Source: Eledone cirrhosa
Taxonomy: Eukaryota
DNA: 64,000 bases
Assembly (NCBI GenBank): GCA_964016885.1
Contig: OZ024744.1
Location: 57,784,001 to 57,848,000 of the forward strand
Direction of reading: 5' to 3'
Numbering within the stretch: the stretch's first letter is position 1; the number at the start of each line of letters is the position of its first letter. The notes under the pieces were generated by a model, which was given only the letters and a program-made list of their open reading frames with translations, was not told the DNA's origin and did not search any database. Both the position numbers and the translations under genes were made by a program. Shown one piece after another: positions 1 to 64,000 of the stretch.

Positions 1-480
1 ATCATCTCCATCATCACCACAAACACCACCAACATCACCAGCATCATCATCATCATCACCATCCCCCATCACCATCATCAACAATATCATCATCACTATG
101 ACCGCCCCTTAAACCAATGACGAAGATGGTGTAGATGAAGATGACAAGAAATAACGTAGTAACAACATAATCTGCTTGAGATTAAACAGCAGCTATATCA
201 TCACCATCACCACCACCATCATCATCTCCCCCCCCCCTCCACACACATACACCACCGCCACCGCCAACACCAACACCCCACCCCCAGCACCACCATCACC
301 ACAACCACCACCACCACAACCCCCACCACCAACACCACCACAACAAGAACAGTAACAACATCAACAATGACAGCATCAACAATAACAACGACAACAATAA
401 CAACAACAATGGCAGCAACAGCAGTTCACAGCAGCAACAAAAACTCTAGCAACTTCAATGGTAAACACAACAGCTGCTGC
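1..480. repeat. Degenerate (CAT/CAC/CAA)n trinucleotide low-complexity tract
   Basis: Runs of catcat, caccac and caacaa are directly visible. Confidence 0.9.
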
Positions 481-524
481 AGTAAAACAACTGACTGAAG
501 ACTGAAGGCAGAAGACATAATATT

Positions 525-1240
525 GGTGGTGGCGGCGGCGGGGTTGGGGGGGGGGGGGTTATGATGATGGTGGTGGTGGGGGGTGGGGTTGTTGTGGTGG
601 GGGGGGATTACGGTGGGGGGGGGGTTATGATGCTGGTGGTGGTGGTGGTCATGGTGGCGCAGGGGGGATTATGGTGGTGGTGGGGTGGGGGTTATGGGGG
701 TGCGGGGGGATTATGGTGGGGGTGGGGAGTTATGATGCTGCTGGTGGTGGTGGTGGTGGTCATGGTGGTGCAGGGGGGATTATGGTGGTGGTGGGGGTGG
801 GGTGTATGATACTGGTGGTGGTGGTGGTCATGGGGGGGTGAGGGAGCTGGTGGGGGAGGGGGTATGGTGGTGGTGGTGGTCATGGGTGTGAGGGAGCTGG
901 TGGGGGATTATGATGCTGGTGATGGTGGTGGTGATGGTCATGGGGGTGAGGGAGGTGGGGCGCGGGGGGAGGGATTATGATGGTGGTGGTGGTGTTTGGG
1001 GGCGGAGAGTAGTGTTCGTGTTGTTATTGGTGGTGGTGGTGGTGACGATGGTGATGGCGACGGTGGTGGTGGTGGTGGTGTTGATGATAATGATGATGAC
1101 GATGGTGGTGATGATGATGATGATGGTGGTGATGGTGATGACGACTGACGATGATAACGATGATAATGATGATAAAGATGAAGATAATACTGTCAATGGT
1201 GGTGATGGTAAGGACAATAGCATAAAGACGACTGTGGGTG
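525..1240. repeat. G-rich (GGT/GAT)n tract with a higher-order unit (ggggggattatggtgg...gtcatgg)
   Basis: Repeated GGT/GAT triplets and recurring 'ggggggatta' and 'gtcatgg' anchors. Confidence 0.9.
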
Positions 1241-1367
1241 CGAGGAGGAGTTGCTGCATTCCTATCGATCTGCCATTCCATTCAACACGGCTCAAGTGAT
1301 TCCATCAATGGAAGGAATGCTACACAATCTCCATCTTTACAGAGAAACCAAACACAGCAGCAATGTA

Positions 1368-1910
1368 TGGTGGTGGTGGTGGTGGTGGTAGTGGTGGTGG
1401 TGGTGGTGGTGGTGGTGACGGTGGTGGTGGTGATGATGGTGGTGGTGGTGGTGGTTGTGGTGGTGATGATGGTGGTTGTGGTGGTGGTGGTGATGATGGT
1501 GGTTGTGGTGGTGGTGGTGATGATGATGATGGTTGTGGTGGTGATGGTTGTGGTGGTGATGGTGGTGGGTGTTGTAGTGGTGGTGGTGGTGGTAGTGGTG
1601 GTGGTGGTGGTAGTGGTGGTGGTGGTTGTGGTGGTTGTGGTGGTGGTGGTGGTGATGATGATGGTTGTGGTGGTGATTGTTGTGGTGGTGATGGTTGTGG
1701 TGGTGCTGGTGGTGGGTGTTGTAGTGATGTAGTGGTGGTGGTGGTGGTAGTGGGTGTTGTAGTGATGATGGTTGTAGTGGTGGTGGTAGTGGGTGTTGTA
1801 GTGATGGTGGTGGTGGTGGGTGTTGTAGTGGTGGTGGTGTTGTATGTGTGTGTGGTGGTGGTGGTGGTGGGGGGGGGGGGGGGGGGGGGTAGTGGTGATA
1901 GTAGTGGTTA
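1368..1910. repeat. (GGT)n degenerate microsatellite
   Basis: Long ggtggt/gatggt/gttgt array. Confidence 0.95.
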
Positions 1911-2241
1911 AAAGAGGGAGTATCCCAGAAATTAAATATATTTGATTCCTTTGATGTCTTGTAGAGAAAAGGGAGGAAAAAGAAAGGAAGAGTTTATGAA
2001 TGAATAAATAAATGAATGAATGAATGGAGGAAGAAATGAAACAAATTTACAAAGAAGAATAATAGAAATAAAAAATGAAAGTAAGAAAAAACATGGAAGG
2101 GAGGAAAGAAAAAAGAAAAAAAGAAAGAAAGAAAGGAATCGTTTTATATCCGCTTATCTGTGCTTGCATGGGTTGGATGGGCCTTTTCCAACACAGCATC
2201 TCTCCACTCTTAACGTTCCTTCATCATCTCATCAATGCGCA

Positions 2242-2289
2242 TTCCTGATGATTGCATACGAATGAAACAGTCCTAGACCTGTAGAAGCC
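2242..2289 (+). ncRNA. Type I hammerhead ribozyme motif (family A, copy 1)
   Basis: ttc-CUGAUGA(2245-2251)-ttgcatacgaat-GAAA-CAG-tcctagac-CUG-UA^gaa. Stem I is ttc/gaa, stem III is ACAG/CUGU, stem II is weak. Confidence 0.65.
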
Positions 2290-2407
2290 ATTTCTATATT
2301 AAATGTCTTTTGTTCTCACTCTATTTATGTAATGTATTGAATACTTTATTTACTGTGGTTACCCCGATTTCAGTCAGAATCTACATATTACATATATATA
2401 TATTATA

Positions 2408-2510
2408 TGGCTGAGTGGTTAGAGAATTGGATTCACAATCGTGAGGTTGTGATTTCGCGTCCTGGATGTGTTTTGTTCTTGAGCAAGACACTTTATTTCA
2501 CGTTGCTCCT
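2408..2510 (+). mobile_element. Truncated tRNA-derived SINE (same family as 8496-8857)
   Basis: Box A-like tggctgagtggttagag, then 'ttcttgagcaagacactttatttcac' shared with the copies at 8496 and 48432. Confidence 0.8.
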
Positions 2511-2753
2511 TCTACCTGGATTTGCAACCGATAGATAGTATTAGCAATTGGAAAGACCAATGGGAACATTGTTTCCTAGGTCTGATTTGATGAGCTCCAC
2601 CCAACTCGCCCAGTGAATGAGGTCTGGGACCTTGTCTATCGATTGTTGATATATATATATAGTATATGAGTCCCTGGTTCAATTGAGGATAACAACAGTT
2701 AGTAAGGTACTGAATACAGTAGTGGAGTGTAAACATCAAATTAATATAGAAAT

Positions 2754-2801
2754 GGCTTCTACAGGACTAGAACTATTTCATTTGAAAGAAATCATCAGGA
2801 A
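2754..2801 (-). ncRNA. Type I hammerhead ribozyme motif (family A, inverted copy)
   Basis: The minus strand reads ttc-CUGAUGA-tttctttcaaat-GAAA-UAG-ttctagtc-CUG-UA^gaagcc. It lies in an inverted copy (~2681-2801) of ~2242-2372. Confidence 0.65.
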
Positions 2802-2809
2802 ATCATCAG

Positions 2810-2851
2810 GGCTTTCTTGATGAATGAAACAGTTCTAGTCCTGTAAGGGCC
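2810..2851 (+). ncRNA. Degenerate hammerhead motif (family A, copy 3; stem II lost)
   Basis: ggcttt-c-UUGAUGA-at-GAAACAG-ttctagtc-CUGUA^agggcc. The arms ggcttt/agggcc can pair. Confidence 0.5.
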
Positions 2852-2886
2852 ATCTCTATATTACATTATATATATATATGTAGGAT

Positions 2887-2938
2887 ATTCTTGATCATTT
2901 CATATGAATGAAATAGTTCTAGTCCTATAAAAGTCATT
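2887..2938 (+). ncRNA. Decayed hammerhead motif (family A, copy 4)
   Basis: ttc-ttgatca-tttcatatgaat-GAAAUAG-ttctagtc-CUAUA; the core is mutated. Confidence 0.35.
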
Positions 2939-3067
2939 TCTATATATAATAAAAATCCCTCTACTCTACCAATGTATTGAGTACATTTTTTTTTATCTGT
3001 GCCCCCCCCCCCCCACACACACCTCGGGTATCTATTTATTACATATTATATATATTTATATATATAG

Positions 3068-3200
3068 TTAGATAGATAGACAGATAGATAGATAGTTAAA
3101 CTGACAGATAGATAGATTGATAGATAGACAGACAGAAGACAGACAGATAGATCGATAGATAGATAGATATAGATAGATGGATGGATGGATGGATAGATAG
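3068..3200. repeat. (GATA/GACA/GATG)n microsatellite
   Basis: Directly visible. Confidence 0.95.
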
Positions 3201-4415
3201 ATTTCTTCTTTAGCCACAAGTCTGCACAAGAAATGGGACAACATAAGGACATATTGCGGAGATTTTTATACAATCGTGTAAAAAGAGTAAAATTATAACA
3301 TTTAAAAAAATTTAACAATCGAAATCCCCAATAGTGGGAAGCATTACAAATGGGTTGTTTTACACCCCGTAGATAGAACGACCCACAACTCCAGGAGCAT
3401 GTTTTGCGACTGCTCCTTTCTTCTCTCCCCCCTCTTCTTCAACCTATAGGTTTATATACAAAGAAGGGCCCAATCACTCGGGCCATTTTTGCTACATTCA
3501 CCCACCTTTCAGTAAATTTACTGGGATGCAGTACCTCTCTCTCCACTCTGATTTTCCTTCTAAAGTGGTATCGAAAGGGAATGAGCTGTTGTCCGAAGAG
3601 AAAGGCATCTGTCCTCAGTCCTCTCTATCTTGTCCACGATATAACCTCTTTCACCATAGCCACTATACAGAGGAAAACCGCCTCTCTTTCGTTTTTGAAA
3701 GAAGTTGGGGGTTGATCCTTACTATGGACTCGGCAGTCAACTGGATTTGTCCCATATGCGACAGCAGTTGTTCTGCGTAGTTCCACAGGTCGGTTATGCC
3801 CGGGCAGTGTACAATTGCCTGCAAGACGGTTTCAATGTCCTGCTCGCATCTTGGACACGTCCTCTTGGAAAGATCCCTACCGGGGCGTCCGTGCCTGTAG
3901 ATCTTGTCACAAACTGGTAGAGCTCCTCGGTAGCACTGCCAGGCCAGGGACCTCTGGAAATTGTCCATAGGTCCCAGGCGGAAAGTCCTTCCAAACAGAC
4001 TAGTGAGCTCATCGTCTTCGACGCCCAGAGTCTCTCCGAGCCCGTCGTCGCCCTTGTGAGGTATTAACCCTCTATAGAATGTCGAAGTGGAGTCTCCACT
4101 GATTGCCGTGCCCGCTTGACACAGGACTGTAAGCACCTGATCGCATTCAATGTGCCAGGCGCCCATCTTCTTTGGTCTTCGCTTGACCCAGGACTGCAGC
4201 TCCGTCAGCGAGACAAGTTGCAGGAATGCCTGTCTCACAAACGGTGCCTACACCGGTTGGGGGTCGGTGAGGAATACCTGTAGATCCGTAGCCTCATCGC
4301 ATGTTTGAGCATCATCAGCCACGGCATTTCCAGCTCCCCTTTGGAAGGGTGCTGACAGCAGACCGATCTCCTCGCCAGGAAGAGCATGCGTTCCATCTTG
4401 GTGAGGTGTTCATGG
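3201..4415 (-). mobile_element. Tx1/L1-like LINE, 3' fragment (ORF2 C-terminus with CCHC finger, plus 3' UTR)
   Basis: ORF 3663-4238 has 'LAWQCYRGALPV...CPRC...ETVLQAIVHCP'. It is homologous to the elements at 24585-28400 and 30432-35428. (GATA)n flanks both sides. Confidence 0.85.
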
Positions 4416-4417
4416 GG

Positions 4418-4456
<39 letters not shown>

Positions 4457-5116
4457 TAGTTAGAAAGAAAACAGTAAGGAAAAAAAGAATAAAAGCAAAG
4501 AAATAACAATAGAAAGAAAATATTTTTTTAATGAAATAAACAAAAGTTAATAAAGAAAAAAGTTGTAAAGAGAAAGAGAAAACAAAAAAAAAAGAAAAGA
4601 AATTATGTTGATTTTCATCTTTTTTTCTTTTTCTTACTTTCGCTCTTTCTTTTTCTTTTCTTTTTTTTCTTCCTCCTTTTCTTGGTTCTGGTATATAACT
4701 AAATGAAATTTCTTGAGAATTTCACAGTCCAAGAAGCATTATATCTCAAACTTGCACCACTACCACCACCACCACTCCTTTACGGGCCCCATAACTGAAC
4801 CTCCGTATGCCCTTCCCTCCTGTCACATCTTCCATTTACAACTTTTTTTAACACATTCATTCTTCCCATATTTCTAATGAAAGACACTGTCTTTGTCTTT
4901 CAATTCATTTTGAAAATAATCAAGAATTTAGAGTGATAACTTTCTCCTTATTAGTCTGGTGTCTTGAGCATAACTTAACAAAAGTTCTTACATAACATTT
5001 TAGCGGAAGGCTTTTAGATAAATATAAATATTTTCTTTTGTTAGCTGCTGAGAGACTGTATCCTTTAAAACCTCTATGCTTCCTGACTTTCGCCAACACT
5101 ACCCCTGATATCTCCC

Positions 5117-5161
<45 letters not shown>

Positions 5162-5179
5162 TATCATCACTCATACGCT

Positions 5180-5280
5180 GTTCACTTTCCTGACATTTGT
5201 ACATTATTCTATGTACTATACATGCACCTTTCATGAGTTGTAGTGCACCTGAGCACTGTACACAATAATTTCATTATTTT
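5180..5280 (+). mobile_element. Probable LINE 3' terminus remnant, shared with 61876-61918
   Basis: 'gttgtagtgcacctgagcactgtacacaataattt(t)cattat' occurs here and near 61876. Confidence 0.5.
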
Positions 5281-5429
5281 TCACATTTTTTAGAACCATG
5301 GGCGGTTTCAGTTTTTTTTTTTCTCACTTTCACTTTAAACACAACCATTACCACCGCTGCCACCACCATAGTCACCACCCTCATCACTACCAGCACTCAC
5401 CGCCCTAACACCATCATCACCACTATCAT

Positions 5430-6425
5430 GCACGTGTGTGTATGTACTTGAATGTGCATGCACAAGCATGTATGTCTGTAGTTGTGTGTGCGTTTGTGTG
5501 TCTCTGTGCATGCATCTGAGTATGCGTAAGTGTGTATTTCTGTGTGCATGTGTGTGTATTTGTGTGTTCATGCATGTGTGTGTGTGTGCATGCATGTGTG
5601 TGTTTTATGTATTTGTTTGTATATGTGTGCACATGTGGCATGTGTGTGTGTGTGTGCATGCATGTGTGTTTTTGTATATTTGTGTGTGTGTGTGCATGCA
5701 TGTGTGTGTTTTTATATATTTGTGTGTGCATGCATGTGTGTGTGTTTTATGTATGTGTGTGTGTGTGCATGCATGTGTGTGTGTTTTTATGTGTGTGTGG
5801 GTGCATGCATGTGTGTGTGTTTTTATGTGTGTGTGGGTGCATGCATGTGTGTGTCTTTTTATATATTTGTGTGTGCATGCATGTGTGTGTGTTTTATGTA
5901 TGTGTGTGGGTGCATGCATGTGTGTGTCTTTTTATGTGTGTGTGGGTGCATGCATGTGTGTGTCTTTTTATGTATTTGTGTGTGCATGCATGTGTGTGTG
6001 TGTGCATGCATGTGTGTGTGTGCATGCATGTGTGTGTGTTATGTATGTGCGTGTGGGTGCATGCATGTGTGTTTTATATATTTGTGCGTGTGCATGCATG
6101 TGTGTTTTTATGTATTTGTGTGTGTGTGCATGCATGTGTGTGTGTTTTTATATTTATGTGTGTGTGTTTTTATGTATGCGCGTGTGGGTGCAGCATGCAT
6201 GTGTGTGTGTTTTATATATTTGTGCGTGTTTTTAAATATTTGTGTGTGTGTGTTTTATGTATGTGTGTGTGGGTGCATGCATGTGTGTGTGTTTTATATA
6301 TTTGTGTGTATGTGTGCATGTGTGTGGGGGGTGCATGCATGTGTGTGTGTTTTTATATTTGTGTGTGTGTGTGCATGCATGTGTGTGTGTGTGTGTTTAT
6401 GTATGTGTGTGTGGGTGCATGCATG
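5430..6425. repeat. Minisatellite of ~30-bp units (gtgtgtgcatgcatgtgtgtgtttttatgtattt)
   Basis: Many tandem units centred on the palindrome tgcatgca. Confidence 0.9.
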
Positions 6426-6651
6426 TGGAAGAGCATCCACCTATAGAAAGCATGCTAATATGGAATATATGAACAAGATGTGGCTATCTGGAAAAAGATG
6501 ATGATGATGTATGTATGTATGTATGTATGTATGTATGTATGTATGTATGTGTGTATGTGTATGTATGTATGTATGTATGTATGTATATATGTATGTATGT
6601 GTATGTGTATGTATGTATGTATGTATGTATGTATGTATGTATGTATGTATA

Positions 6652-7108
6652 TAAGGGCAAAGGAGCTCTTAAGAGTCAATGGCCATCCAAAATCACCGGG
6701 AGAGATGACCCCTTAGCCTTTGTCAAGGCAGAATTCTAGGAGAAGGAAAACTCTGATATAACACCTGCAACCCTGATGGTATCCAATGATGTTGACTTGT
6801 TCTTCTTTTTGGTAAATATCATCTTGGTTAAGAGAGTGGGACTGGCTTTGTGCAGTGCCTTTGCTCACTATAAAAGCTTCACGGCACAGGCATTTTTTTT
6901 ATATCTGGAGATCTCTCTGCACTTGTCATCACATGGTATCATGGGCCCAGCACTATGTGTCAATAATTGTCACAAGTGTAGTGTTTGTACCAGAGTTTTC
7001 AAGTCGCTGGCTGGACTAAAAAGTCACACTCGTTCAGCGCATCGGTAGGGGTTCTCCTACATGGATATAAAGTAGTGGCCGTACTCGAAAACGAGTTGGC
7101 AGCCACCA
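6652..7108 (+). mobile_element. Short RTE-derived (internally deleted) element within (ATGT)n
   Basis: The 5' part has the RTE-like UTR motif 'ctaggagaaggaaaactctgat' (recalled). The 3' part encodes a C2H2 finger 'CSVCTRVFKSLAGLKSHTRSAH', followed by a short UTR and (ATGT)n; (ATGT)n is also upstream (6507-6650). Confidence 0.6.
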
Positions 7109-7563
7109 TGTATGTATGTATGTATGTATGTATGTATGTATGTATGTATGTATGTATGTATGTGTGAGTAAGTAAGTATGTGTATACAGACTGTTAGACC
7201 ACTGATTCCAATTGCTAAATTTACACCACAAACTGTCTGTAAGAGTGAAATAGACCATAACACCATCGTACATTTTATATATCTGATTATGCATGTGTTT
7301 ATACGTGTGTCTTTCTATATATATGTGTGCGTGTGTCTGTGTCTATGTCTGTGTATGTCCTTGTGCATTCGTCAGTTTGCCTCTGTGTGTGTGTTTGTAT
7401 GTGTACAACATGTCTGTCTGTGTCTGTCTGTTGTACATATGTGTAAAGCTTTATTTCTATGTGTGTTGTGTGTGTGTGTGCATGTGTGTTTAAGTCTATA
7501 TTGTTATGTTCCCTTTTGTGTGTGTGTATGTGTGTAAATACATCTGTGTCTATATATGCGTGC

Positions 7564-7611
<48 letters not shown>

Positions 7612-7660
7612 GTGTGTGTGCATGTCTATGAGTATATTTATGTCTTTATAAGTATTTCAG

Positions 7661-7856
7661 GTCCAGCCTCAAGTTTAAGGATATCTCCCTCCTTTTCTCA
7701 CCACCAGTCATCGGGGACCTTAAAAAGATCGTGGGCTCTGCCCTTTTATATCTGACTAGGAAAGGAAAGAACCCAGAAAACAATGTTTTCATTGGTCTTC
7801 CCATTGCTGATGCTATCTGTTGGTTGCAATTGCCAGTGGAAGAGGAACTGAAATAA
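7661..7856 (+). CDS. Candidate terminal coding exon of an unidentified gene (64 codons)
   Basis: Acceptor tatttcag|G at 7660, then the open frame SSLKFKDISLLFSPPVIGDLKKIVGSALLYLTRKGKNPENNVFIGLPIADAICWLQLPVEEELK*. It is complex sequence amid microsatellites; no homolog recognised. Confidence 0.3.
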
Positions 7857-7993
7857 AGTATTTTGCTCAAGAATATCGTCAGCTTCTAAACATCCACCAC
7901 ATATACACACCTTAGACTAGTGTCTTTGGTTTAACAAATTCCTTGGACTTTGGTCAATAGAAACTGTTTAGAAGCTAGTCATATATATATATA

Positions 7994-8859
<866 letters not shown>

Positions 8860-8899
8860 ATATATATGTGTGTGTGTGTGTGCATATCGCCATCATCAT

Positions 8900-8984
8900 C
8901 ATCGTTCAACATCTATATATATATATATATATATATATAGACGCCAAACGATGATGATTATGATGATATGCACATATATATATA

Positions 8985-9060
<76 letters not shown>

Positions 9061-9082
9061 TATATATATATATATATATATA

Positions 9083-9162
<80 letters not shown>

Positions 9163-9192
9163 TATATGTATATGCATATATATATATGCATA
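8900..9192. repeat. (TA)n array punctuated by tgca
   Basis: Directly visible. Confidence 0.95.
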
Positions 9193-9278
9193 TAAAGGAT
9201 AACAAGATATGGTTATAGGTAATCCAATTAGAGGTTGTGAATACTTCTTATTATGGATAGTTTTAGCATATGGCGTTA

Positions 9279-9388
9279 CAGTTTCCGATGATCTAATAGA
9301 GTTAACATCGTATTTAAAATTGAGTGACACTGCTTTTAGTGTTCAGCAATTTTTAGACAACTCTATCAGTGAAACAATTGTTAGACTG
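9279..9388 (+). ncRNA. Type I hammerhead with a long stem II and a U4C core change, in a ~250-bp cassette (9193-9447) between TA arrays
   Basis: cagttt-CCGAUGA-t-ctaatagagtt...aactctatcag-t-GAAAC-aatt-GUU^agactg. Stem I is 6 bp, stem II pairs 10 of 11 with a distal hairpin, and stem III is the palindrome aacaattgtt. Confidence 0.7.
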
Positions 9389-9490
9389 CAAATAAATCCC
9401 CTTTTTTGTACTGTTGACCCTGTTATTCTCCACTTTTTCAATTTTATATATGCATATATATATGCATATATATATATATATATATATATA

Positions 9491-9750
9491 TTAATAAGAG
9501 GAATTCCAACTTTGTCTGATTTACTCGTTTTATTTACAATCCTTTAAAATTTATAATGGTATTATAATTATAATGGTATTATAATTCAATTAACACTTAA
9601 CATTTAATATTCTACCATACTATTTCATTATAATACCATTATAAATTTTAAAGGATTGTAAATAAAACTAGTAAATCAGACAAAGTTGGAATTCCTCTTA
9701 TTAATATAATCTTCTATACACAATCATACACACCCGTGTATATTTATCTA
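9491..9750 (+). mobile_element. Penelope-like element 3' terminus with an inverted partial duplication
   Basis: 9585-9750 is nearly identical to the reverse complement of 53838-54004. 9491-9568 is an inverted copy of 9627-9704. (TA)n flanks both sides. Confidence 0.9.
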
Positions 9751-9798
9751 TTATATATATATATGCATATATATATGCATATATATATATACTGTATA

Positions 9799-9856
<58 letters not shown>

Positions 9857-9859
<3 letters not shown>

Positions 9860-10062
9860 ATAAACACAGCAAACCGCGTGTCTAAAATTACGAGGGCCGA
9901 ATTACCACACCTGCCCGAGAAATTCAATCAGAAGCAAACGGAATATACACAAAACAAAACAAAATATATACAGACCGCCTCAACAACCATTACATCGCCC
10001 GGACAGACCATGGGCCCAATCCGTTTCGCCCTGAGAACTGTGCCTGCAACAGACAATCCGTG
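9857..10062 (-). mobile_element. Short cassette between TA arrays carrying the 3' half of a hammerhead
   Basis: The minus strand reads ggc-GAAA-CGGAUU-gggcccat-GGUCUG-UC^cggg (9998-10030). The CUGANGA half is absent. Confidence 0.45.
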
Positions 10063-10078
10063 TATATATATATATATC

Positions 10079-10800
10079 GTCATTAGCAAGATCCTGGAGA
10101 CCACAAGAGACACCTGCCTGATGGAGTTGATTGAAATCATGCTTGAAAGCAGGCACTTCTTTGTTGAGCTAGGAGGGAAGAAAAGCAGATGGTGAAGACT
10201 CAAGAATGGCCTCCCACATGGAAGTGTGCTTGCACCACTTCTCTTCAACATCTACATCAATGACCAACCAAAAAGTACAGACACCCACCGCTTCATCTAT
10301 GCAGACGATCTTGACAAAGGTGCATTAGACACTGATTTCAAAGCTGTGGAAGATAGACTCTCCAATGATCTGGAATAGCTAACACCTTATTATGAAGAAA
10401 ACTACCTACGTGCAAATCCATCCAAGATGTAGGTGTGTGTCTTCCACCTATGAAACCATTAAGCCAAACACCAACTGAAGGTTAACTGGTCAGGACCCCC
10501 CCCCCTCCATCCTTGAACACTGTGAGCACCCAGTCTATCTAGGTGTAACCATGGACATGTGTCTCTCTTTTAAGAGTGTTGGTCATATGAAAGCCAATCT
10601 GGCAAAATGGGGATATTTAAAGGATGGGGACGTTCTGTGTGATTGCAGCATCGAACCATAGACTACACAGCACATTCTCATATGCCCCCTGCATAACATT
10701 GGACTTGGCAGAGAAAGGACAGTAATGTGTTCAGCTGTGGCAGAACCACATCTAACCAAGCTTTGTAGCCGACATTCTTGTGGACATGATAAGAAGAATC
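10079..10800 (+). mobile_element. Decayed Vingi/Ingi-like non-LTR retrotransposon RT fragment
   Basis: KNGLPHGSVLAPLLFNIYINDQP...FIYADDL, PVYLGVT and C-terminal KANLAKWG...CDC; several stop codons. Confidence 0.7.
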
Positions 10801-11139
10801 ATTGTTTTTACGTCTGCTTTTCCAAGCTTGTATTAGTAGGACATTATATATATATATATATACGAGGATCGGAATTAAGAGTATTCCGCAGTTCACAGTA
10901 ATAATAATAATATTAGCTCAAAGAAGAATAGAGAATTTTCTTCTGAGCTCAAATACGAATATATTACACAAAGAGAAGCGTGTTACACAGTGAGATGTGT
11001 GTAAAGAATTATTACAAGTGAGTTTAACCGTTACTGTATGGAGAACAATATCTACAGGTTAGCAATTAAATAGAAAAAAACTAAGTCAGAATCAAATCTC
11101 TGAAGTAGAGTTTTAAATTACCAACCTTATAACTATAAG

Positions 11140-11215
11140 TTTGCTGATACGAATCTAGTTCGTTTCACCACAGAAATGTGCAGTTTAACAGCCCACAGGT
11201 TCCTCAGTCAGCAAA
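11140..11215 (-). ncRNA. Intact-looking type I hammerhead ribozyme in a ~390-bp cassette (10862-11250) between TA arrays
   Basis: The minus strand reads tttgctga-CUGAGGA-acc...ggt-GAAA-CGAA-ctaga-UUCG-UA^tcagcaaa. Stem I is a perfect 8 bp, stem III is 5 bp, the core is complete and the triplet is GUA. Confidence 0.9.
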
Positions 11216-11248
11216 TGTGGATTCTGTTCTCGACACATCTAACCTGAT

Positions 11249-11305
<57 letters not shown>

Positions 11306-11399
11306 AACACACACATACACATATGTTTATATATCTAGTTATGTGTCGGGGTGCATATGCTTGTATGCGCATGTGTATGTGTTCATGTCACTGTTTACA

Positions 11400-12150
11400 T
11401 TTGCTATTTGCTTATGTTTTGTAACTTAGAGGTTCAATAAAAAGAAATTCCTAAAATATGTACCAGACTGGAAAAATGACTACTGCAATTGATTATAGAT
11501 CAACAAAAAACCATTGAGGGGAAATCATTGCCCCAGCATGGCCACAGTCTAATAATGTTTCTACTTTTGGCACAAGGCCACCAATTACCCCAGTGCATTA
11601 TTAGTGCTTTATTTTATCAACCCATAAGGATGACAAAGTTAAACTCGGTGGGATTTGAACTCAGAACGAAAAGGGCCAAAACATCTTGCTGCAAAGCAAG
11701 GTGTTTGATGCTCCACCAATACTGCCAATCCACTGCCATAGTCTAATAATTGTTTCTACTTTAGGCACAAGGCCAGCAATTATCCAATTGTATTACTGGT
11801 ACTTTATTTTATCGACTCCGTAAGGATGAAAGGCAAAGTTAACCTCGGCGGGATTTGAACTCAGACCATAAAGGGATATAACTTTTTTTTGCTGCAAAGC
11901 ATGGCGTCCGACCCTCTACCGATACTGCCAATCCACCACAGTCTAATAATTGTTTCTAGTATAGGCACAAAGTCAGTAAATTTGGAGGAAGCGGAAGTCG
12001 ATTAAAACAACCCCAGTACATTACTGGTGCTTTATTTTATCGACCATGTAAGGATGAAAAGCAAAGTTAACCTCAGCGGGATTTGAACTCAGACCATAAA
12101 GGGTTGTAACTCCACGCTGCCACAGTCTAATAATGAAATCAGTAAAAGAA
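11400..12150 (-). mobile_element. Tandem cluster of 3-4 SINEs (family with 'gcctttcatcctt..ggggtcgataaaataaagtaccag' central domain)
   Basis: Repeated 'gggatttgaactcaga' (box B, reverse complement) and 'ggcacaaggcca' near 11570, 11765 and 11965. Confidence 0.85.
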
Positions 12151-12554
12151 AGTAGGACCATCAATGGCACCACTTCCCAGAATTAACTAAACTCTGCTGA
12201 AGTTAGAATTGTTGTCAAAGAAGGAAGGAAACCAACACTGTTTCTTTCTGTACTAGATGCACTCAGAAACAGAAATAAAGTGTAATAAACATAAAAAAAT
12301 AAAATAAAATAACAATCAACACCTACAATAAAAAAACAAACAAAAAACAATAGCAGCAACAGTCACACATGAAGTAAAAGAATAAAACAATATATATTTT
12401 GAATTAGAAGAAAAAAAGGTGGCTCCATAAAAGTGGAATGATGCTGTTCATATAAACTAGGCCGGGGGGGGGGGGGTTGACGTGTTGTTTGTATGACCTA
12501 GTTCCTTCAGTTGCACTACAAAAGTTTCTCTGAAGAAAATTTTGGTATTGGTGA

Positions 12555-12855
12555 TTGGTGTGTGGGAGGGGGCGTAGAGACGTGTGTGTGTGTGTGTGTG
12601 TGCATGTATAGGGGATTAGAGATGGGTGTGTGTATGAAGGGAGTTAGAGACGTGTGTTTGGGAGGGGGTAGAGATGGGTGTATGTGTGGAGGGGGTTAGA
12701 GACGGGTGGGTATGTGTGGAGAGGAGGGAGGTGTTTGGAGACGGCGTGTGTGTGGAGGGAGGAGGGGTTTGGGGTAGAGACGGCGTGTGCGTGTGGAAGT
12801 GGTTAGAGACGTGTGTGGAGGGGTTTAGACACGTATGTGTGGAGAGCTAGAGACA
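12555..12855. repeat. Degenerate tandem repeat (ggttagagacgtgtgtgtggagg)
   Basis: Recurring 'tagagac' units. Confidence 0.75.
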
Positions 12856-12997
12856 GAGCAGGCAATTCCAGAGTGGTCGATATTGTGTTGAAAAGTAAAG
12901 TAACTAGGAAGTCATGTGACTCAATGAGATGATCAAAGAGAATTTAGCTAAATCCTGGAAGAAAATCATAAAAAATAAAGACGAAAAAGATTAAAGC

Positions 12998-16148
<3,151 letters not shown>

Positions 16149-16166
16149 TATTATTATTATTATTAT

Positions 16167-17725
16167 TTGCATTTATCTTGCTTTATGTTTATACGAGTTA
16201 TCACCAAGTCACAACCAGTGACCTCAAGAGACAACAAGGTCCGCCATGTTCAAGAAAGAACACACATATTCACACATGCATCCTTAGTGTTTAGACTTGT
16301 GATGTACTTATATTGACAGGATCTTCCTTAGTATATGGGCAGTTCCCATTAGTACTATCTTTTGTATTTCTCCTATACGCGGGTTTCCTGGGATTTGCGA
16401 TAAGTAGTCGTTAGACCCCTTAGGTATCATTCCCAGAGCGCCTACAACCACTGGTATTGTTTTAGTTCTCAATTTCCACATTTTTCCAATTTCTATCTCC
16501 AGGTCCTTATACTTGCTCAATTTTTCAAATGTTTTTATAGATACATTCTTGTCTATTGGAACAGACATATCAATTAGCAGGCATACCCTCCTTTGAAAGT
16601 CCTTCAATATTATATCAGGTCTATTTGCATCTATTTTTCGGTCTGTTTGAATGCTAAAGTTCCACAAGATTGAGATGTGATCTTTTTCAAGTATGGGAGG
16701 TGGTTGATGCTCCCACCAATTCTTTTGATGGGGCAGGTCAAAATGCTTGCACATTATCCAATGTATGTATTGTGCAGCTCTGTCATGCCTGTTTAGGTAT
16801 TCGGTTGGAGCTATAGGACTGCACATTGAAATTATATGGTCAATGGTCTCTGGTTGTTTTTTGCATACACGGCATAATGGGCTGCACCCATTTTTTATTA
16901 TGTTGGCTTGGTAATTTTTTGTTGGCAGACACTGATCTTGTGCGGATATAATCAGTCCTTCAGTCTCCGATTTCAGTCCAGAGGATGCCAGCCACTGATG
17001 GGTTAAAGTTTTGTCAACATCAGGATTGTTAGCTCGTTCTGGGTATTTTCCATACAGAGGCTTTTCTTGCCATTTCTTAGCCAGTTTCTGTAGCAGTTCT
17101 TTCTTTGCAGTTACTTTTACCTGCTTTGCTTTTTCTGTGTTTTCCATTTCAGCAGTAAATGGGACTTCTGAAATTTGTAGTCCATTACTGTATCTTTGTG
17201 CATCTTTTGTAATGGAATATGATCTTTTGGTGCTTTCGTATTTCAAAACGAGTTTGATCATCCAATCATGTGATTCCCTTAGATATGTGGATAATCCAAT
17301 TGTTGCAGTTTTCAACGCAATGTCTAACTGGATTAACCCACGTCCTCCTTCTTTCCTAGGGAGATATATTCTATCTATGTCTGCCTTAGGGTGATGCATT
17401 CTGTGCATGGTTAAGAATTTTCGGATTTTTGTATCGAGCCTACGGATCTCTGTGCTTGACCAGTTGATGACATTGTAACTGTAGGTTACTACTGGTATGG
17501 CAAGCGTGTTTATGGCATCGATCCTATTCCTTGCATTCAATTCCATTCTTAAGATTGCTCTGACTCTGCGGTAACATTCCTTCCTTATCCTTTCCCTCAT
17601 TGTCGAGTGCTTGATTCCGTCTCCTTCACAAACACCTAGATATTTGTAAGTTTGTTCTTGATCAAGCTCTCTTATCACGTTCCCCCGATCAAGATTAATG
17701 TCTGAACTCTTCAGCAGCTTTCCTC

Positions 17726-17726
<1 letters not shown>
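16167..17726 (-). mobile_element. R4/Dong-like element copy 2, more strongly 5'-truncated (ORF 16308-17678)
   Basis: Only a handful of amino-acid differences from copy 1. (TTA)n flanks both sides. Confidence 0.92.
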
Positions 17727-17778
<52 letters not shown>

Positions 17779-17779
<1 letters not shown>

Positions 17780-17833
17780 GCAGTTTCAGTAGAGCGTCAG
17801 ACCCCTATGCTTTGCAGCATAGAGTTATGGCTC

Positions 17834-17903
<70 letters not shown>

Positions 17904-18170
17904 GCAGTTTCAGTAGAGCGTCAGACCCCTATGCTTTGCAGCATAGAGTTATGGCTCTTTATGTTCTGAGTTCAAATCCCACCGATGTTAACTTTCCCTT
18001 TCATCCTTACGAGGTCGATAAAATAAAGTACCAGTAATACACTGGGATCGATTTAATCGACTTTCTCTTCACCTTCAAATTGCTGGCCTTGTGCCTAAAG
18101 TAGAAACAATTATTTCTACTATTATTGGTGGTGGTGTAGTAGTAGTGGTAGTGGTGATGGTGGTGTCGGT

Positions 18171-18205
<35 letters not shown>

Positions 18206-18858
18206 TGTGGTGTAGTAGTGGTGGTGGTGGTAGTAGTAGTAGTAGTATTGTTATTATTAGGATTAGGGCGGTGGATTGGCAGTATCGGTAGAGAGTCGGA
18301 CACCAATCTTTGAAGCATAGAGTTACGTCCCTTTATGATCTAAGTTCAAATCCCGCCGAGGTTAATTTTGCCTTTCATCCTTACGGGGTCGATAAAATAA
18401 AGTACCAGTAATGTACTGGGTAATTGCTGGCCCTGTGCCTAAAATAGAAACAATTATTAGGATGGTGGATTAGCAGAATTGTTAGAGCATCGGATTGTGG
18501 TATTTATTCCAGCTCTTAACATTCCGAATTCAAATTCTACCGAGGTCAACTTTGCCTTTCATCCTTCCGGCATCGATATAATAAAGTACCAGTACTGGTA
18601 TATAATCAACTTTTGCCCTCCCCAAATTTGCTGGCATTGTTCCATTGTTTAGAAAGAATTCCTTCATGTTTATCTGCATTGGCAGTATCGGTAGAGGGTC
18701 GGACATGCTTTCCAGCGTAGTTACGTCCCTTTACGATCTGAGTTCAAATCCAGCCGAGGTTAACTTTGCCTTTCATCCTTAAGGGGTCGATAAAATAAAG
18801 TACCAGTAATGTACTGGGTAATTGCTGGCCTTGTGCCAAAAGTAGAAACAATTATTTT
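17779..18858 (+). mobile_element. Tandem SINE cluster with (ATT)n tails
   Basis: Four or more units of 'ttggcagtatcggtagag...gagttcaaatcc...gcctttcatcc...gtcgataaaataaagtaccag...gctggccttgtgcc...gaaacaattatt'. The SINE head is duplicated at 17779-17836 and 17902-17959. Confidence 0.9.
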
Positions 18859-18899
18859 ATACCATAATAGAGAAAACCTGTTTGCAAAAGCAAAGTGAC

Positions 18900-20720
18900 A
18901 CTAGAAGTGGATGCGGTGAGAGACCAGAGCTTACAGTGTTGCTTTACCTGGATTACTTTACAAGGCAATACCAATCCTCTATTACTTTGTATTGGTATTT
19001 ATGACCGACCAGCCAATGAAGGTACAAACAGATTTTATCATGGTGGTACTTTTATTCTAGTTAGAGTATTCTAAAGGGGAATAGGTATGGCTAGCATAGG
19101 CTACCCATAATTCAAAGTAGTTAACTATACAGACCACAATTTTGTGATAAGTACAGTTGACTTGGATAGGCTTCATAAACAGGAACACAGTTACTGGGAA
19201 CTGAATGCATCCTTTCCAGTGTGGAAAGCCTACAGAGACCAGATTAGTGAATTAGTTAAGCGGGTATTGACGGGGCAATCGTCAACAACAAATGGTGATT
19301 TTCCCTAAAATGGCGATTAGAGGTAGAATTGATAAGGCATATTAAAGGGGTAACAATAGTTAAAAAACTAGAAGAGGCAATTTACAAAGGTATTGCAGCC
19401 AATGTGCATGCAGTAACATTGGCCCTGGACGAATTCTTCAATGCTAAGCATGTTAGAGCTAGGACGCATGCTGTTAGGCATGAGAGGACGAAAGCCATTC
19501 AATGAGCCTGAGTGGCAAACGTGTGGCATAGCAACAAAGCCACAATCTTGTTTTTGGCAAATCATGACTGGTACAAGTTTCTCGACCCCAAGCAGAGGTG
19601 TGCAGTTTTTCAGTAAACCTTCGCTCAACTGTTCAAGAGTAGTAGTGTGCCGGATCACAAGATGGACTTTAGTGTCTACCTCGATGGCCTGCCATGGAAG
19701 CAGAGTATTTTGAAAAGCTGATAACAGCTGTTGGGATATGGGAGGTGAAGACTGGCTGTAAGAAGGGCAAATCGCCTGGTTTGGATGGTCTGATTTGTAA
19801 GCTTTACGTTTATATGCTTGACTTGTTCAGTGACCTTGTGGTAGACATCTACTGCAACTGGTCACAGAATGGGAGAACACCTAGTTCTGTGAGCCATGGA
19901 GTGGTGGCACTGATGAGAAAGGACCTGAACAAGGGGACTATATTGATAATTTTAGGCCCATAACTGTTAAAAGCAGAATTTGGGCCAAGATGTTAGTGAT
20001 GAAATTGTAGGGGAGGTGCAAACATGTGCCATTCCGAATAGATCCATCCATAGCAACCTCCACCTTATGTGATACATCATAGAGAGGGTGCTAAGGAATC
20101 TGGCATGGGTAGGGCCCTGATCAATATAGATCAATTGAAAGCTTTCAATAGAGTCAACCATCGCTACTTGGAAGCAGTTCACAAGGCACCTACAACTGCC
20201 TGACTGTTGTGCCTTCTCCTGTTCCACATCTTACTACACAGCAGCATTTACTCTTTCGATTTTTGTGGAAGGTACAGGTTCCACTGGTCAAGTGGTTTAT
20301 TTGCTGTCAACACCCACTGTCTGAAGGACTGGCCATGACATCGCTGATGATGCACAAACATGTAATGAAGCTACAACATCTCCAACTTTTCCTTGATGGT
20401 GAACAGGTGTAGCCACCATTTGCTAGATATTTTTCCCCAGCTCGCCTCCTTGATGGAGCTGCAGTTCTGTGTCAAGAGAAGACTCTGGGCGAACACATGG
20501 AAACTGGAATATCTTCAAGAACTCACACCCCTCTGCTAATTGGGCAGTACAAAATAAAATGGTGGGTGAAAGTGACATCGTTCTTGAGGAGACTCTGGGT
20601 GTCATTGATAATCAACTAGCAAATCTTTTCCAGAGAACTTTTGGTCCAGGGACAATGGATATCTTCCAGAAATACCTGGCTTGGCATTGTTACCTGGAAC
20701 ATTACCAGTTCGAGATAAAC
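18900..20720 (+). mobile_element. Highly decayed Tx1/L1-like ORF2
   Basis: Fragments YWELNAS, GKSPGLDGL, FRPIT, ICCQHPL and LAWHCY are collinear with 31863-35081. Confidence 0.8.
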
Positions 20721-20726
20721 TCTACA

Positions 20727-21161
20727 GCAAAGGTTCTCAACGGGGGGGGGGGAGTTTCGGAGCTCATGGGGAGTTTGGAAGCACGGGGGCGTTAGGGGAG
20801 GCGTTTGAACCTTTGGAGGACACTAGACTATTTACTTAGGTAAGTTTATAAAGCCATATTTGTACGTCTCTGAGACAGCCAGTGTGAATGCATTTGAATG
20901 AAGAAAACGAAGAAAATAAATAAAAGAAGCTTGTCAACGAATTCCCAAGAGAGATAAAAGAAAAACAAAAGAAATCAAAGAAAATGAAAATAAGGACAAC
21001 TTCAACTTTTACAACAGTTACGAGAACAACAGAAACGACAAGAAAAAGAAGCAATGGTGATGAAAGGTGTGGGTGTATACATATACATACATACAATCAT
21101 ACACACACATGCATACGTACATACATACATACATACATACATACATACATACATACATACA

Positions 21162-21193
<32 letters not shown>

Positions 21194-21235
21194 CACACAC
21201 AGGCCGGCGTTGGTGTTTGATGAGGTTGAGAACCT
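20727..21235. mobile_element. Possible hAT (Charlie-like) MITE
   Basis: Inverted ends caaaggttctcaac ... gttgagaacctg. The same terminus occurs at 29247-29260. Confidence 0.5.
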
Positions 21236-21761
21236 GGTCAGCTTTCAGCCAGAGCTGTGGTATTTAATCTCCCTAGGTAATAAAATCTGGAGTCAAAATT
21301 CTCTCCTTACCCCAAAAAAACAACAATAATCATGTCAACGTCCTTACACACTTAAATATAAATGCATGAATATATACAAATGTATAAATGCATAGCTATA
21401 TACATAGGTAAATGTATATATGTATGTAGATTCATATATATATATATTATATTATACACACACACAGACACATATATATATATTTTTTTTCTTTTTTTCA
21501 GTCTGGTCTACTTTTGGTGGTAGGGTCCGTACCGTAGATAGGACTCAATGTAATCTTGTAAAATCCACAGAGACGTTCTGTTTCGCTGAATTAATTCTTT
21601 AGGTACAGAGTCAGATATTAGGTATTAAATTAACAATGAAAATAAAAACAACAAAATAGTTATAAAGTAACTTGACTTTGTTCTTTTTATTTTCATTGTT
21701 AACTTGATAACACACACACACACGCACACACATGCATACATATATATATATATATATATGT

Positions 21762-21995
21762 ATGCGCAGTGTGACAAGAAGCTTGCTTCCCAACCACATG
21801 TTTCCGGGTTCAGTCCCACTGCCTGGGCCGACCAAAGCCTTGTGAGTGGATTTGATAGACCGAAACTAAAAGAACCGCGTCGTATATATGTATATATGTC
21901 TGTGTGTGTCTTTACGTTTGTGTTTGAACTCCCATCAATCCTTGTTGGTTTGTTGACGTCCCCATAACTTACCAAGGTGATGCTCCAGCATGGGC
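21762..21995 (+). mobile_element. Third SINE family, decayed copy
   Basis: tRNA-like head 'aagaagcttgcttcccaaccacatg...gggttcagtcccactgc'; ends in 'ccagcatgg.cg.agtc' like 11533. Confidence 0.6.
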
Positions 21996-22025
21996 GTAGT
22001 CCAGAAACAAAAAAAAAGTGTATAT

Positions 22026-24292
22026 TAGGCATATTCCTAAAGTACACTTTTGTTAAAAAAATAAATGAGCTTGCCATTTCCAGATGAACTTTTACTAGAA
22101 AATACTTGTGAGCATGTTAAAAAATGTTAGAATTTAAAAAAACTCTTGCACAAGGTAGATTCTTTAACATTGATTAACTAATATAGAATTGCATATACAA
22201 TATACGTGTGTATGTAATAAAAATATAGTGTGCAATTTAACAGTTTATAAAATATAGTATTCTTTTTCAAATTGTTTAATGGATCAACTTTATTGCTTGT
22301 TCATCACATATTTTTCAGTTTAATCTGTTCATAAAACTCATAAAATACATAAATAGAATAAATTAAAATTTGCGAGGTATATTTATTAATATATTTTAAT
22401 ATTTATAATTATATTATATTATTATTATAAATTTCAGATGTATAAAAATCCAGTTGCTAAAGAGGAACGTAAAAAGATTTGGGCACAAAATATTTGTCAT
22501 TTTGAGAAGAGAAAGAAATCTAGGAAAACGAAAATTCGAAGTTCATTAATCGAATTATGCAAGCTACCTACTGAGAGCAACAGATCGTTGATAGATATAT
22601 CACTCTTGCTGCTGAAGAGAAAAATACCAAAAAAAGAATTAAGACATTTACTGGAGAATGTGAAAGTTTATGGGAAAAGTTCAGCTTTCCAACTATCAAC
22701 AAACTTTCAATACCCCGAAAAAGGAAAAAGAAGTGAAAAGACCTGGCTCTGCGAATTTCAATAATCTGTTTGACATTACAAAAAGATATGGGATATGGTT
22801 AGCAACCGAAGATTTGTCATTTTATGAAAAGCAAGTTGAAAGTTGTGGAAAGGTTTGGTATACTACAATGAAAATAGACAGTGAAAAGAAAATCCACCCT
22901 TCTAAGAGAATTAAAAACAAAAAACAAGAACTAGATCATGATAAGCCATCCTGCTCATACATTCATCTGGACTCAAATGAAAGTTACAGTGACACCGATA
23001 CAAATACCAGCGATTACAAACCTTCACCTTCACCTTCACCAGAAAAAAAAAAAACGAAAAAGAGAAAACACAGCTCATGCTGCTAACCTAGTAAGAAATA
23101 CTAAATTACCTGGTAGAAAAACAGCAGCAGTTTGCAACGAATTTAAAAATGGAGCCTTCATTTTGATGGAAAACGAATGAGAGACGTAGAATATCAGGTT
23201 GTAGTGATAAAAAATGATGAGAAAGAAATACGCCTGAGGCCGATGGCATTAACCGATGGAAAGGTTCTTACTATATTTAATGGATTGAAAGAAGTTATTG
23301 ACAAATATGAACTGTGGGAATCTATCATGATGATAGTCTCCGACACAACTAGTGTCAATACCGGCAAAAAGGCAGGAGTTGTTGCCATGTTCAACAGTGA
23401 GTTCACGCGTCACGGTTACAGCAAGCCATTATATGTTGGATGCCAGCACCACATTTTAGACCGAGCATTGAAAGTTTATTTTGATTAACTATATAGTAGC
23501 AAAACAACTTCGCTATATATCAATTATTACTTTGTTGAGGCCATTTTAAAGAACTATGACGAACTGAAGCAGAACATTTCAAATGGAACGACGGAAATTA
23601 ATGAAACCTCGACGCGCTGGAGAAGTGATATGGATTTCCTTCAGCATCTCATGATAGCCGTGCAACATTTCTTTGAAAACGGTGCGTTTCCTAAAATAAA
23701 TTTTTGAGAAATTACCTAATTTGCACAATGTTCGTTGGAATAGCCGAGCAATTTATTTGTTGCTTGGGTTTATTTTGATGCCTGATGAACGAGCGAAGCT
23801 GCGCGCTGGTGCCGAATACATCTGCGGAATGTGGGGGAAAATGTGGTTTTCAAGTCAACTGTATAGAGCTGACACCAAGCAGAAACTCATTGACCAACTA
23901 ATTAAGGCCAAGTGTAAAAAGGCTGCAAACACCGTCAGAAAATTTTGGTCTAATGAAGAATCTCCAATTGTGACGCAACGCTCGAACATTTGCGCTGAGC
24001 GGGCTGTAAAAGTTGTGCAGGACCTTTTGCCATTTTGTAAAAGTAGTAGAACCTTAGAGATTAAATTTTGTTTAACTAATAATTAAAACAAATTTTTTAT
24101 TGTCATAATTTATTGTTTTAGGTATTTATTTTATGGGACTGGTTAATTACCAAAAAATTAAAAATATAATTTAGTATGTGCAAGAATATTTTTCAAAATT
24201 TACAAAAAAATTACTGTAATTCTTTCTTTATGACAAACACCTCATTAGAAAATAGCATGCACATATGGGGTTGTAAAAAAGACATATGCCTA
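22026..24292 (+). mobile_element. Full-length hAT-superfamily DNA transposon (hATm-like) with a decayed transposase
   Basis: 9-bp TIR taggcatat/atatgccta and a perfect 8-bp TSD GTGTATAT (22018-22025 and 24293-24300). Confidence 0.9.
22438..24086 (+). pseudogene. hAT-type transposase pseudogene
   Basis: Fragmented ORFs with SDTTSVNTG, CQHH (CxxH), HNVRWNSRA (RW) and NICAERAVK (catalytic E); stops and frameshifts. An acceptor tttcag precedes 22438. Confidence 0.85.
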
Positions 24293-24370
<78 letters not shown>

Positions 24371-24393
24371 CTCTGTGTGTGTGTGTGTGTGTA

Positions 24394-24567
24394 GAAGAGG
24401 GATCTCAAACCCAAGGACATAAAAGGGCCATTACGTCCTGGAGGAGAGGCACTGAGCCAAACGTTGTGGTGGGTGATGATTTTCACCAGTTATAATGGAA
24501 TATGAAATATTGGTTCTACCACGGGCCATAGAAAAGAGGTTCGCGGGCCGCATGTTTAAGCCACCTG
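24394..24567. mobile_element. Possible small hAT MITE remnant
   Basis: Ends 'agggatctcaaac' ... 'gcgggccgcatgtttaagccacctg' resemble Charlie-type termini (recalled). Confidence 0.3.
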
Positions 24568-24584
24568 TTGGTGAGATAGATACA

Positions 24585-27500
24585 TTTCTTTATTAGCCAC
24601 AAGGGCACAAAAGAAGGGGACAAATACAAATGGGGAGTTTACATACAGGTATATGAGAATAAAACTATTACTAAAACAACAAATAACAATTGAAATCCCC
24701 AATAGGGGGGAGGTGTTACACAGGGGTTGTACACACCCCGAAAAATTGTATAACCCTCATCTCCAGGAGTGAGTACTCCCTTCCACTCTTCCTCTTTTTC
24801 CTCAACCTACAGGCTTATATAGAGAGAAGGCCCAACCACTCGGGCCTTCTTTGCCACATTCAGCCACCTTTCATAAAATTTGCTGGGGTACAACACCTCT
24901 CTCTCCATCCTGATTCTTCTTCCAAAATGATATTTGAAAAAACGAATCAGTTGTTCGCCTTTTGTTCAGCCCTTTTAACCTCGTCCCCCATATAACCTCT
25001 TTCACCATAGCCATAACACATAGGAAAAACGCCTCTCCTTCGTTTTTGAAGGAGGGTGGCGGTTTGATCATGACAATGGACTCGGTGGTCAACTGGATTG
25101 GTCCCACCCGCGATAATAGTCGTTCTACATAGCCCCACAGGTTGGTAACGCCCGGGCAGTGTACAAATGCGTGCGCGACGGTTTCCTCGTCGCGCACGCA
25201 TCTCGGACAGATCTTTTACGAAGGGTCCCTGCCCGGGCGCCCATGTCTGTAGATCTTGTCTCGAACTGGTAGAACTCTCGGTAGCACTGCCAGGCCAGGG
25301 ACTTTTGGAAATTGTCCATCGGTCCCGGGCGGAAGGTCCTACCGAACAGACTGGCCAGTTCGTCCTCCTCTATGCCCAGAGTTTCTCCGAGCGCGTCGTC
25401 GCACAAGCTGCGGACCAACCCTCTATAGAATGACGAAGTGGAGTCTTCACTGATCGCCGGGTTGTTTGCCAGAGGACTGAGCGCCTGAGCACATTCGATG
25501 TGCCAGTCGCCCATTTTCCTCGGTATTTGCTTGACCCAGGACTGCAGCTCGGTCAGCGAGACGAGTCGTGGGAAGGCTCGCCTCACGAACGGAGCCCACA
25601 CCGGTTGTCCGGTGAGGAATACGTTGAGGTGCTGCAGCCTGAGCGCGTGTTTGCGCATCGTCAACCACGGCATCCCCAGCCCTCCGTTTGAAGGGTGTTG
25701 GCAGCAGATGGATCTTCTCACCAAAGGAGCCCGTTTCTTCCAAAGGAATTGGAAGAGCGCGCGCTCCATTTTGTTGAGCGTTTTGGCTGGACAAGGCACG
25801 ACGGTCAAGCGGTAGTAGATGACGGACGCTATAAAAGTGTTCGCCACCTCCGCTCGACCTTTCAAGGATAGTTTGCACTCGGCCCACTTCTGGGTGAGCG
25901 CAAACAACTTGGCCGTCACCTCGTTCCAGTTTTTCTCCACCTGGAGGTCAGGACCAAACCAAACCCCGAGCAGCTTTACCGGTCCTTCCGTCCAGCGTCT
26001 GACGACACCATCGGAGGCATTGGTTTGCCTCTCCACGTTCCGAGTTGCAAACCGACGGACTTGTCCCGGTTCAGCTTCGCTCCTGTGAAACTTTCGTATT
26101 CCTTCAGTAAGGTGCCGACCTCCCGGATTTGTGAGGTGCTCGACACCATTACTGTCAGGTCGTCGACTTAGGACAACGCTGCTTTTCGCAGTCCCTGTTC
26201 CAAAGGGATGCCCTGCAATAGCTCCAACTTCCGCGGTAGTGGCTCGAGAGTCAGTACGTACAGAAGGGAGGAGAGAGGGCATCCCTGTCGGATGGATCGC
26301 GTGATATAGAACGGCTCCGAGAGGTAGCCGTTCACCTTGACCCTTGAGCAGATGTTGCTGCTGTGCATTGCAGCAATCCAACCCCTGAACACGGGTGCGA
26401 CGCCTGGCGCCTGGAGCACTGCATCCAGGTAACGTTGGTCAACCCTATCGAAAGCCTTAGACTGATCCAAGTTGATCAGGGCCCCACCGAAGCCGGGTTT
26501 ATACCCTACCCTCTCTATGATGTATCGCATGAGGTGGAGGTTGTCGTGTATGGAACTGGTCTGGATTGCGCATGTCTGCGATTCTCCCACCAGGTTTTCG
26601 ACGACAAGCGCCAGCCTCTTTGCCAACACCTTGGCCAAAATATGTAACTCTGTGTTTAGCAGAGTTATGGGCCGGAAGTTGTCGTCCCTTTATTCTCGTC
26701 CTTCCTGACTAACGTGACTACGCCCTTGGTCACAGAACTGGGAATTCTCCCATTCTGCTACCAGTTGCAGTAGACCGTTTCCAGGAGACCGGAGAACAAG
26801 TCCGGCATTGCTACGTAAAATTCGTATGGAGTCAAGTAGCAAGCGTCCGTCTTGGTCCTTCAAAGATCGAATCGTGGACTTGTTGCCACTTTTCGCCTCT
26901 GTCACTCGGGCCTAGCTAACAGCTTTCGTTGCCTCGTTTCCCAGAGTACGTATTTTGCTCCTGACAACGCAACCTTTGTGCTTTGCGTCGAAGAACTGGT
27001 CCAAGGCCGTTATCATCGCAAGCACGCTGGCTCCGTTGCCACTCCTAAGTGCCTCTTCTACTTTATCTACCAGTTCCTCTTCGGTCTTATTTCTATCTAA
27101 CACTAATTCTTTACTAAAACCTATCGAGTCTAATCTGAATGCCCTCTTAAGAGAGTACCATCATCTGTTGTTGACAATGGCCCCCGTCAAGTGCTGCTTA
27201 ACTAAAGTGCTAATCCGTCCGGCTTTGCAAGTCGGTAACGACAAGTTCAGCTTCCAGTAGCCGAGTCCCTGTCTATGGGTTCTATCAAGGTTGACTAAGT
27301 AGGTCACTAGTTTGTGATCTGAATAGGCAACCATGAACATTTGTGGGCAGCTTAACATGTCCCTATCACTAACTCTAACTAGAAACCTATCTAGGTACGA
27401 TCTAGATGTTCCGCTGTGGTTGTTCCACGTCCACAGTGGCACAGTTGGAAAATCTAGTCGATATCTATCGGCCATATGAAATCGGCCGATTAACTGTTTG

Positions 27501-28400
27501 AGGCTGTTACAACCCCTCTATCGGGACATGCTCCCACATAGTCGCAACCTGCATCTAGGATTCCATTCCAGTCCCCCACTAACAGCAGGGAGCGGGACGT
27601 TCCCAGAAAGGTCTCTAGACGTTTGAAGAAGTCTGGCCGCGGTGTCCCGGATGGGGCATAATCAACCACCAGCCTTAAGGCTCCACCTTCCCTACCGTCA
27701 ACGTCTAGGACCACTAGTCGACCCTCCGGGTCCAGATGTACCGTCTGTGTTACGAGGTCCAGGTGTTTCCGCAGCAAAACAGCAACCCCGCCCCCACCTC
27801 CCGGCTGACAGAGAGATGCGTAGATCTCAAAGTCGTCGAAGATGGGGGGGCCAGTTGTCGCTCGCTGTGGATCCTGGACTCGCAAATGGCTACTACATCC
27901 ATACTGTGCGACCTGAGGTCTTTTAAGAGTTTGCCCTGTTTCCAGGGCATCCCCAGGCCGCGTACATTCACACATCCAACTCTTATATTGGCCATGTTGG
28001 TTCTGAAAAGTTAAAAGAAGAGGAAAAGAAATCACTCACCTCTTCGTCTCCTGGGGACCAGGCTGCACAATTTCCTTGGGGGTGTTGGAGGGGTTGTTTG
28101 GTGTGGTGGTGGTTTCTGGCGGGGTGGGGACGGAGATGCTTGGTGGGAGGGGGTGTCTGGGGGGATGGGGGTTTCTGGGGTGGGGGTGGGGAAACATTTT
28201 AAAAGGACGCGGTTAATGGGTTTAACGCAAGGATTACCCACGTCCTTAGGAATGTTTTTCTTTAAAGACTTATAGGTGTCCGTGGAGACCCTAATCATCT
28301 TTAAATTGGGTCTGTCTAAACAGTTCGAAAAAGTTTTCCCTTCGGTTTTCACCGAAGGGTCGTAGGAGATGACCTCCATTAAGGTTTTGTTTTCACTGTT
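24585..28400 (-). mobile_element. Tx1/L1-like LINE: ORF1 C-terminus plus complete but disrupted ORF2 (APE-RT-CCHC)
   Basis: MANIRVGCVNVRGL (27995), LVGDWNGILD, SYLDRF, SDH, LDQSKAFDRVD, RQGCPLS and KLLGVWF; many frameshifts. Confidence 0.92.
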
Positions 28401-28464
28401 TAGAGATATATAGATAGACGTGTACCAAACACACATTTCCTACTCTCTCTGTCTCTCCCTCTTT

Positions 28465-28539
<75 letters not shown>

Positions 28540-28549
28540 GTTGTTATTT

Positions 28550-29262
28550 GACATTGTTGAAAAGAGCAGTGGCCTTTGACCCGGCAATAAAAGCTAGAGA
28601 CAAAATTCTTTCTGTACCAAAAAACAAGGCACACACAGACACAGACACAAGTTTGTTTCTGTGTGTGTTAGTGTGTGCGCGCGCGTGTGTATGTGTGTGT
28701 GTGTATCTATCTATGTATATATATAAGGGATACAGATATTGTTTGCTCACTGTCACTAAGCATCTCAATTCATTCGTTGCAACTAAGTTTGAGATCGAGG
28801 CACTTTATTTTGCAAGGTACTATTTTTCCCTTGAGTTTGTGATTCAAGAGAAAGGTAAGAAATTCTTCATATATGCATCTTTTGTATTTTGACTTTACAG
28901 TTTGAATTGTAGAATTGTCTATCCACTCAAAATATCACAACAGCTAACAGTGAAATATAGAATTTAAAAAGCCTTTTTCGACTGAGATCAAATCTTTGAG
29001 AACATTCACGTCTATTTTTTTTAAAATATATAATTTGAAATAGCTTGCTTTTGTTTTGGACAGAAACCTTTTTGTATTTAATTCGTACGAGTATTTTTTA
29101 AAGATTTTTTTAAAGATTCTAACATAACTTAATTTGGCCCAGTAATCTACTGATGTCAAAATCAGTAGTATATTGATAAATGGAAAAATAGGGTAGGGGG
29201 CGTTTCGTGATTTCGCGGGGCAAAAGGGGGCGTTTGGCCGAAATGGGTTGAGAACCTTTGCT
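28550..29262. mobile_element. DNA transposon (hAT-like) fragment with one recognisable terminus
   Basis: Ends in gggttgagaacctttg, the reverse complement of the 20727 terminus, with G-rich subterminal motifs. Confidence 0.4.
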
Positions 29263-29429
29263 CTACAGGCATGGAATTTCCATTAGCTGCACCTGAGCAA
29301 GACGTGCACAGAGCGATGAAATTTCTGTGCACACACTCGTTGAATGTCCAAGTATTGTTGGCTAGTGGGTTTATGTCGAACACCTGCTGTCACGTATGAG
29401 ACAAATCTGACTACCATACTTTCCTCTTT

Positions 29430-29860
29430 AGTGAAGCCCTGATTAACTTTTTCAGGTTTCACTTGAAGAGGAAAATTAGGGTGGAGAGGGAAGTGCTGCC
29501 TTCCAATTAGTTTACTGAAAGGTGAGTGAGAGATGAGATCATTGCCCGAGTATATAGACCTGCTCTGAGTAAGCGACTGTAGATTGAAGGAGGACAGCTG
29601 GGAGGAGGTATTTTCCCTAGCGCTTAGGGTAACTGTGGTTTTTGGGGGGCTTTCTCCATGTGTGATCCTCGGAAGTTCCCCCATGGGGGATTTATTTTGT
29701 TTGAATTTTTACATGTTTCCCTGGTTTTTTTTAAAAATCTTTTACATCATGCTATAACCCTCAATGTACTATTCTGTGCTGTCCTGTTCTATCCCGTACC
29801 ATCTTCTACCATCCTTAATGTTTTCTTAATATGAGCCCTGCATGGCTAATTAGGAAATAA
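29430..29860 (+). mobile_element. Tx1/L1-like 3' end fragment
   Basis: Homologous to 34930-35428 (LINFFRFHLKRKIR; 3' end agccct.catggctaat). Confidence 0.8.
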
Positions 29861-29889
29861 TCACCATCATTATCATTATTATTATTATT

Positions 29890-30418
29890 GTTCTTTGAGT
29901 CTCAGTCATTGATGTTATTTAACCTGAAAGTTTGTTGAAATGAATATCAAGTCGCTACCTGCAGCCTCAGACATTCAGGACGTATCGGAGGGTTCTTGCT
30001 GTTCCCAGCAAGCATGTCTTTTGAAATGTTCCAAAAAGCTGGGCTGGACTAATCTTCTTTAACCATCCTTGGAAACTCTTTGAGATAGTACCTAGTGCAT
30101 CTATGACAATCGGGACGACCTTGATTTCATGGCAGTTCCAAATCCTGTTTAACTCCCACTTTAAATCCTGGTATCGGTTAATTTTCTCCATCTCCTTTTC
30201 TTTCACTCTCGTGTCGAATGGGCAGGCTACATTTACAATCAGGCACGATCTTTTTTCCTTGTCCAAAACCACCAGGTCGGGTCTATTGTGTTCCAGTTTC
30301 TTGTCCGTCTGTATCCTAAAATCCCACAGCACCTTCACCTGATTGTTTTCTATCACCGCCTCTGGCTTATGCTCATACCACTTCTCAGAATGTGGTAAAT
30401 TGTTTACTTTGCATAGAT
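29890..30418 (-). mobile_element. Second R4/Dong-like family, 3' fragment (RLE domain) between (TAT)n runs
   Basis: ORF 29967-30356: LWDFRIQTD...NRPDLVVLD...ACPFD...KINRYQDL...LLGTARTLR. Confidence 0.85.
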
Positions 30419-30431
30419 ATTATTATTATTT

Positions 30432-33400
30432 ATTGAAACCTCAACCCGATTTTTTCAAGGACCAGCTGCTACGGACGGTGACTTACCGCACCGTAAGCAA
30501 AATCTCATATCGGGTGGAGAGAGCCACGGAGGCTCAAATCCAAAAGGCCTTGGGGTGCGTCTGGGCACGCAAAACCCACATCACCCGAGGCAGAAAGTAC
30601 GCCACAGTAGAGGTACTTTTCGCCACCCCCCAGGAAGCGAAGTCTCACTCTTTGGAAACCCTAAAGAGTGAGGAGATAGTCTTGGTACCCTCCTACTGCG
30701 GGCAGAAAATTATGAGGGTCAAAGTGACCCAGGTCCCACCCGACGTGCCCATACCTTGGCTGGCCGCGTCTGTCCTTGCTGGAATCGAGGACAGGACGAC
30801 CAAATAAGGAGAGAGAACTGGTCAGGTATAGACATGCAAATGCTTATAAAAACTGACCAGGATGTATCTACCCTATCCCCGATATCATAGACATCGAGGA
30901 AGGACTCCAACTCCCTATAAGCGTAGAAGGAATATGGCCAAAATGTTATCTCTGTGGGTCGAAAGGTCACCTCAGGGCCTTTTGCCCGCAGAAGACAGCA
31001 AAGAAGAAGGCCCCTCTCCTGCCAATACCTGGTCCGCTGCTACCAAGAGCAGGGCAGGCAACAAACGAAGAAGCCCCTTCCACGGTGAGTAGGAGGGCAA
31101 CGTCCGTGGCGCCCATACCAAGGCCACGGACGACTAAAGCAGCATCATCAGTGGCGGCAACACCAATAGCTACATTTGACGTAGCTACACCAGCAACAAA
31201 TATGCCGAAGAGGGCTCCACTACCACCACCAACAGCCGTGGAGCACATACCCCTCCCAGATGCCACGGAATCCGACATGGAGTTTGAGGCGGGAGTGAAG
31301 TGACAAACGGTCTGCCACAAAAAGCGAAGGCACACAAAGAGGGGTAAAGGCAGCAAGGAAACTTGCAGCAACACCACCAGCATCACCCTCACCACCACAA
31401 GCACCACCGCCAACAACAACCACACCACCACCAGCATCACCAAAAACACCAACAACGCAAACAAAACGAAACACACACACCAAACAGCAACAAGAAGAAA
31501 ACAGCAACAAAATCACCCCTCCCCCCAAAAAAGTACACAGCCATAAACATGGCAAAAAAAGAACTCATACAATATATAAAGCAGCACACAGACATCACAG
31601 AAAAAAACTACTACACCCCACCAACACCAAGAACTCTCCCGACAAACATAAGCATCATTGAAATCTCAATAGAACAGTACAAACCTTTAAAACAACAATT
31701 CCCCAACGCAGTTGGAGACTTCAGGGGGTCGGTTACCAAGAGGATATACACTGACATCCTCTTGGAAACACCCATGACCAGCCAAAGGGACGATTCTACT
31801 GTCCCTTCACCACACGATCAAGGTAAGTGACCCTTTCTCACTTGCCCCGTTTCTCATCCAACATGGCCGTACTCAGAATAGGCAGTATAAATGCACGTGG
31901 CTGGGGTCATCTGGGAAGCAGGGTCACTAAACATAGATGTGATGGCCATCAGCGAGACCAAAATCTCCGAAGCACAAGCCTTCGCACCGATCTTCGGTGG
32001 CTACGATTTATACGCATCTCCCAGCCGTCCAGGATCGGGGGGAGGGGTTGCCGTCCTTTTTTGGAGAGGCTTGGATCTCGCCATACGGGCCATCTTCCTA
32101 GACCCAGAAGGTAAATCGGTGGTGCTGGACGTGACCGGCAGCGAAGGCAATGCTTTCAGACTAGTAGCCGTCTACGCCCCAACAAGGGCAAGACGGCCAG
32201 ATTTCTTCTGACGTCTAGAGATTTTCTTGGAACGTCCCGCTCTTTAGTGTTAGTGGGCGACTGGAACGGTATCTTGGATGCACGCTGGGATTGTTTGGGG
32301 CTAGTGGATAGAGGAGGAGGGTGCAAGAGCCTCACCAACCTGCTCAGACGTTTTGAACTGTCTGACAGGTATCGACTGGATCACCCGAATGTGCCAATGT
32401 GGACTTGGATAAACCGCATCGGTCATCCAGATCGTTGACCACAATTTAAAATAGTCGACTACACAGACCATAAATTTGTGATCTGTGAATCGGCATAGAC
32501 AGACTTCATAGACAAGGGCCCGGTTACTGGAAGCTGAACGCGTCTTTCCTGGCGCGCAAAGCCTACAGAGACCGGATTAGCGTATTAGTTAAGCGGGCAT
32601 TGACGGGAGCGGTCGTCTACAACAGGTGGTGGTTCGCCCTGAAAAGGGCAATTAAAGTAGAGTCGATTAGGTTTAGCAAAGGACTAGTGATAGAGGAAAA
32701 TAGAGTTGAGGGAGAGCTAGACAGAAAGCTAGAAGAGGCGTTTAGGACAGGCATCGCAACCGACGTGCTTGCGGCGAGATTGGCACTCGACCAATTCTTC
32801 AACGCAAAACACGAAGGCTGCGTTGTCAGAGCTAAAGCGCGTGCTCTGAAACACGAGGAGACAAAAGCCGTCCAATGGGCCCGAGTGGCAGAGGCGCGAC
32901 GTGGCAACAAAGCGACAATTCGGTCTTTGTCTGACCAAAACGGGTGCGTGTTGCTGGAACCCGAGCAGATGTGTGAAGCTTTTCAGCAGCACTTTGCTGA
33001 AATGTTCGGGAGCAGCGGCGGCCCGGATCGGGGCATGGACTTCAGTGCATACCTCGACGGACTGCACAATGAAATACGGGAAGCGATGGCTAACTGCACG
33101 AGGGGTAAATCGCCAGGTTTGGATGGTCTGCCTTACGAGCTTTATGCATTTATGCCAGAAGTGTTCGGTGACCTCTTGGATACGTCTACTGCAACTGGCA
33201 GAAGAACGGGAGCATTCCCAGTTTGTGAGCCGGGGAGCAGTGGCGCTGCTGAGAAAAGACCCGAACAAGGGGGATATTATCGATAATTTCAGGCCCATAA
33301 CCCTGCTAAACGCAGAGTTCAAGATTTTGGCCAAGGTTGGCGCTTGTCGTCAAGGGTCTGGTGGGAGAGGCGCAGACATGCGCCATTCCGGATGCGATAC

Positions 33401-35428
33401 ATCATAGAGAGGGTGGTTAGGGAACCTGGCACGGGTGGGGCCCTGATCAACTTGGATCAATCCAAAGCATTCGATAGGGTCGACCATCGGTACCTGGTGA
33501 CGGTCCTCGAGGCAGCCGGTTTCGGGCCTGTTTTCAGGGGTTGGATCGCTGCGATGTACAGCAACATCTGCACAGTTGTGAGGGTGAACGGTCACCTGCC
33601 GCAGCTGTTCAGCATCATGCTCTCAGTCCACCAGGGTTGTCCCCTGTCGTCCTTCTTGTACGTATTGGCTCTCGAGACGTTACTGCAGAAACTGGGGGCG
33701 ATGAGGGGCGTCCCACGCGAACTAGGATGCGGGAAATCCGAGTCGGCTTACACCGACGACGTCACCGTGGTAGTGTCGAGCACCAGACACGTCCAAATGC
33801 TCGGTACCGCTCTCAAGGAATACGAAGCGGTGACAGGAGCAAAGATAAACCAGGAAAAGTCGGTGGCCTGCAGCTCGGCACCTGGAGAGGAAAGTCCATG
33901 CCGTCCGACAGCGTCGTGGGGCGTGGGACGGACGGATCGGTTAAATTGCTCGGGGTCTGGTTCGGACCGGACCTCCAGATGGAGAAAAACTGGAATGAGG
34001 TGACGAGCAAGGTGGCCTCCCTCACCCAGAAATGGGCCGAGAGGAGGCTGTCCCTGAAAGGCCGGGCGGAGGTGGCGAATGCGTACATCGCATCCGTCAT
34101 CTGCTACCTCCCCACCGTCGTCCCTTGCCTCCTCTTCCACTTTTTGTGGAAGGGACGCGCTACCATGGTCAGACGATCCATCTGCTGTCAACACCCGTTG
34201 CGTGGAAGACTGGGCATGCCATGGCTGATGATGCGCAAACATCCGCTGAGGCTGCGACATTTCTGCTACCTCCTTGACGGTGAACAGGTGTGGTCGCCGT
34301 TCGCCAGGTACGTTTTCCCACAGCTCGTCTCCTTGACGGAGCTGCAGTCTTGGGTCAGAAAAAGACTGAGGGATAGCGCTTGGAAACTGGAATGTCTCCA
34401 GGCGCTCACTGCCCTCTGCAAGTTGGGCACCAGTATCGGTGGAACATCCACCTCGGTGTTCTATAGAGGACTAGTGGAGGGGAAGACGACGTTCTCGGAG
34501 AGATCCTGGGCGTCGAAGAAGATCAGCTGTTTGCTCTCTACCGGAGAACTTTCAGCCCAGGGCCTATGGATAACTTCCAAAAATCCCTGGCCTGGCAGTG
34601 CTACCGGGGAGCGCTGCCGGTTCGAGATAAGCTCTCCAGGCACGGAAGTGCCGTCAGCCGAGCCTGTCCGAGATGCGCGCAGAGCGACGAAACCGTCGTG
34701 CTCGCACTCGTTCAGTGCCCGCGCATTGCTGACTTGTGGAGCTATGTCGAACAGTTGCTGTCGCGTGTAGGACTGATCCGGTTATCGACTGAGTCGATTG
34801 TGCAGATGGTCTCGCCGTTTTTTTTCGAGGAGGAAGGGCAGGCGGTTTTCATCTGCTTGGTGGCCATGGCGAAAGAGATTGTGTGGTGGACAAGGTTGAA
34901 AGGGTTAAAGACAGAGACTTTCCTCTTCGGCGAATCCCTAATTAACTTTTTCAAGTTTCATTTGAAGAGGAAAATCAGGAGGGAGAGGCAAGTGCTGCCT
35001 TCTAGCAAGTTTGTTGAAAGGTGGGTGAATGTAGCGAGAATGGTCCGAGTGAACGGGACCTCTCTGAATATACGTCTGTAGTTTGAGAAATGGAAAAATT
35101 GAGAGAGGGTGCTTGCCCTGGTGGTCAGGGTGGCCGTGGTCTTTTGTGTGGTTTTCGCCACGAGTAACCCTCGGTTTCCCCCCTATTGGGGAATTTTTCA
35201 TTGTTTCAATTTTCATTTTTATTGTTTATATATATATATGTTTCTATGTCTTTTTTTTCTTTTCTTATATAAATAATGATTTCTTTATTTATTGTTTATT
35301 TATTCTTTTCTTATATAAATAATAAAAATATTTACACGCACAAAACCCACATCGTACCGTCCTGTACCGTGCTGTACCGTCTGTAATGTTTTTCTTGATG
35401 TCAGCCCTTGTGGCCAATAAAGAAAGCA
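30432..35428 (+). mobile_element. Near full-length Tx1/L1-like LINE, disrupted
   Basis: ORF1 region 30433-31830 has the zinc knuckle CYLCGSKGHLRAFC (~30943). ORF2 runs from ATG 31863 to 35081 with APE (VGDWN), RT (LDQSKAFDRVD, QGCPLS, YTDD) and CPRC. The 3' end 'cccttgtggccaataaag' is followed by (ATT)n. Confidence 0.92.
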
Positions 35429-35454
35429 TTATTATTATTATTATTATTATTATC

Positions 35455-35566
35455 TGAGTTCAAATCCCGCCGAGGTTAACTTTGCCTTTCATCCTTCCGG
35501 GGTCGATAGAATAAAGTACCAGTAATGCATTGGGTAATTGCTGGCCTTGTGCCAAAAGTAGAAACA

Positions 35567-35602
<36 letters not shown>

Positions 35603-36705
35603 GAAGGCAGCAAATTGCCAGAGTTGTTAGAACGTCAGATAGAATGCTTTGTAGTATTTGATTCGGCCTTCTGGTCTCTGAGTTCAAATCCTACCAAGGT
35701 CAACTTTGCCTTTCAGCCATTTAAGGTCAATAAAAGAAGTACCAGTCAAATACTGGGGTCAATTCTTCCTCTATATCTCTTTCTCACTTCCATTCCTTCA
35801 CTCTCTATCCTTCTCTGGAATAAATTTGCTGTATTCAAACCTGGGAAGTATTGGGTTCCGGTAGGTTTTGAAATGTTCTTGAAATGCCATATATCAATAT
35901 GGTGCCCCTACAACTACTTCAGGAGTTACGGGACCATATATGCATTATTATTATTGGCAGTGGATTGGCAACATCAGGACACCTTGCTACGTGGCATAGA
36001 GTTACGGCCATTTGCGTTCTGAGTTCAAATCCTGCTGAAGTTAGCTACGCCTTTCATCTTTACATGGTCGATAAAATAACACCAGTAATGTACTGGGTCG
36101 ATTTCATCAATTTTCCCTCCCCTCAAATTGCTGGTCTTGTGCCTATAGTAGAAACAATTATCATTATTATTAAGACATTTCGGCGGTGAATTGGCAGTAT
36201 CGGTAGAGAGTCGGACACCATGCTTTGACGCAGAGAGTTACGGCCCTTGCCATTCTGAGTTCAAATCCCGCCGTGGTTAACTTTGCCTTTCATCCTTACG
36301 GGGTCGATAAAATAAAGTACCAGTAATGCACTGGGTTATTGCTGGCCCTGTGCCAAAAGTAGAAACAATTATTATTAAGAAATCATTACGCAGAAACCCA
36401 TATTTGTATTGTCCTATATCGTCCTATACTGTCCTATATCGTCCTGTACCATCCTGTGCTGTCCTGTCCTTAATCTTTTTTTTTTATAAACCTTTTGTGG
36501 TTAATAGAAAAAAAATTATTGTTATTATTATTATTGTCCTTGTATTGTCCTCTACGATCGGCCCTTGTGGCCAATAACAAAGATATCAATATTATTATTA
36601 TAATCCCGCTGAGGTTAACTTTGCCTTTCATCCTTACAGGATTGATAAAATAAAGTACCAGTAATGCACTGAGATAATTGCTGGCCTCGTGCCAATTATT
36701 ATTAT
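35455..36705 (+). mobile_element. Tandem SINE cluster with (ATT)n tails, plus a Tx1 3' UTR fragment (~36380-36590)
   Basis: Five or more SINE units as at 17779-18858; 'gcccttgtggccaataac' at ~36560. Confidence 0.88.
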
Positions 36706-36713
36706 TTTTTTTT

Positions 36714-36910
36714 CATTTATCTTGCTTTATGTTCATACGAGTTATCACCAAGTGACAACCAGTGACCCCAAGAGACAACAAGGTCCACCATGTTCAAGAA
36801 AGAACATACACACACACACATGCATCTTTAGGTGTTTAGACTTGTGATGTACTTATATTGACAGAATCTTCCTTAGTATATGGGCAGTTTCCATTAGTAC
36901 TATCTTTTGT
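36714..36910 (-). mobile_element. R4/Dong-like element copy 3 (only the last ~200 bp) inserted in a SINE (ATT)n tail
   Basis: Matches 13158-13353. Confidence 0.9.
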
Positions 36911-37498
36911 AGGATTGGCAGTATCGGTAGAGGGTCGGACGCCATGCTTTGCAGTACACCCACCCTAAATACTCACATACATAGATACACACACAAACAT
37001 ACTTACACACATACACGCACGCTCATACACCTATATATATATACACATATATATATATACACACCTATACATACACATAAACATATGTATGTGACGTACA
37101 TATAACAACATGCACACATATACATACATACACACACACTCAAACATACAATAATTTTTATATGAAACTCCATTTTCATAACTTAATTTGGGAATTTTTA
37201 GAATTTTTAGATTAGTAGTCTGAATAAACAGAAATATTTTCTAAAATTATAAAATAAGACCATTTTTTAAATATTTAGTTTAATGATCATTACACACGAA
37301 TGATCATCAATTTAACAAAGAAAGCCGAAATTTGTCATAAACCGTAAAGATGAAGATGCTTAAATATTTATCGATAATGGCAACATAATTACATCTATTC
37401 TCTGGCGGACGAAATGTCAGATCTTGCCGTATTTAATCATAAATTTAAAGAAACCTAATTGTTTAGACGAAGGCAGGGGTTCGTTGTGTAACCACGCC

Positions 37499-37698
37499 NN
37501 NNNNNNNNNNNNNNNNNNNNNNNNNNNNNNNNNNNNNNNNNNNNNNNNNNNNNNNNNNNNNNNNNNNNNNNNNNNNNNNNNNNNNNNNNNNNNNNNNNNN
37601 NNNNNNNNNNNNNNNNNNNNNNNNNNNNNNNNNNNNNNNNNNNNNNNNNNNNNNNNNNNNNNNNNNNNNNNNNNNNNNNNNNNNNNNNNNNNNNNNNN
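37499..37698. other. Assembly gap (200 N)
   Basis: Run of N. Confidence 1.
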
Positions 37699-37717
37699 AT
37701 GTGTGTGTGTGTGTGTG

Positions 37718-37871
37718 TATATTGAAGGGAGATACTGAAACTAAAACAGTGTTGTCATATAGAGAGGGAAAAGCGACAGAGAGAGTAAATCAATTAAATT
37801 ATAGAGAGGGGAATGATCTTACATACATACATATAAAGTATAGATGTGTGTGTGAGTGTGTGTGTGTATGT

Positions 37872-37924
<53 letters not shown>

Positions 37925-38007
37925 TGTATGTGTGTATGTGCAAGTGTGTGTCTGTGTGTTTTGTTTTGATGTTTTCCGGCAATTGGCGAAATCAGGTGTG
38001 AATGTAT

Positions 38008-38083
<76 letters not shown>

Positions 38084-38234
38084 TATGCGAGCGACGACAG
38101 AAAAGGTGTGTGGGATACATACATTATTATATTTGTCTGTATTTTCGTTCTGCAACCAATATATTATGATATTTGTATCAAATGATTTTAGATGTATGTA
38201 TTACCTGATTGCCGTCCCTCTGTTTCTCTTTCCC

Positions 38235-38291
<57 letters not shown>

Positions 38292-39120
38292 CTCTTCTCT
38301 TCTCCCTCTCTCTTTAGATGTGTGTGTTAGTTTTCCTAATCTGTCTCTTTCACTCTCTGTCTCTCTAAGAGGGATGCTTTTTGATGTATGCTTGTGTGTT
38401 GACCGAATTTGAAGGAGGTTATCATTTTGAAAATAAACATACATACGACGCTCATCTCTATGTTGATGTATGATATAAATAATGGGATTGATGAATTAAT
38501 ATCTGTATACAACAACTACAATGGTACACAATGGGGCCCACCCACAGCCCTGGCGGACAGAATGGAGAAGACATTTCCCCGAGAGGACGGCAAGGGAGAC
38601 GCGCTAGAAAAGCCACTCCAACTCGCGGGGCTCACACCTGCGGCTGGCCAGCTCAGCGCCTATGGTGGTGAGTAAGGAGGTAGCCCTGGGGCCGAGACAC
38701 CAGAAGTCTCCACTGCCAGAGGTACGACCGCAAACCTGTTGGAGAGCAACCAGTATTTGAGGAGTTTGGCCCCCTCAACCCGACGTGCAGCAGAACCTGT
38801 GTATATATTGATATATTGAAGGTAGATACGGAAAGTAAAAGAGTGTTGTCATATAGAGAGTGAAGAGAGACAGAGAGTAAAGCAGTTAAATTATAGAGAG
38901 GGTGAAAGAGGAGAGAGAGAGAGAGAGAGAGACGACGCTCAGCTTTATAATAGTTGAGAGTGAAGAGCGACAGAGAGAGTAAAGCAGTTAAATTATAGAG
39001 AGGGGGAATGATCTATTATAGAGAGAGGGAAGAGCGACGGAGAGAGTAAAGCTAAGAAACTATAGGGAAGTGTGTAGGATACATACATAATACATACACA
39101 CGACACTCAGCTTTATAATA
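37718..39120. repeat. Repeated fragments of an unclassified, possibly Helitron-like element mixed with (TG)n and (TC)n
   Basis: The motif 'tattgaagg.agatac.gaaa.taaaa.agtgttgtcatatagagag...ttaaattatagagaggg' occurs at 37718 and 38812; 'acgac.ctcagctttataata' occurs at 38932 and 39100. Confidence 0.5.
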
Positions 39121-39974
39121 TTATAGATATATGTGGGGGGGGGGGGGTATACACCAATAGTGGTCATGGTGTAGATATAATATAATATAAGTATAATATG
39201 AATATATATAAATATAATGTACACACACCCTTTCAGATACAGAAAGCTGTGACCAAAGGATGACCGAATCACCACTGAACACCCCCTTACTGTAAGGTAA
39301 CACATTTTAAGAGTGCCAGTGTTAATGTTGGTTCAGTGAAAGGTAGATCAAGTGAAATTGTGGAGATACTTGTGTGGAGACAAGTAAACATACCGTATAT
39401 ACTCGCGTATAGGTTGCCTCGGCAGATAGGTCGCACTGAAATTTGGGCCGTCAAACTACTATTTGTTATGATAATTGAAACTAATAATCTGTTAGCTTTC
39501 CATTACTTCGCCGTTGCGATATATACTCCAAACCATGTTTTATTTATAAAATAAACATTAATGTCATCGAAATCTCGTCAATTCGAGATTACTGCGAGAT
39601 AAAGCCTTTAAGCGCGAAAATTAACTCTTAATATAGTGAAACAACTTGAAATAACACGTGTTTTTTTAATGTTGAAAGTATAACATATTTTTTGCGTATC
39701 AACATGGCTTCCCAAAGTAGCGAATACCGACTTTGAAGGTTTTACATGCGACGACGTTTGAAATGAAAAAGAAACACAAGATAATATTAGTGATTTATCT
39801 TCAAACGAATCAGACGTATTTATTTCTGACGATGATAGTTACTTTGAAAGTGAAAGCGAAGATCTGACGGACGCCATCGAAAATATTACAGTAACGTGGT
39901 TGAAAGATACAACACCAATACATGTTCACACCTGTTAATGAACTTATATATTGGGAACATTCTGTTACGTAAAT

Positions 39975-40373
39975 TTACACTGTCTTTTGGCAAAGAGTCA
40001 GTCCAAACTTATTCATAAAGCTGGTGCACCACCCTGCTGACGATTTAAATTGGGATAAGTGGTACTTTGGTGCAAGTTGAAGAGCTTTTGTTCTTATAGA
40101 AAGTCTTGTAACAATGTGTCCATTTTTCCTGATATCTAAAACCCAATCATTTAGCTCTTTTCCAAGATCTTGATATGGTGATACTCCAAACCTTGCTACT
40201 CTCTTTGATTTAGGCATTTCTCCCAGCTTGTCTTTTTGTTTCCTCCAACCTCTCACCACCTTTTCTGACACTCCAAACTCCCTTTCTGCTGATCTATTTC
40301 CAAATTTTTCTGCATAACTAACCACATTTAACTTGAAAACTGTTTGATAACTTTTTCTCTTACCAGAATTCAT
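39975..40373 (-). CDS. Transposase N-terminus only (Brinker-like HTH + CENP-B/Tc5 HTH); no DDE domain
   Basis: RKSYQTVFKLNVV...GNRSAEREFGVSEKVVRGWRKQ...ELNDWV...FKSSAGWCTSFM. Confidence 0.8.
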   Translation of the reverse strand: MNSGKRKSYQTVFKLNVVSYAEKFGNRSAEREFGVSEKVVRGWRKQKDKLGEMPKSKRVARFGVSPYQDLGKELNDWVLDIRKNGHIVTRLSIRTKALQLAPKYHLSQFKSSAGWCTSFMNKFGLTLCQKTV

Positions 40374-40547
40374 ATTTCTCAGTGAATTATAAAAAAAATT
40401 TCAACTATCAACTTGTCTCACTTGCTAATTTTGAAAAGAAACGCCACATGCAATAATCTGTTTCCTGTTAAAGTAAATACGTCACAATATGTGTTCATAG
40501 CAACGCTAAGACAATGAAATCACATTTTAAATACCGGGTATGCATTT

Positions 40548-40655
40548 TCTATTTTAGGCACAAGGCCAGCAATTACCCAGTACATTACTGGTACTTTATT
40601 TTATCGACCCCATAAGGATGAGAGGCAAAGTTAACCTCGGCGGGATTTGAACTCA
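40548..40655 (-). mobile_element. 5'-truncated SINE nested in the pogo element
   Basis: SINE reverse complement flanked by the apparent TSD atgcattt(t)ctat. Confidence 0.8.
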
Positions 40656-40956
40656 TGCATTTCTATAAACTTTAATGATGGATGGTTAGGTCAGATAGAA
40701 AAAAACGTAAACACTACAAAGTTTTAGTAAAAAATTTAAAATCAACAAAAAAAAAAGTATAAGAAGGTAGATATATGAAATTATTATGTTAAATAATAAA
40801 AAAATATTAACAAAGTTATTTTTATAAATACCTATCGTTGATTAAGTCTATGAAAAATCATTGGTCAGTCTGATGTCGATCGGAAAGGTTGCACCTCAAA
40901 AATGTATACTTATTTATCGTTAAAAAAGTGCGACCTATACGCGAGTATATACGGTA

Positions 40957-41320
40957 TGTTGTGGGCAAGAGGTGAGATGGAGGACAGCATCAGCTAGATT
41001 ACATGCAGGCAAAGAGTATATGTATAAACTTTTCTGGGTAAAAAATAATAATAATGGGGTAACGGGAGTGAATGCTTCGCAGGCTGAAAAGTAGATAGAT
41101 AAAGTAATTGAGGTAATCAGAGAATGGGGCAAAATTATCAAGCTCAGAATGGTCATAGGCAATTATTTCCATGTATGAACCACCATTAAGACTAGGTAAA
41201 GAACAAAAGGACTGTTTCTATGAGAACCTCTTACAGTCGACTTGAAGAACAGATGACAGAGATCTCATTATCATGGTAGGCAACTCCAATAGGTACATTG
41301 GATAGCATCAGGATAGCCAG
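40957..41320 (+). mobile_element. RTE LINE AP-endonuclease fragment
   Basis: QEVRWR...YKLFW...IIKLRM...FYENLL...IIMVGNSNRYIG (decayed GDFN motif). Confidence 0.7.
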
Positions 41321-41329
41321 AATAAATAC

Positions 41330-42350
41330 CATTAAACATTCTATCTGATGTTCTAAAACCAGGTATGCCGATGATATATATTTATCATAATGGACTCACT
41401 GAAAGACACTGCAAAATTAATGAGAGATCTAGAAAAACAACTGAATATCCAGAACAGTACAAATAAAATTCCTTGCAATACAATGACTCAATTTGTAGAC
41501 ACAAACATTCAGATAGAAAACGACAGATGAATCACGTCCATTTACATCTTTGACACAAATAAATGCACAAACTTACACAGAGACAGTGAACATTCACACC
41601 GAATGTTACATAGAGGCAGTGAATGTTCACACAGATAGAAATACACATACTTACACAGATAGAAAAAAAATATCAGTTGAAAATCCATAGTTAGAAGAGA
41701 TTCTGTTTCACAAACAAAGCACATGATAAAGAAATCCATAGAATAAAACTGACATTAAATAACAGTGGACATCCTAACAAATTAATAAACCACAAGATAA
41801 AACAATAGAGAAGAAAATACACCATAACAAATGCATCAGATACCACACTCACCCACTAAAAATATACAAACCAAATGAAAATTGTACTATATGAATCAAA
41901 TACATATCACCTATACAAAAGATGAAGACATAATAAAAACTTATAAATCAGGACATGCATTACACCAAACCATAGACTAGTTATATATTACAGAAACATA
42001 GAAATTTAAAACTTTCTTATCAACAAACCATAAATATGTAGATCTAAGAACAAGCTACAAATGAGGACCAATATGATTTATAACTTCAAATGCAATGTGA
42101 AAGTCGTAAACGTCATGACAGAAACAGTTATATTAGCCATACAAGTACAACACTTCCCTGCTGGCTCACCATGCACTTACAACACAACACAAAAACAAAA
42201 CAAGAAAATATTAGTGGACAATACATCCATAGTATATAAAATTCTACACTGTAATAGATGATTAATGATGGGAAAAACACTCATAACACAGCACAATGTC
42301 AAAATAAATACACAGACAACATATACATGTTCATGGGCCCTAGACCTGGT
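41330..42350 (+). mobile_element. Very decayed Penelope-like RT/GIY-YIG fragment
   Basis: RYADDIY (~41362), FVDTNI (~41491) and MIYNFKC (~42073), in the order expected for a PLE. Confidence 0.5.
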
Positions 42351-42439
42351 GAAGTCCATTCCACTCCAGTTATGAATACAGCAGATTTCTTCAAGAGAAG
42401 AAAAAAAGAGAAACAGTGTGTGAAAGAGAGATAGGGAGG

Positions 42440-42585
42440 AAAATTCGATACTTTATTCATTGACCCCCAATAAAATGAAATACAAAGTTGATCTTAGCGG
42501 GATTTGAACTCAATGTTCAGAGAGCCAGAACAAGTACCGCATGGCTTGTAGCTAACATTCTAATGACTCTGCCAATTCACCACCA
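42440..42585 (-). mobile_element. Decayed SINE
   Basis: 'gggatttgaactca' and 'ctgccaattcaccacc' match the SINE head in reverse complement. Confidence 0.7.
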
Positions 42586-42689
42586 TAGACAACATATATA
42601 TTACAAACAAAAATAAATATTGGACTGATAATGTATAGATCTAAAGATCGAATTTCAAATCCCAGCAGTTATAGCTACACTAATTACAT

Positions 42690-43115
42690 TGGTCTTACTT
42701 GACCCAGGGAAAGCATTTGACATAGTCACTGTTCTGTAATCTAGTGGGTGATTAGGAAACTAGGTGTAGATGAGTGGTTTGTGAAGGTAGTACAAGCCAT
42801 GTACAGAGGAGCAGTCAGGAAGGTTAGAATTACAATGAATTTAGTATGCAAGTAGGAGTTCATCAGTACCCTTCTCTGTTGTATAACAGAAGAGTTTAAG
42901 ATGACTGCCCATGGGAACTCCTTCATGCTGTTGATCTAACTCTCATAGCTGAATCTATGGCAGAATTTAAGAAAGAATTTCAAACCTGAAAGCATAACTT
43001 GGAATCAAAAGCTCTTAATGTCAACTTGGCAAAGATTAAGTCCCAGTATGTAGAAAGGAAAACAAAGTCCTGATCCCTTCAGGAAAATGACCCTGTTCAG
43101 TGTGTAAAAAAATAG
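42690..43115 (+). mobile_element. Decayed RTE RT fragment
   Basis: D..KAFD, WVIRKLGVDEWFV, CPWELLHAVDL; homologous to 44320-44760. Confidence 0.75.
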
Positions 43116-43119
43116 ATTA

Positions 43120-46100
43120 CAATGGTGGGGCACCATTTTATTAAATTATGATTTTAAGCTGGAGTATCTACCATCTAAAAAATTAGGACACACTGGTGTT
43201 CTATCAAGATTGGTACTTAAAAATAGTGAACCATTTGAAGACAGAGTGATCACGACATTAAGAGCTGAAAAAAAAAAAAGAAGTATATTGTGTAATGTAG
43301 TACGGGAATTGCGTGTTACCTTAGAAGAAATAAAATTCAAAGCAGAAGAAGACATTCTTATTACTAAAATGAAAAGATTACTGAGAGCAGAAAAAGTAAA
43401 TAAACACATGCGGTTTGCAGAACACAACCCAGATCGAACTCGTATTTAATTTGTGACAATGTACTGATGTATACACAAAGAGTAGTAATACCGGTCACAC
43501 TACAAAAGTGAATATTAAAAGAATTTCACAATGGTCATCCGGCAGTATCAAGAACGAAAGCTCTTATGACAAGTTATGTATACTGACCCAAAATAGACCA
43601 AGTTGGTAAAATTCTGCAGAGCTTTTGCTCTGGCAGCAAAATTGCCTACCACAAAATTTCAACCTTGGCCACAGACAGATATTCCATGGTCCAGACTACA
43701 TATAGATTTTGCAGGTCCACTAAACAGATCACATTATCTTGTAGTGGTAGATAGCTTTAGTAAGTGGCCTGAAATTTCTAAGTGTAAAAAACCAACCTCC
43801 TCGTGTACAATAATTTTTTTTACACGAATTGTCTGAAAGATTACTAAATAAGGAGAATGCATGGGAAAAAGAGAGCCCACCCCAAGCGGACCCTATAGAG
43901 GGACCAGCAGCAGCATAGTAAGTAAGGCAATCAAATATATGAAGACAGGGAAGGCAACCGGTCCACTGAGTATAGCTGCCGAGATGCTGAAGGCATCTGG
44001 GTCGGTAGGTCACACCATAACCACACAAATTGTTAACCAGGTAATACTAGAGGGTATCATACCAAAGGATTGGTGCAGCTGCAGCATCATTGTCAATTGC
44101 TACAGAGGTAAAGGTGATGCAGTAGATAAAGGAAACTATAGAGGCATAAAGCTGATGGACCAGATCATGAAAGTAACGGAAAGAGTTATAGCACAATTGA
44201 TTAAGGACCGGGTGAAACTAGATGAGATGCAATTTGGGTTTGTACCAGGAAGGGGCACCACTGATGCCCTCTTGAGGCAATTACAGGAAAAGTACCTAGC
44301 TAAAAGTAAGCCGCGCTACCTGGCATTCGTCAATCTGGGAAAAGACATCGACAGCGTCCCCCGTGCTATAATCTGGTGGGTTCTCAGAAAATTGAAAGCT
44401 GTACAGCCATGTATAGAGGAGCAGTCAGCAAAGTTAGAGTTAGCAATGACTATAGTGAGGAATTTAGCATATAGGTTGGTGTCCACCAGTGCTCTGTTCT
44501 TAGCCCTCTCCTGTTCATTATAGTTTTGCAGGCAATAACGGAGGAGTTTAAGACCGGATGCCCATGGGAACTCCTATATGCGGATGATCTCGCACTTATA
44601 GCAGAATCCATGGTGGAACTAGAGAAGAAATTCCAAACATAGACGCAGGGACTAGAAAGAAAGGGTCTGAAAGTCAACATGACAAAGACTAAGGTTCTTG
44701 AAAGTAGATGAGAAAACAGAACCCAGGTCCCCTCAGGGAAATGGCCTTGCTCAGTATGTAGGAAAGGTGTAGGTAGGAACTCCATCCTCTGCCCCAAATG
44801 CAAACAATGGGTACACAAGAGATGTAGTGGGATATCAGGAAGCTTAACTTAAGAAAGAATGTAGGCTTCACATGTAACAGCTGCACCGGGACAGCAAGCA
44901 GCAAATAGCCAGAGAAAACAAGTACGACCAAACTCTGGGAGGGCTCTGTAGAAACAGTAGACAGCTTCTGCTACCAAGGTGACCGAATTAGCAGCGGAGG
45001 TGGGTGTTCAGAAAGTACAATAACTAGGGTAAGAACGTGATGGAAGAAGTTCAGGGAGCTACTGCCACTGCTAGATGCAAAAGGCTTTTCCCTCAAAATG
45101 AAAGGCAGACTGTATGATGCGTGTATACGAACAGCAATGTTACATGGTTGTGAGACCTGGGTGCTGAAGGTGGAAGACTTGCATAGATTAGAAATAAACG
45201 AAGCTTGCATGCTCCGATGGATGTGTAATAGTAATATACGCGAACGGCAAAGTATAAACGAATTGAGAGAGAGACTGAGCATAAGAGGAATCAAATGCTG
45301 TGTGCAGGAGAGGAGGTTGCGTTGGTATGGACATGCGATGCGTATGAAGGATGACAGCTGCATAAAAAGCTGCAGAGCACTAGAAGTCGATGGAAGCCAC
45401 GGAGTGGAGAGACCCCAAAAGACCTGGGATGAGGTGATAAAGGCCGACCTTACCCAATTGCAACTCTCAAGGGCAATGACACACGACCGTGACTTCTGGC
45501 GTCACGCAGTAATACAGAAGACCCGACCCCCCACAGGAACAAGCCGAAGCTGAAGCATATAGACAATATGCCCCCTCCCCTCCCACTGCAAAGTGACCGT
45601 AGAGGTGCCAAAGCAAAAAAGCACCCAACACTCACTCTAAATGAGGTTGGTTTTAGGAAGGGCATCCAGCTGTAGAAATCAAGCCAGAATCAGTTCCTGT
45701 ATGAGCAAGACATGGTAAGCTGACTGGACACTGCTCACAACAGGACAACCCGTCTAACCCATGCTAGCATTGAAGAACTGATGTAAAACGGTGATGATGA
45801 TGATGAAATGATATTCTTGATACCATAGTTTCTGATAATGGGACACAATTCATTGCCTATAAATTTAAAAGATTTTGTAAAATGTTCTCTATTGGAGATG
45901 TTACCACTCCACCGTATCATCCAAAGTCAAATGGATAAGTGGAATGGTTTGTGGATACATTTAATGGGGTCTTAAAGCAAGCAAACAATGAAATAGATGA
46001 TTTAGCACTTCAACAAATCTTACAAGTATACCATGTAACACCTAATCCTAATACCCCTGCAGGCATGGTACCTGTGGAATTGATGTTCGCAAGGCAGATT

Positions 46101-46500
46101 AAGTCAGTGTTTGACAAATTGTTACCGGGTTGAAAAAGAAAAAATCGGATAACAAACATAATACAACAACATTTTTCAAAATTGGCGACAAAGTGTTTCT
46201 TAGAATGTATAAAAATGGTACAGAAATGTGGGAAGATGGCGTGGTAAGTAAACATATTGGAAAAATGTTGTATATGGAAAAAGGTCGCAGATGGGAACAT
46301 AAGAGACATATAAACCAGTTTAAAAAAAGGTCACTTGAAGAAAGGGTCATGAGAAATGAAGTACCAATGGAGTGTTATATAATATTTTCGATGTGCCAAC
46401 CTCCAAAGAAATCATTGAACCTACAAGTATGAGTACATGGAAAAGGAAATGTACAGAATTATTAGAAGTGGATCCAAAGCATAAAAAATATTAAGCTCTA
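43120..46500 (+). mobile_element. Decayed Ty3/Gypsy pol (RNase H end + integrase), interrupted by an RTE insertion
   Basis: PWSRLHIDFAGP...VVVDSFSKWPE (43680-43775), resuming as DTIVSDNGTQF...PPYHPKSNG (45820-45935). Confidence 0.85.
43833..45806 (+). mobile_element. RTE LINE, 5'-truncated, with (GAT)n tail
   Basis: NYRGIKL, QFGFVPGRGTTDA, LLYADDL, RLRWYGH, RPQKTW; 3' UTR shared with SINEs. Confidence 0.9.
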
Positions 46501-46623
46501 GACGGAGTTTAGTTCTCAAAAAGGGAGAAGTGGGGTGAAAACTAAATATATATATGTGTGTGTGTGTGTGGATATATATATATATATCCACACTCCTGAG
46601 GAAGGGGAATCTTAAAAGGGGGA

Positions 46624-46818
46624 TGTTGTAGGTAAAAACCCTGAATACACCCCGCTTAACTAAAAGTGGACTAGGCAAAATGTCTATAAATAATAACTGA
46701 AGTGAACTGTCAGTAGACCGTGTATACGGAGTCTTATTGTAGTGATCTTGTTGGTAGTTCGAAATTATGCCTGGTGAATACTTTGATTTTTACCTTCGTT
46801 CGTACAGATATACTAACA
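46624..46818 (+). mobile_element. Putative 3' LTR of the Gypsy remnant
   Basis: Polypurine tract aaaaggggga immediately followed by TGTT...AACA (~195 bp) with an internal tataaat. Confidence 0.55.
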
Positions 46819-47019
46819 GGTGTAATACCACATTATAATAGTATCCCACCTTAGACGCACTTCTATAATCCCCTACTTGTACACACACACTACACCCTCC
46901 CACAACCCTCAACCTTCGATATCTTCTGATACACCTCTCTTGTCCAACTATGCATACAAGCATGGACAGCTGAACACACCGCCTCACAATGCTGTTGCAA
47001 TGGCAAAAAGGACTAAGTT

Positions 47020-47620
47020 CACTATGTAAGGTAATTATCCTGGTGACATAATAAAAGCCACAAGTCCACTATGTAGGGTGTTCATGCTGGTGACATGACT
47101 AAACAGCACCCAGTTCACACCATATAGTGGCCATGTTGGTGACACGACAAAAAAAGACCACTGGTCCACCCTGGGAGGTGGTCATGCTGGTGGCATGATA
47201 TAAAAGTACCCAGTCCAACCTATCAGATGGTTGTTTTGGTGCTTCGATAAAAAGCACCTAGTCCATACTGTCCATGTGGTTGACATTAGGAAGGCAGCCA
47301 GATGTAGAAACCAAGCTAGAAAAAGTTCTGTATGAGCAAGATACGGTCATCTATTCTGACTTGTCTCATAATGGGACCCATACTAGCATGGAAAATAGAT
47401 ACTAAATGATAATGATGATGATCATCATCATCATTTAACATCCGCTTTTCTCTGCTTGCAAGGGTGGGACTGGTCCTATTCAGCACAGCATCTCTCCATT
47501 CATCAGGATCCTTCGTCATCTCCCCCGTGAGCTTCACCAATCTGAGGTCAGCTCTCACCACCTCGGCCCATGATGTTCGTGGTCTTCCTTCTACAGGGAT
47601 TTCTTCAGTTGCAGTACAGC
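47020..47620. mobile_element. RTE-type 3' tail with ~44-bp tandem repeats (+), joined tail-to-tail to an RTE 3' fragment (-)
   Basis: About six units 'tggtgacatg..aaaagcacc.agtccac' lead to 'ttaggaaggcagcca..tgtagaaa' and (GAT)n. Then (CAT)n and minus-strand GRPRTSWAEVVRADL. Confidence 0.75.
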
Positions 47621-48431
47621 AATTTGATTTGTTTTGAGGCAATCACAGATCAATCAATGGGTTAAAAGTTAAAAGCAAATATTATGTCCAGAGTTAACAC
47701 CATAGTTATAAAATGTGACACCAAGAGAACCGACTGAAGGCACAAACTATACATATAACAAAATAACGATATATACAAAAAGGTTTAAATATAAATCAGG
47801 ATGAATTCAGTTTGAAACTGATTAGACCATTACTCAACAGAGTACTTGATGCTTGGGGTAGTAGAGTATGGCTATATTATAGAGTCAGGTCCTGACTCTT
47901 TATATGTCTTTATATAAATATATATACTCATAAACACACACACACACACACACATACAGTCATACATATACTCTAATACAACAAATAACTGCAAAGATAT
48001 TCTCTCTCCACCAGCAATCAAGCCAGTCAACCAGTCAGCCAGTCAGCTACTCAGCCAGTCAACCAGCCAACCTACCAGCCAACCAGCCTGCCAATGGTTA
48101 TGAAACTATAACTAATGGAATGCAGAAAGCCGGAAATCTTACCAGTATATTAAATATTTACCCTTCCTAAAGTATTAAGATTTGTTTTCATGTTGTAGAA
48201 TTACCCCATATGTAAACACTTAAAAACTCAGTATCATCTCTCTCATTCTGTGTGTTTATGCATACATGCATGAGCATGTGTATGTCTGTATGTATATATG
48301 TTTGTGTATGTGTGTATATATATATATATAATATATATATGTATATACATATATATATATAATATATATATGTATATACATATATATATATATATAATAT
48401 ATATATGTATATATAAATATATATTATATGA

Positions 48432-48745
48432 AGGTACATGGCTTAGTGGTTAGAGCATTGGCCTTGCAATCGAAAGGTTGTGAGTTCAATTCTCAGACCG
48501 GGTGATGTGTTGTTTCCTTGAGCAAGACACTTTATTTCACATTGCTCCAGTTTACTCAGCTGTAAAAATGAGATGATAGGACTGGGGTCTAGATCATTCC
48601 ACTGTAAAGTGGTCGTGCAGGTGCCACGGCAAAAAAGCACCCAGCACTCACTGTAAATGAGGTTGGTGTTAGGAAGGGCATCCAGCTGTAGAAATCAAGC
48701 CAGAATCAGTTCCCGTCCCACCCTTGCAAGCAGGGAAATGAAATG
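48432..48745 (+). mobile_element. tRNA-derived SINE with RTE tail
   Basis: Near-identical to 8500-8805. Confidence 0.9.
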
Positions 48746-48772
48746 AAATATATATATAATATATGAGTATAT

Positions 48773-49415
48773 ATCATCATCATCATCACGGTTTTACGTC
48801 CGTTCTTCCACACTAGCATGGGTAAGATGGGTTGTCCTGCTGACCATGTCTTGCTAATATGGGAACTGATTTGGGCTTGATTTCTACAGCTCATTTACAG
48901 TGTGGGCTGGGTGCTTTTTTGCCGTGGCACCTCCACGTCCACTTTACAGTGGGGGGGGGGGGGCATATTGTCTATATGCTTTGGTTTGTACCCGTGGGAA
49001 GTCGGGTCTTCTTTATTACTGCATGACGCCAGAGGTGACGGTCCTGTGTCATCCCCGAGGGGATCTGGGCTCTGTTTTTTCGTTTACGCACAAGGACCTT
49101 AGTTTTTGTCAGGTTGACTTTGAGACCCTTTCCTTCTAGTCACCTGCTTCCATGCTTAGAATTTCTTCTCTAGTTCCACCATGGTTTCATCTATTAGTGT
49201 GAGATCATTTGCATATAGGAGTTCCCATGGGCATCTAGTCTTAAACTCATCTGCAATACTATAATGAACAGGAGAGGGCTAAGAACAGAGCCCTGGTAGA
49301 CACCGACCTTTATGCTCAAACCAAATTGCATCTCACTTAGTTTTACGCGGTCCCTAATCAAGTGTGTTATAACTCTTTCTGTTAATTTCATGACCTGGTC
49401 CATCAGCTTTATACT
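48773..49415 (-). mobile_element. Internally deleted RTE fragment
   Basis: 3' UTR reverse complement plus IKLMDQVMK...GVYQGSVLSPLLF. Confidence 0.8.
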
Positions 49416-49416
49416 T

Positions 49417-49695
49417 TGGTTCGTGGAAACGTTCCCTGGCAAAGAACGGGAAAAAACGAATATAATACGTCATTATTTGGAGCGGTGAAAAACAATTACA
49501 CGTAAAGACAAAACCACATTTATGGTATAAAAGAAGTCGTAGACTAATATTCTATTAGGGGGTTCATAGAGACGCTCTCTGGCAATGAACGGAAAAAACG
49601 AAGATAATACGTCATATGTGGACCGTAGAGAACAATTGCATGCAAAGACAAAACCACGTAAATGGTATAACTGAAGTCGTAGACTAAAATTCTAA
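49417..49695. repeat. Two ~140-bp tandem units, with a third partial copy at 51252-51347
   Basis: 'ggttc.t.ga.acg...ctggcaa.gaacgg.aaaaaacgaa.ataatacgtcat...aagtcgtagactaa.attcta' is repeated. Confidence 0.85.
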
Positions 49696-50299
49696 CTAGG
49701 AAACCGAATGATTCTCGGCTTCAGAGTTAAGAATAAAGTAAATAAAATACAGAGGTAATTGAAATTAAATAAATACATACACGCATCCATATACGTACAT
49801 ACACAAGCATACGCGAAAACACTCGCCATAGGTATACAAATACACGCACATATAAATATGTGTGTGTGTGCGTGTATACAAATAATTAAATAAACGTATA
49901 TAAATAAATAAATACGTATATAACAAACGCACACACATACCTACATGTAAATACACATATGTTCGGAGACGTACGTCAACCAAAACACGAAGTACACATA
50001 TACACACACCCTACATACGTACGAACCCGCATACTGACACAGACGCAAAACTCACGTATACACATAACCAAAAGCATATGTACCAGAATATATAAAATAT
50101 ACGCCATAACATATACAATCAAATATACGTACGAGAAAGTATACGTACCTTCACAAATCATACAGGTAATATATACCGTCGAAACGGCTTGAGCTCAGCT
50201 GTCGGGGTCTTACTGGTTCCTATTACCCACTCTACTACCTCAAGTATTGAGTACTTTGGTGCGTTATGGTCCACCTGGTTCCTTACCACATTTCCTTCG

Positions 50300-50343
<44 letters not shown>

Positions 50344-50930
50344 ATATATATTATTTATATTATATATATATTATTTATAAATCAGGATAGAATCAGCTTA
50401 AAACTACTTAGACCATTACTCAGCAGAATAGAGTACAGCTATATTATAATGTACCAGGATCCGATGGGTAAGCTCTTTATAATATATTATTCACTCTTTG
50501 TTCGCCATCTCCAATCTCCCTAACTTTATTCTGATTGTTCGTGTGACTAGGCTTTTGTGGAGCAACACTATATTTATTAGGCTCTGAAGATTCCTGCCAA
50601 AGGGTGAGGATGAAGGGTGACCTGGAAAGCAGGGCATGCAGTGAAATCGCCATGGCGGAAAGTGGGGCTGTGCAGCTTTACCCCCCCCCCCCCCCAATTC
50701 CCTCTAAATGACCCTCCCGGTCAAAGCCGCATCTAGTGTTATCTAGTGTGTGTGTGTGTGTGTGTGTGTCTGTCTGTCTGTGTGTGTGTGTGTGTGTTAT
50801 CTTTTTATGTGTCTACAATTTAGTAAGCAGCCAAAATTCTGCTTGCTTCAACCGACGCAATTGATCAACTCAAGATTCTATAACGCATGCACTGCATGTA
50901 TTGCATGCACGGACCATTCTCCCCTCATAT

Positions 50931-51016
<86 letters not shown>

Positions 51017-52452
51017 ATAATAATAAATTTGAAGACTAAAATCCAAAGAGGGCTCGATAAGGATAAATATATATCAAATATATAAGAACCGTAGAGCAAA
51101 TATTTATTAAAATAACAGATTAAAGTTTAAGCAAAGAATCGCTGCTTTCACCCTTAACGGGATCTTCTGAAAAATAACAAAGTCAATCTGTGATCGCAGA
51201 AGAGAATATTTCAAAAAACGTTGCAACAGGAGGAAGACAGGAAGACGATATTTTGGTTCGTGGAAACGTTCCCTGGCAAAGAACGGGAAAAAACGAATAT
51301 AATACGTCATTATTTGGAGCGGTGAAAAACAATTACACGCAAAGACAGTTGATTGTATTTATTTGTTTTATTCTATATTCTATTTACTATTCACTGTCTG
51401 GCTTCGCTCACTCATCCACACATGTCTGTCTACTAACCTTGTAATTATAAGTATTTATATATTTTATGCCAATTTTAAAATATATTACATTATGATATAG
51501 ATCCTTATTACTTACCGTTTATTATATATAACATTATGATATTTAAACTTTATATATCATGTAAGATGTCTGGATTTTTTAATATTTTAATATTGTAATA
51601 TGTAACATTATGATATTTAGACTTTACATATCATGTTAGATGTCTGTATATTTTTTTCTGTAACATCATATTTTTTCTGTAACATCATAATTGTTCCCTG
51701 TACCATTATAGTTTTTTTGAGTATTATATTATATGATTTATATTTCCTCATTTATTATGTAACCCAGTATGAATCATTTTGTACATATTGTTTATGGTAA
51801 TTTGTTAATATAATGTTAACATTTTATCATTGTATTTCATTGACATCTATATTGTTTCTGTAAATTAACCGGGGATTATCTATTCTACTTTATTATATTG
51901 TATTGAATTATATAATTTTGTTGTTTATTATTTGTTATAAGTGTTTCTTGTAATTATATCATATTATTGCCTCATGTATATTGGGTAGATGTATTAGCAT
52001 TATTTTCACTATTACCATGCTTATTTTTAATATTCAAACTTCTAATAGGGCTTAATTTCTGTGTAATAGAACATAGATATGTGTATTGTTATATGTGTGT
52101 GTGTGTGTGTGCGCGCACATATATACATGTATATATTGTACCTTTTGATTTTTAATTTGGAATTTTAATGTTGGTATAAATATATTATTATTATAATGTA
52201 TTATATTGTGTTATATATAATTCCTGCTCTATATAACCAAATTTGTTTAGATTTAGGTTGGTGGCTTTGGACTATATTTGTAATATGGTTCTTAATGTTA
52301 TCTACATCCTTAGTTATTATAATTTTATTATTTTTATCTTTATTTTCATTTTTATTATCGTATATCTTTGCAAGACATTAGTGTATGTACACTCCATATT
52401 CTTCAGAGTTTCTGGCTTGTATCTGCCGATATTACCTCTTGTTGTTTTGATT

Positions 52453-52490
52453 GCCCTGATGAGTCCTAAATAGGACGAAACATTGTCGGC
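52453..52490 (+). ncRNA. Canonical compact type I hammerhead ribozyme followed by AATAAA
   Basis: gcc-CUGAUGA-GUCCU-aaau-AGGAC-GAAA-C-auu-G-UC^ggc-taataaa. All core nucleotides are intact, the triplet is GUC and stem III is minimal. Confidence 0.92.
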
Positions 52491-52546
52491 TAATAAAAAC
52501 TTTTGATGTATTAAAGGATTCTTTGTTTTACTCTCTTAATTTTTTG

Positions 52547-53019
<473 letters not shown>

Positions 53020-53070
53020 TGAAGAATTATGAAAATAATGATGTATTGAAGGCTTCTTTGATTTATTTTC

Positions 53071-53147
<77 letters not shown>

Positions 53148-53256
53148 AATTAGTATATCTATCAACATATTTATACAGAAGTATACTTATGCTACCAAGA
53201 TATAGGTTTTGGGATCCCTGTGTCCGCCTATCGCCAGGGATCTTAGCAGAGAATTG

Positions 53257-53334
53257 GCTCCCTGATGAAGAAAGGAATTCTCCATGGTTTTGAACACTAT
53301 GTATATCCCCTTTCAGAAACTAATTAGTTGTAGT
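53257..53334 (+). ncRNA. Type I hammerhead candidate with a long stem II, in a cassette (53145-53457) between TA arrays
   Basis: gctcc-CUGAUGA-a-gaaagg...catggt/actatg...cctttc-a-GAAAC-taatta-GUU^gtagt. Stem III is the palindrome aactaattagtt; stem I pairs 4 of 5. Confidence 0.65.
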
Positions 53335-53484
53335 GAAACCAAAGTAAGTAAGTTAATTATTATGATTTTCTTATTTTACGTCTTTCATATAATTGTTCTA
53401 CATTTTTGTATTGAACCACAAAGTTACTAAGACAAAACCTATATCTTGCCAGCATAAGTATATATATATGTATATATATATATG

Positions 53485-53596
<112 letters not shown>

Positions 53597-53622
53597 TATA
53601 TACATATATATATATACATGTG

Positions 53623-53676
<54 letters not shown>

Positions 53677-53677
53677 A

Positions 53678-53839
<162 letters not shown>

Positions 53840-54000
53840 GTAAATATACACGGGTGTGTATGATTGTGTATAGAAGATTATATTAATAAGAGGAATTCCA
53901 ACTTTGTCTGATTTACTCGTTTTATTTACAATCCTTTAAAATATATATAATGGTATTATAATGAAATAGTATGATAGAATATTAAATTCTAAGTGTTAAT

Positions 54001-54039
54001 TGAACAAGCACTTTCATGCTTTCGCAATCTTCAGGTTCA
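54001..54039 (-). ncRNA. Minimal hammerhead (no stem II) in the PLE 3' pseudo-LTR
   Basis: The minus strand reads tgaac-CUGAAGA-ttgc-GAAA-GCAU-gaaa-GUGC-UU^gttca, with a 5-bp stem I and 5-bp stem III. Confidence 0.85.
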
Positions 54040-54419
54040 TAATATGTGGTGACAGTCGAGTTTGCAATTTTCAACTGTAATGAGATGGGTAAATTTCCTA
54101 TCTTTTATACATTTTTTACAGAGAAAAGTGGCTCCAGAATGCTAAGCCCTGTAAACTGTATTTCGACCAATCAGTGTGTAGTTTCACTGAATTACTACAG
54201 CTGATTGGTTTAAGCGTCACGGCTGGTTGAGCATGCTAACGACCAATAGTCATATCCAACGTATCAATTGTTTTGCTATGATGAGAAATGATGAAAATAG
54301 CATTTTCTATTAATCATCACCATCAACATCACTTTTATTATTATTATTGTTGTTGTTGTTGTTGTTGTTTTTAGTGGTCGTGGTCATAGTGGTAGTAGAA
54401 GTAATACCCCTAAACGTTA

Positions 54420-57400
54420 TTATTGTTCATTTAGCTTGGGTTTGAATTTATTAATAAAATTCTTTTCTTTGATTTTTCTCTTGATTTCACTTGGGCTGTG
54501 TAATTTGTAGAATGGGAATATTATAAATATTCCCTGACCACATGTTGCCAGGTGGCCGCTTAGGGGTATCTGACGGACATTTGGGTCTCTGATTTGTTGA
54601 CGGTGTACCCGTGCACGTTCCGATAGTGCATTTCCAGTTTGACCGACATATAGTTCTTCACAATTCGGGCATTTAATGCAGTAAATTAGATTTCTGCTTT
54701 TGCAGTTCATATTTGCATTTGGGAGTATTTTTCCAGTTTTTGTTTTCATATATTGACCGGCGTGTATGGATTGACATGTGCCGCATCGACTATCATTGCA
54801 TTTAGATACAGTGAATGATTGGTCTTTGTTGTTAAGGTCAAAACTTTGCTTTTGTTAGTAATTGCTTCAAATTTTTTGGCTGTCTTTTACTAAGAGTCAA
54901 AGATCGATCTGTGATTAAGCCTTTTAATTCATTACTTTGAGCAATGATCGGTAGGTTTGCTTTGGCAGTGTTGAAGATATTCTGGTGACATGGGTTGTGT
55001 GTCATTATAAATGGTATGACCAGTTCTTGGTTTCTTCTTCCTTGGGTTGTTCTAAGTTGTTGTATAGGTATTTTTATAGCCCGCTATATGCCATTTTCTA
55101 TAAGTAGAGATATGTATTTTTGTTTGAGCAAAAATTCTCTTTGTTCTGTTAGGCGTTTGTATCTTCTACAATGGTACAAATTCTTCTGGCTAGGCAGTAT
55201 GGGATGTTGCGTTTTGTATGAGGTGGATGGTACGACTTAAAATTCAGATATTGATGGGTGTCTGTGTGTTTATAATATATATCCGTGGTAATGGTGGTGT
55301 CGTTTTTGATTATCATTATATCTAGGAATGGTAATTTGGTCCTACTCATCTCTTTTGTGAATTGGAGAGATGGGTCTAAGTTATTCAGGAGGATATTGAA
55401 CTCATCCAGAGTATCTAGAGATTCTGTCCAGATGATGAAACAGTCGTCAAGGTATCTCTTCCAAGATTTTTCAATGTACTTTCTAAAGTCAGTACTATAT
55501 TTTTCCTCTATTTCTTGGTAGAGTTGTTGTTCTAAGTATCCCATTACAGAGTTCGTGTAAACGGGAGCAAACTTCGTTCCCATCGCTGTGCCTCTAATTT
55601 GGATGTAATTCTTTCCATTGAAGAAGAAAGTGTTGTTTTCCAGAATAAGTTTAACTGCGTCTAATATAAATGGCGCTGTGAATCTAATGGGAATCACTTC
55701 ACTATGTTTTTCCACCCAGTATTTAACCGCCTTTATTCCTAAATCATGTGTAATGTTGGTGTAAAGGCTTACCACATCAAAACTGAGTAGAAGTGAATTC
55801 GTTTCCGCGATTTTGGGAAGATGGGACAGGAAGTCGATATCATCCCGGATGAAACTGGGTATATGAATACATAGTGGTTTCAAAATAATGTCAACAAAAT
55901 TGCTTAGACGGTGAGTGGGGCATGTTGGACCAGCTATAATAGGTCTAAGTTTTAAGTCTTTTGGGTGTAATAATTTAATGTACTCACTGTTTTGTTCTCT
56001 TACTGCCAGCTGTATTTCTTTTGACTTGTGAACTTTCGGTAGGCCATACAGGTTGCTGGGTTTCGGCTCAAAATTGGTGATGTAGTCTCTTTCCTTATCA
56101 GTAAATGAGTTGTGGTATTTTGAAGCCAGGTTGTTGATCTTCTTCATGATGTTGTGGTCTATATTTGACGGTATTTCGTGATAGAATGTTGTGTCTTTCA
56201 GTTGTTCCTCAACCAAATCCTTGTAGTATTCAGTATCCATTATAACAACTGCACCCCCTTTATCTGCTTGTTTAATTATTATTGTTTTATCATTTTGTAT
56301 ACGTTTAAGTGCAGACATTTCTGATTTGTTAATGTTTGGCCTAACATTAGTATTATGTCTAAGAGGAAATGTAGACAGGATGTCAATGTATTGGTCGAGA
56401 TAAATATTTCTTCCTTTTGGCGGAGTGAAATTTGATTTATTCTTTACTAGTGATTCATCACTCTCATTATTTTTATCAGCGAAGAATTCTACAAGACGTA
56501 ATTTTCGACAGAATTCTTGGGTATCCTCCTTCAGTTCTTGGTGGTTGACTGTTGGAGTCGGTGTGAATTTCAGTCCTTTTGACAGAATTTGCATTTCATC
56601 ATTGTCAAGATCTCTTTTAGATAAATTAATTATTTTAGGATCTACGTGTACAGCTGTTTTGGGTATGTTTCCTCCTGGAGTTTTTCTTTTTCCGGTTTTT
56701 GTTGTCCTGACGTTAAAAAATGGATTTTTCTCTGTTCAGGATTTATATTCCTGTTGGTGTTCGCTTGATGAACTTTTGGTCGTGATATTATATTTGGTTT
56801 CGTTATGTATTTTGTCGTATTTTTGGTATTCTGTATATTATTTTTCTTCCTGTTAGCATTATTTTTAACAATCTGGGAAAATGACCTAGGTTTGCTTTCA
56901 GGTTTAGATCGTTTTTTCGTCCAGTTTCTTGTGGGCAATCTCTGTTGAGATCTTGAGAGTGATCTGGTTATTCTACGTTTTGTTTCCACATTCCTTGTTG
57001 GTAGTCTCTGTTGAGATCTTGAGAATGATCTCCTGGTTTTACTACTTCTCATGGTCTGGTCAAAGGAATATCTATCGTGTTTGTGCTTTTCGTTCATGTT
57101 GTGTGCGATAGGGTGTTTTTGTAGAAAAAGCGAAGAGTTATTACCGTAGTTCTTCTTTGATTCAAGGTAAGGTGAGTGTTTGTGTTGGCACGTGTTCTGG
57201 CGTATGTTGTGTTGATGAGATTGTCCACTTTTAATGCTTTTTCTCAGGGTTCCAGAGTCTTTACCGTAATTTGCCGCATATTCATCGAGAAATAATTGTT
57301 TCTGCTGCCATACCTTTCTTGATTTGTTTTCTTCTTTTGAGATATCTCCGATCCATAGTTCTCGTAGTTTTTCAGCTATAATACCAGTCGTTAGCTTTGA

Positions 57401-57430
57401 AATTTCAACTTCAATTTGGTCATCAATAGC

Positions 57431-57433
<3 letters not shown>
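54420..57433 (-). pseudogene. PLE polyprotein (basic N-terminus, RT, GIY-YIG endonuclease) with frameshifts
   Basis: LSKGLKF, IKQADKGGAVV, YGLPKVHK, LRPII, FDVVSLYTNI, GTAMG, WKRYLDD, PFLD (55149-56594); LIYCIKC...YVGQTG...R...H...E...LN (54420-54749). Confidence 0.93.
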
Positions 57434-57488
<55 letters not shown>

Positions 57489-57528
57489 TATATATATATA
57501 TATATACGTATATATATATATATATACG

Positions 57529-57617
<89 letters not shown>

Positions 57618-57641
57618 GTATATATATATATATGTATATAC

Positions 57642-57730
<89 letters not shown>

Positions 57731-57740
57731 TATACATACA

Positions 57741-57771
<31 letters not shown>

Positions 57772-57795
57772 TATATATATATATATATATATATC
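57434..57795. repeat. (TA)n array
   Basis: Directly visible. Confidence 0.98.
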
Positions 57796-57802
57796 ATTAT
57801 CT

Positions 57803-57965
57803 AGTTGAATTGGCAGTATCGGTAGAGGGTTGGACGCCATGCTTTCTAGCATAGTTACGTCCCTTTACGGTCTGAGTTCAAATCCCGTCGAGGTTAACTT
57901 ACCCTTTCATCCTTATGGGTTCGATAAAATAAAAAGTACCAGTAATGTACCAGTAGAAACAATTA
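57803..57965 (+). mobile_element. SINE (ATT-tailed family)
   Basis: ttggcagtatcggtagag...gagttcaaatccc...ctttcatcc...agtaccag. Confidence 0.88.
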
Positions 57966-58889
57966 TCTATAAAAGGCAGATTGTTGTGTGCGTGTGCATG
58001 TTCCATGTTTATAGATTTGCAAAATTTGAAACCGATTCGACTCAAAGTCTGTAAGAATGTTGTAAACGGTGTGACTTAGGTCAACGACTATTTACTTCTT
58101 TGAAACTCACCCACAATTACGGAAATAATCGATAAAACTAAATACACGATGATTTACCTCTCTCTACTCTACTTAAAATTCGATAAAACTACATACATGC
58201 TGCAACTTTCTCTTATATACGCTTAAACTAACAAACTTCCTTTAGGAACGTCGAAGAAAGAAGAGAGAGAAGAGAGTGAGAGAGAGAGAGAGAGAGAGAA
58301 CGTTTATTTTTGAGTCGAAACAACAATTATACAAAAGCAACAGATAAATTTATTCAACAACAAAAAAAAATAACGATAAATCTTTTTAAAAACATCTCTC
58401 AACGAACTTGGAAGAAAGAAGTATCAGTTTATTTACTATACACAATAATATCCTCTATGAGGTCACTAAACCTGCTAGAAACAACAGCTAACTCTCCCCC
58501 ATATCACACCCCTCCCTACTGTCTTAAATTTAGAAAACACACATTAGACAACCATGCAGAACAACTCCAGCGCAGTTCTGTTGTTCGGCTGGCATTGTCT
58601 ACGCGCGTGTTGCCCAAGTACTGTGAAACAATAAATTTCAACACTTCTTTGCACAGAGATAATATCCATAGGCGAAACTACAATTGTCACTGCTGGTACA
58701 GCACCTGCTTCGGCAGTCCAGGTCTGATTAAACGGGATTTACTAACCAGATTCTTGCAAACTTGTGGAGTTACCCCTAACTGTACGTTGGAAACCATCCA
58801 AGAAACTGGCTATCTTAACCACGAACTGGATTACAATAAGCAATTTTCTGCTTTTCTAACTATATATATATATATATATAATACTAATT

Positions 58890-59620
58890 AGAGAAAGGGT
58901 CAAACTAGATGAGATGCAGTTTGGTTTTTTGCCTGGGAAAAGTACAACATATGCCCTCTTCTTGGTGAGACAATTACAAGAGAGGTTCTTAGAGAAGAAG
59001 AAGCCACTATACTTAGCTTTCGTCTGGTGGTCATCTGGTGGTCCCTAAAGAAACTAGGTGTTGACGAATGGCTTGTGAGAACAGTGCAAACTTTGTACAG
59101 AGGTGCTGTCAGTAAAGTGAGGGTAGGAATGGAGTTTAGTGAGGAATTCCAGATACAAGTAGGAGTACATCAGGGTTCGGTCCTCAGCCCGCTCTTGTTC
59201 ATTATAGTCTTCCAAGCCATACAGAGGAGTTTAAAACTGGCTGCCCATGGGAACTTCTCTATGCTGACGATCTGGTTCTTATAGCAGAATCAGTAAAGCA
59301 GCTAGAGAATAAATTCTGGCTATGGAAACAGCAGTTGGAATCAAGAGGAATGAGAGTGAACCTAGATAAGACAAAAGTGTTGATGAGTAGAAAAGAGGAC
59401 AAAACTCTGATTCTATCAGGGAAATGGCCATGTTCGATATGCAGAAAAGGAACTGGCATAAATTCTATAAAATGTACACAATGCAGATCTTGGGTACACA
59501 AGAGGTGTAGTGGGATACCAGGAAAACTAACAGGTAGGGAGAAATACGTATGCAGATGTACATGGAAATTAGACAGTAGAAGTCGCATTGATAAACACAT
59601 TTTTCAAATCCAGGTGGGTT
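58890..59620 (+). mobile_element. RTE RT fragment
   Basis: LDEMQFGF, GVHQGSVLSPLLF, LLYADDL, KWPCSICRKG. Confidence 0.85.
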
Positions 59621-59668
59621 AGTCAGGTCTTAGATATGATAGTGTTGATGGTATCAGAGCCTTGGGAC

Positions 59669-59783
<115 letters not shown>

Positions 59784-60292
59784 CACACACAATTAAATTA
59801 GATTAGTACAAAGATTGCATAATGTGAATACATGTGTTTCGTTTATTGTTTTAGATAATGGCAACTTTTCAATTTAACATATTATGATTGTGGGGCTAGG
59901 GTGCCGAAAAGGGTGAGAGAAGAGCAGGGGAGGTCTTGCCAGAAGCGAGGGACCAGTAACGTTACATCAGGGTTCGTGCACCTGTCATTTCCTCTTTTGT
60001 GAGAAAGCGGTTTGGTGCAGACATGGTTTGATAGTGTTTGAGAGACGCTATGTATTTTCTCAGTCAGACATAAGTCACATGGACATAGGCACAGTGATAT
60101 TCAGTTCAGATTTAAGTGGAAACACAAGGTAGGTGCATTCGCTTCCTCACCACAATGATGGTGAATTAAAAAGTTGGCATTATGTAATACACTAATGAAA
60201 CATGTGTCTTTACTTTATGCAATTGTAGTAGTAATCTGTGACCTATTCGATATTTTTTACCAAGTTTTTACTACAATATATAGATACATATT

Positions 60293-60382
<90 letters not shown>

Positions 60383-60398
60383 GAGAGAGAGTGAGAGG

Positions 60399-60452
<54 letters not shown>

Positions 60453-60701
60453 GGTGGCAAAAACCAGCTAGACTCACCAGAGTACTCGATACTAGGGTAG
60501 TAGAGTGGGTAATATGAAAAGATTCAGGATCCCGACGGCTGAGCTCCAGCCTTTGTGACAGCCATTTTGAAGAAAGTTGGTTGATTAAAAATCTGTCGAC
60601 TTTTTCTTAACAGATGTAAAGTACTCGACGATTATTGTTCATCTGGAGTTTTATTATAATAATAAACAAGAAAGACGGTTTCATTTGTACATCTCTATTT
60701 A

Positions 60702-60773
60702 TTTTGTTATACGTATTTCAAAGACGTATGGTAGTTGTATAACAGCTGCCCAACGTGTTCTCTTCCGACAAAA
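60702..60773 (-). ncRNA. Type I hammerhead candidate with a U4G core change, near a TA array
   Basis: The minus strand reads ttttgt-CGGAAGA-gaacacgt...acgtcttt-GAAA-U-acgt-A-UA^acaaaa. Stem I is 6 bp, stem II is long and stem III is the palindrome atacgtat. Confidence 0.65.
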
Positions 60774-60826
60774 ATCCAAATAAGATGTTAATATCCATTG
60801 ATATGTTACTTGTCATACTGTATGTG

Positions 60827-60919
<93 letters not shown>

Positions 60920-60920
<1 letters not shown>

Positions 60921-61611
60921 TAGCTAAACTATCCGTCCTTAGGACGGTTCAAGTAGCTTTCGATGTAGCTCATTAAACTAAACAAAGTACATTTGAATAC
61001 ATAGAAGAAAAACGTACTTTATGCAAACATGAAAACCTTAGGCACTATTCCAGGGAAATAATTAATATGTGAGCTCGGTGTCTTTTTTGACAACAGTAAA
61101 AGCGCATCACGAAATAGAGAAGTGAAGTGAATAATAGACACTATTATGTACAAAGCATAATATTGTATGTATGAGCATCAAGCTTGAAACGATAAATTAT
61201 ACAATGCCAAATCTATAACTTAACTTAGTAATCTGTTAGAAATTGCTGGTTGTGAAATATACAAAATGATATTGTTAGTCTCAAGGAAGCGTACCTTTTG
61301 TTTCAAGTACAAAGAGTAAATTTAAATCCAAATGAGCCGAATTACGAAAGATAACTCTTGTCTTTCTTAAAGATAACTCTTGTCTTACTTAATCACGAAA
61401 ATTCACACAAATAACCAAAAGGTTTTTAATGTCTCCAAAAGCCCCAATATCGATTTTTGAAAGCCTTTGTAGATCATGTACAGGTTTTGTGCAAGGAGAA
61501 GCTCTGTAAAAAATTTCCAAGAAATCACATGAATGGTTTAGAATATATGATCCCCCATTAAAAATTGTCCACACACGCATACAGAAAACTTCGTCTTTAT
61601 ATATATACAGA
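60920..61611 (-). mobile_element. Non-autonomous Helitron
   Basis: The minus strand starts A|TC (61611) and ends CTAG|T (60920), with the GC hairpin ccgtcc-taa-ggacgg 9 nt before CTAG. It is inserted in TA sequence with no TSD. Confidence 0.85.
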
Positions 61612-62000
61612 TATATATAATGTTTATAGTTAAACAGGGTTATAGGGGAAAATATTCACGATGCCCCATTAGTCTCATTACCCACTCAATGAGACGAGAT
61701 TTCATTACTCACTCAATGAGACAAGATTTCATTACTCACTCAATGATACAAGATTTAAACATATTAAACATGTAAATATATACTCAGAGTGCTTACCAAA
61801 GGTTATTTGTAATGAGTGTGATTGCACATTTTCTCGGACAATGGTTTCCATGATATAGTCTGATAAAGTAAGTATGTTGTAGTGCACCTGAGCACTGTAC
61901 ACAATAATTTTCATTATATTATATTTGAAACTTGTTTCTCAATAGCTACATGGTATAAAAACTACAGACCATCAACTGGGGCTCTCAGCACTTTAGTAGG

Positions 62001-64000
62001 TTGCCATATCCCATCTTAGGAGCGGATTTCCTCCACAACTTCTCTTTAACTGTGGACGTCCGTGGCCAACGCCTGGTGGATAACATCACCGGCTTTTCAA
62101 TTCATGGCCAGGAAGCCAATGCCCCAATAGTCAGCCCCATGTTCTTTATCACTGCCGCTGGAGACGCCTACCATGCGTTACTGGGTTCTTTCCCGGAGCT
62201 CACCGATGGAAATTTTCGAGTCACTGACCCAACACACTCGACCGAACATTTCGTTTCCACCACCGGTGCCCCAGTGTTTTCGCGTCCACGCCGCTTACCG
62301 ACGGAAAAATTAAAGGCAGCACGGTCCGAGTTCGACCATATGCTGCAGCTGGGCATTATTCGCCCATCTACGAGTCCTTGGGCTTCACCGTTACACATGG
62401 TGCCCAAGACTTCCGGCGACTGGAGAACCACTGGGGATTATAGGAGGTTAAATGCCATGACCGTCCCGGATAGGTATCCCATTCCCCATCTCCACGATTT
62501 TGCATCTTCACTGCAGGGGTGTAAGATTTTTTCTAAGTTAGATTTAGTGCGAGCCTACCACCAAATTCCGGTCAGGAAGGAGGATATTCCGAAAACGGCG
62601 ATTACAACCCCTTTCGGATCATTCGAATTTTTTACCATGCCTTTCGGACTCAGAAACGCCGCTAGCACTTTTCAGCGGTTCATAGACGAGATTCACGCGT
62701 GGTCTGGACTTCGTTTATGCTTACATAGACGATATTCTCGTCGCTAGTTCCTCTCCGGAAGAGCATATGCGCCACATGCTTCTCTTATTTCAGCGACTTC
62801 AGGATTACCGCGTTCGTGTGAATCCTACAAAGTGTGTTTTCGGTTCCACTTCCCTACATTTTTTAGGCCACCTCATCGACGCCGAAGGTATTAGGCCGGT
62901 CCCTCAGCGAGTTCAAGCCATACAGGAGTTACCTCCGCCTACTACACTTCACCAGTTGCGTCACTTCTTAGGCCTAATCAATTTCTATAGGCGTTTCATT
63001 CCTCATTGTGCTAATTGGCTATCTTCCCTTACTGACATTTTAAAAAATCGTCGTAAGAAGAATGAAGACATTTCCTTGACACAAGGACAGCTTCAGGACT
63101 TCCAGACTGCCAAGACAGCACTCGCTAGTTCATCTTTGCTAGCCCACCCGGTACCAGAGGCCAAGCTTTCGCTTTGTGTTGATGCATCTGATACCGCTGT
63201 AGGAGCAGTTTTACAGCAGTCTTACGCTGAAAAACAACAACCTTTGGCATTTTTCTCGAGGAAGTTGAAACCAGCAGAAACGCGTTATAGCACGTTTGGG
63301 CGGGAATTATTAGCCATATATCTGTCGGTTAAACATTTCTCTCATATTCTTGAGGGGAGAAATTTTACGGTTTTTACCGACCACAAGCCGTTGACCTTCG
63401 CTTTGAGGGCCAAAGCCGACAGATATTCGCCCAGAGAGACAAGGCACCTGGACTACGTTTCACAATTTACAAACGATATCCAGCACATTGCCGGCTCGCA
63501 TAACATAGTTGCAGACGCATTATCACGTTTGCCAATTAGCTCCATCTCGTCATCCCAGGAGATCGACTTAGGTCGTTTAGCTGCAGACCAACCTGCACTC
63601 CAATCGTTGGACACTCTTTCTACTGAATTTGCGACTTGCATTTTCAAATATCTGCCCTTGTCCACCACCGACAAGCAGATTCTATGTGATGTATCTACTG
63701 ATGCACCACGACCATTTGTTCCTGAGACTCACCGTCGAATTGTGTTCCTGGCTTTGCACAACATTTCTCATCCAGGATCTGCTGCCACAGTTAAACTCAG
63801 TTATACAGCCAGATTCTTCTGGCCAAATATGAGGCGCGACATTGCTGCTTAGTGCCGTTCCTGTATCGCTTGCCAGAAATCGAAGATCCATAGACACATC
63901 GGGACTCCACTTGGTACTTTCAGTACTCCAGATGCTCGGTTCCAACACATCCACATTGACATCGTTGGACCTTGGCCATTCAGCAGTGGATATTCTTACA
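62001..64000 (+). mobile_element. Ty3/Gypsy LTR retrotransposon pol (protease end, RT, RNase H, integrase start); frameshift near 62690, stop at 63850; runs off the window
   Basis: [82 protein letters not shown] and HIDIVGP. Confidence 0.95.

Follow-up and report, generated by a model that had tools for sequence, protein, structure and literature searches.

Genomic 5' ends of a Penelope-like element family pile up at its predicted hammerhead cleavage site in Eledone cirrhosa

Introduction

In EN+ Penelope-like elements (PLEs) of the Neptune and Nematis type the hammerhead motif lies in the pseudo-LTR, and its function has been called unclear (PMC8557442). For the minimal type I hammerheads of metazoan PLEs it was stated that there is no in vivo evidence of cleavage (PMC4209133). 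In the Poseidon element PAc of the green anole, cleavage was found to be dispensable in vitro, and no RNA-seq reads were seen to begin or end at the site (PMC11167929). In the available text of all three accounts, in vivo cutting by PLE hammerheads and the purpose of such cutting are stated as open (PMC4209133, PMC8557442, PMC11167929). Cut monomers of retrozymes have been reported to serve RtcB as substrates in vitro, giving circles along with some linear dimers, and PLEs have been proposed as the mobilisers of non-LTR retrozymes (PMC7229834; bioRxiv 10.64898/2026.07.22.740005).

Here we analyse a 64,000-nucleotide stretch of the Eledone cirrhosa genome (the window), which holds a PLE with a hammerhead motif and, at 9.5 kb, a short dispersed copy of the 3' end of the same family, and we follow the 5' ends of this family through the genome. 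A young, high-copy family that records the cut at single-base precision turns the question of in vivo cutting into a count on assembled genomes.

Results

The Family-1 Element and Its Hammerhead Motif

The following features of the PLE, called family 1, were found in the window.

53838..57440, minus strand: family-1 Penelope-like element, a 5'-truncated broken copy (the intact unit elsewhere is 4202 bp)
55152..56735, minus strand: reverse transcriptase frame (RVT_1, E=6e-06, 26.5 bits, below the cut-off of 29.6), with an early stop in this 54-kb copy
54423..54854, minus strand: C-terminal GIY-YIG endonuclease frame (GIY-YIG, E=2.5e-07, above the cut-off)
54001..54039, minus strand: type I hammerhead motif from a motif scan, with the predicted cut between 54006 and 54005

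Positions in the element are numbered from the predicted cut, +1 being the first base 3' of it (window 54005, minus strand) and -1 the last base before it. A DNA search of the 3.0-Gb genome recovered family-1 copies at 99-100% identity (40 scored of 918 candidates); an intact tandem has a unit of 4202 bp. Family 1 carries two frames, 129-1556 and 1466-3790 from +1, with an overlap of ~90 bases, and not a single ORF; at locus L031 one frame of 775 aa contains DKG and YLDD. A zinc-finger-like cysteine linker, C-x4-C-x2-C, lies at residue 650 of the frame between the reverse transcriptase (RT) and the endonuclease. The RT with a C-terminal GIY-YIG domain is that of an EN+ PLE, and partial tandems with pseudo-LTRs, an inverted 5'-truncated copy and a tail at one end were also found, as in EN+ PLEs. 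By these predicted features family 1 is a PLE of the Neptune/Nematis type, the clade name being taken from the linker only. Two other RT frames are present in the window, at 13296-17804 on the minus strand (RVT_1, E=2e-28) and at 61959-62747 on the plus strand (RVT_1, E=7e-17), as well as three diverged copies (69-76%) of a dispersed repeat at 3192-4377, 24575-25723 and 34147-35086.

The motif scan of both window strands gave three candidates, a single one of which, with its core at 54034, falls within an element. This predicted ribozyme has a 5-bp stem I, a CUGAAGA core, a U.U-closed 3-bp stem II, GAAA and a palindromic stem III. The family-typical stem III is an 8-nt palindrome at -8..-1, in which the 54-kb copy carries one substitution. 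The minimal type I pattern (core CUGANGA ... GAAA ... UH, with a stem I of 4-5 bp) and the palindromic stem III / loop 3 are present; the G10.1-C11.1 pair and the long (7-8 bp) stem II are absent, and the cut triplet is UU. Since U.U stands in place of G10.1-C11.1 and stem II is short, the motif is a variant and not a typical minimal type I member. The Rfam scan of the window gave nothing at 54001-54039 up to E=1, so that the family-1 motif has no RF00163 match; the 115 matches of the scan, mostly TA/CA repeats, all fell below gathering except for the hammerhead of family 2 (see below). Family 5, another hammerhead family of this genome, has the same fold, built from entirely different stems I, II and III, the three stems changing together between the families. 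A predicted family-1 dimer pairs -8..+5, and a 4-bp inverted repeat (a small hairpin) spans -1..+12, across the predicted cut site; other repeats of 4-6 bp are common along the element.

A Two-Armed Insertion at 9.5 kb

The short copy at 9.5 kb consists of three parts.

9487..9568, minus strand: inverted arm with the short 3' end, covering element +44 to +127 and merging with a TA run; 81/82 identical to the forward arm
9569..9585, no strand assigned: 17-bp tandem duplicate of the inner end of the inverted arm, its last T common to the forward arm
9585..9749, plus strand: forward arm, from +2 (or +3) of the element to about +168, including the tail of the long 3' end, followed by a TA run

The original prediction had this copy begin 1 nt past the predicted cut, match through to the 3' end of the element and follow an inverted duplicate of part of itself with 78-bp arms, and the sequence bears this out. 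Positions 9585-9749 (+) align to 54004-53838 (-) with 95.2% identity over 167 columns, identifying them as the 3' end of family 1; the inverted arm agrees with the forward arm at 81 of 82 positions over 9487-9568, or over 78 bp if counted from 9491, and its last bases merge into the TA run. Missed earlier was the repetition, read from the sequence, of 9552-9568 as 9569-9585 between the two arms. As T9585 belongs both to this duplicate and to the forward arm, the start of the forward arm is ambiguous, at +2 or +3, i.e. 1 or 2 bases after the predicted cut. The copy carries the subfamily marks 17A/18C and the 54-kb copy 17G/18A; since the two belong to different subfamilies, the former was not copied from the latter.

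Inversions occur at many positions in long family-1 copies, where head-to-head joints are the norm, and the two-armed form is therefore ordinary. Short copies with two arms mostly have one that stops at +127 and a second that runs on to about +170 to +188, as would be expected from two internal RT start sites by analogy with PAc (PMC11167929). The copies did not support a fixed order of fold-back in which the arm with the long tail always comes first. Which of the arms extends further 5' varies, a pattern that fits two cDNAs primed separately, the joints being ambiguous. The feature at 9491-9750 is a two-armed PLE insertion of ordinary form, within a real class of copies whose 5' edge lies at the predicted hammerhead cut. 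It had been granted at the outset that a single case might reflect chance truncation, and indeed this one copy is not beyond chance by itself; the genome-wide count is.

Family-1 5' Ends Across the Genome

Family-1 5' ends were collected with a filter for non-element bases at six C/G positions in -55..-46 together with an exact anchor at +33..+54, which selects ends in -45..+32. It returned 448 matches in the 3-Gb genome, of which 100 were listed in genome order, representing 83 sites on the first two contigs. Curation by hand dropped 38 sites (intact copies with small indels, internal deletions, and arms whose partner extends further upstream) and merged one local duplicate (L087b and L087c, one locally duplicated site), leaving 44 ends as a hand-curated sample from the first two contigs of one genome. 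They were distributed as follows: 6 at -45..-19, 1 at -18..-3, 24 at -2..+3, 8 at +4..+6 and 5 at +7..+32, with a sharp upstream edge. The even spread of truncation points that would have spoken against the original prediction was thus not found in family 1, as 24 of the 44 ends fall within 5 of 77 positions (binomial 1.5e-17, ~2e-17, against an even spread; 2e-16 after 16 windows).

Of 16 simulated joins per start position, 11-13 passed the filter wherever the start lay between -18 and +4, and about half as many further out; since its pass rate is even across -18..+4, the filter does not produce the edge at +1. Whole-genome bins of matched design gave 171 matches for -2..+4 against 52 for -17..-12, or ~150 against 24 after intact copies with small indels were subtracted by eye (11 of 100 listed and 28 of 52, respectively), some sites being counted on both arms. 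The flanks differ, both subfamilies are present, and private variants are common to the arms of a site and not shared between sites, which argues for separate insertion events and rules out that the joints at +3 represent one amplified palindromic element. A tandem joint from +48 to +1, which duplicates +1..+48 and whose second copy starts at the cut, gave 5 matches (L278-L281); it is probably one amplified variant and was not counted as five events.

Where the joint is to a plain TA run, counts by eye (100 of 194 matches listed, with a pattern that favours downstream ends) placed 25 sites in a step and not in a spike, with 3 at -19..-3, 10 at -2..+3 and 12 at +4..+11; half of the ten (5/10) extend to -1 or -2. 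Breaks on the 3' side with foreign sequence showed no pile at -1|+1 among the matches listed (100 of 111), with a lossy filter that misses the joint of the chimera L282 described below.

The inverted repeat at -1..+12 might itself be a hot spot for fold-back or twin annealing of longer cDNAs, its position on the ribozyme cut being a coincidence. About 17 of the 100 listed matches of the -2..+4 bin use its 4-bp stem, with partial use in many others (by eye), so that the exact end of these commonest joints, from -1 to +3, is undefined; moreover, head-to-head joints occur at many positions in family 1. Similar repeats are, however, common elsewhere in the element, and the 8-nt palindrome at -8..-1, a joint at which would pass the main filter, yet centres no joint among the loci examined, three matches of the -2..+4 bin using part of it. 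Neither the blunt +1|+1 joints nor the plain-flank starts at +1 nor the chimeras involve the stem, and joints free of microhomology so far also tend to peak at +1. We regard such a hot spot as very improbable and favour ends set by the hammerhead cut.

Informative Joints at +1 and the Edge at -73

Twenty loci were chosen as informative from the main filter and the -2..+4 bin, and are not a random sample. At L272 the flank is unrelated DNA and a full-length element starts at +1. Blunt +1|+1 palindromes are seen at L274 and L275, and L273:493-9262 (G000:C1:21871500-21881400) is an 8.8-kb near-perfect palindrome whose two full-length 4.39-kb arms, both 99-100% like the reference element, meet at -1/+1. 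Plain flanks adjoin +1 at L084, L098 and L277. Among the 20 chosen loci, joints that have no microhomology land exactly on +1.

The main 5' edge of the family lies further upstream.

54078..54078, minus strand: main family-1 5' edge, position -73, likely a transcription start

Ends at -81..-35 gave 1406 matches, with a sharp upstream edge and a downstream tail of ~10 bases (by eye, 100 listed), and the summed contig depth (run X1) falls from ~400,000 at 54055-54069 to ~15,000 at 54100-54114, a more than twentyfold drop beyond -73. Contigs of runs X1, X4, X5 and X6, which do not display RNA ends, served solely for this step in depth. This position would be the start of the uncut family-1 transcript. 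A few of the listed -73 matches have an extra G before -73, a weak sign that is possibly cap-derived. Families 1 and 2 each have a sharp main 5' edge, and solo copies from this edge to the 3' end dominate; the main edges of both families are likely transcription starts. The edge at +1 has the same shape as that at -73 and very roughly a tenth of its number, the filters being different.

This same shape, a sharp edge with a tail, would also be given by a second transcription start at +1, or by a 5'-to-3' exonuclease stopping at a bound protein, either falling by chance on the ribozyme site. Such an origin would explain why families 2 and 3 have no edge at their cuts, and the stretch at +3..+9 of family 1, which we take to be initiator-like, counts in its favour. 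A second start, however, needs a coincidence to one base in ~260 bases and another one in family 5 to account for the chimeras, and the initiator-like A would be +5, downstream of the observed edge. Among the rival explanations we hold this to be the least probable, and we prefer to read +1 as the end left by the hammerhead.

Chimeras With Families 5 and 6

At L282:4843-5845 (G000:C2:377417800-377424300), 1003 bp of family 5 lie exactly between -1 and +1 of family 1. A family-5 unit of 995-1003 bp joined to family-1 +1 was found in 4 matches at three loci genome-wide, the two other loci being the following.

L283, 784-1786 (G000:C2:399520800-399523300): family-5 chimera, the unit beginning at a blunt palindrome
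L356 (G000:C4:146104800-146107400): family-5 chimera, the unit beginning on a TA flank

All three chimeric units begin exactly at family-5 +1, after family-1 -1 in L282, at the blunt palindrome in L283 and on the TA flank in L356. Free family-5 copies (L059, L281 and the tandem L357) read straight through the point of the chimera joint, which is the predicted cut of their own hammerhead. This hammerhead has a 5-bp stem I, a core with a variable seventh base, a U.U-closed 8-bp stem II, a palindromic stem III and a UU triplet. L357 is a 1000-bp tandem with two hammerheads 1000 bp apart, and the longest stop-free stretch of family 5 is 84 aa; at L358 the exact family-5 motif was not found. Tandem repetition of a non-coding unit that carries a type I hammerhead is a retrozyme feature, and as the unit of 995-1003 bp is outside the retrozyme range of 150-450 bp, we call family 5 retrozyme-like only. 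Tandem 465-bp units at L164:1-1400, each with a type I hammerhead motif, are likewise retrozyme-like, and a related motif is present in L148.

L282 and L356 differ at 79 of 990 positions in their family-5 part and at 2 of 163 in their family-1 part (Fisher p=0.0007), and this unequal divergence implies at least two separate chimera events. Each joint of family 5 to family 1 has a 2-base TT overlap, which fixes its position to three bases. That DNA recombination on a likeness of two bases should have struck twice at the predicted cuts of both partners is hard to credit. Matches with an apparently longer palindrome might have been family-1 variants with compensatory changes in stem III, a reading that was dropped as these loci are the family-5 chimeras.

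Moreover, at L287:639-964 a family-6 hammerhead with a U3-A8 core is joined to family-1 +1, one base short. Family 6 is a repeat of ~300 bp (free copies L176, L297, L078 and L353) whose 10-nt stem III palindrome varies yet stays palindromic.

Other Hammerhead Families in the Same Genome

A second hammerhead family in the window served as a control.

52450..52494, plus strand: family-2 Penelope-like hammerhead, control (RF00163, 37.8 bits, gathering 34), predicted +1 at 52488

Family 2 is autonomous and has an RT frame; a second, diverged family-2 fragment in opposite orientation, with a short inverted arm, lies at window 52927-53075. All 60 family-2 matches were examined and 22 rows dropped or merged, and only 1 of the 38 curated ends falls at -2..+3 (Fisher 1e-7 against family 1). 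A run-off edge is seen at -707..-709 (window about 51776-51779) in 16 of the 30 best copies. Thirteen of the 38 ends cluster at -9..-3 (window 52479-52485), just upstream of the predicted cut and 3' of the GC-rich stem II, perhaps reflecting a polymerase pause.

Because these -9..-3 ends cannot come from cleavage, they keep alive the possibility that RT stalls at a folded, uncut hammerhead, either at stem I (+1..+5) or at the stem III palindrome paired between two RNAs. The cluster, in a window chosen after seeing the data, indicates that structure-linked stops near a hammerhead exist, and the dimer predicted for family 1 pairs -8..+5. The matching zone of family 1, -13..-3, nevertheless holds none of the 44 ends, and few ends lie at the 3' foot of a stronger 8-bp hairpin at -73..-47 (by eye). 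Stalling also leaves L282 unexplained, where a foreign unit, opened at the predicted cut of its own hammerhead, lies inserted between -1 and +1. We therefore consider stalling unlikely, while granting it slightly more weight than the other two rivals, and retain run-off on cut RNA as the preferred reading.

Family 3 gave no edge at the cut among the first 30 of 704 matches, with 12 at -2..+3 and 5 at -6..-3, indel rows kept. For family 5 alone, the first 30 of 282 matches include 26 non-intact ends; 3 of them lie at +1 and most at +12, the point at which element and TA run merge. The edge at the cut site is family-specific and does not extend to families 2 and 3.

Discussion

Family-1 copies end 3' at two places (+127, and about +170 to +188), and their 5' ends form two sharp edges, at -73 and +1. 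We consider that many copies begin at the predicted cut because RT runs off ribozyme-cut RNA, with a probability of about 0.8. Run-off on self-cleaved RNA probably accounts at once for the edge, for the blunt joints, for the chimeras and for the full-length copy that begins at +1. The like shape of the edges at -73 and +1, and the fold that families 1 and 5 retain with different stems, speak for it; the missing edge in families 2 and 3, the hairpin across the cut site, the atypical motif and the dispensability of cleavage in PAc (PMC11167929) speak against it. As judged from genomic sequence, the edge and the cut-to-cut chimeras are likely a DNA record of the hammerhead cutting its RNA in living cells. 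The suggestion that insertions could preserve such a record, made originally from the copy at 9585, is accordingly supported for family 1 as a whole and not for that single copy, the cleavage being what we infer from the insertions.

The course of events might be pictured as follows. Position +1 would be the 5' end left by hammerhead self-cleavage in germ-line cells, and -73 the start of the uncut transcript, whereas the two 3' ends would correspond to internal RT start sites (after PMC11167929). The cDNA end would pair over 0-4 bases with the other arm or a TA-rich target, losing 0 to about 9 bases, and this loss together with annealing would give the tail of ends at +2..+9 and the copy at 9585. 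Cut RNA would be a minor template, for very roughly 1/10 of the short copies, and would yield mostly dead short copies; a full-length element may also receive its 5' end in this way. Chimeras would form when RNAs of different ribozymes are occasionally linked at their cut ends, either by an RNA ligase, which couples a cyclic-phosphate to a 5'-hydroxyl terminus, or by the RT jumping between templates; both routes would give the chimeras observed, and neither is preferred. We lean, by a small degree, towards the wider proposal that hammerhead cuts act as RNA recombination points: different families would be joined cut-to-cut in vivo, a retrozyme-like monomer would gain the Penelope RT-start segment and enter the genome, and an atypical U.U/UU variant would set the 5' ends of both short and full-length copies.

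The insertion record separates cutting from non-cutting families and singles out a specific variant ribozyme. The cut-to-cut chimeras would directly link retrozyme-like RNAs physically to the Penelope machinery that has been proposed to move them. The kind of element is already known; in the CC-licensed PMC and bioRxiv texts searched, we found no report of PLE copies starting at a hammerhead cut or of cut-to-cut chimeras, and a record of in vivo cutting for PLEs is apparently unreported in that literature.

Family 1 resembles the Neptune and Nematis EN+ PLEs in its RT with C-terminal GIY-YIG domain, cysteine linker and partial tandems with pseudo-LTRs, as well as in the adjoining inverted 5'-truncated copy, the tail at one end, the microsatellite targets and the hammerhead in the pseudo-LTR (PMC8557442). 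It differs from them in having two overlapping frames instead of one, a tail of about 45-60 bp instead of 30-40, and a 5' edge at the cut, no such edge being described in the available text of that account (PMC8557442). With PAc of the anole it would share two internal RT start sites that match the genomic tail and extension of both target strands, besides a predicted dimer and a hammerhead upstream of the putative RT start sites; unlike in PAc, genomic copies of family 1 start at the cut site (PMC11167929).

The minimal type I PLE hammerheads have the same core boxes, a stem I of 4-5 bp and a small palindromic stem III suited to activity as a dimer, and the U3-A8 core of family 6 is a variant described among them; families 1 and 5 depart from them by U.U in place of G10.1-C11.1 and by the UU triplet, and family 1 also by its short stem II (PMC4209133). 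Family 5, whose tandem units are non-coding and bear one type I hammerhead each, is like the non-LTR retrozymes, although its unit is ~1 kb in place of 150-450 bp; a retrozyme-like monomer joined to a PLE cleavage product is not described for retrozymes in the available text of these sources (PMC7229834; 10.64898/2026.07.22.740005).

R2, in which an HDV-like ribozyme determines the 5' end, offers a parallel in another class of ribozyme and retroelement, where cleavage is normal and not, as here, minor beside an uncut transcript and family-specific; in both, the cut site is mirrored in genomic 5' junctions, with microhomology priming and extra bases (PMC3774820).

Follow-up and report, generated by a model that had tools for sequence, protein, structure and literature searches.

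A 5'-truncated copy of a protein-free hammerhead repeat in Eledone cirrhosa, with insertion ends that point to a Penelope-type enzyme

The DNA analyzed here, referred to as the window, comprises 64,000 nt of the 3.0-Gb genome of Eledone cirrhosa (GCA_964016885.1, contig OZ024744.1, positions 57,784,001-57,848,000 of the forward strand). An inserted repeat copy lies on its minus strand at 10859..11250; it covers positions 1-392 of the repeat unit described below, is 5'-truncated and terminates at the distal or tail end of the unit, named end B. At end B, which forms the 3' junction, the (TA)n target spans 10845..10861, where the final three bases of the unit are not separable from the repeat, and the 5' junction is formed by a (TA)27 tract (11251..11305) with a 3-nt microhomology, TAT, to the sequence that normally precedes unit position 1. 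Along the minus strand, a 5' flank (11216..11240) leads into a type I hammerhead motif (11140..11215), which is followed by an AC-rich hairpin (10983..11004) directly upstream of end A (10950..10956, unit position ~298). End A, internal in the window copy, is the alternative 3' end favoured by the family and represents a putative start site of reverse transcription. Immediately past it a GAGCTC...TTGAGCTA hairpin is found (10914..10950), which might serve as recognition signal; the second copy of this motif lies past end B in the full unit and is missing from the window copy, which lacks 150 bp of the unit. An earlier sequence-only reading had described the locus as an ORF-less cassette of ~390 bp flanked by (TA)n. 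The (TA)n tracts indeed stand on both sides and the longest open frame of the unit does not exceed 95 codons, but the 390 bp are the 5'-truncated part of a 542-548-bp unit and not a whole element. The copy shares 97.7% identity with the unit of locus L002 over 392 aligned bp and 93-98% with the 39 next best copies. It is an ordinary insertion and likely a dead end.

The window is rich in other repeats. To the right of the cassette, at 11524-11970, an extremely high-copy short repeat with a 200-bp period (TRF) and a summed contig depth in the millions is probably a SINE-like family. A non-LTR retrotransposon with (TTA)n flanks and an open reverse transcriptase (RT) frame of 772 aa is present in tandem pieces at 13296-17962 on the minus strand, and an LTR-retrotransposon-like pol in two frames, with RT, RNase H and an integrase zinc domain, is found at 61959-63852 on the plus strand.

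All ribozyme pieces that the sequence-only reading had named are present on the minus strand. Stem I, a descriptor match of 8 bp (11215-11208 with 11147-11140) with an open end, is followed by the CUGAGGA core (11207-11201), a stem II of only 3 bp (11200-11198 with 11169-11167) that closes a 28-nt loop II (11197-11170), the core element GAAA 5' of stem III (11166-11163), and a stem III of 5 bp with a 5-nt loop (11163-11159 with 11153-11149), and the predicted cut after GUA falls between 11148 and 11147. The claim that a chance match is unlikely was borne out, since the hammerhead descriptor matched the window only once, at 11140-11215, and 60 dinucleotide shuffles searched on both strands at four thresholds gave 0 matches. 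The Rfam hammerhead models do not report 11140-11215 among the 150 of 173 window matches listed, because its long loop II lies outside these models, and a covariance model gave no further match in the 64-kb window. Diverged relatives were sought genome-wide by DNA similarity, by pattern and with one Rfam family.

Conservation was assessed in an alignment (A1) of 93 copies, from which 12 of the initial 105 rows were excluded as near-duplicate, broken or partial. The type I core is intact in 80 of the 93 copies; position 7 of the CUGAGGA element is variable (G 73, U 18, A 2), and stem III is paired in 99% of its cells around a variable loop. The first pair of stem II, 10.1-11.1, is Watson-Crick in only 13 copies, the window copy included, and is replaced by U-U in 41, A-C in 27, A-G in 11 and C-C in 1, so that stem II consists of 2 bp and a mismatch in 80 copies. 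Such short helices are known from active hammerheads, in which stem II can be 1-2 bp long and even begin with U-U (PMC3088659). Variants common to at least four copies occur in none of the 12 core columns, in 4 of 30 stem columns, in 5 of 20 columns of the flank-loop helix and in 23 of 66 unpaired non-core columns, and the outer U-A pair of stem I is changed to C-G in 15 of the 93 copies, i.e. in a compensatory manner. Loop III, position 7 and a bulge differ among subfamilies while the core columns do not. The lack of common core variants compared with the 23 of 66 columns elsewhere, together with the compensatory stem I pair, points to selection acting on the ribozyme in the source elements, as judged from related subfamilies with few changes. 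Dimerization via the palindromic loop III was considered as well and rejected, because this loop varies freely among subfamilies.

The full extent of the repeat became apparent from tandem copies, in which the sequence continues for ~150 bp past the 3' end of the cassette and then returns to the cassette start. Successive cut sites in four tandem loci are 542, 547, 548 and 547 nt apart, which defines a closed unit of 542-548 bp, and two tandem stretches contain no open frame longer than 95 codons. Hence, the unit is a short non-coding tandem repeat with one type I hammerhead each, as is characteristic of retrozymes. A further hallmark of non-LTR retrozymes is seen at a few family loci, for example L168, and is absent from the window copy with its one hammerhead. 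The sequence-only reading had proposed a genome search for additional or tandem copies, and both exist: the exact ribozyme-junction pattern is matched 488 times genome-wide (control 0), a 17-mer from the spacer 193 times, and the 389-bp cassette used as query returned 1369 first-look candidates, of which the best 40 scored were 93-100% identical. Most copies are dispersed insertions less than two units long. The longest of the 20 loci fetched from the best 40 scored with a two-unit query extends over ~2.2 units, and two same-strand pairs at unit distance occur among the 100 listed of the 488 junction matches. Three contig runs from one sample provided repeat coverage only. At one further locus (L081, G000:C11:5744000-5750500) two inverted element copies stand 2 kb apart and carry the same internal insertion.

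The insertion ends were mapped in 122 distinct insertions from 158 loci, a non-random sample because similarity or exact-word matches guided the choice of loci, and one that includes some apparent segmental duplicates. Forward 3' ends fall at A (~298) in 56, at B (~392) in 58 and elsewhere in 8 of the 122 insertions, with 0 at the cut site (103); ends A and B thus lie ~195 and ~290 nt beyond the cut and 94 nt apart. A (TA)4 tract follows the 3' end in 111 of the 122 insertions, and the (TA)n flanks mask any target-site duplication (those of retrozymes, if present, would exceed 4 bp). An inverted 5' arm is present in 72 of the 122. Where both ends of an inverted insertion fall at A or B, one of each is used in 50 out of 51 cases, and the same holds for 13 out of 13 in the subset picked by the ribozyme word alone. 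The 5' ends are scattered, only 2 of 122 being located near the cut (positions 98-108), and forward arms have a median length of 579 bp, with 74 of 122 longer than one unit. The ribozyme junction is always intact in the DNA: a pattern that fuses the cut site to (TA)n is matched 0 times genome-wide, compared with the 488 intact junctions. The GAGCTC...TTGAGCTA hairpin stands directly past both ends, with the AC-rich hairpin preceding A. As a repeat within the unit the motif amounts to 11 nt, and its alignment score was reached by 47 of 500 shuffles; its weight comes from its place past each end.

Two alternative 3' ends on opposite sides of inversions, 5' truncation, partial tandems and a microsatellite target are the features by which mobilization through Penelope-like elements (PLEs) can be recognized. 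PLE insertions are reported to form partial tandems, to carry an inverted 5' copy and a tail at one end, and to prefer microsatellites (PMC8557442, PMC3846280). Moreover, the PLE protein of a lizard, when purified, nicks AT-rich DNA and initiates cDNA synthesis at two positions within the RNA, by which the tail is defined; it uses uncut RNA as template, and the lizard hammerhead cuts only when the protein is present (PMC11167929). By analogy with these systems, the insertion pattern is a PLE footprint, and therefore ends A and B probably correspond to starts of reverse transcription.

A candidate enzyme class is present in the genome. The window itself contains a broken endonuclease-bearing (EN+) PLE at 53837-57430 on the minus strand, whose RT was recognized by Pfam and in whose translation a CX4CxxC linker and a GIY-YIG-like end can be read. 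Its family has 29,169 candidates, many of them with 775-aa open frames and with 96-98% protein identity among the best 150 scored, i.e. it is young, and among the matches listed its members terminate at two sites adjoining (TA)n, carry a minimal hammerhead and optionally have a tail of ~50 bp. A further PLE family with 27% endonuclease identity (L225:2112-2720, minus strand) has a minimal-looking hammerhead in its 3' UTR and ends at (TA)n. Given these abundant TA-targeting PLEs, an enzyme class with the right target is present. The PLE family of the window, examined in full, has no significant sequence in common with the unit; a resemblance of the unit to the tail of the window PLE, seen by eye, was dropped, since it was equalled by 128 of 300 shuffles for the tail and by 15 of 300 for the 3' UTR. 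No autonomous partner was found, and the linked PLE frames that the sequence-only reading had suggested to look for did not appear: among the best-scoring copies fetched, none continues upstream into a PLE reading frame, and none shows the linked RT plus GIY-YIG frame that full-length copies of an autonomous PLE would contain. The few PLE protein matches in the flanks stem from other insertions nearby.

The 5' flank of the ribozyme (11216..11240, minus strand) is complementary to nearly all of loop II, with 11 bp in a proximal and 7-8 bp in a distal part, and is predicted to act as a latch. The duplex is estimated at -18.5 kcal/mol, a value equalled by 4 of 1000 shuffled loops, dominates nested folding and appears as a hairpin when 81 nt are transcribed, persisting thereafter. 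In a 126-nt context the catalytic fold has a probability of ~1e-9 in nested folding models, and it stays below 1e-4 in five shorter contexts. Over the 93 copies a probability above 0.5 is obtained for stem II in 0, for stem I in 17 and for the flank helix in 64-65. Since stem II has only 3 bp and loop II is paired to the flank, the ribozyme's own 5' flank is predicted to shift folding away from the catalytic form. The expectation of the sequence-only reading that the ribozyme should cleave as a monomer thus finds no support in these folding models and free monomer cleavage appears doubtful, which is a doubt and not a refutation, because nested models leave pseudoknots and tertiary contacts unscored. 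A rough estimate places the pseudoknotted state at -18 to -20 kcal/mol, i.e. 12-14 above the blocked state at -32. The 11 bp of the proximal part lie directly against stems I and II, where they could play the role of a pseudoknot; stem I-stem II pseudoknots are used by ~40% of hammerheads (PMC3088659). The transcript proposed for in vitro cleavage (11120-11240) keeps most of the flank predicted to block the ribozyme, and an assay with it could be falsely negative. Covariation between flank and loop is thin within the family: G29 occurs with C59 in 13 copies (G29 in 16, C59 in 15), which corresponds to one subfamily change, pair 31-58 is broken in 16 of the 93, and the share of paired cells in the helix over the 93 copies is no better than in shuffles (460 of 500).

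Comparison with an older sister family gives stronger support for the latch. This family was reached via the hairpin-motif pattern (17 matches, control 0) and comprises 1140 candidates with 83-91% identity among 39 non-self places scored. It forms a closed 515-bp unit with two ends 79 nt apart and inverted arms. The end-A region of both units is homologous (0 of 500 mononucleotide shuffles), including the AC-rich hairpin, the spacer is weakly alike (6 of 500), and the ribozyme regions align at chance level (154 of 500 mononucleotide shuffles). Nevertheless, the long loop II of the sister hammerhead also pairs with its flank, and in six copies this pairing was equalled by 2, 2, 6, 6, 20 and 127 shuffles out of 1000; inspection by eye showed the same pairing with altered bases in a further diverged copy (L234). 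Many sister loci (L228, L240-L269) have CCGAUGA, with C at core position 4, in place of CUGAUGA, and at least seven share flanks as apparent segmental duplicates. A second hammerhead family of the window lies at 51400-52640 on the plus strand, with its hammerhead at 52450-52494 (Rfam RF00163, 37.8 bits) and an inverted piece at 52922-53073. More than 1 kb of AT-rich non-coding DNA lies upstream of it, its two 3' ends at (TA)n are separated by ~108 nt, inverted arms occur as well, and the first end is followed by a GGCTC...TTGAGCTA hairpin; six longer stretches contain no PLE frame upstream of its hammerhead. Its overall alignment to our unit was not significant, being equalled by 232 and 284 of 300 shuffles, and the short hairpin motif alone is common to both. 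In addition, a ~440-bp tandem hammerhead repeat resides inside a truncated PLE of another family (L209:1400-2430, also L206 and L225).

Collectively, our data make it quite probable that the window copy is a 5'-truncated member of a ~545-bp protein-free hammerhead repeat that was reverse-transcribed into (TA)n by a borrowed Penelope-type enzyme, with a ribozyme predicted to be held off by its 5' flank. The element is of a known kind, namely non-LTR retrozyme-like and likely PLE-mobilized, with an unusual ribozyme variant. Its cycle would begin with transcription of a copy longer than one unit. In the nascent RNA, pairing of the flank with loop II is predicted to precede synthesis of the ribozyme's 3' half, and therefore cleavage should be slow until the distal helix opens. 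This opening is perhaps aided by a protein, after which the proximal part would form the stem I-loop II pseudoknot. A dimer in which both ribozymes cut would yield a monomer or circle of ~545 nt. A PLE protein with RT and GIY-YIG domains may bind the GAGCTC hairpin and nick TA-repeat DNA, and the cDNA would start within the RNA at end A or B; a second priming at the other site would give the inverted arm. The cDNA would then run back through an uncut or re-ligated ribozyme and usually halt within two units. The template may be uncut linear RNA or a circle. As circular monomers, the units gave z values of -3.4, -3.1, -1.5 and -4.5 relative to shuffles, i.e. three of four fold better.

Three other explanations have to be weighed against this reading. 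The strongest of them, which we nevertheless regard as unlikely, is a classical active retrozyme with a pseudoknotted high-speed hammerhead, free monomer cleavage and abundant circles as templates. It would agree with the frequency of pseudoknots and the short, U-U-started stem II of known hammerheads, with a proximal flank helix that adjoins stems I and II exactly as a pseudoknot would, with the circle-compatible forward arms of more than one unit, and with the folding of circular monomers. However, all but ~4 nt of loop II are engaged by the flank, which likely competes with stem II, the typical long arrays were not seen in the loci sampled, and the 5' ends show no accumulation at the cut; furthermore, one of nine frog retrozyme dimers was reported to be cleaved in vitro (bioRxiv 10.64898/2026.07.22.740005). 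Rather improbable is the assumption that the hammerhead is a relic, dead throughout the family, and that the element spreads without cleavage. The weak stem II with its frequent mismatch, the C at core position 4 in the sister family and the cleavage-independent insertion by PLE protein in vitro (PMC11167929) are in line with it, but the core columns free of common variants, when compared with the variable loop III, position 7 and bulge of the subfamilies, and the compensatory change in stem I argue against a dead ribozyme.

The sequence-only reading had left the choice between retrozymes and solo pseudo-LTRs, and it is the retrozyme-like part that stands. As a solo pseudo-LTR the cassette would be the 3' end of an autonomous PLE that lost its coding part by 5' truncation. 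PLE pseudo-LTRs do carry hammerheads (PMC4209133), with the same tail and inversions, and a rare full-length master could escape searches in which the 40 best candidates were scored per DNA query. Yet the unit returns to its own start within ~150 bp and closes on itself, no upstream PLE frame exists in the sampled copies, and none of these, including the 20 loci fetched with the two-unit query, has a common non-unit sequence upstream. Moreover, animal PLE hammerheads are described as minimal and without stem III (PMC4209133), compared with 5 bp here, and the PLE matches in the flanks have the separate origin mentioned above, which makes this origin very improbable.

The predicted self-blocking could explain the insertion of uncut RNA. 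A more far-reaching idea, which is tentative and at present rather doubtful, is that a clan of mini-retroelements exists in which the zipper between the whole of loop II and the flank is an off-switch freed by the Penelope protein and the duplicated GAGCTC hairpin is the minimal start signal for the Penelope enzyme. Were this correct, the ends of their insertions would prove directly, from genomic data, that Penelope machinery mobilizes animal retrozymes and that uncut or circular RNA is the source. No literature description of the family or of its hammerhead architecture was found in main texts, supplements and Repbase/Dfam aside, and the available part of the octopus repeat annotation does not mention ribozymes (PMC13282606). 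The supplements of retrozyme and hammerhead papers list many hammerhead families, hence this one may be among them and already catalogued.

With regard to known systems, the family resembles pseudoknotted hammerheads (Perreault et al. 2011, PMC3088659) in the pairing of the stem I side with loop II, the very short stem II and U-U at 10.1-11.1 (here 41 of 93), and differs in a pairing of ~18 bp in two or three segments compared with the 4-6 bp reported there and in the additional A-C (27) and A-G (11) at this position. It shares with EN+ PLEs and their pseudo-LTRs the 5' truncation, partial tandems, inverted 5' arm, optional tail at one end and (TA)n bias (PMC8557442, PMC3846280, PMC11167929), as well as a hammerhead upstream of two internal start sites and an AC-rich hairpin near the start. 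In contrast to these elements the unit has no RT or GIY-YIG frame, its tail measures 94 nt and not 30-40, and where their hammerhead is minimal, that of the unit possesses a complete stem III together with a 28-nt loop II. Non-autonomous PLEs of Chlamys such as MRC1 are likewise non-coding and form pseudo-LTRs and head-to-tail insertions (PMC8557442); they are described as sharing 3' sequence with autonomous families and as mostly lacking hammerheads, whereas here a hammerhead is present and no partner was found.

The family works most like the metazoan non-LTR retrozymes, which are described as short units in tandem that bear type I hammerheads, PLEs being their candidate mobilizer (PMC7229834; bioRxiv 10.64898/2026.07.22.740005). 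As in these, the unit is short, low in GC (35-37%), protein-free, arranged head-to-tail and equipped with one type I hammerhead, no LTR features were seen, and PLEs co-occur. Its size lies inside the range of 51-972 bp (Li et al. 2026, bioRxiv 10.64898/2026.07.22.740005) and above the 150-450 bp given for retrozymes by Cervera and de la Pena (2020, PMC7229834). Different from metazoan retrozymes, the copies are dispersed and mostly shorter than two units rather than arrayed. Moreover, the ribozyme is predicted to block itself, unlike that of most retrozyme circles from metazoans, for which a free ribozyme is predicted; self-blocking is reported for plant retrozymes and viroids and not for most animal ones (bioRxiv 10.64898/2026.07.22.740005). 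Finally, mobilization of animal retrozymes by PLEs has so far been argued from co-occurrence and sequence kinship (PMC7229834; bioRxiv 10.64898/2026.07.22.740005), whereas the insertion ends described here bear an explicit PLE footprint. Because this footprint is seen at base resolution in a coding-free unit, the family offers a small test substrate with two mapped start sites, a candidate recognition hairpin past both of them and a ribozyme that is predicted to be self-blocked.

Follow-up and report, generated by a model that had tools for sequence, protein, structure and literature searches.

A hammerhead ribozyme motif followed within a few bases by the hexamer AATAAA raises the question whether cleavage could cut the upstream RNA off its poly(A) signal. 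Such an arrangement was found in a 64-kb stretch of Eledone cirrhosa DNA (contig OZ024744.1; the entire stretch is referred to as the window, and positions are those of the window unless a locus is named), and a sequence-only reading of the stretch had implied a switch of this kind. As described below, the hammerhead almost certainly belongs to the pseudo-LTR of a Penelope-like element (PLE), and it is likely not a host-gene switch.

Identification and anatomy of the hammerhead

The sole Rfam match within the window was to Hammerhead_1 (RF00163), located at 52450-52494 on the + strand. It scored 37.8 bits (cmscan, E 6e-6), above the gathering score of 34, which confirms the presence of a hammerhead where the sequence-only reading had placed it. 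A relaxed hammerhead descriptor gave two matches in the window and a single one across 20 shuffled windows, thus the motif is not a chance occurrence. The sequence contains the elements characteristic of RF00163, i.e. the CUGANGA and GAAA boxes, an NUH site and three stems, of which stem I is open (type I). NUH is the general rule for hammerhead cleavage sites.

All parts of the motif are on the + strand. The 5' strand of stem I (52445-52455) forms three core-proximal G-C pairs, whose pair probability in folding was about 0.9, and then a weaker AU-rich extension. The first box of the catalytic core, CUGAUGA, occupies 52456-52462 according to both the Rfam match and the fold, and is followed by stem II (52463-52476), which consists of 5 bp with pair probabilities of 0.87-1.0 and a 4-nt loop of a rare variant. 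The GAAA box, stem III and the GUC site are contained in the segment 52477-52487, with the cut predicted between 52487 and 52488. In the fold stem III has 2 bp (52480/52486 and 52481/52485) and a 3-nt loop. The 3' strand of stem I (52488-52498) includes the AATAAA (52492-52497), which starts at the fifth base after the cut. The 5-bp stem II, the GUC site and the distance of the hexamer from the cut are as the earlier reading had given them. Its 2-bp stem III was also found, but the near-palindrome of 7 nt, which it had assigned to the loop, spans stem III together with the loop.

The window copy clears the Rfam cut-off only because of an uncommon T>A substitution in its loop II. The common loop II was present in 51 of 52 sampled copies of the same family and the loop of the window in none, and ten loci carrying the common family form gave no Rfam match because this form scores below the cut-off. 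A genome-wide search with RF00163 yielded 18 matches among 74 scored of about 415,000 candidates, a number that does not represent a total. In a second subfamily, about 85% identical to the first, the cut site is GUU instead of GUC (32 of 33 copies); the C of GUC (52487) is part of a CpG. The hammerhead core is unchanged between the two subfamilies.

The parent element

Searching the 3.0-Gb genome for exact matches to a 32-nt core pattern of the hammerhead gave 1115 matches, and the reversed control none. Two pairs of copies (tandem loci L031 and L032) were about 4.85 kb apart with a long ORF between them, and thus the parent element, for which the earlier reading had suggested a genome search, was found as full units. 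In L031 the unit is 4862 nt long; an ATG located 230 nt past the cut opens an ORF of 898 aa, whose stop is 1935 nt ahead of the next cut. The hammerhead is present in both repeats of L031 and of L032, and the arrangement pLTR-ORF-pLTR was seen in L031, L032, L035, L065 and L080.

The window copy (51348-52641, + strand) is 97.3% identical to the L031 unit along its whole length and corresponds to unit positions 3545-4862 of 4862, which identifies it as the 3' end (3' UTR / pseudo-LTR) of an element truncated on its 5' side. Its 3' boundary is ambiguous by 3 nt against a TA repeat (BLAST end 52644). The approximately 1 kb of AT-rich DNA noted earlier upstream of the hammerhead is indeed there, but the alignment identifies it as the 3' UTR of the parent retrotransposon rather than as anonymous non-coding sequence. 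No second hammerhead of this family was detected within the window. A retrozyme array was considered and rejected, there being a single hammerhead of the family in the window and a repeat unit of 4862 nt with an ORF.

With the parent ORF as query, 808 homologues were obtained at E<=0.001 among 7998 scored candidates, some of them with a GIY-YIG domain (PF01541, e.g. P0001); a named one comes from Argonauta. Its identity with the RT of a second PLE in the window was 22% (E 1e-7). A Pfam scan of the parent ORF itself returned no family, and a PDB profile search gave a single weak match (E 0.38), which was disregarded. The motifs RWR, DKT, YRDD, CxCX5C, YIG, CxxC and CxH were read from the ORF and from an alignment comprising seven of the 120 listed homologues. 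The element shows the features of an EN+ PLE: RT and a GIY-YIG-type endonuclease combined in one ORF, partial-tandem pseudo-LTRs holding the hammerhead, inverted truncated copies and a one-sided tail. The diagnostic motifs of the Hydra clade, as given in section 11 of PMC8557442, were also found. These are RWK (here RWR, a conservative change), DKT in place of DKG, the CxCX5C linker, and CxxC plus CxH around the E/N residues of the endonuclease. By eye, a Cys pair conserved between GIY and YIG, as in the CCHH motif, is missing from the alignment of seven homologues, in contrast to the Neptune-like endonuclease of the second PLE in the window. Insertion into (TA)n is a further Hydra trait, and all 49 terminating copies that were inspected end on TA or TG repeats. 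The length of the unit (4862 nt) exceeds the <3 kb typical of Hydra elements, a trait that does not define the clade. These motifs suggest that the parent belongs to the Hydra clade.

Open frames of 915-916 aa were found at seven of 150 scored endonuclease matches, from which we infer that the family is young and may still move. The clade is already known and the family itself appears to be new; it was set apart from Hydra-1_Obim by eye. Identity with Hydra-1_Obim was rejected, the hammerhead and the ORF being visibly diverged. A search of the supplement of PMC8557442 for the core gave one match, whose surrounding sequence is different. PLE families have been annotated in Octopus vulgaris, and this family may be one of them. 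A literature survey, whose scope lay outside subscription journals, Repbase and Dfam, retrieved nothing published about this family, nor any description of a PLE hammerhead with a poly(A) signal inside it. At some 5' junctions the copies looked like SINE-PLE chimeras; this was rejected in favour of later insertions, as in L015 and L026 the element resumes beyond the insert with an overlap of 16-19 nt.

Ends of the copies and insertion sites

The survey of the ends covered 51 of the 1115 cores, contained in 40 regions and all belonging to contig C1 and to the first 100 of the list; 37 of the regions were taken in list order with one already-included match skipped, and three were chosen as pairs. 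The copies fall into two length classes behind the ribozyme. Thirty-four of the 51 end 45-55 nt past the cut (about 53; equivalent to 52532-52542 in the window) and 15 end 154-157 nt past it (about 155; 52641-52644), whereas two run on into the ORF. All 51 continue through the cut site and the AATAAA. The 49 terminating copies all adjoin TA or TG repeats, and poly(A) was seen at the end of none. In the window the repeat is a (TA)n/(CA)n microsatellite (52642-52920), the insertion target.

Poly(A) sites are typically located 10-30 nt past an AATAAA. Since both kinds of end lie behind the cut and the AATAAA, and since the copies continue upstream, the template must have been intact, or re-ligated, at the cut, and it did not terminate in the stretch 10-30 nt behind the hexamer. 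The same genomic ends would result from a circular template that had been re-ligated. The implied switch between cleavage and polyadenylation is not supported by these copies.

Outward-facing pairs of copies had one short and one long end in nine cases out of nine. Among the first 100 listed cores, inspected by eye for neighbours within 6 kb, 32 were in 16 outward-facing pairs and four in two direct tandems, and there were no inward-facing pairs. The segment between the two fixed 3' ends, which are the putative start sites of reverse transcription, forms an optional tail of about 101-104 nt (52541-52641, + strand). A bulged hairpin is predicted in it at about 52593-52632 (+ strand; -15.7 kcal/mol); about 10 nt separate it from the long 3' end downstream. 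It is missing from the MFE structure of the second subfamily, and folding predicted no comparable hairpin ahead of the short end.

In L032 (2875-2950, + strand), and equivalently in L031, the stretch of 73 nt that separates the long end from the ATG closes with a pyrimidine tract and AG. This sequence, lying just before the ATG, is a possible 3' splice site; Penelope has an intron in its 5' UTR.

Neighbouring elements in the window

The window contains several other elements. The second PLE mentioned above is frameshifted and extends over 53850-57420 on the - strand, with RT at 55149-56735 and a GIY-YIG endonuclease; by eye its Cys-rich linker and CCHH-type residues are Neptune-like. Its 3' end carries a minimal hammerhead (core from 54034 downwards) missed by Rfam, and adjoins a TA/GA repeat. 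Two segments on the - strand, 51012-51347 and 49411-49860, are 3' ends of another repeat family (1113 candidates), which has ORF pieces about 30-58% like the Hydra ORF at ten of 19 other loci and a hammerhead-like motif in which U is replaced by A at core position 2 in 17 of 18 inspected copies, a change shared across the family. The 51012-51347 piece joins the window copy head-to-head at 51347/51348, with TA repeats on both outer ends. The junction resembles an inverted pair of two different families, and no such pairing was seen at the other 19 loci.

On the distal side of the microsatellite, a tail-only fragment of an older subfamily of the parent element (52918-53038, - strand, 88% identical) enters the 52642-52920 repeat from the opposite direction. 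A decayed hammerhead of a further family (53210-53457, + strand, core at 53262) adjoins a TA repeat; it has a long stem II and a palindromic stem III of 10 nt, and intact relatives are present in L035 and L038. Two decayed hammerhead-like copies at about 2245 (+) and about 2800 (-) have downstream sequence in common. Remnants of mobile elements with LINE-type RTs, a Tc5/pogo-type transposase DNA-binding domain and LTR-type RT/RNase H/integrase occupy 13296-17804, 25125-28035, 33287-35081, 39975-40400, 43852-45553, 58913-59622 and 61959-63852.

Predicted folding and cleavage

The minimum free energy fold of the monomer (-10.0 kcal/mol) buries the core by pairing it with stem III. The catalytic monomer fold has -4.1 kcal/mol and a probability of about 1e-5, and the pair probability of stem III in the monomer was 0.0. 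When stem III is exchanged between two copies, the catalytic dimer reaches -17.9 kcal/mol compared with -8.2 kcal/mol for two catalytic monomers, a stabilisation of 9.7 kcal/mol. These values agree with the earlier description of a type I form with a weak palindromic stem III that reportedly needs dimerisation. Two misfolded monomers (-20.0 kcal/mol) and a dimer formed through stem II (-26.3 kcal/mol) are lower in energy than the catalytic dimer, thus rescue by dimerisation is only partial in the prediction.

Weak behaviour of the dimer type has been reported for metazoan PLE hammerheads (PMC4209133; PMC6765202, a review that also covers the work of Lunse et al. 2017 on these ribozymes), and the predicted fold fits it. 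The folding model supports a cleavage that would be weak and assisted by a dimer partner or by protein.

Mechanism and alternative explanations

The reading that we regard as probable is that of a type I hammerhead in a truncated stub of a young Hydra-clade PLE, inserted against a TA repeat and cutting weakly with assistance. Judging from the predicted folds, the help would likely come from a second copy or from the element's protein. By analogy with Penelope and with Anolis Poseidon, a tandem copy would be transcribed from the upstream pseudo-LTR, the endonuclease would nick the (TA)n target, and reverse transcription would begin inside the RNA at either of two sites behind the ribozyme. From there it would go back across the AATAAA and the cut site, which requires that the template be intact at this place. 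Priming on both target strands would create the outward-facing pairs, in which a short end is combined with a long one, and an early stop of reverse transcription the solo stub seen in the window. The slow cut of the ribozyme would trim or clear tandem transcripts and would be dispensable for each insertion; the ribozyme of the Anolis element is reported to cut only with protein and not to be needed for insertion in vitro (PMC11167929). The A-rich hexamer would be explained largely by its pairing with the T-rich 5' strand of stem I.

The same copies could also have arisen by a route centred on cleavage, in which the pair of hammerheads in a tandem transcript would excise the 4862-nt monomer. 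This would be ligated into a circle, and reverse transcription around the circle from the +53 and +155 sites would make the partial tandems; the AATAAA would then be irrelevant. Circles of this kind have been proposed for PLEs (PMC4209133), both start sites would fall just behind the junction, copying of more than one unit would yield the pLTR-ORF-pLTR arrangement of the five loci named above, and the identity of the core between subfamilies that are about 85% alike also speaks for this route. However, the catalytic fold is disfavoured in the monomer as well as in the dimer, and in the Anolis experiments described in PMC11167929 ribozyme mutants left insertion unchanged and no reads began or ended at the cut. 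We consider this route unlikely.

The position of the hexamer suggests another possibility, namely that AATAAA is the element's own poly(A) signal, gated by stem I. In the paired state the signal would be hidden, so that the upstream pseudo-LTR does not stop transcription and the RNA reads through to the start sites of reverse transcription; in the unpaired state it would end the protein-coding mRNA. Five of the six AATAAA bases are predicted to be paired in the extended stem I (probability of being unpaired 0.03-0.31), a U-rich tract follows, and the hexamer is retained by 49 of 52 copies of one subfamily and by 33 of 33 of the other. The 2092 nt behind the ORF contain no other sense AATAAA, as against 12 on the antisense strand; yet 0.93 sense occurrences are expected there by chance, and six unchanged bases are unremarkable at about 85% identity. 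An ATTAAA found at 52510 was rejected as a signal for the short end, as it is lost in the second subfamily. The 11 main variants of the stem I extension include one pair changing between U-A, U-G and C-G and one between G-U and A-U, a covariation that is consistent with the stem but not significant (90 of 500 shuffles).

Comparison with other hammerheads is similarly two-sided. When the hammerheads of the sampled loci were grouped by eye into 13 families, AATAAA or ATTAAA was present at +5/+6 past the cut in four families and straddled the cut in two more, a frequency higher than T-rich composition alone would give (about 2% per 30 nt). In L040, which is more distantly related, ATTAAA has the same offset, and two other families have AATAAA at +5/+6. 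Against this, some of the families bearing the hexamer are related to each other, the 3' strand of stem I has to be A-rich where the 5' strand is T-rich, and in the listed 3' sequences of the published table, read by eye, only one of 26 Hydra rows has AATAAA and two have ATTAAA. From the sequence, AATAAA may be the element's own poly(A) signal, but a signal of this kind gated by stem I is improbable. A generalised form, in which this and several other PLE families of the genome have their sole poly(A) signal inside stem I and the fold chooses between polyadenylated mRNA and a read-through RNA that retains the start sites of reverse transcription, appears slightly more doubtful still.

As for the switch implied at the outset, it is not supported at this locus, where the upstream RNA would be the 3' UTR of a transposon and the AATAAA is predicted to be paired in stem I. 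A related explanation is that this copy was recruited into the 3' UTR of a host gene and that its cleavage removes the poly(A) signal, as it does in the Clec2 hammerheads of mammals. In favour of this are the succession of cut site and AATAAA and the Clec2 precedent (PMC2950038). But the copy is 97% identical to its family over the whole length, stands amid other transposon remnants, is solo and has a monomer fold predicted to be inactive. Moreover, among 65 longer non-microsatellite ORFs (64 chosen from the 132 of the window and the parent ORF from L031) Pfam found only mobile-element domains above the cut-off, a scan in which small exons would be missed. Recruitment by a host gene is thus very hard to believe, and the weakly cutting ribozyme of a PLE stub is the reading that we retain.

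As one stub in a family of over a thousand copies, the single locus carries little weight. The family offers useful material: it is young, several of its full-length frames are open, and about 104 nt lie between its two sharp ends behind the ribozyme. It could therefore serve to test whether the internal-priming model, which comes from one Poseidon element, extends to the Hydra clade. If a poly(A) signal gated in stem I were real, it would bear on what PLE hammerheads are for, and if stem I chose between RNA forms, these hammerheads would gain a structural job independent of fast cleavage.

Comparison with known systems

The Clec2 3'-UTR hammerheads (PMC2950038) share with this locus a cut site upstream of a poly(A)-type hexamer. 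According to that report they are discontinuous, reside in host mRNAs and have had their effect tested, whereas the present motif is part of a high-copy transposon with no host gene found. Metazoan non-LTR retrozymes (PMC7229834; bioRxiv 10.64898/2026.07.22.740005) likewise have an RF00163-type hammerhead in a non-coding repeat. As described there they are short tandem arrays, in contrast to the one ribozyme here, whose fragment is collinear with the 3' UTR of an element that carries an ORF.

The likeness to the PLE pseudo-LTR hammerheads described by Cervera and de la Pena 2014 (PMC4209133) is much closer and includes the type I topology, a short palindromic stem III, mostly solo truncated copies, pairs on opposite strands and an expected weak, dimer-dependent cleavage. 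The hammerhead of this family differs in having a short 5-bp stem II without an extra base before 10.1, which brings it nearer to the canonical metazoan form, and in having AATAAA in stem I. With the Hydra-clade PLEs of Craig et al. 2021 (PMC8557442), among them the Octopus bimaculoides element Hydra-1_Obim, the family shares a single ORF with RT plus a GIY-YIG-type endonuclease at the C-terminus, the motifs RW[K/R], DKT, CxCX5C, CxxC and CxH, (TA)n targets, a type I hammerhead near the 3' end whose palindromic stem III surrounds one central base, tandem and inverted insertions, and a one-sided tail. Hydra-1_Obim itself has a hammerhead and an ORF that by eye are visibly unlike those of this family. 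The unit is 4.86 kb with a 3' UTR of 1.9 kb, whereas Hydra elements are described as 'generally <3 kb'; the ORF of 898 aa contains an insert of about 110 aa compared with homologues of about 700 aa, and the tail measures about 104 nt instead of the 30-40 bp reported.

Poseidon PAc of Anolis carolinensis (Frangieh et al. 2024, PMC11167929) likewise has two fixed 3' ends bounding a tail, and there the ends were mapped to internal starts of reverse transcription. In PAc, as reported, the starts fall within the ORF, with the ribozyme overlapping its start codon, whereas in the family described here both ends and the ribozyme are located upstream of the ATG.
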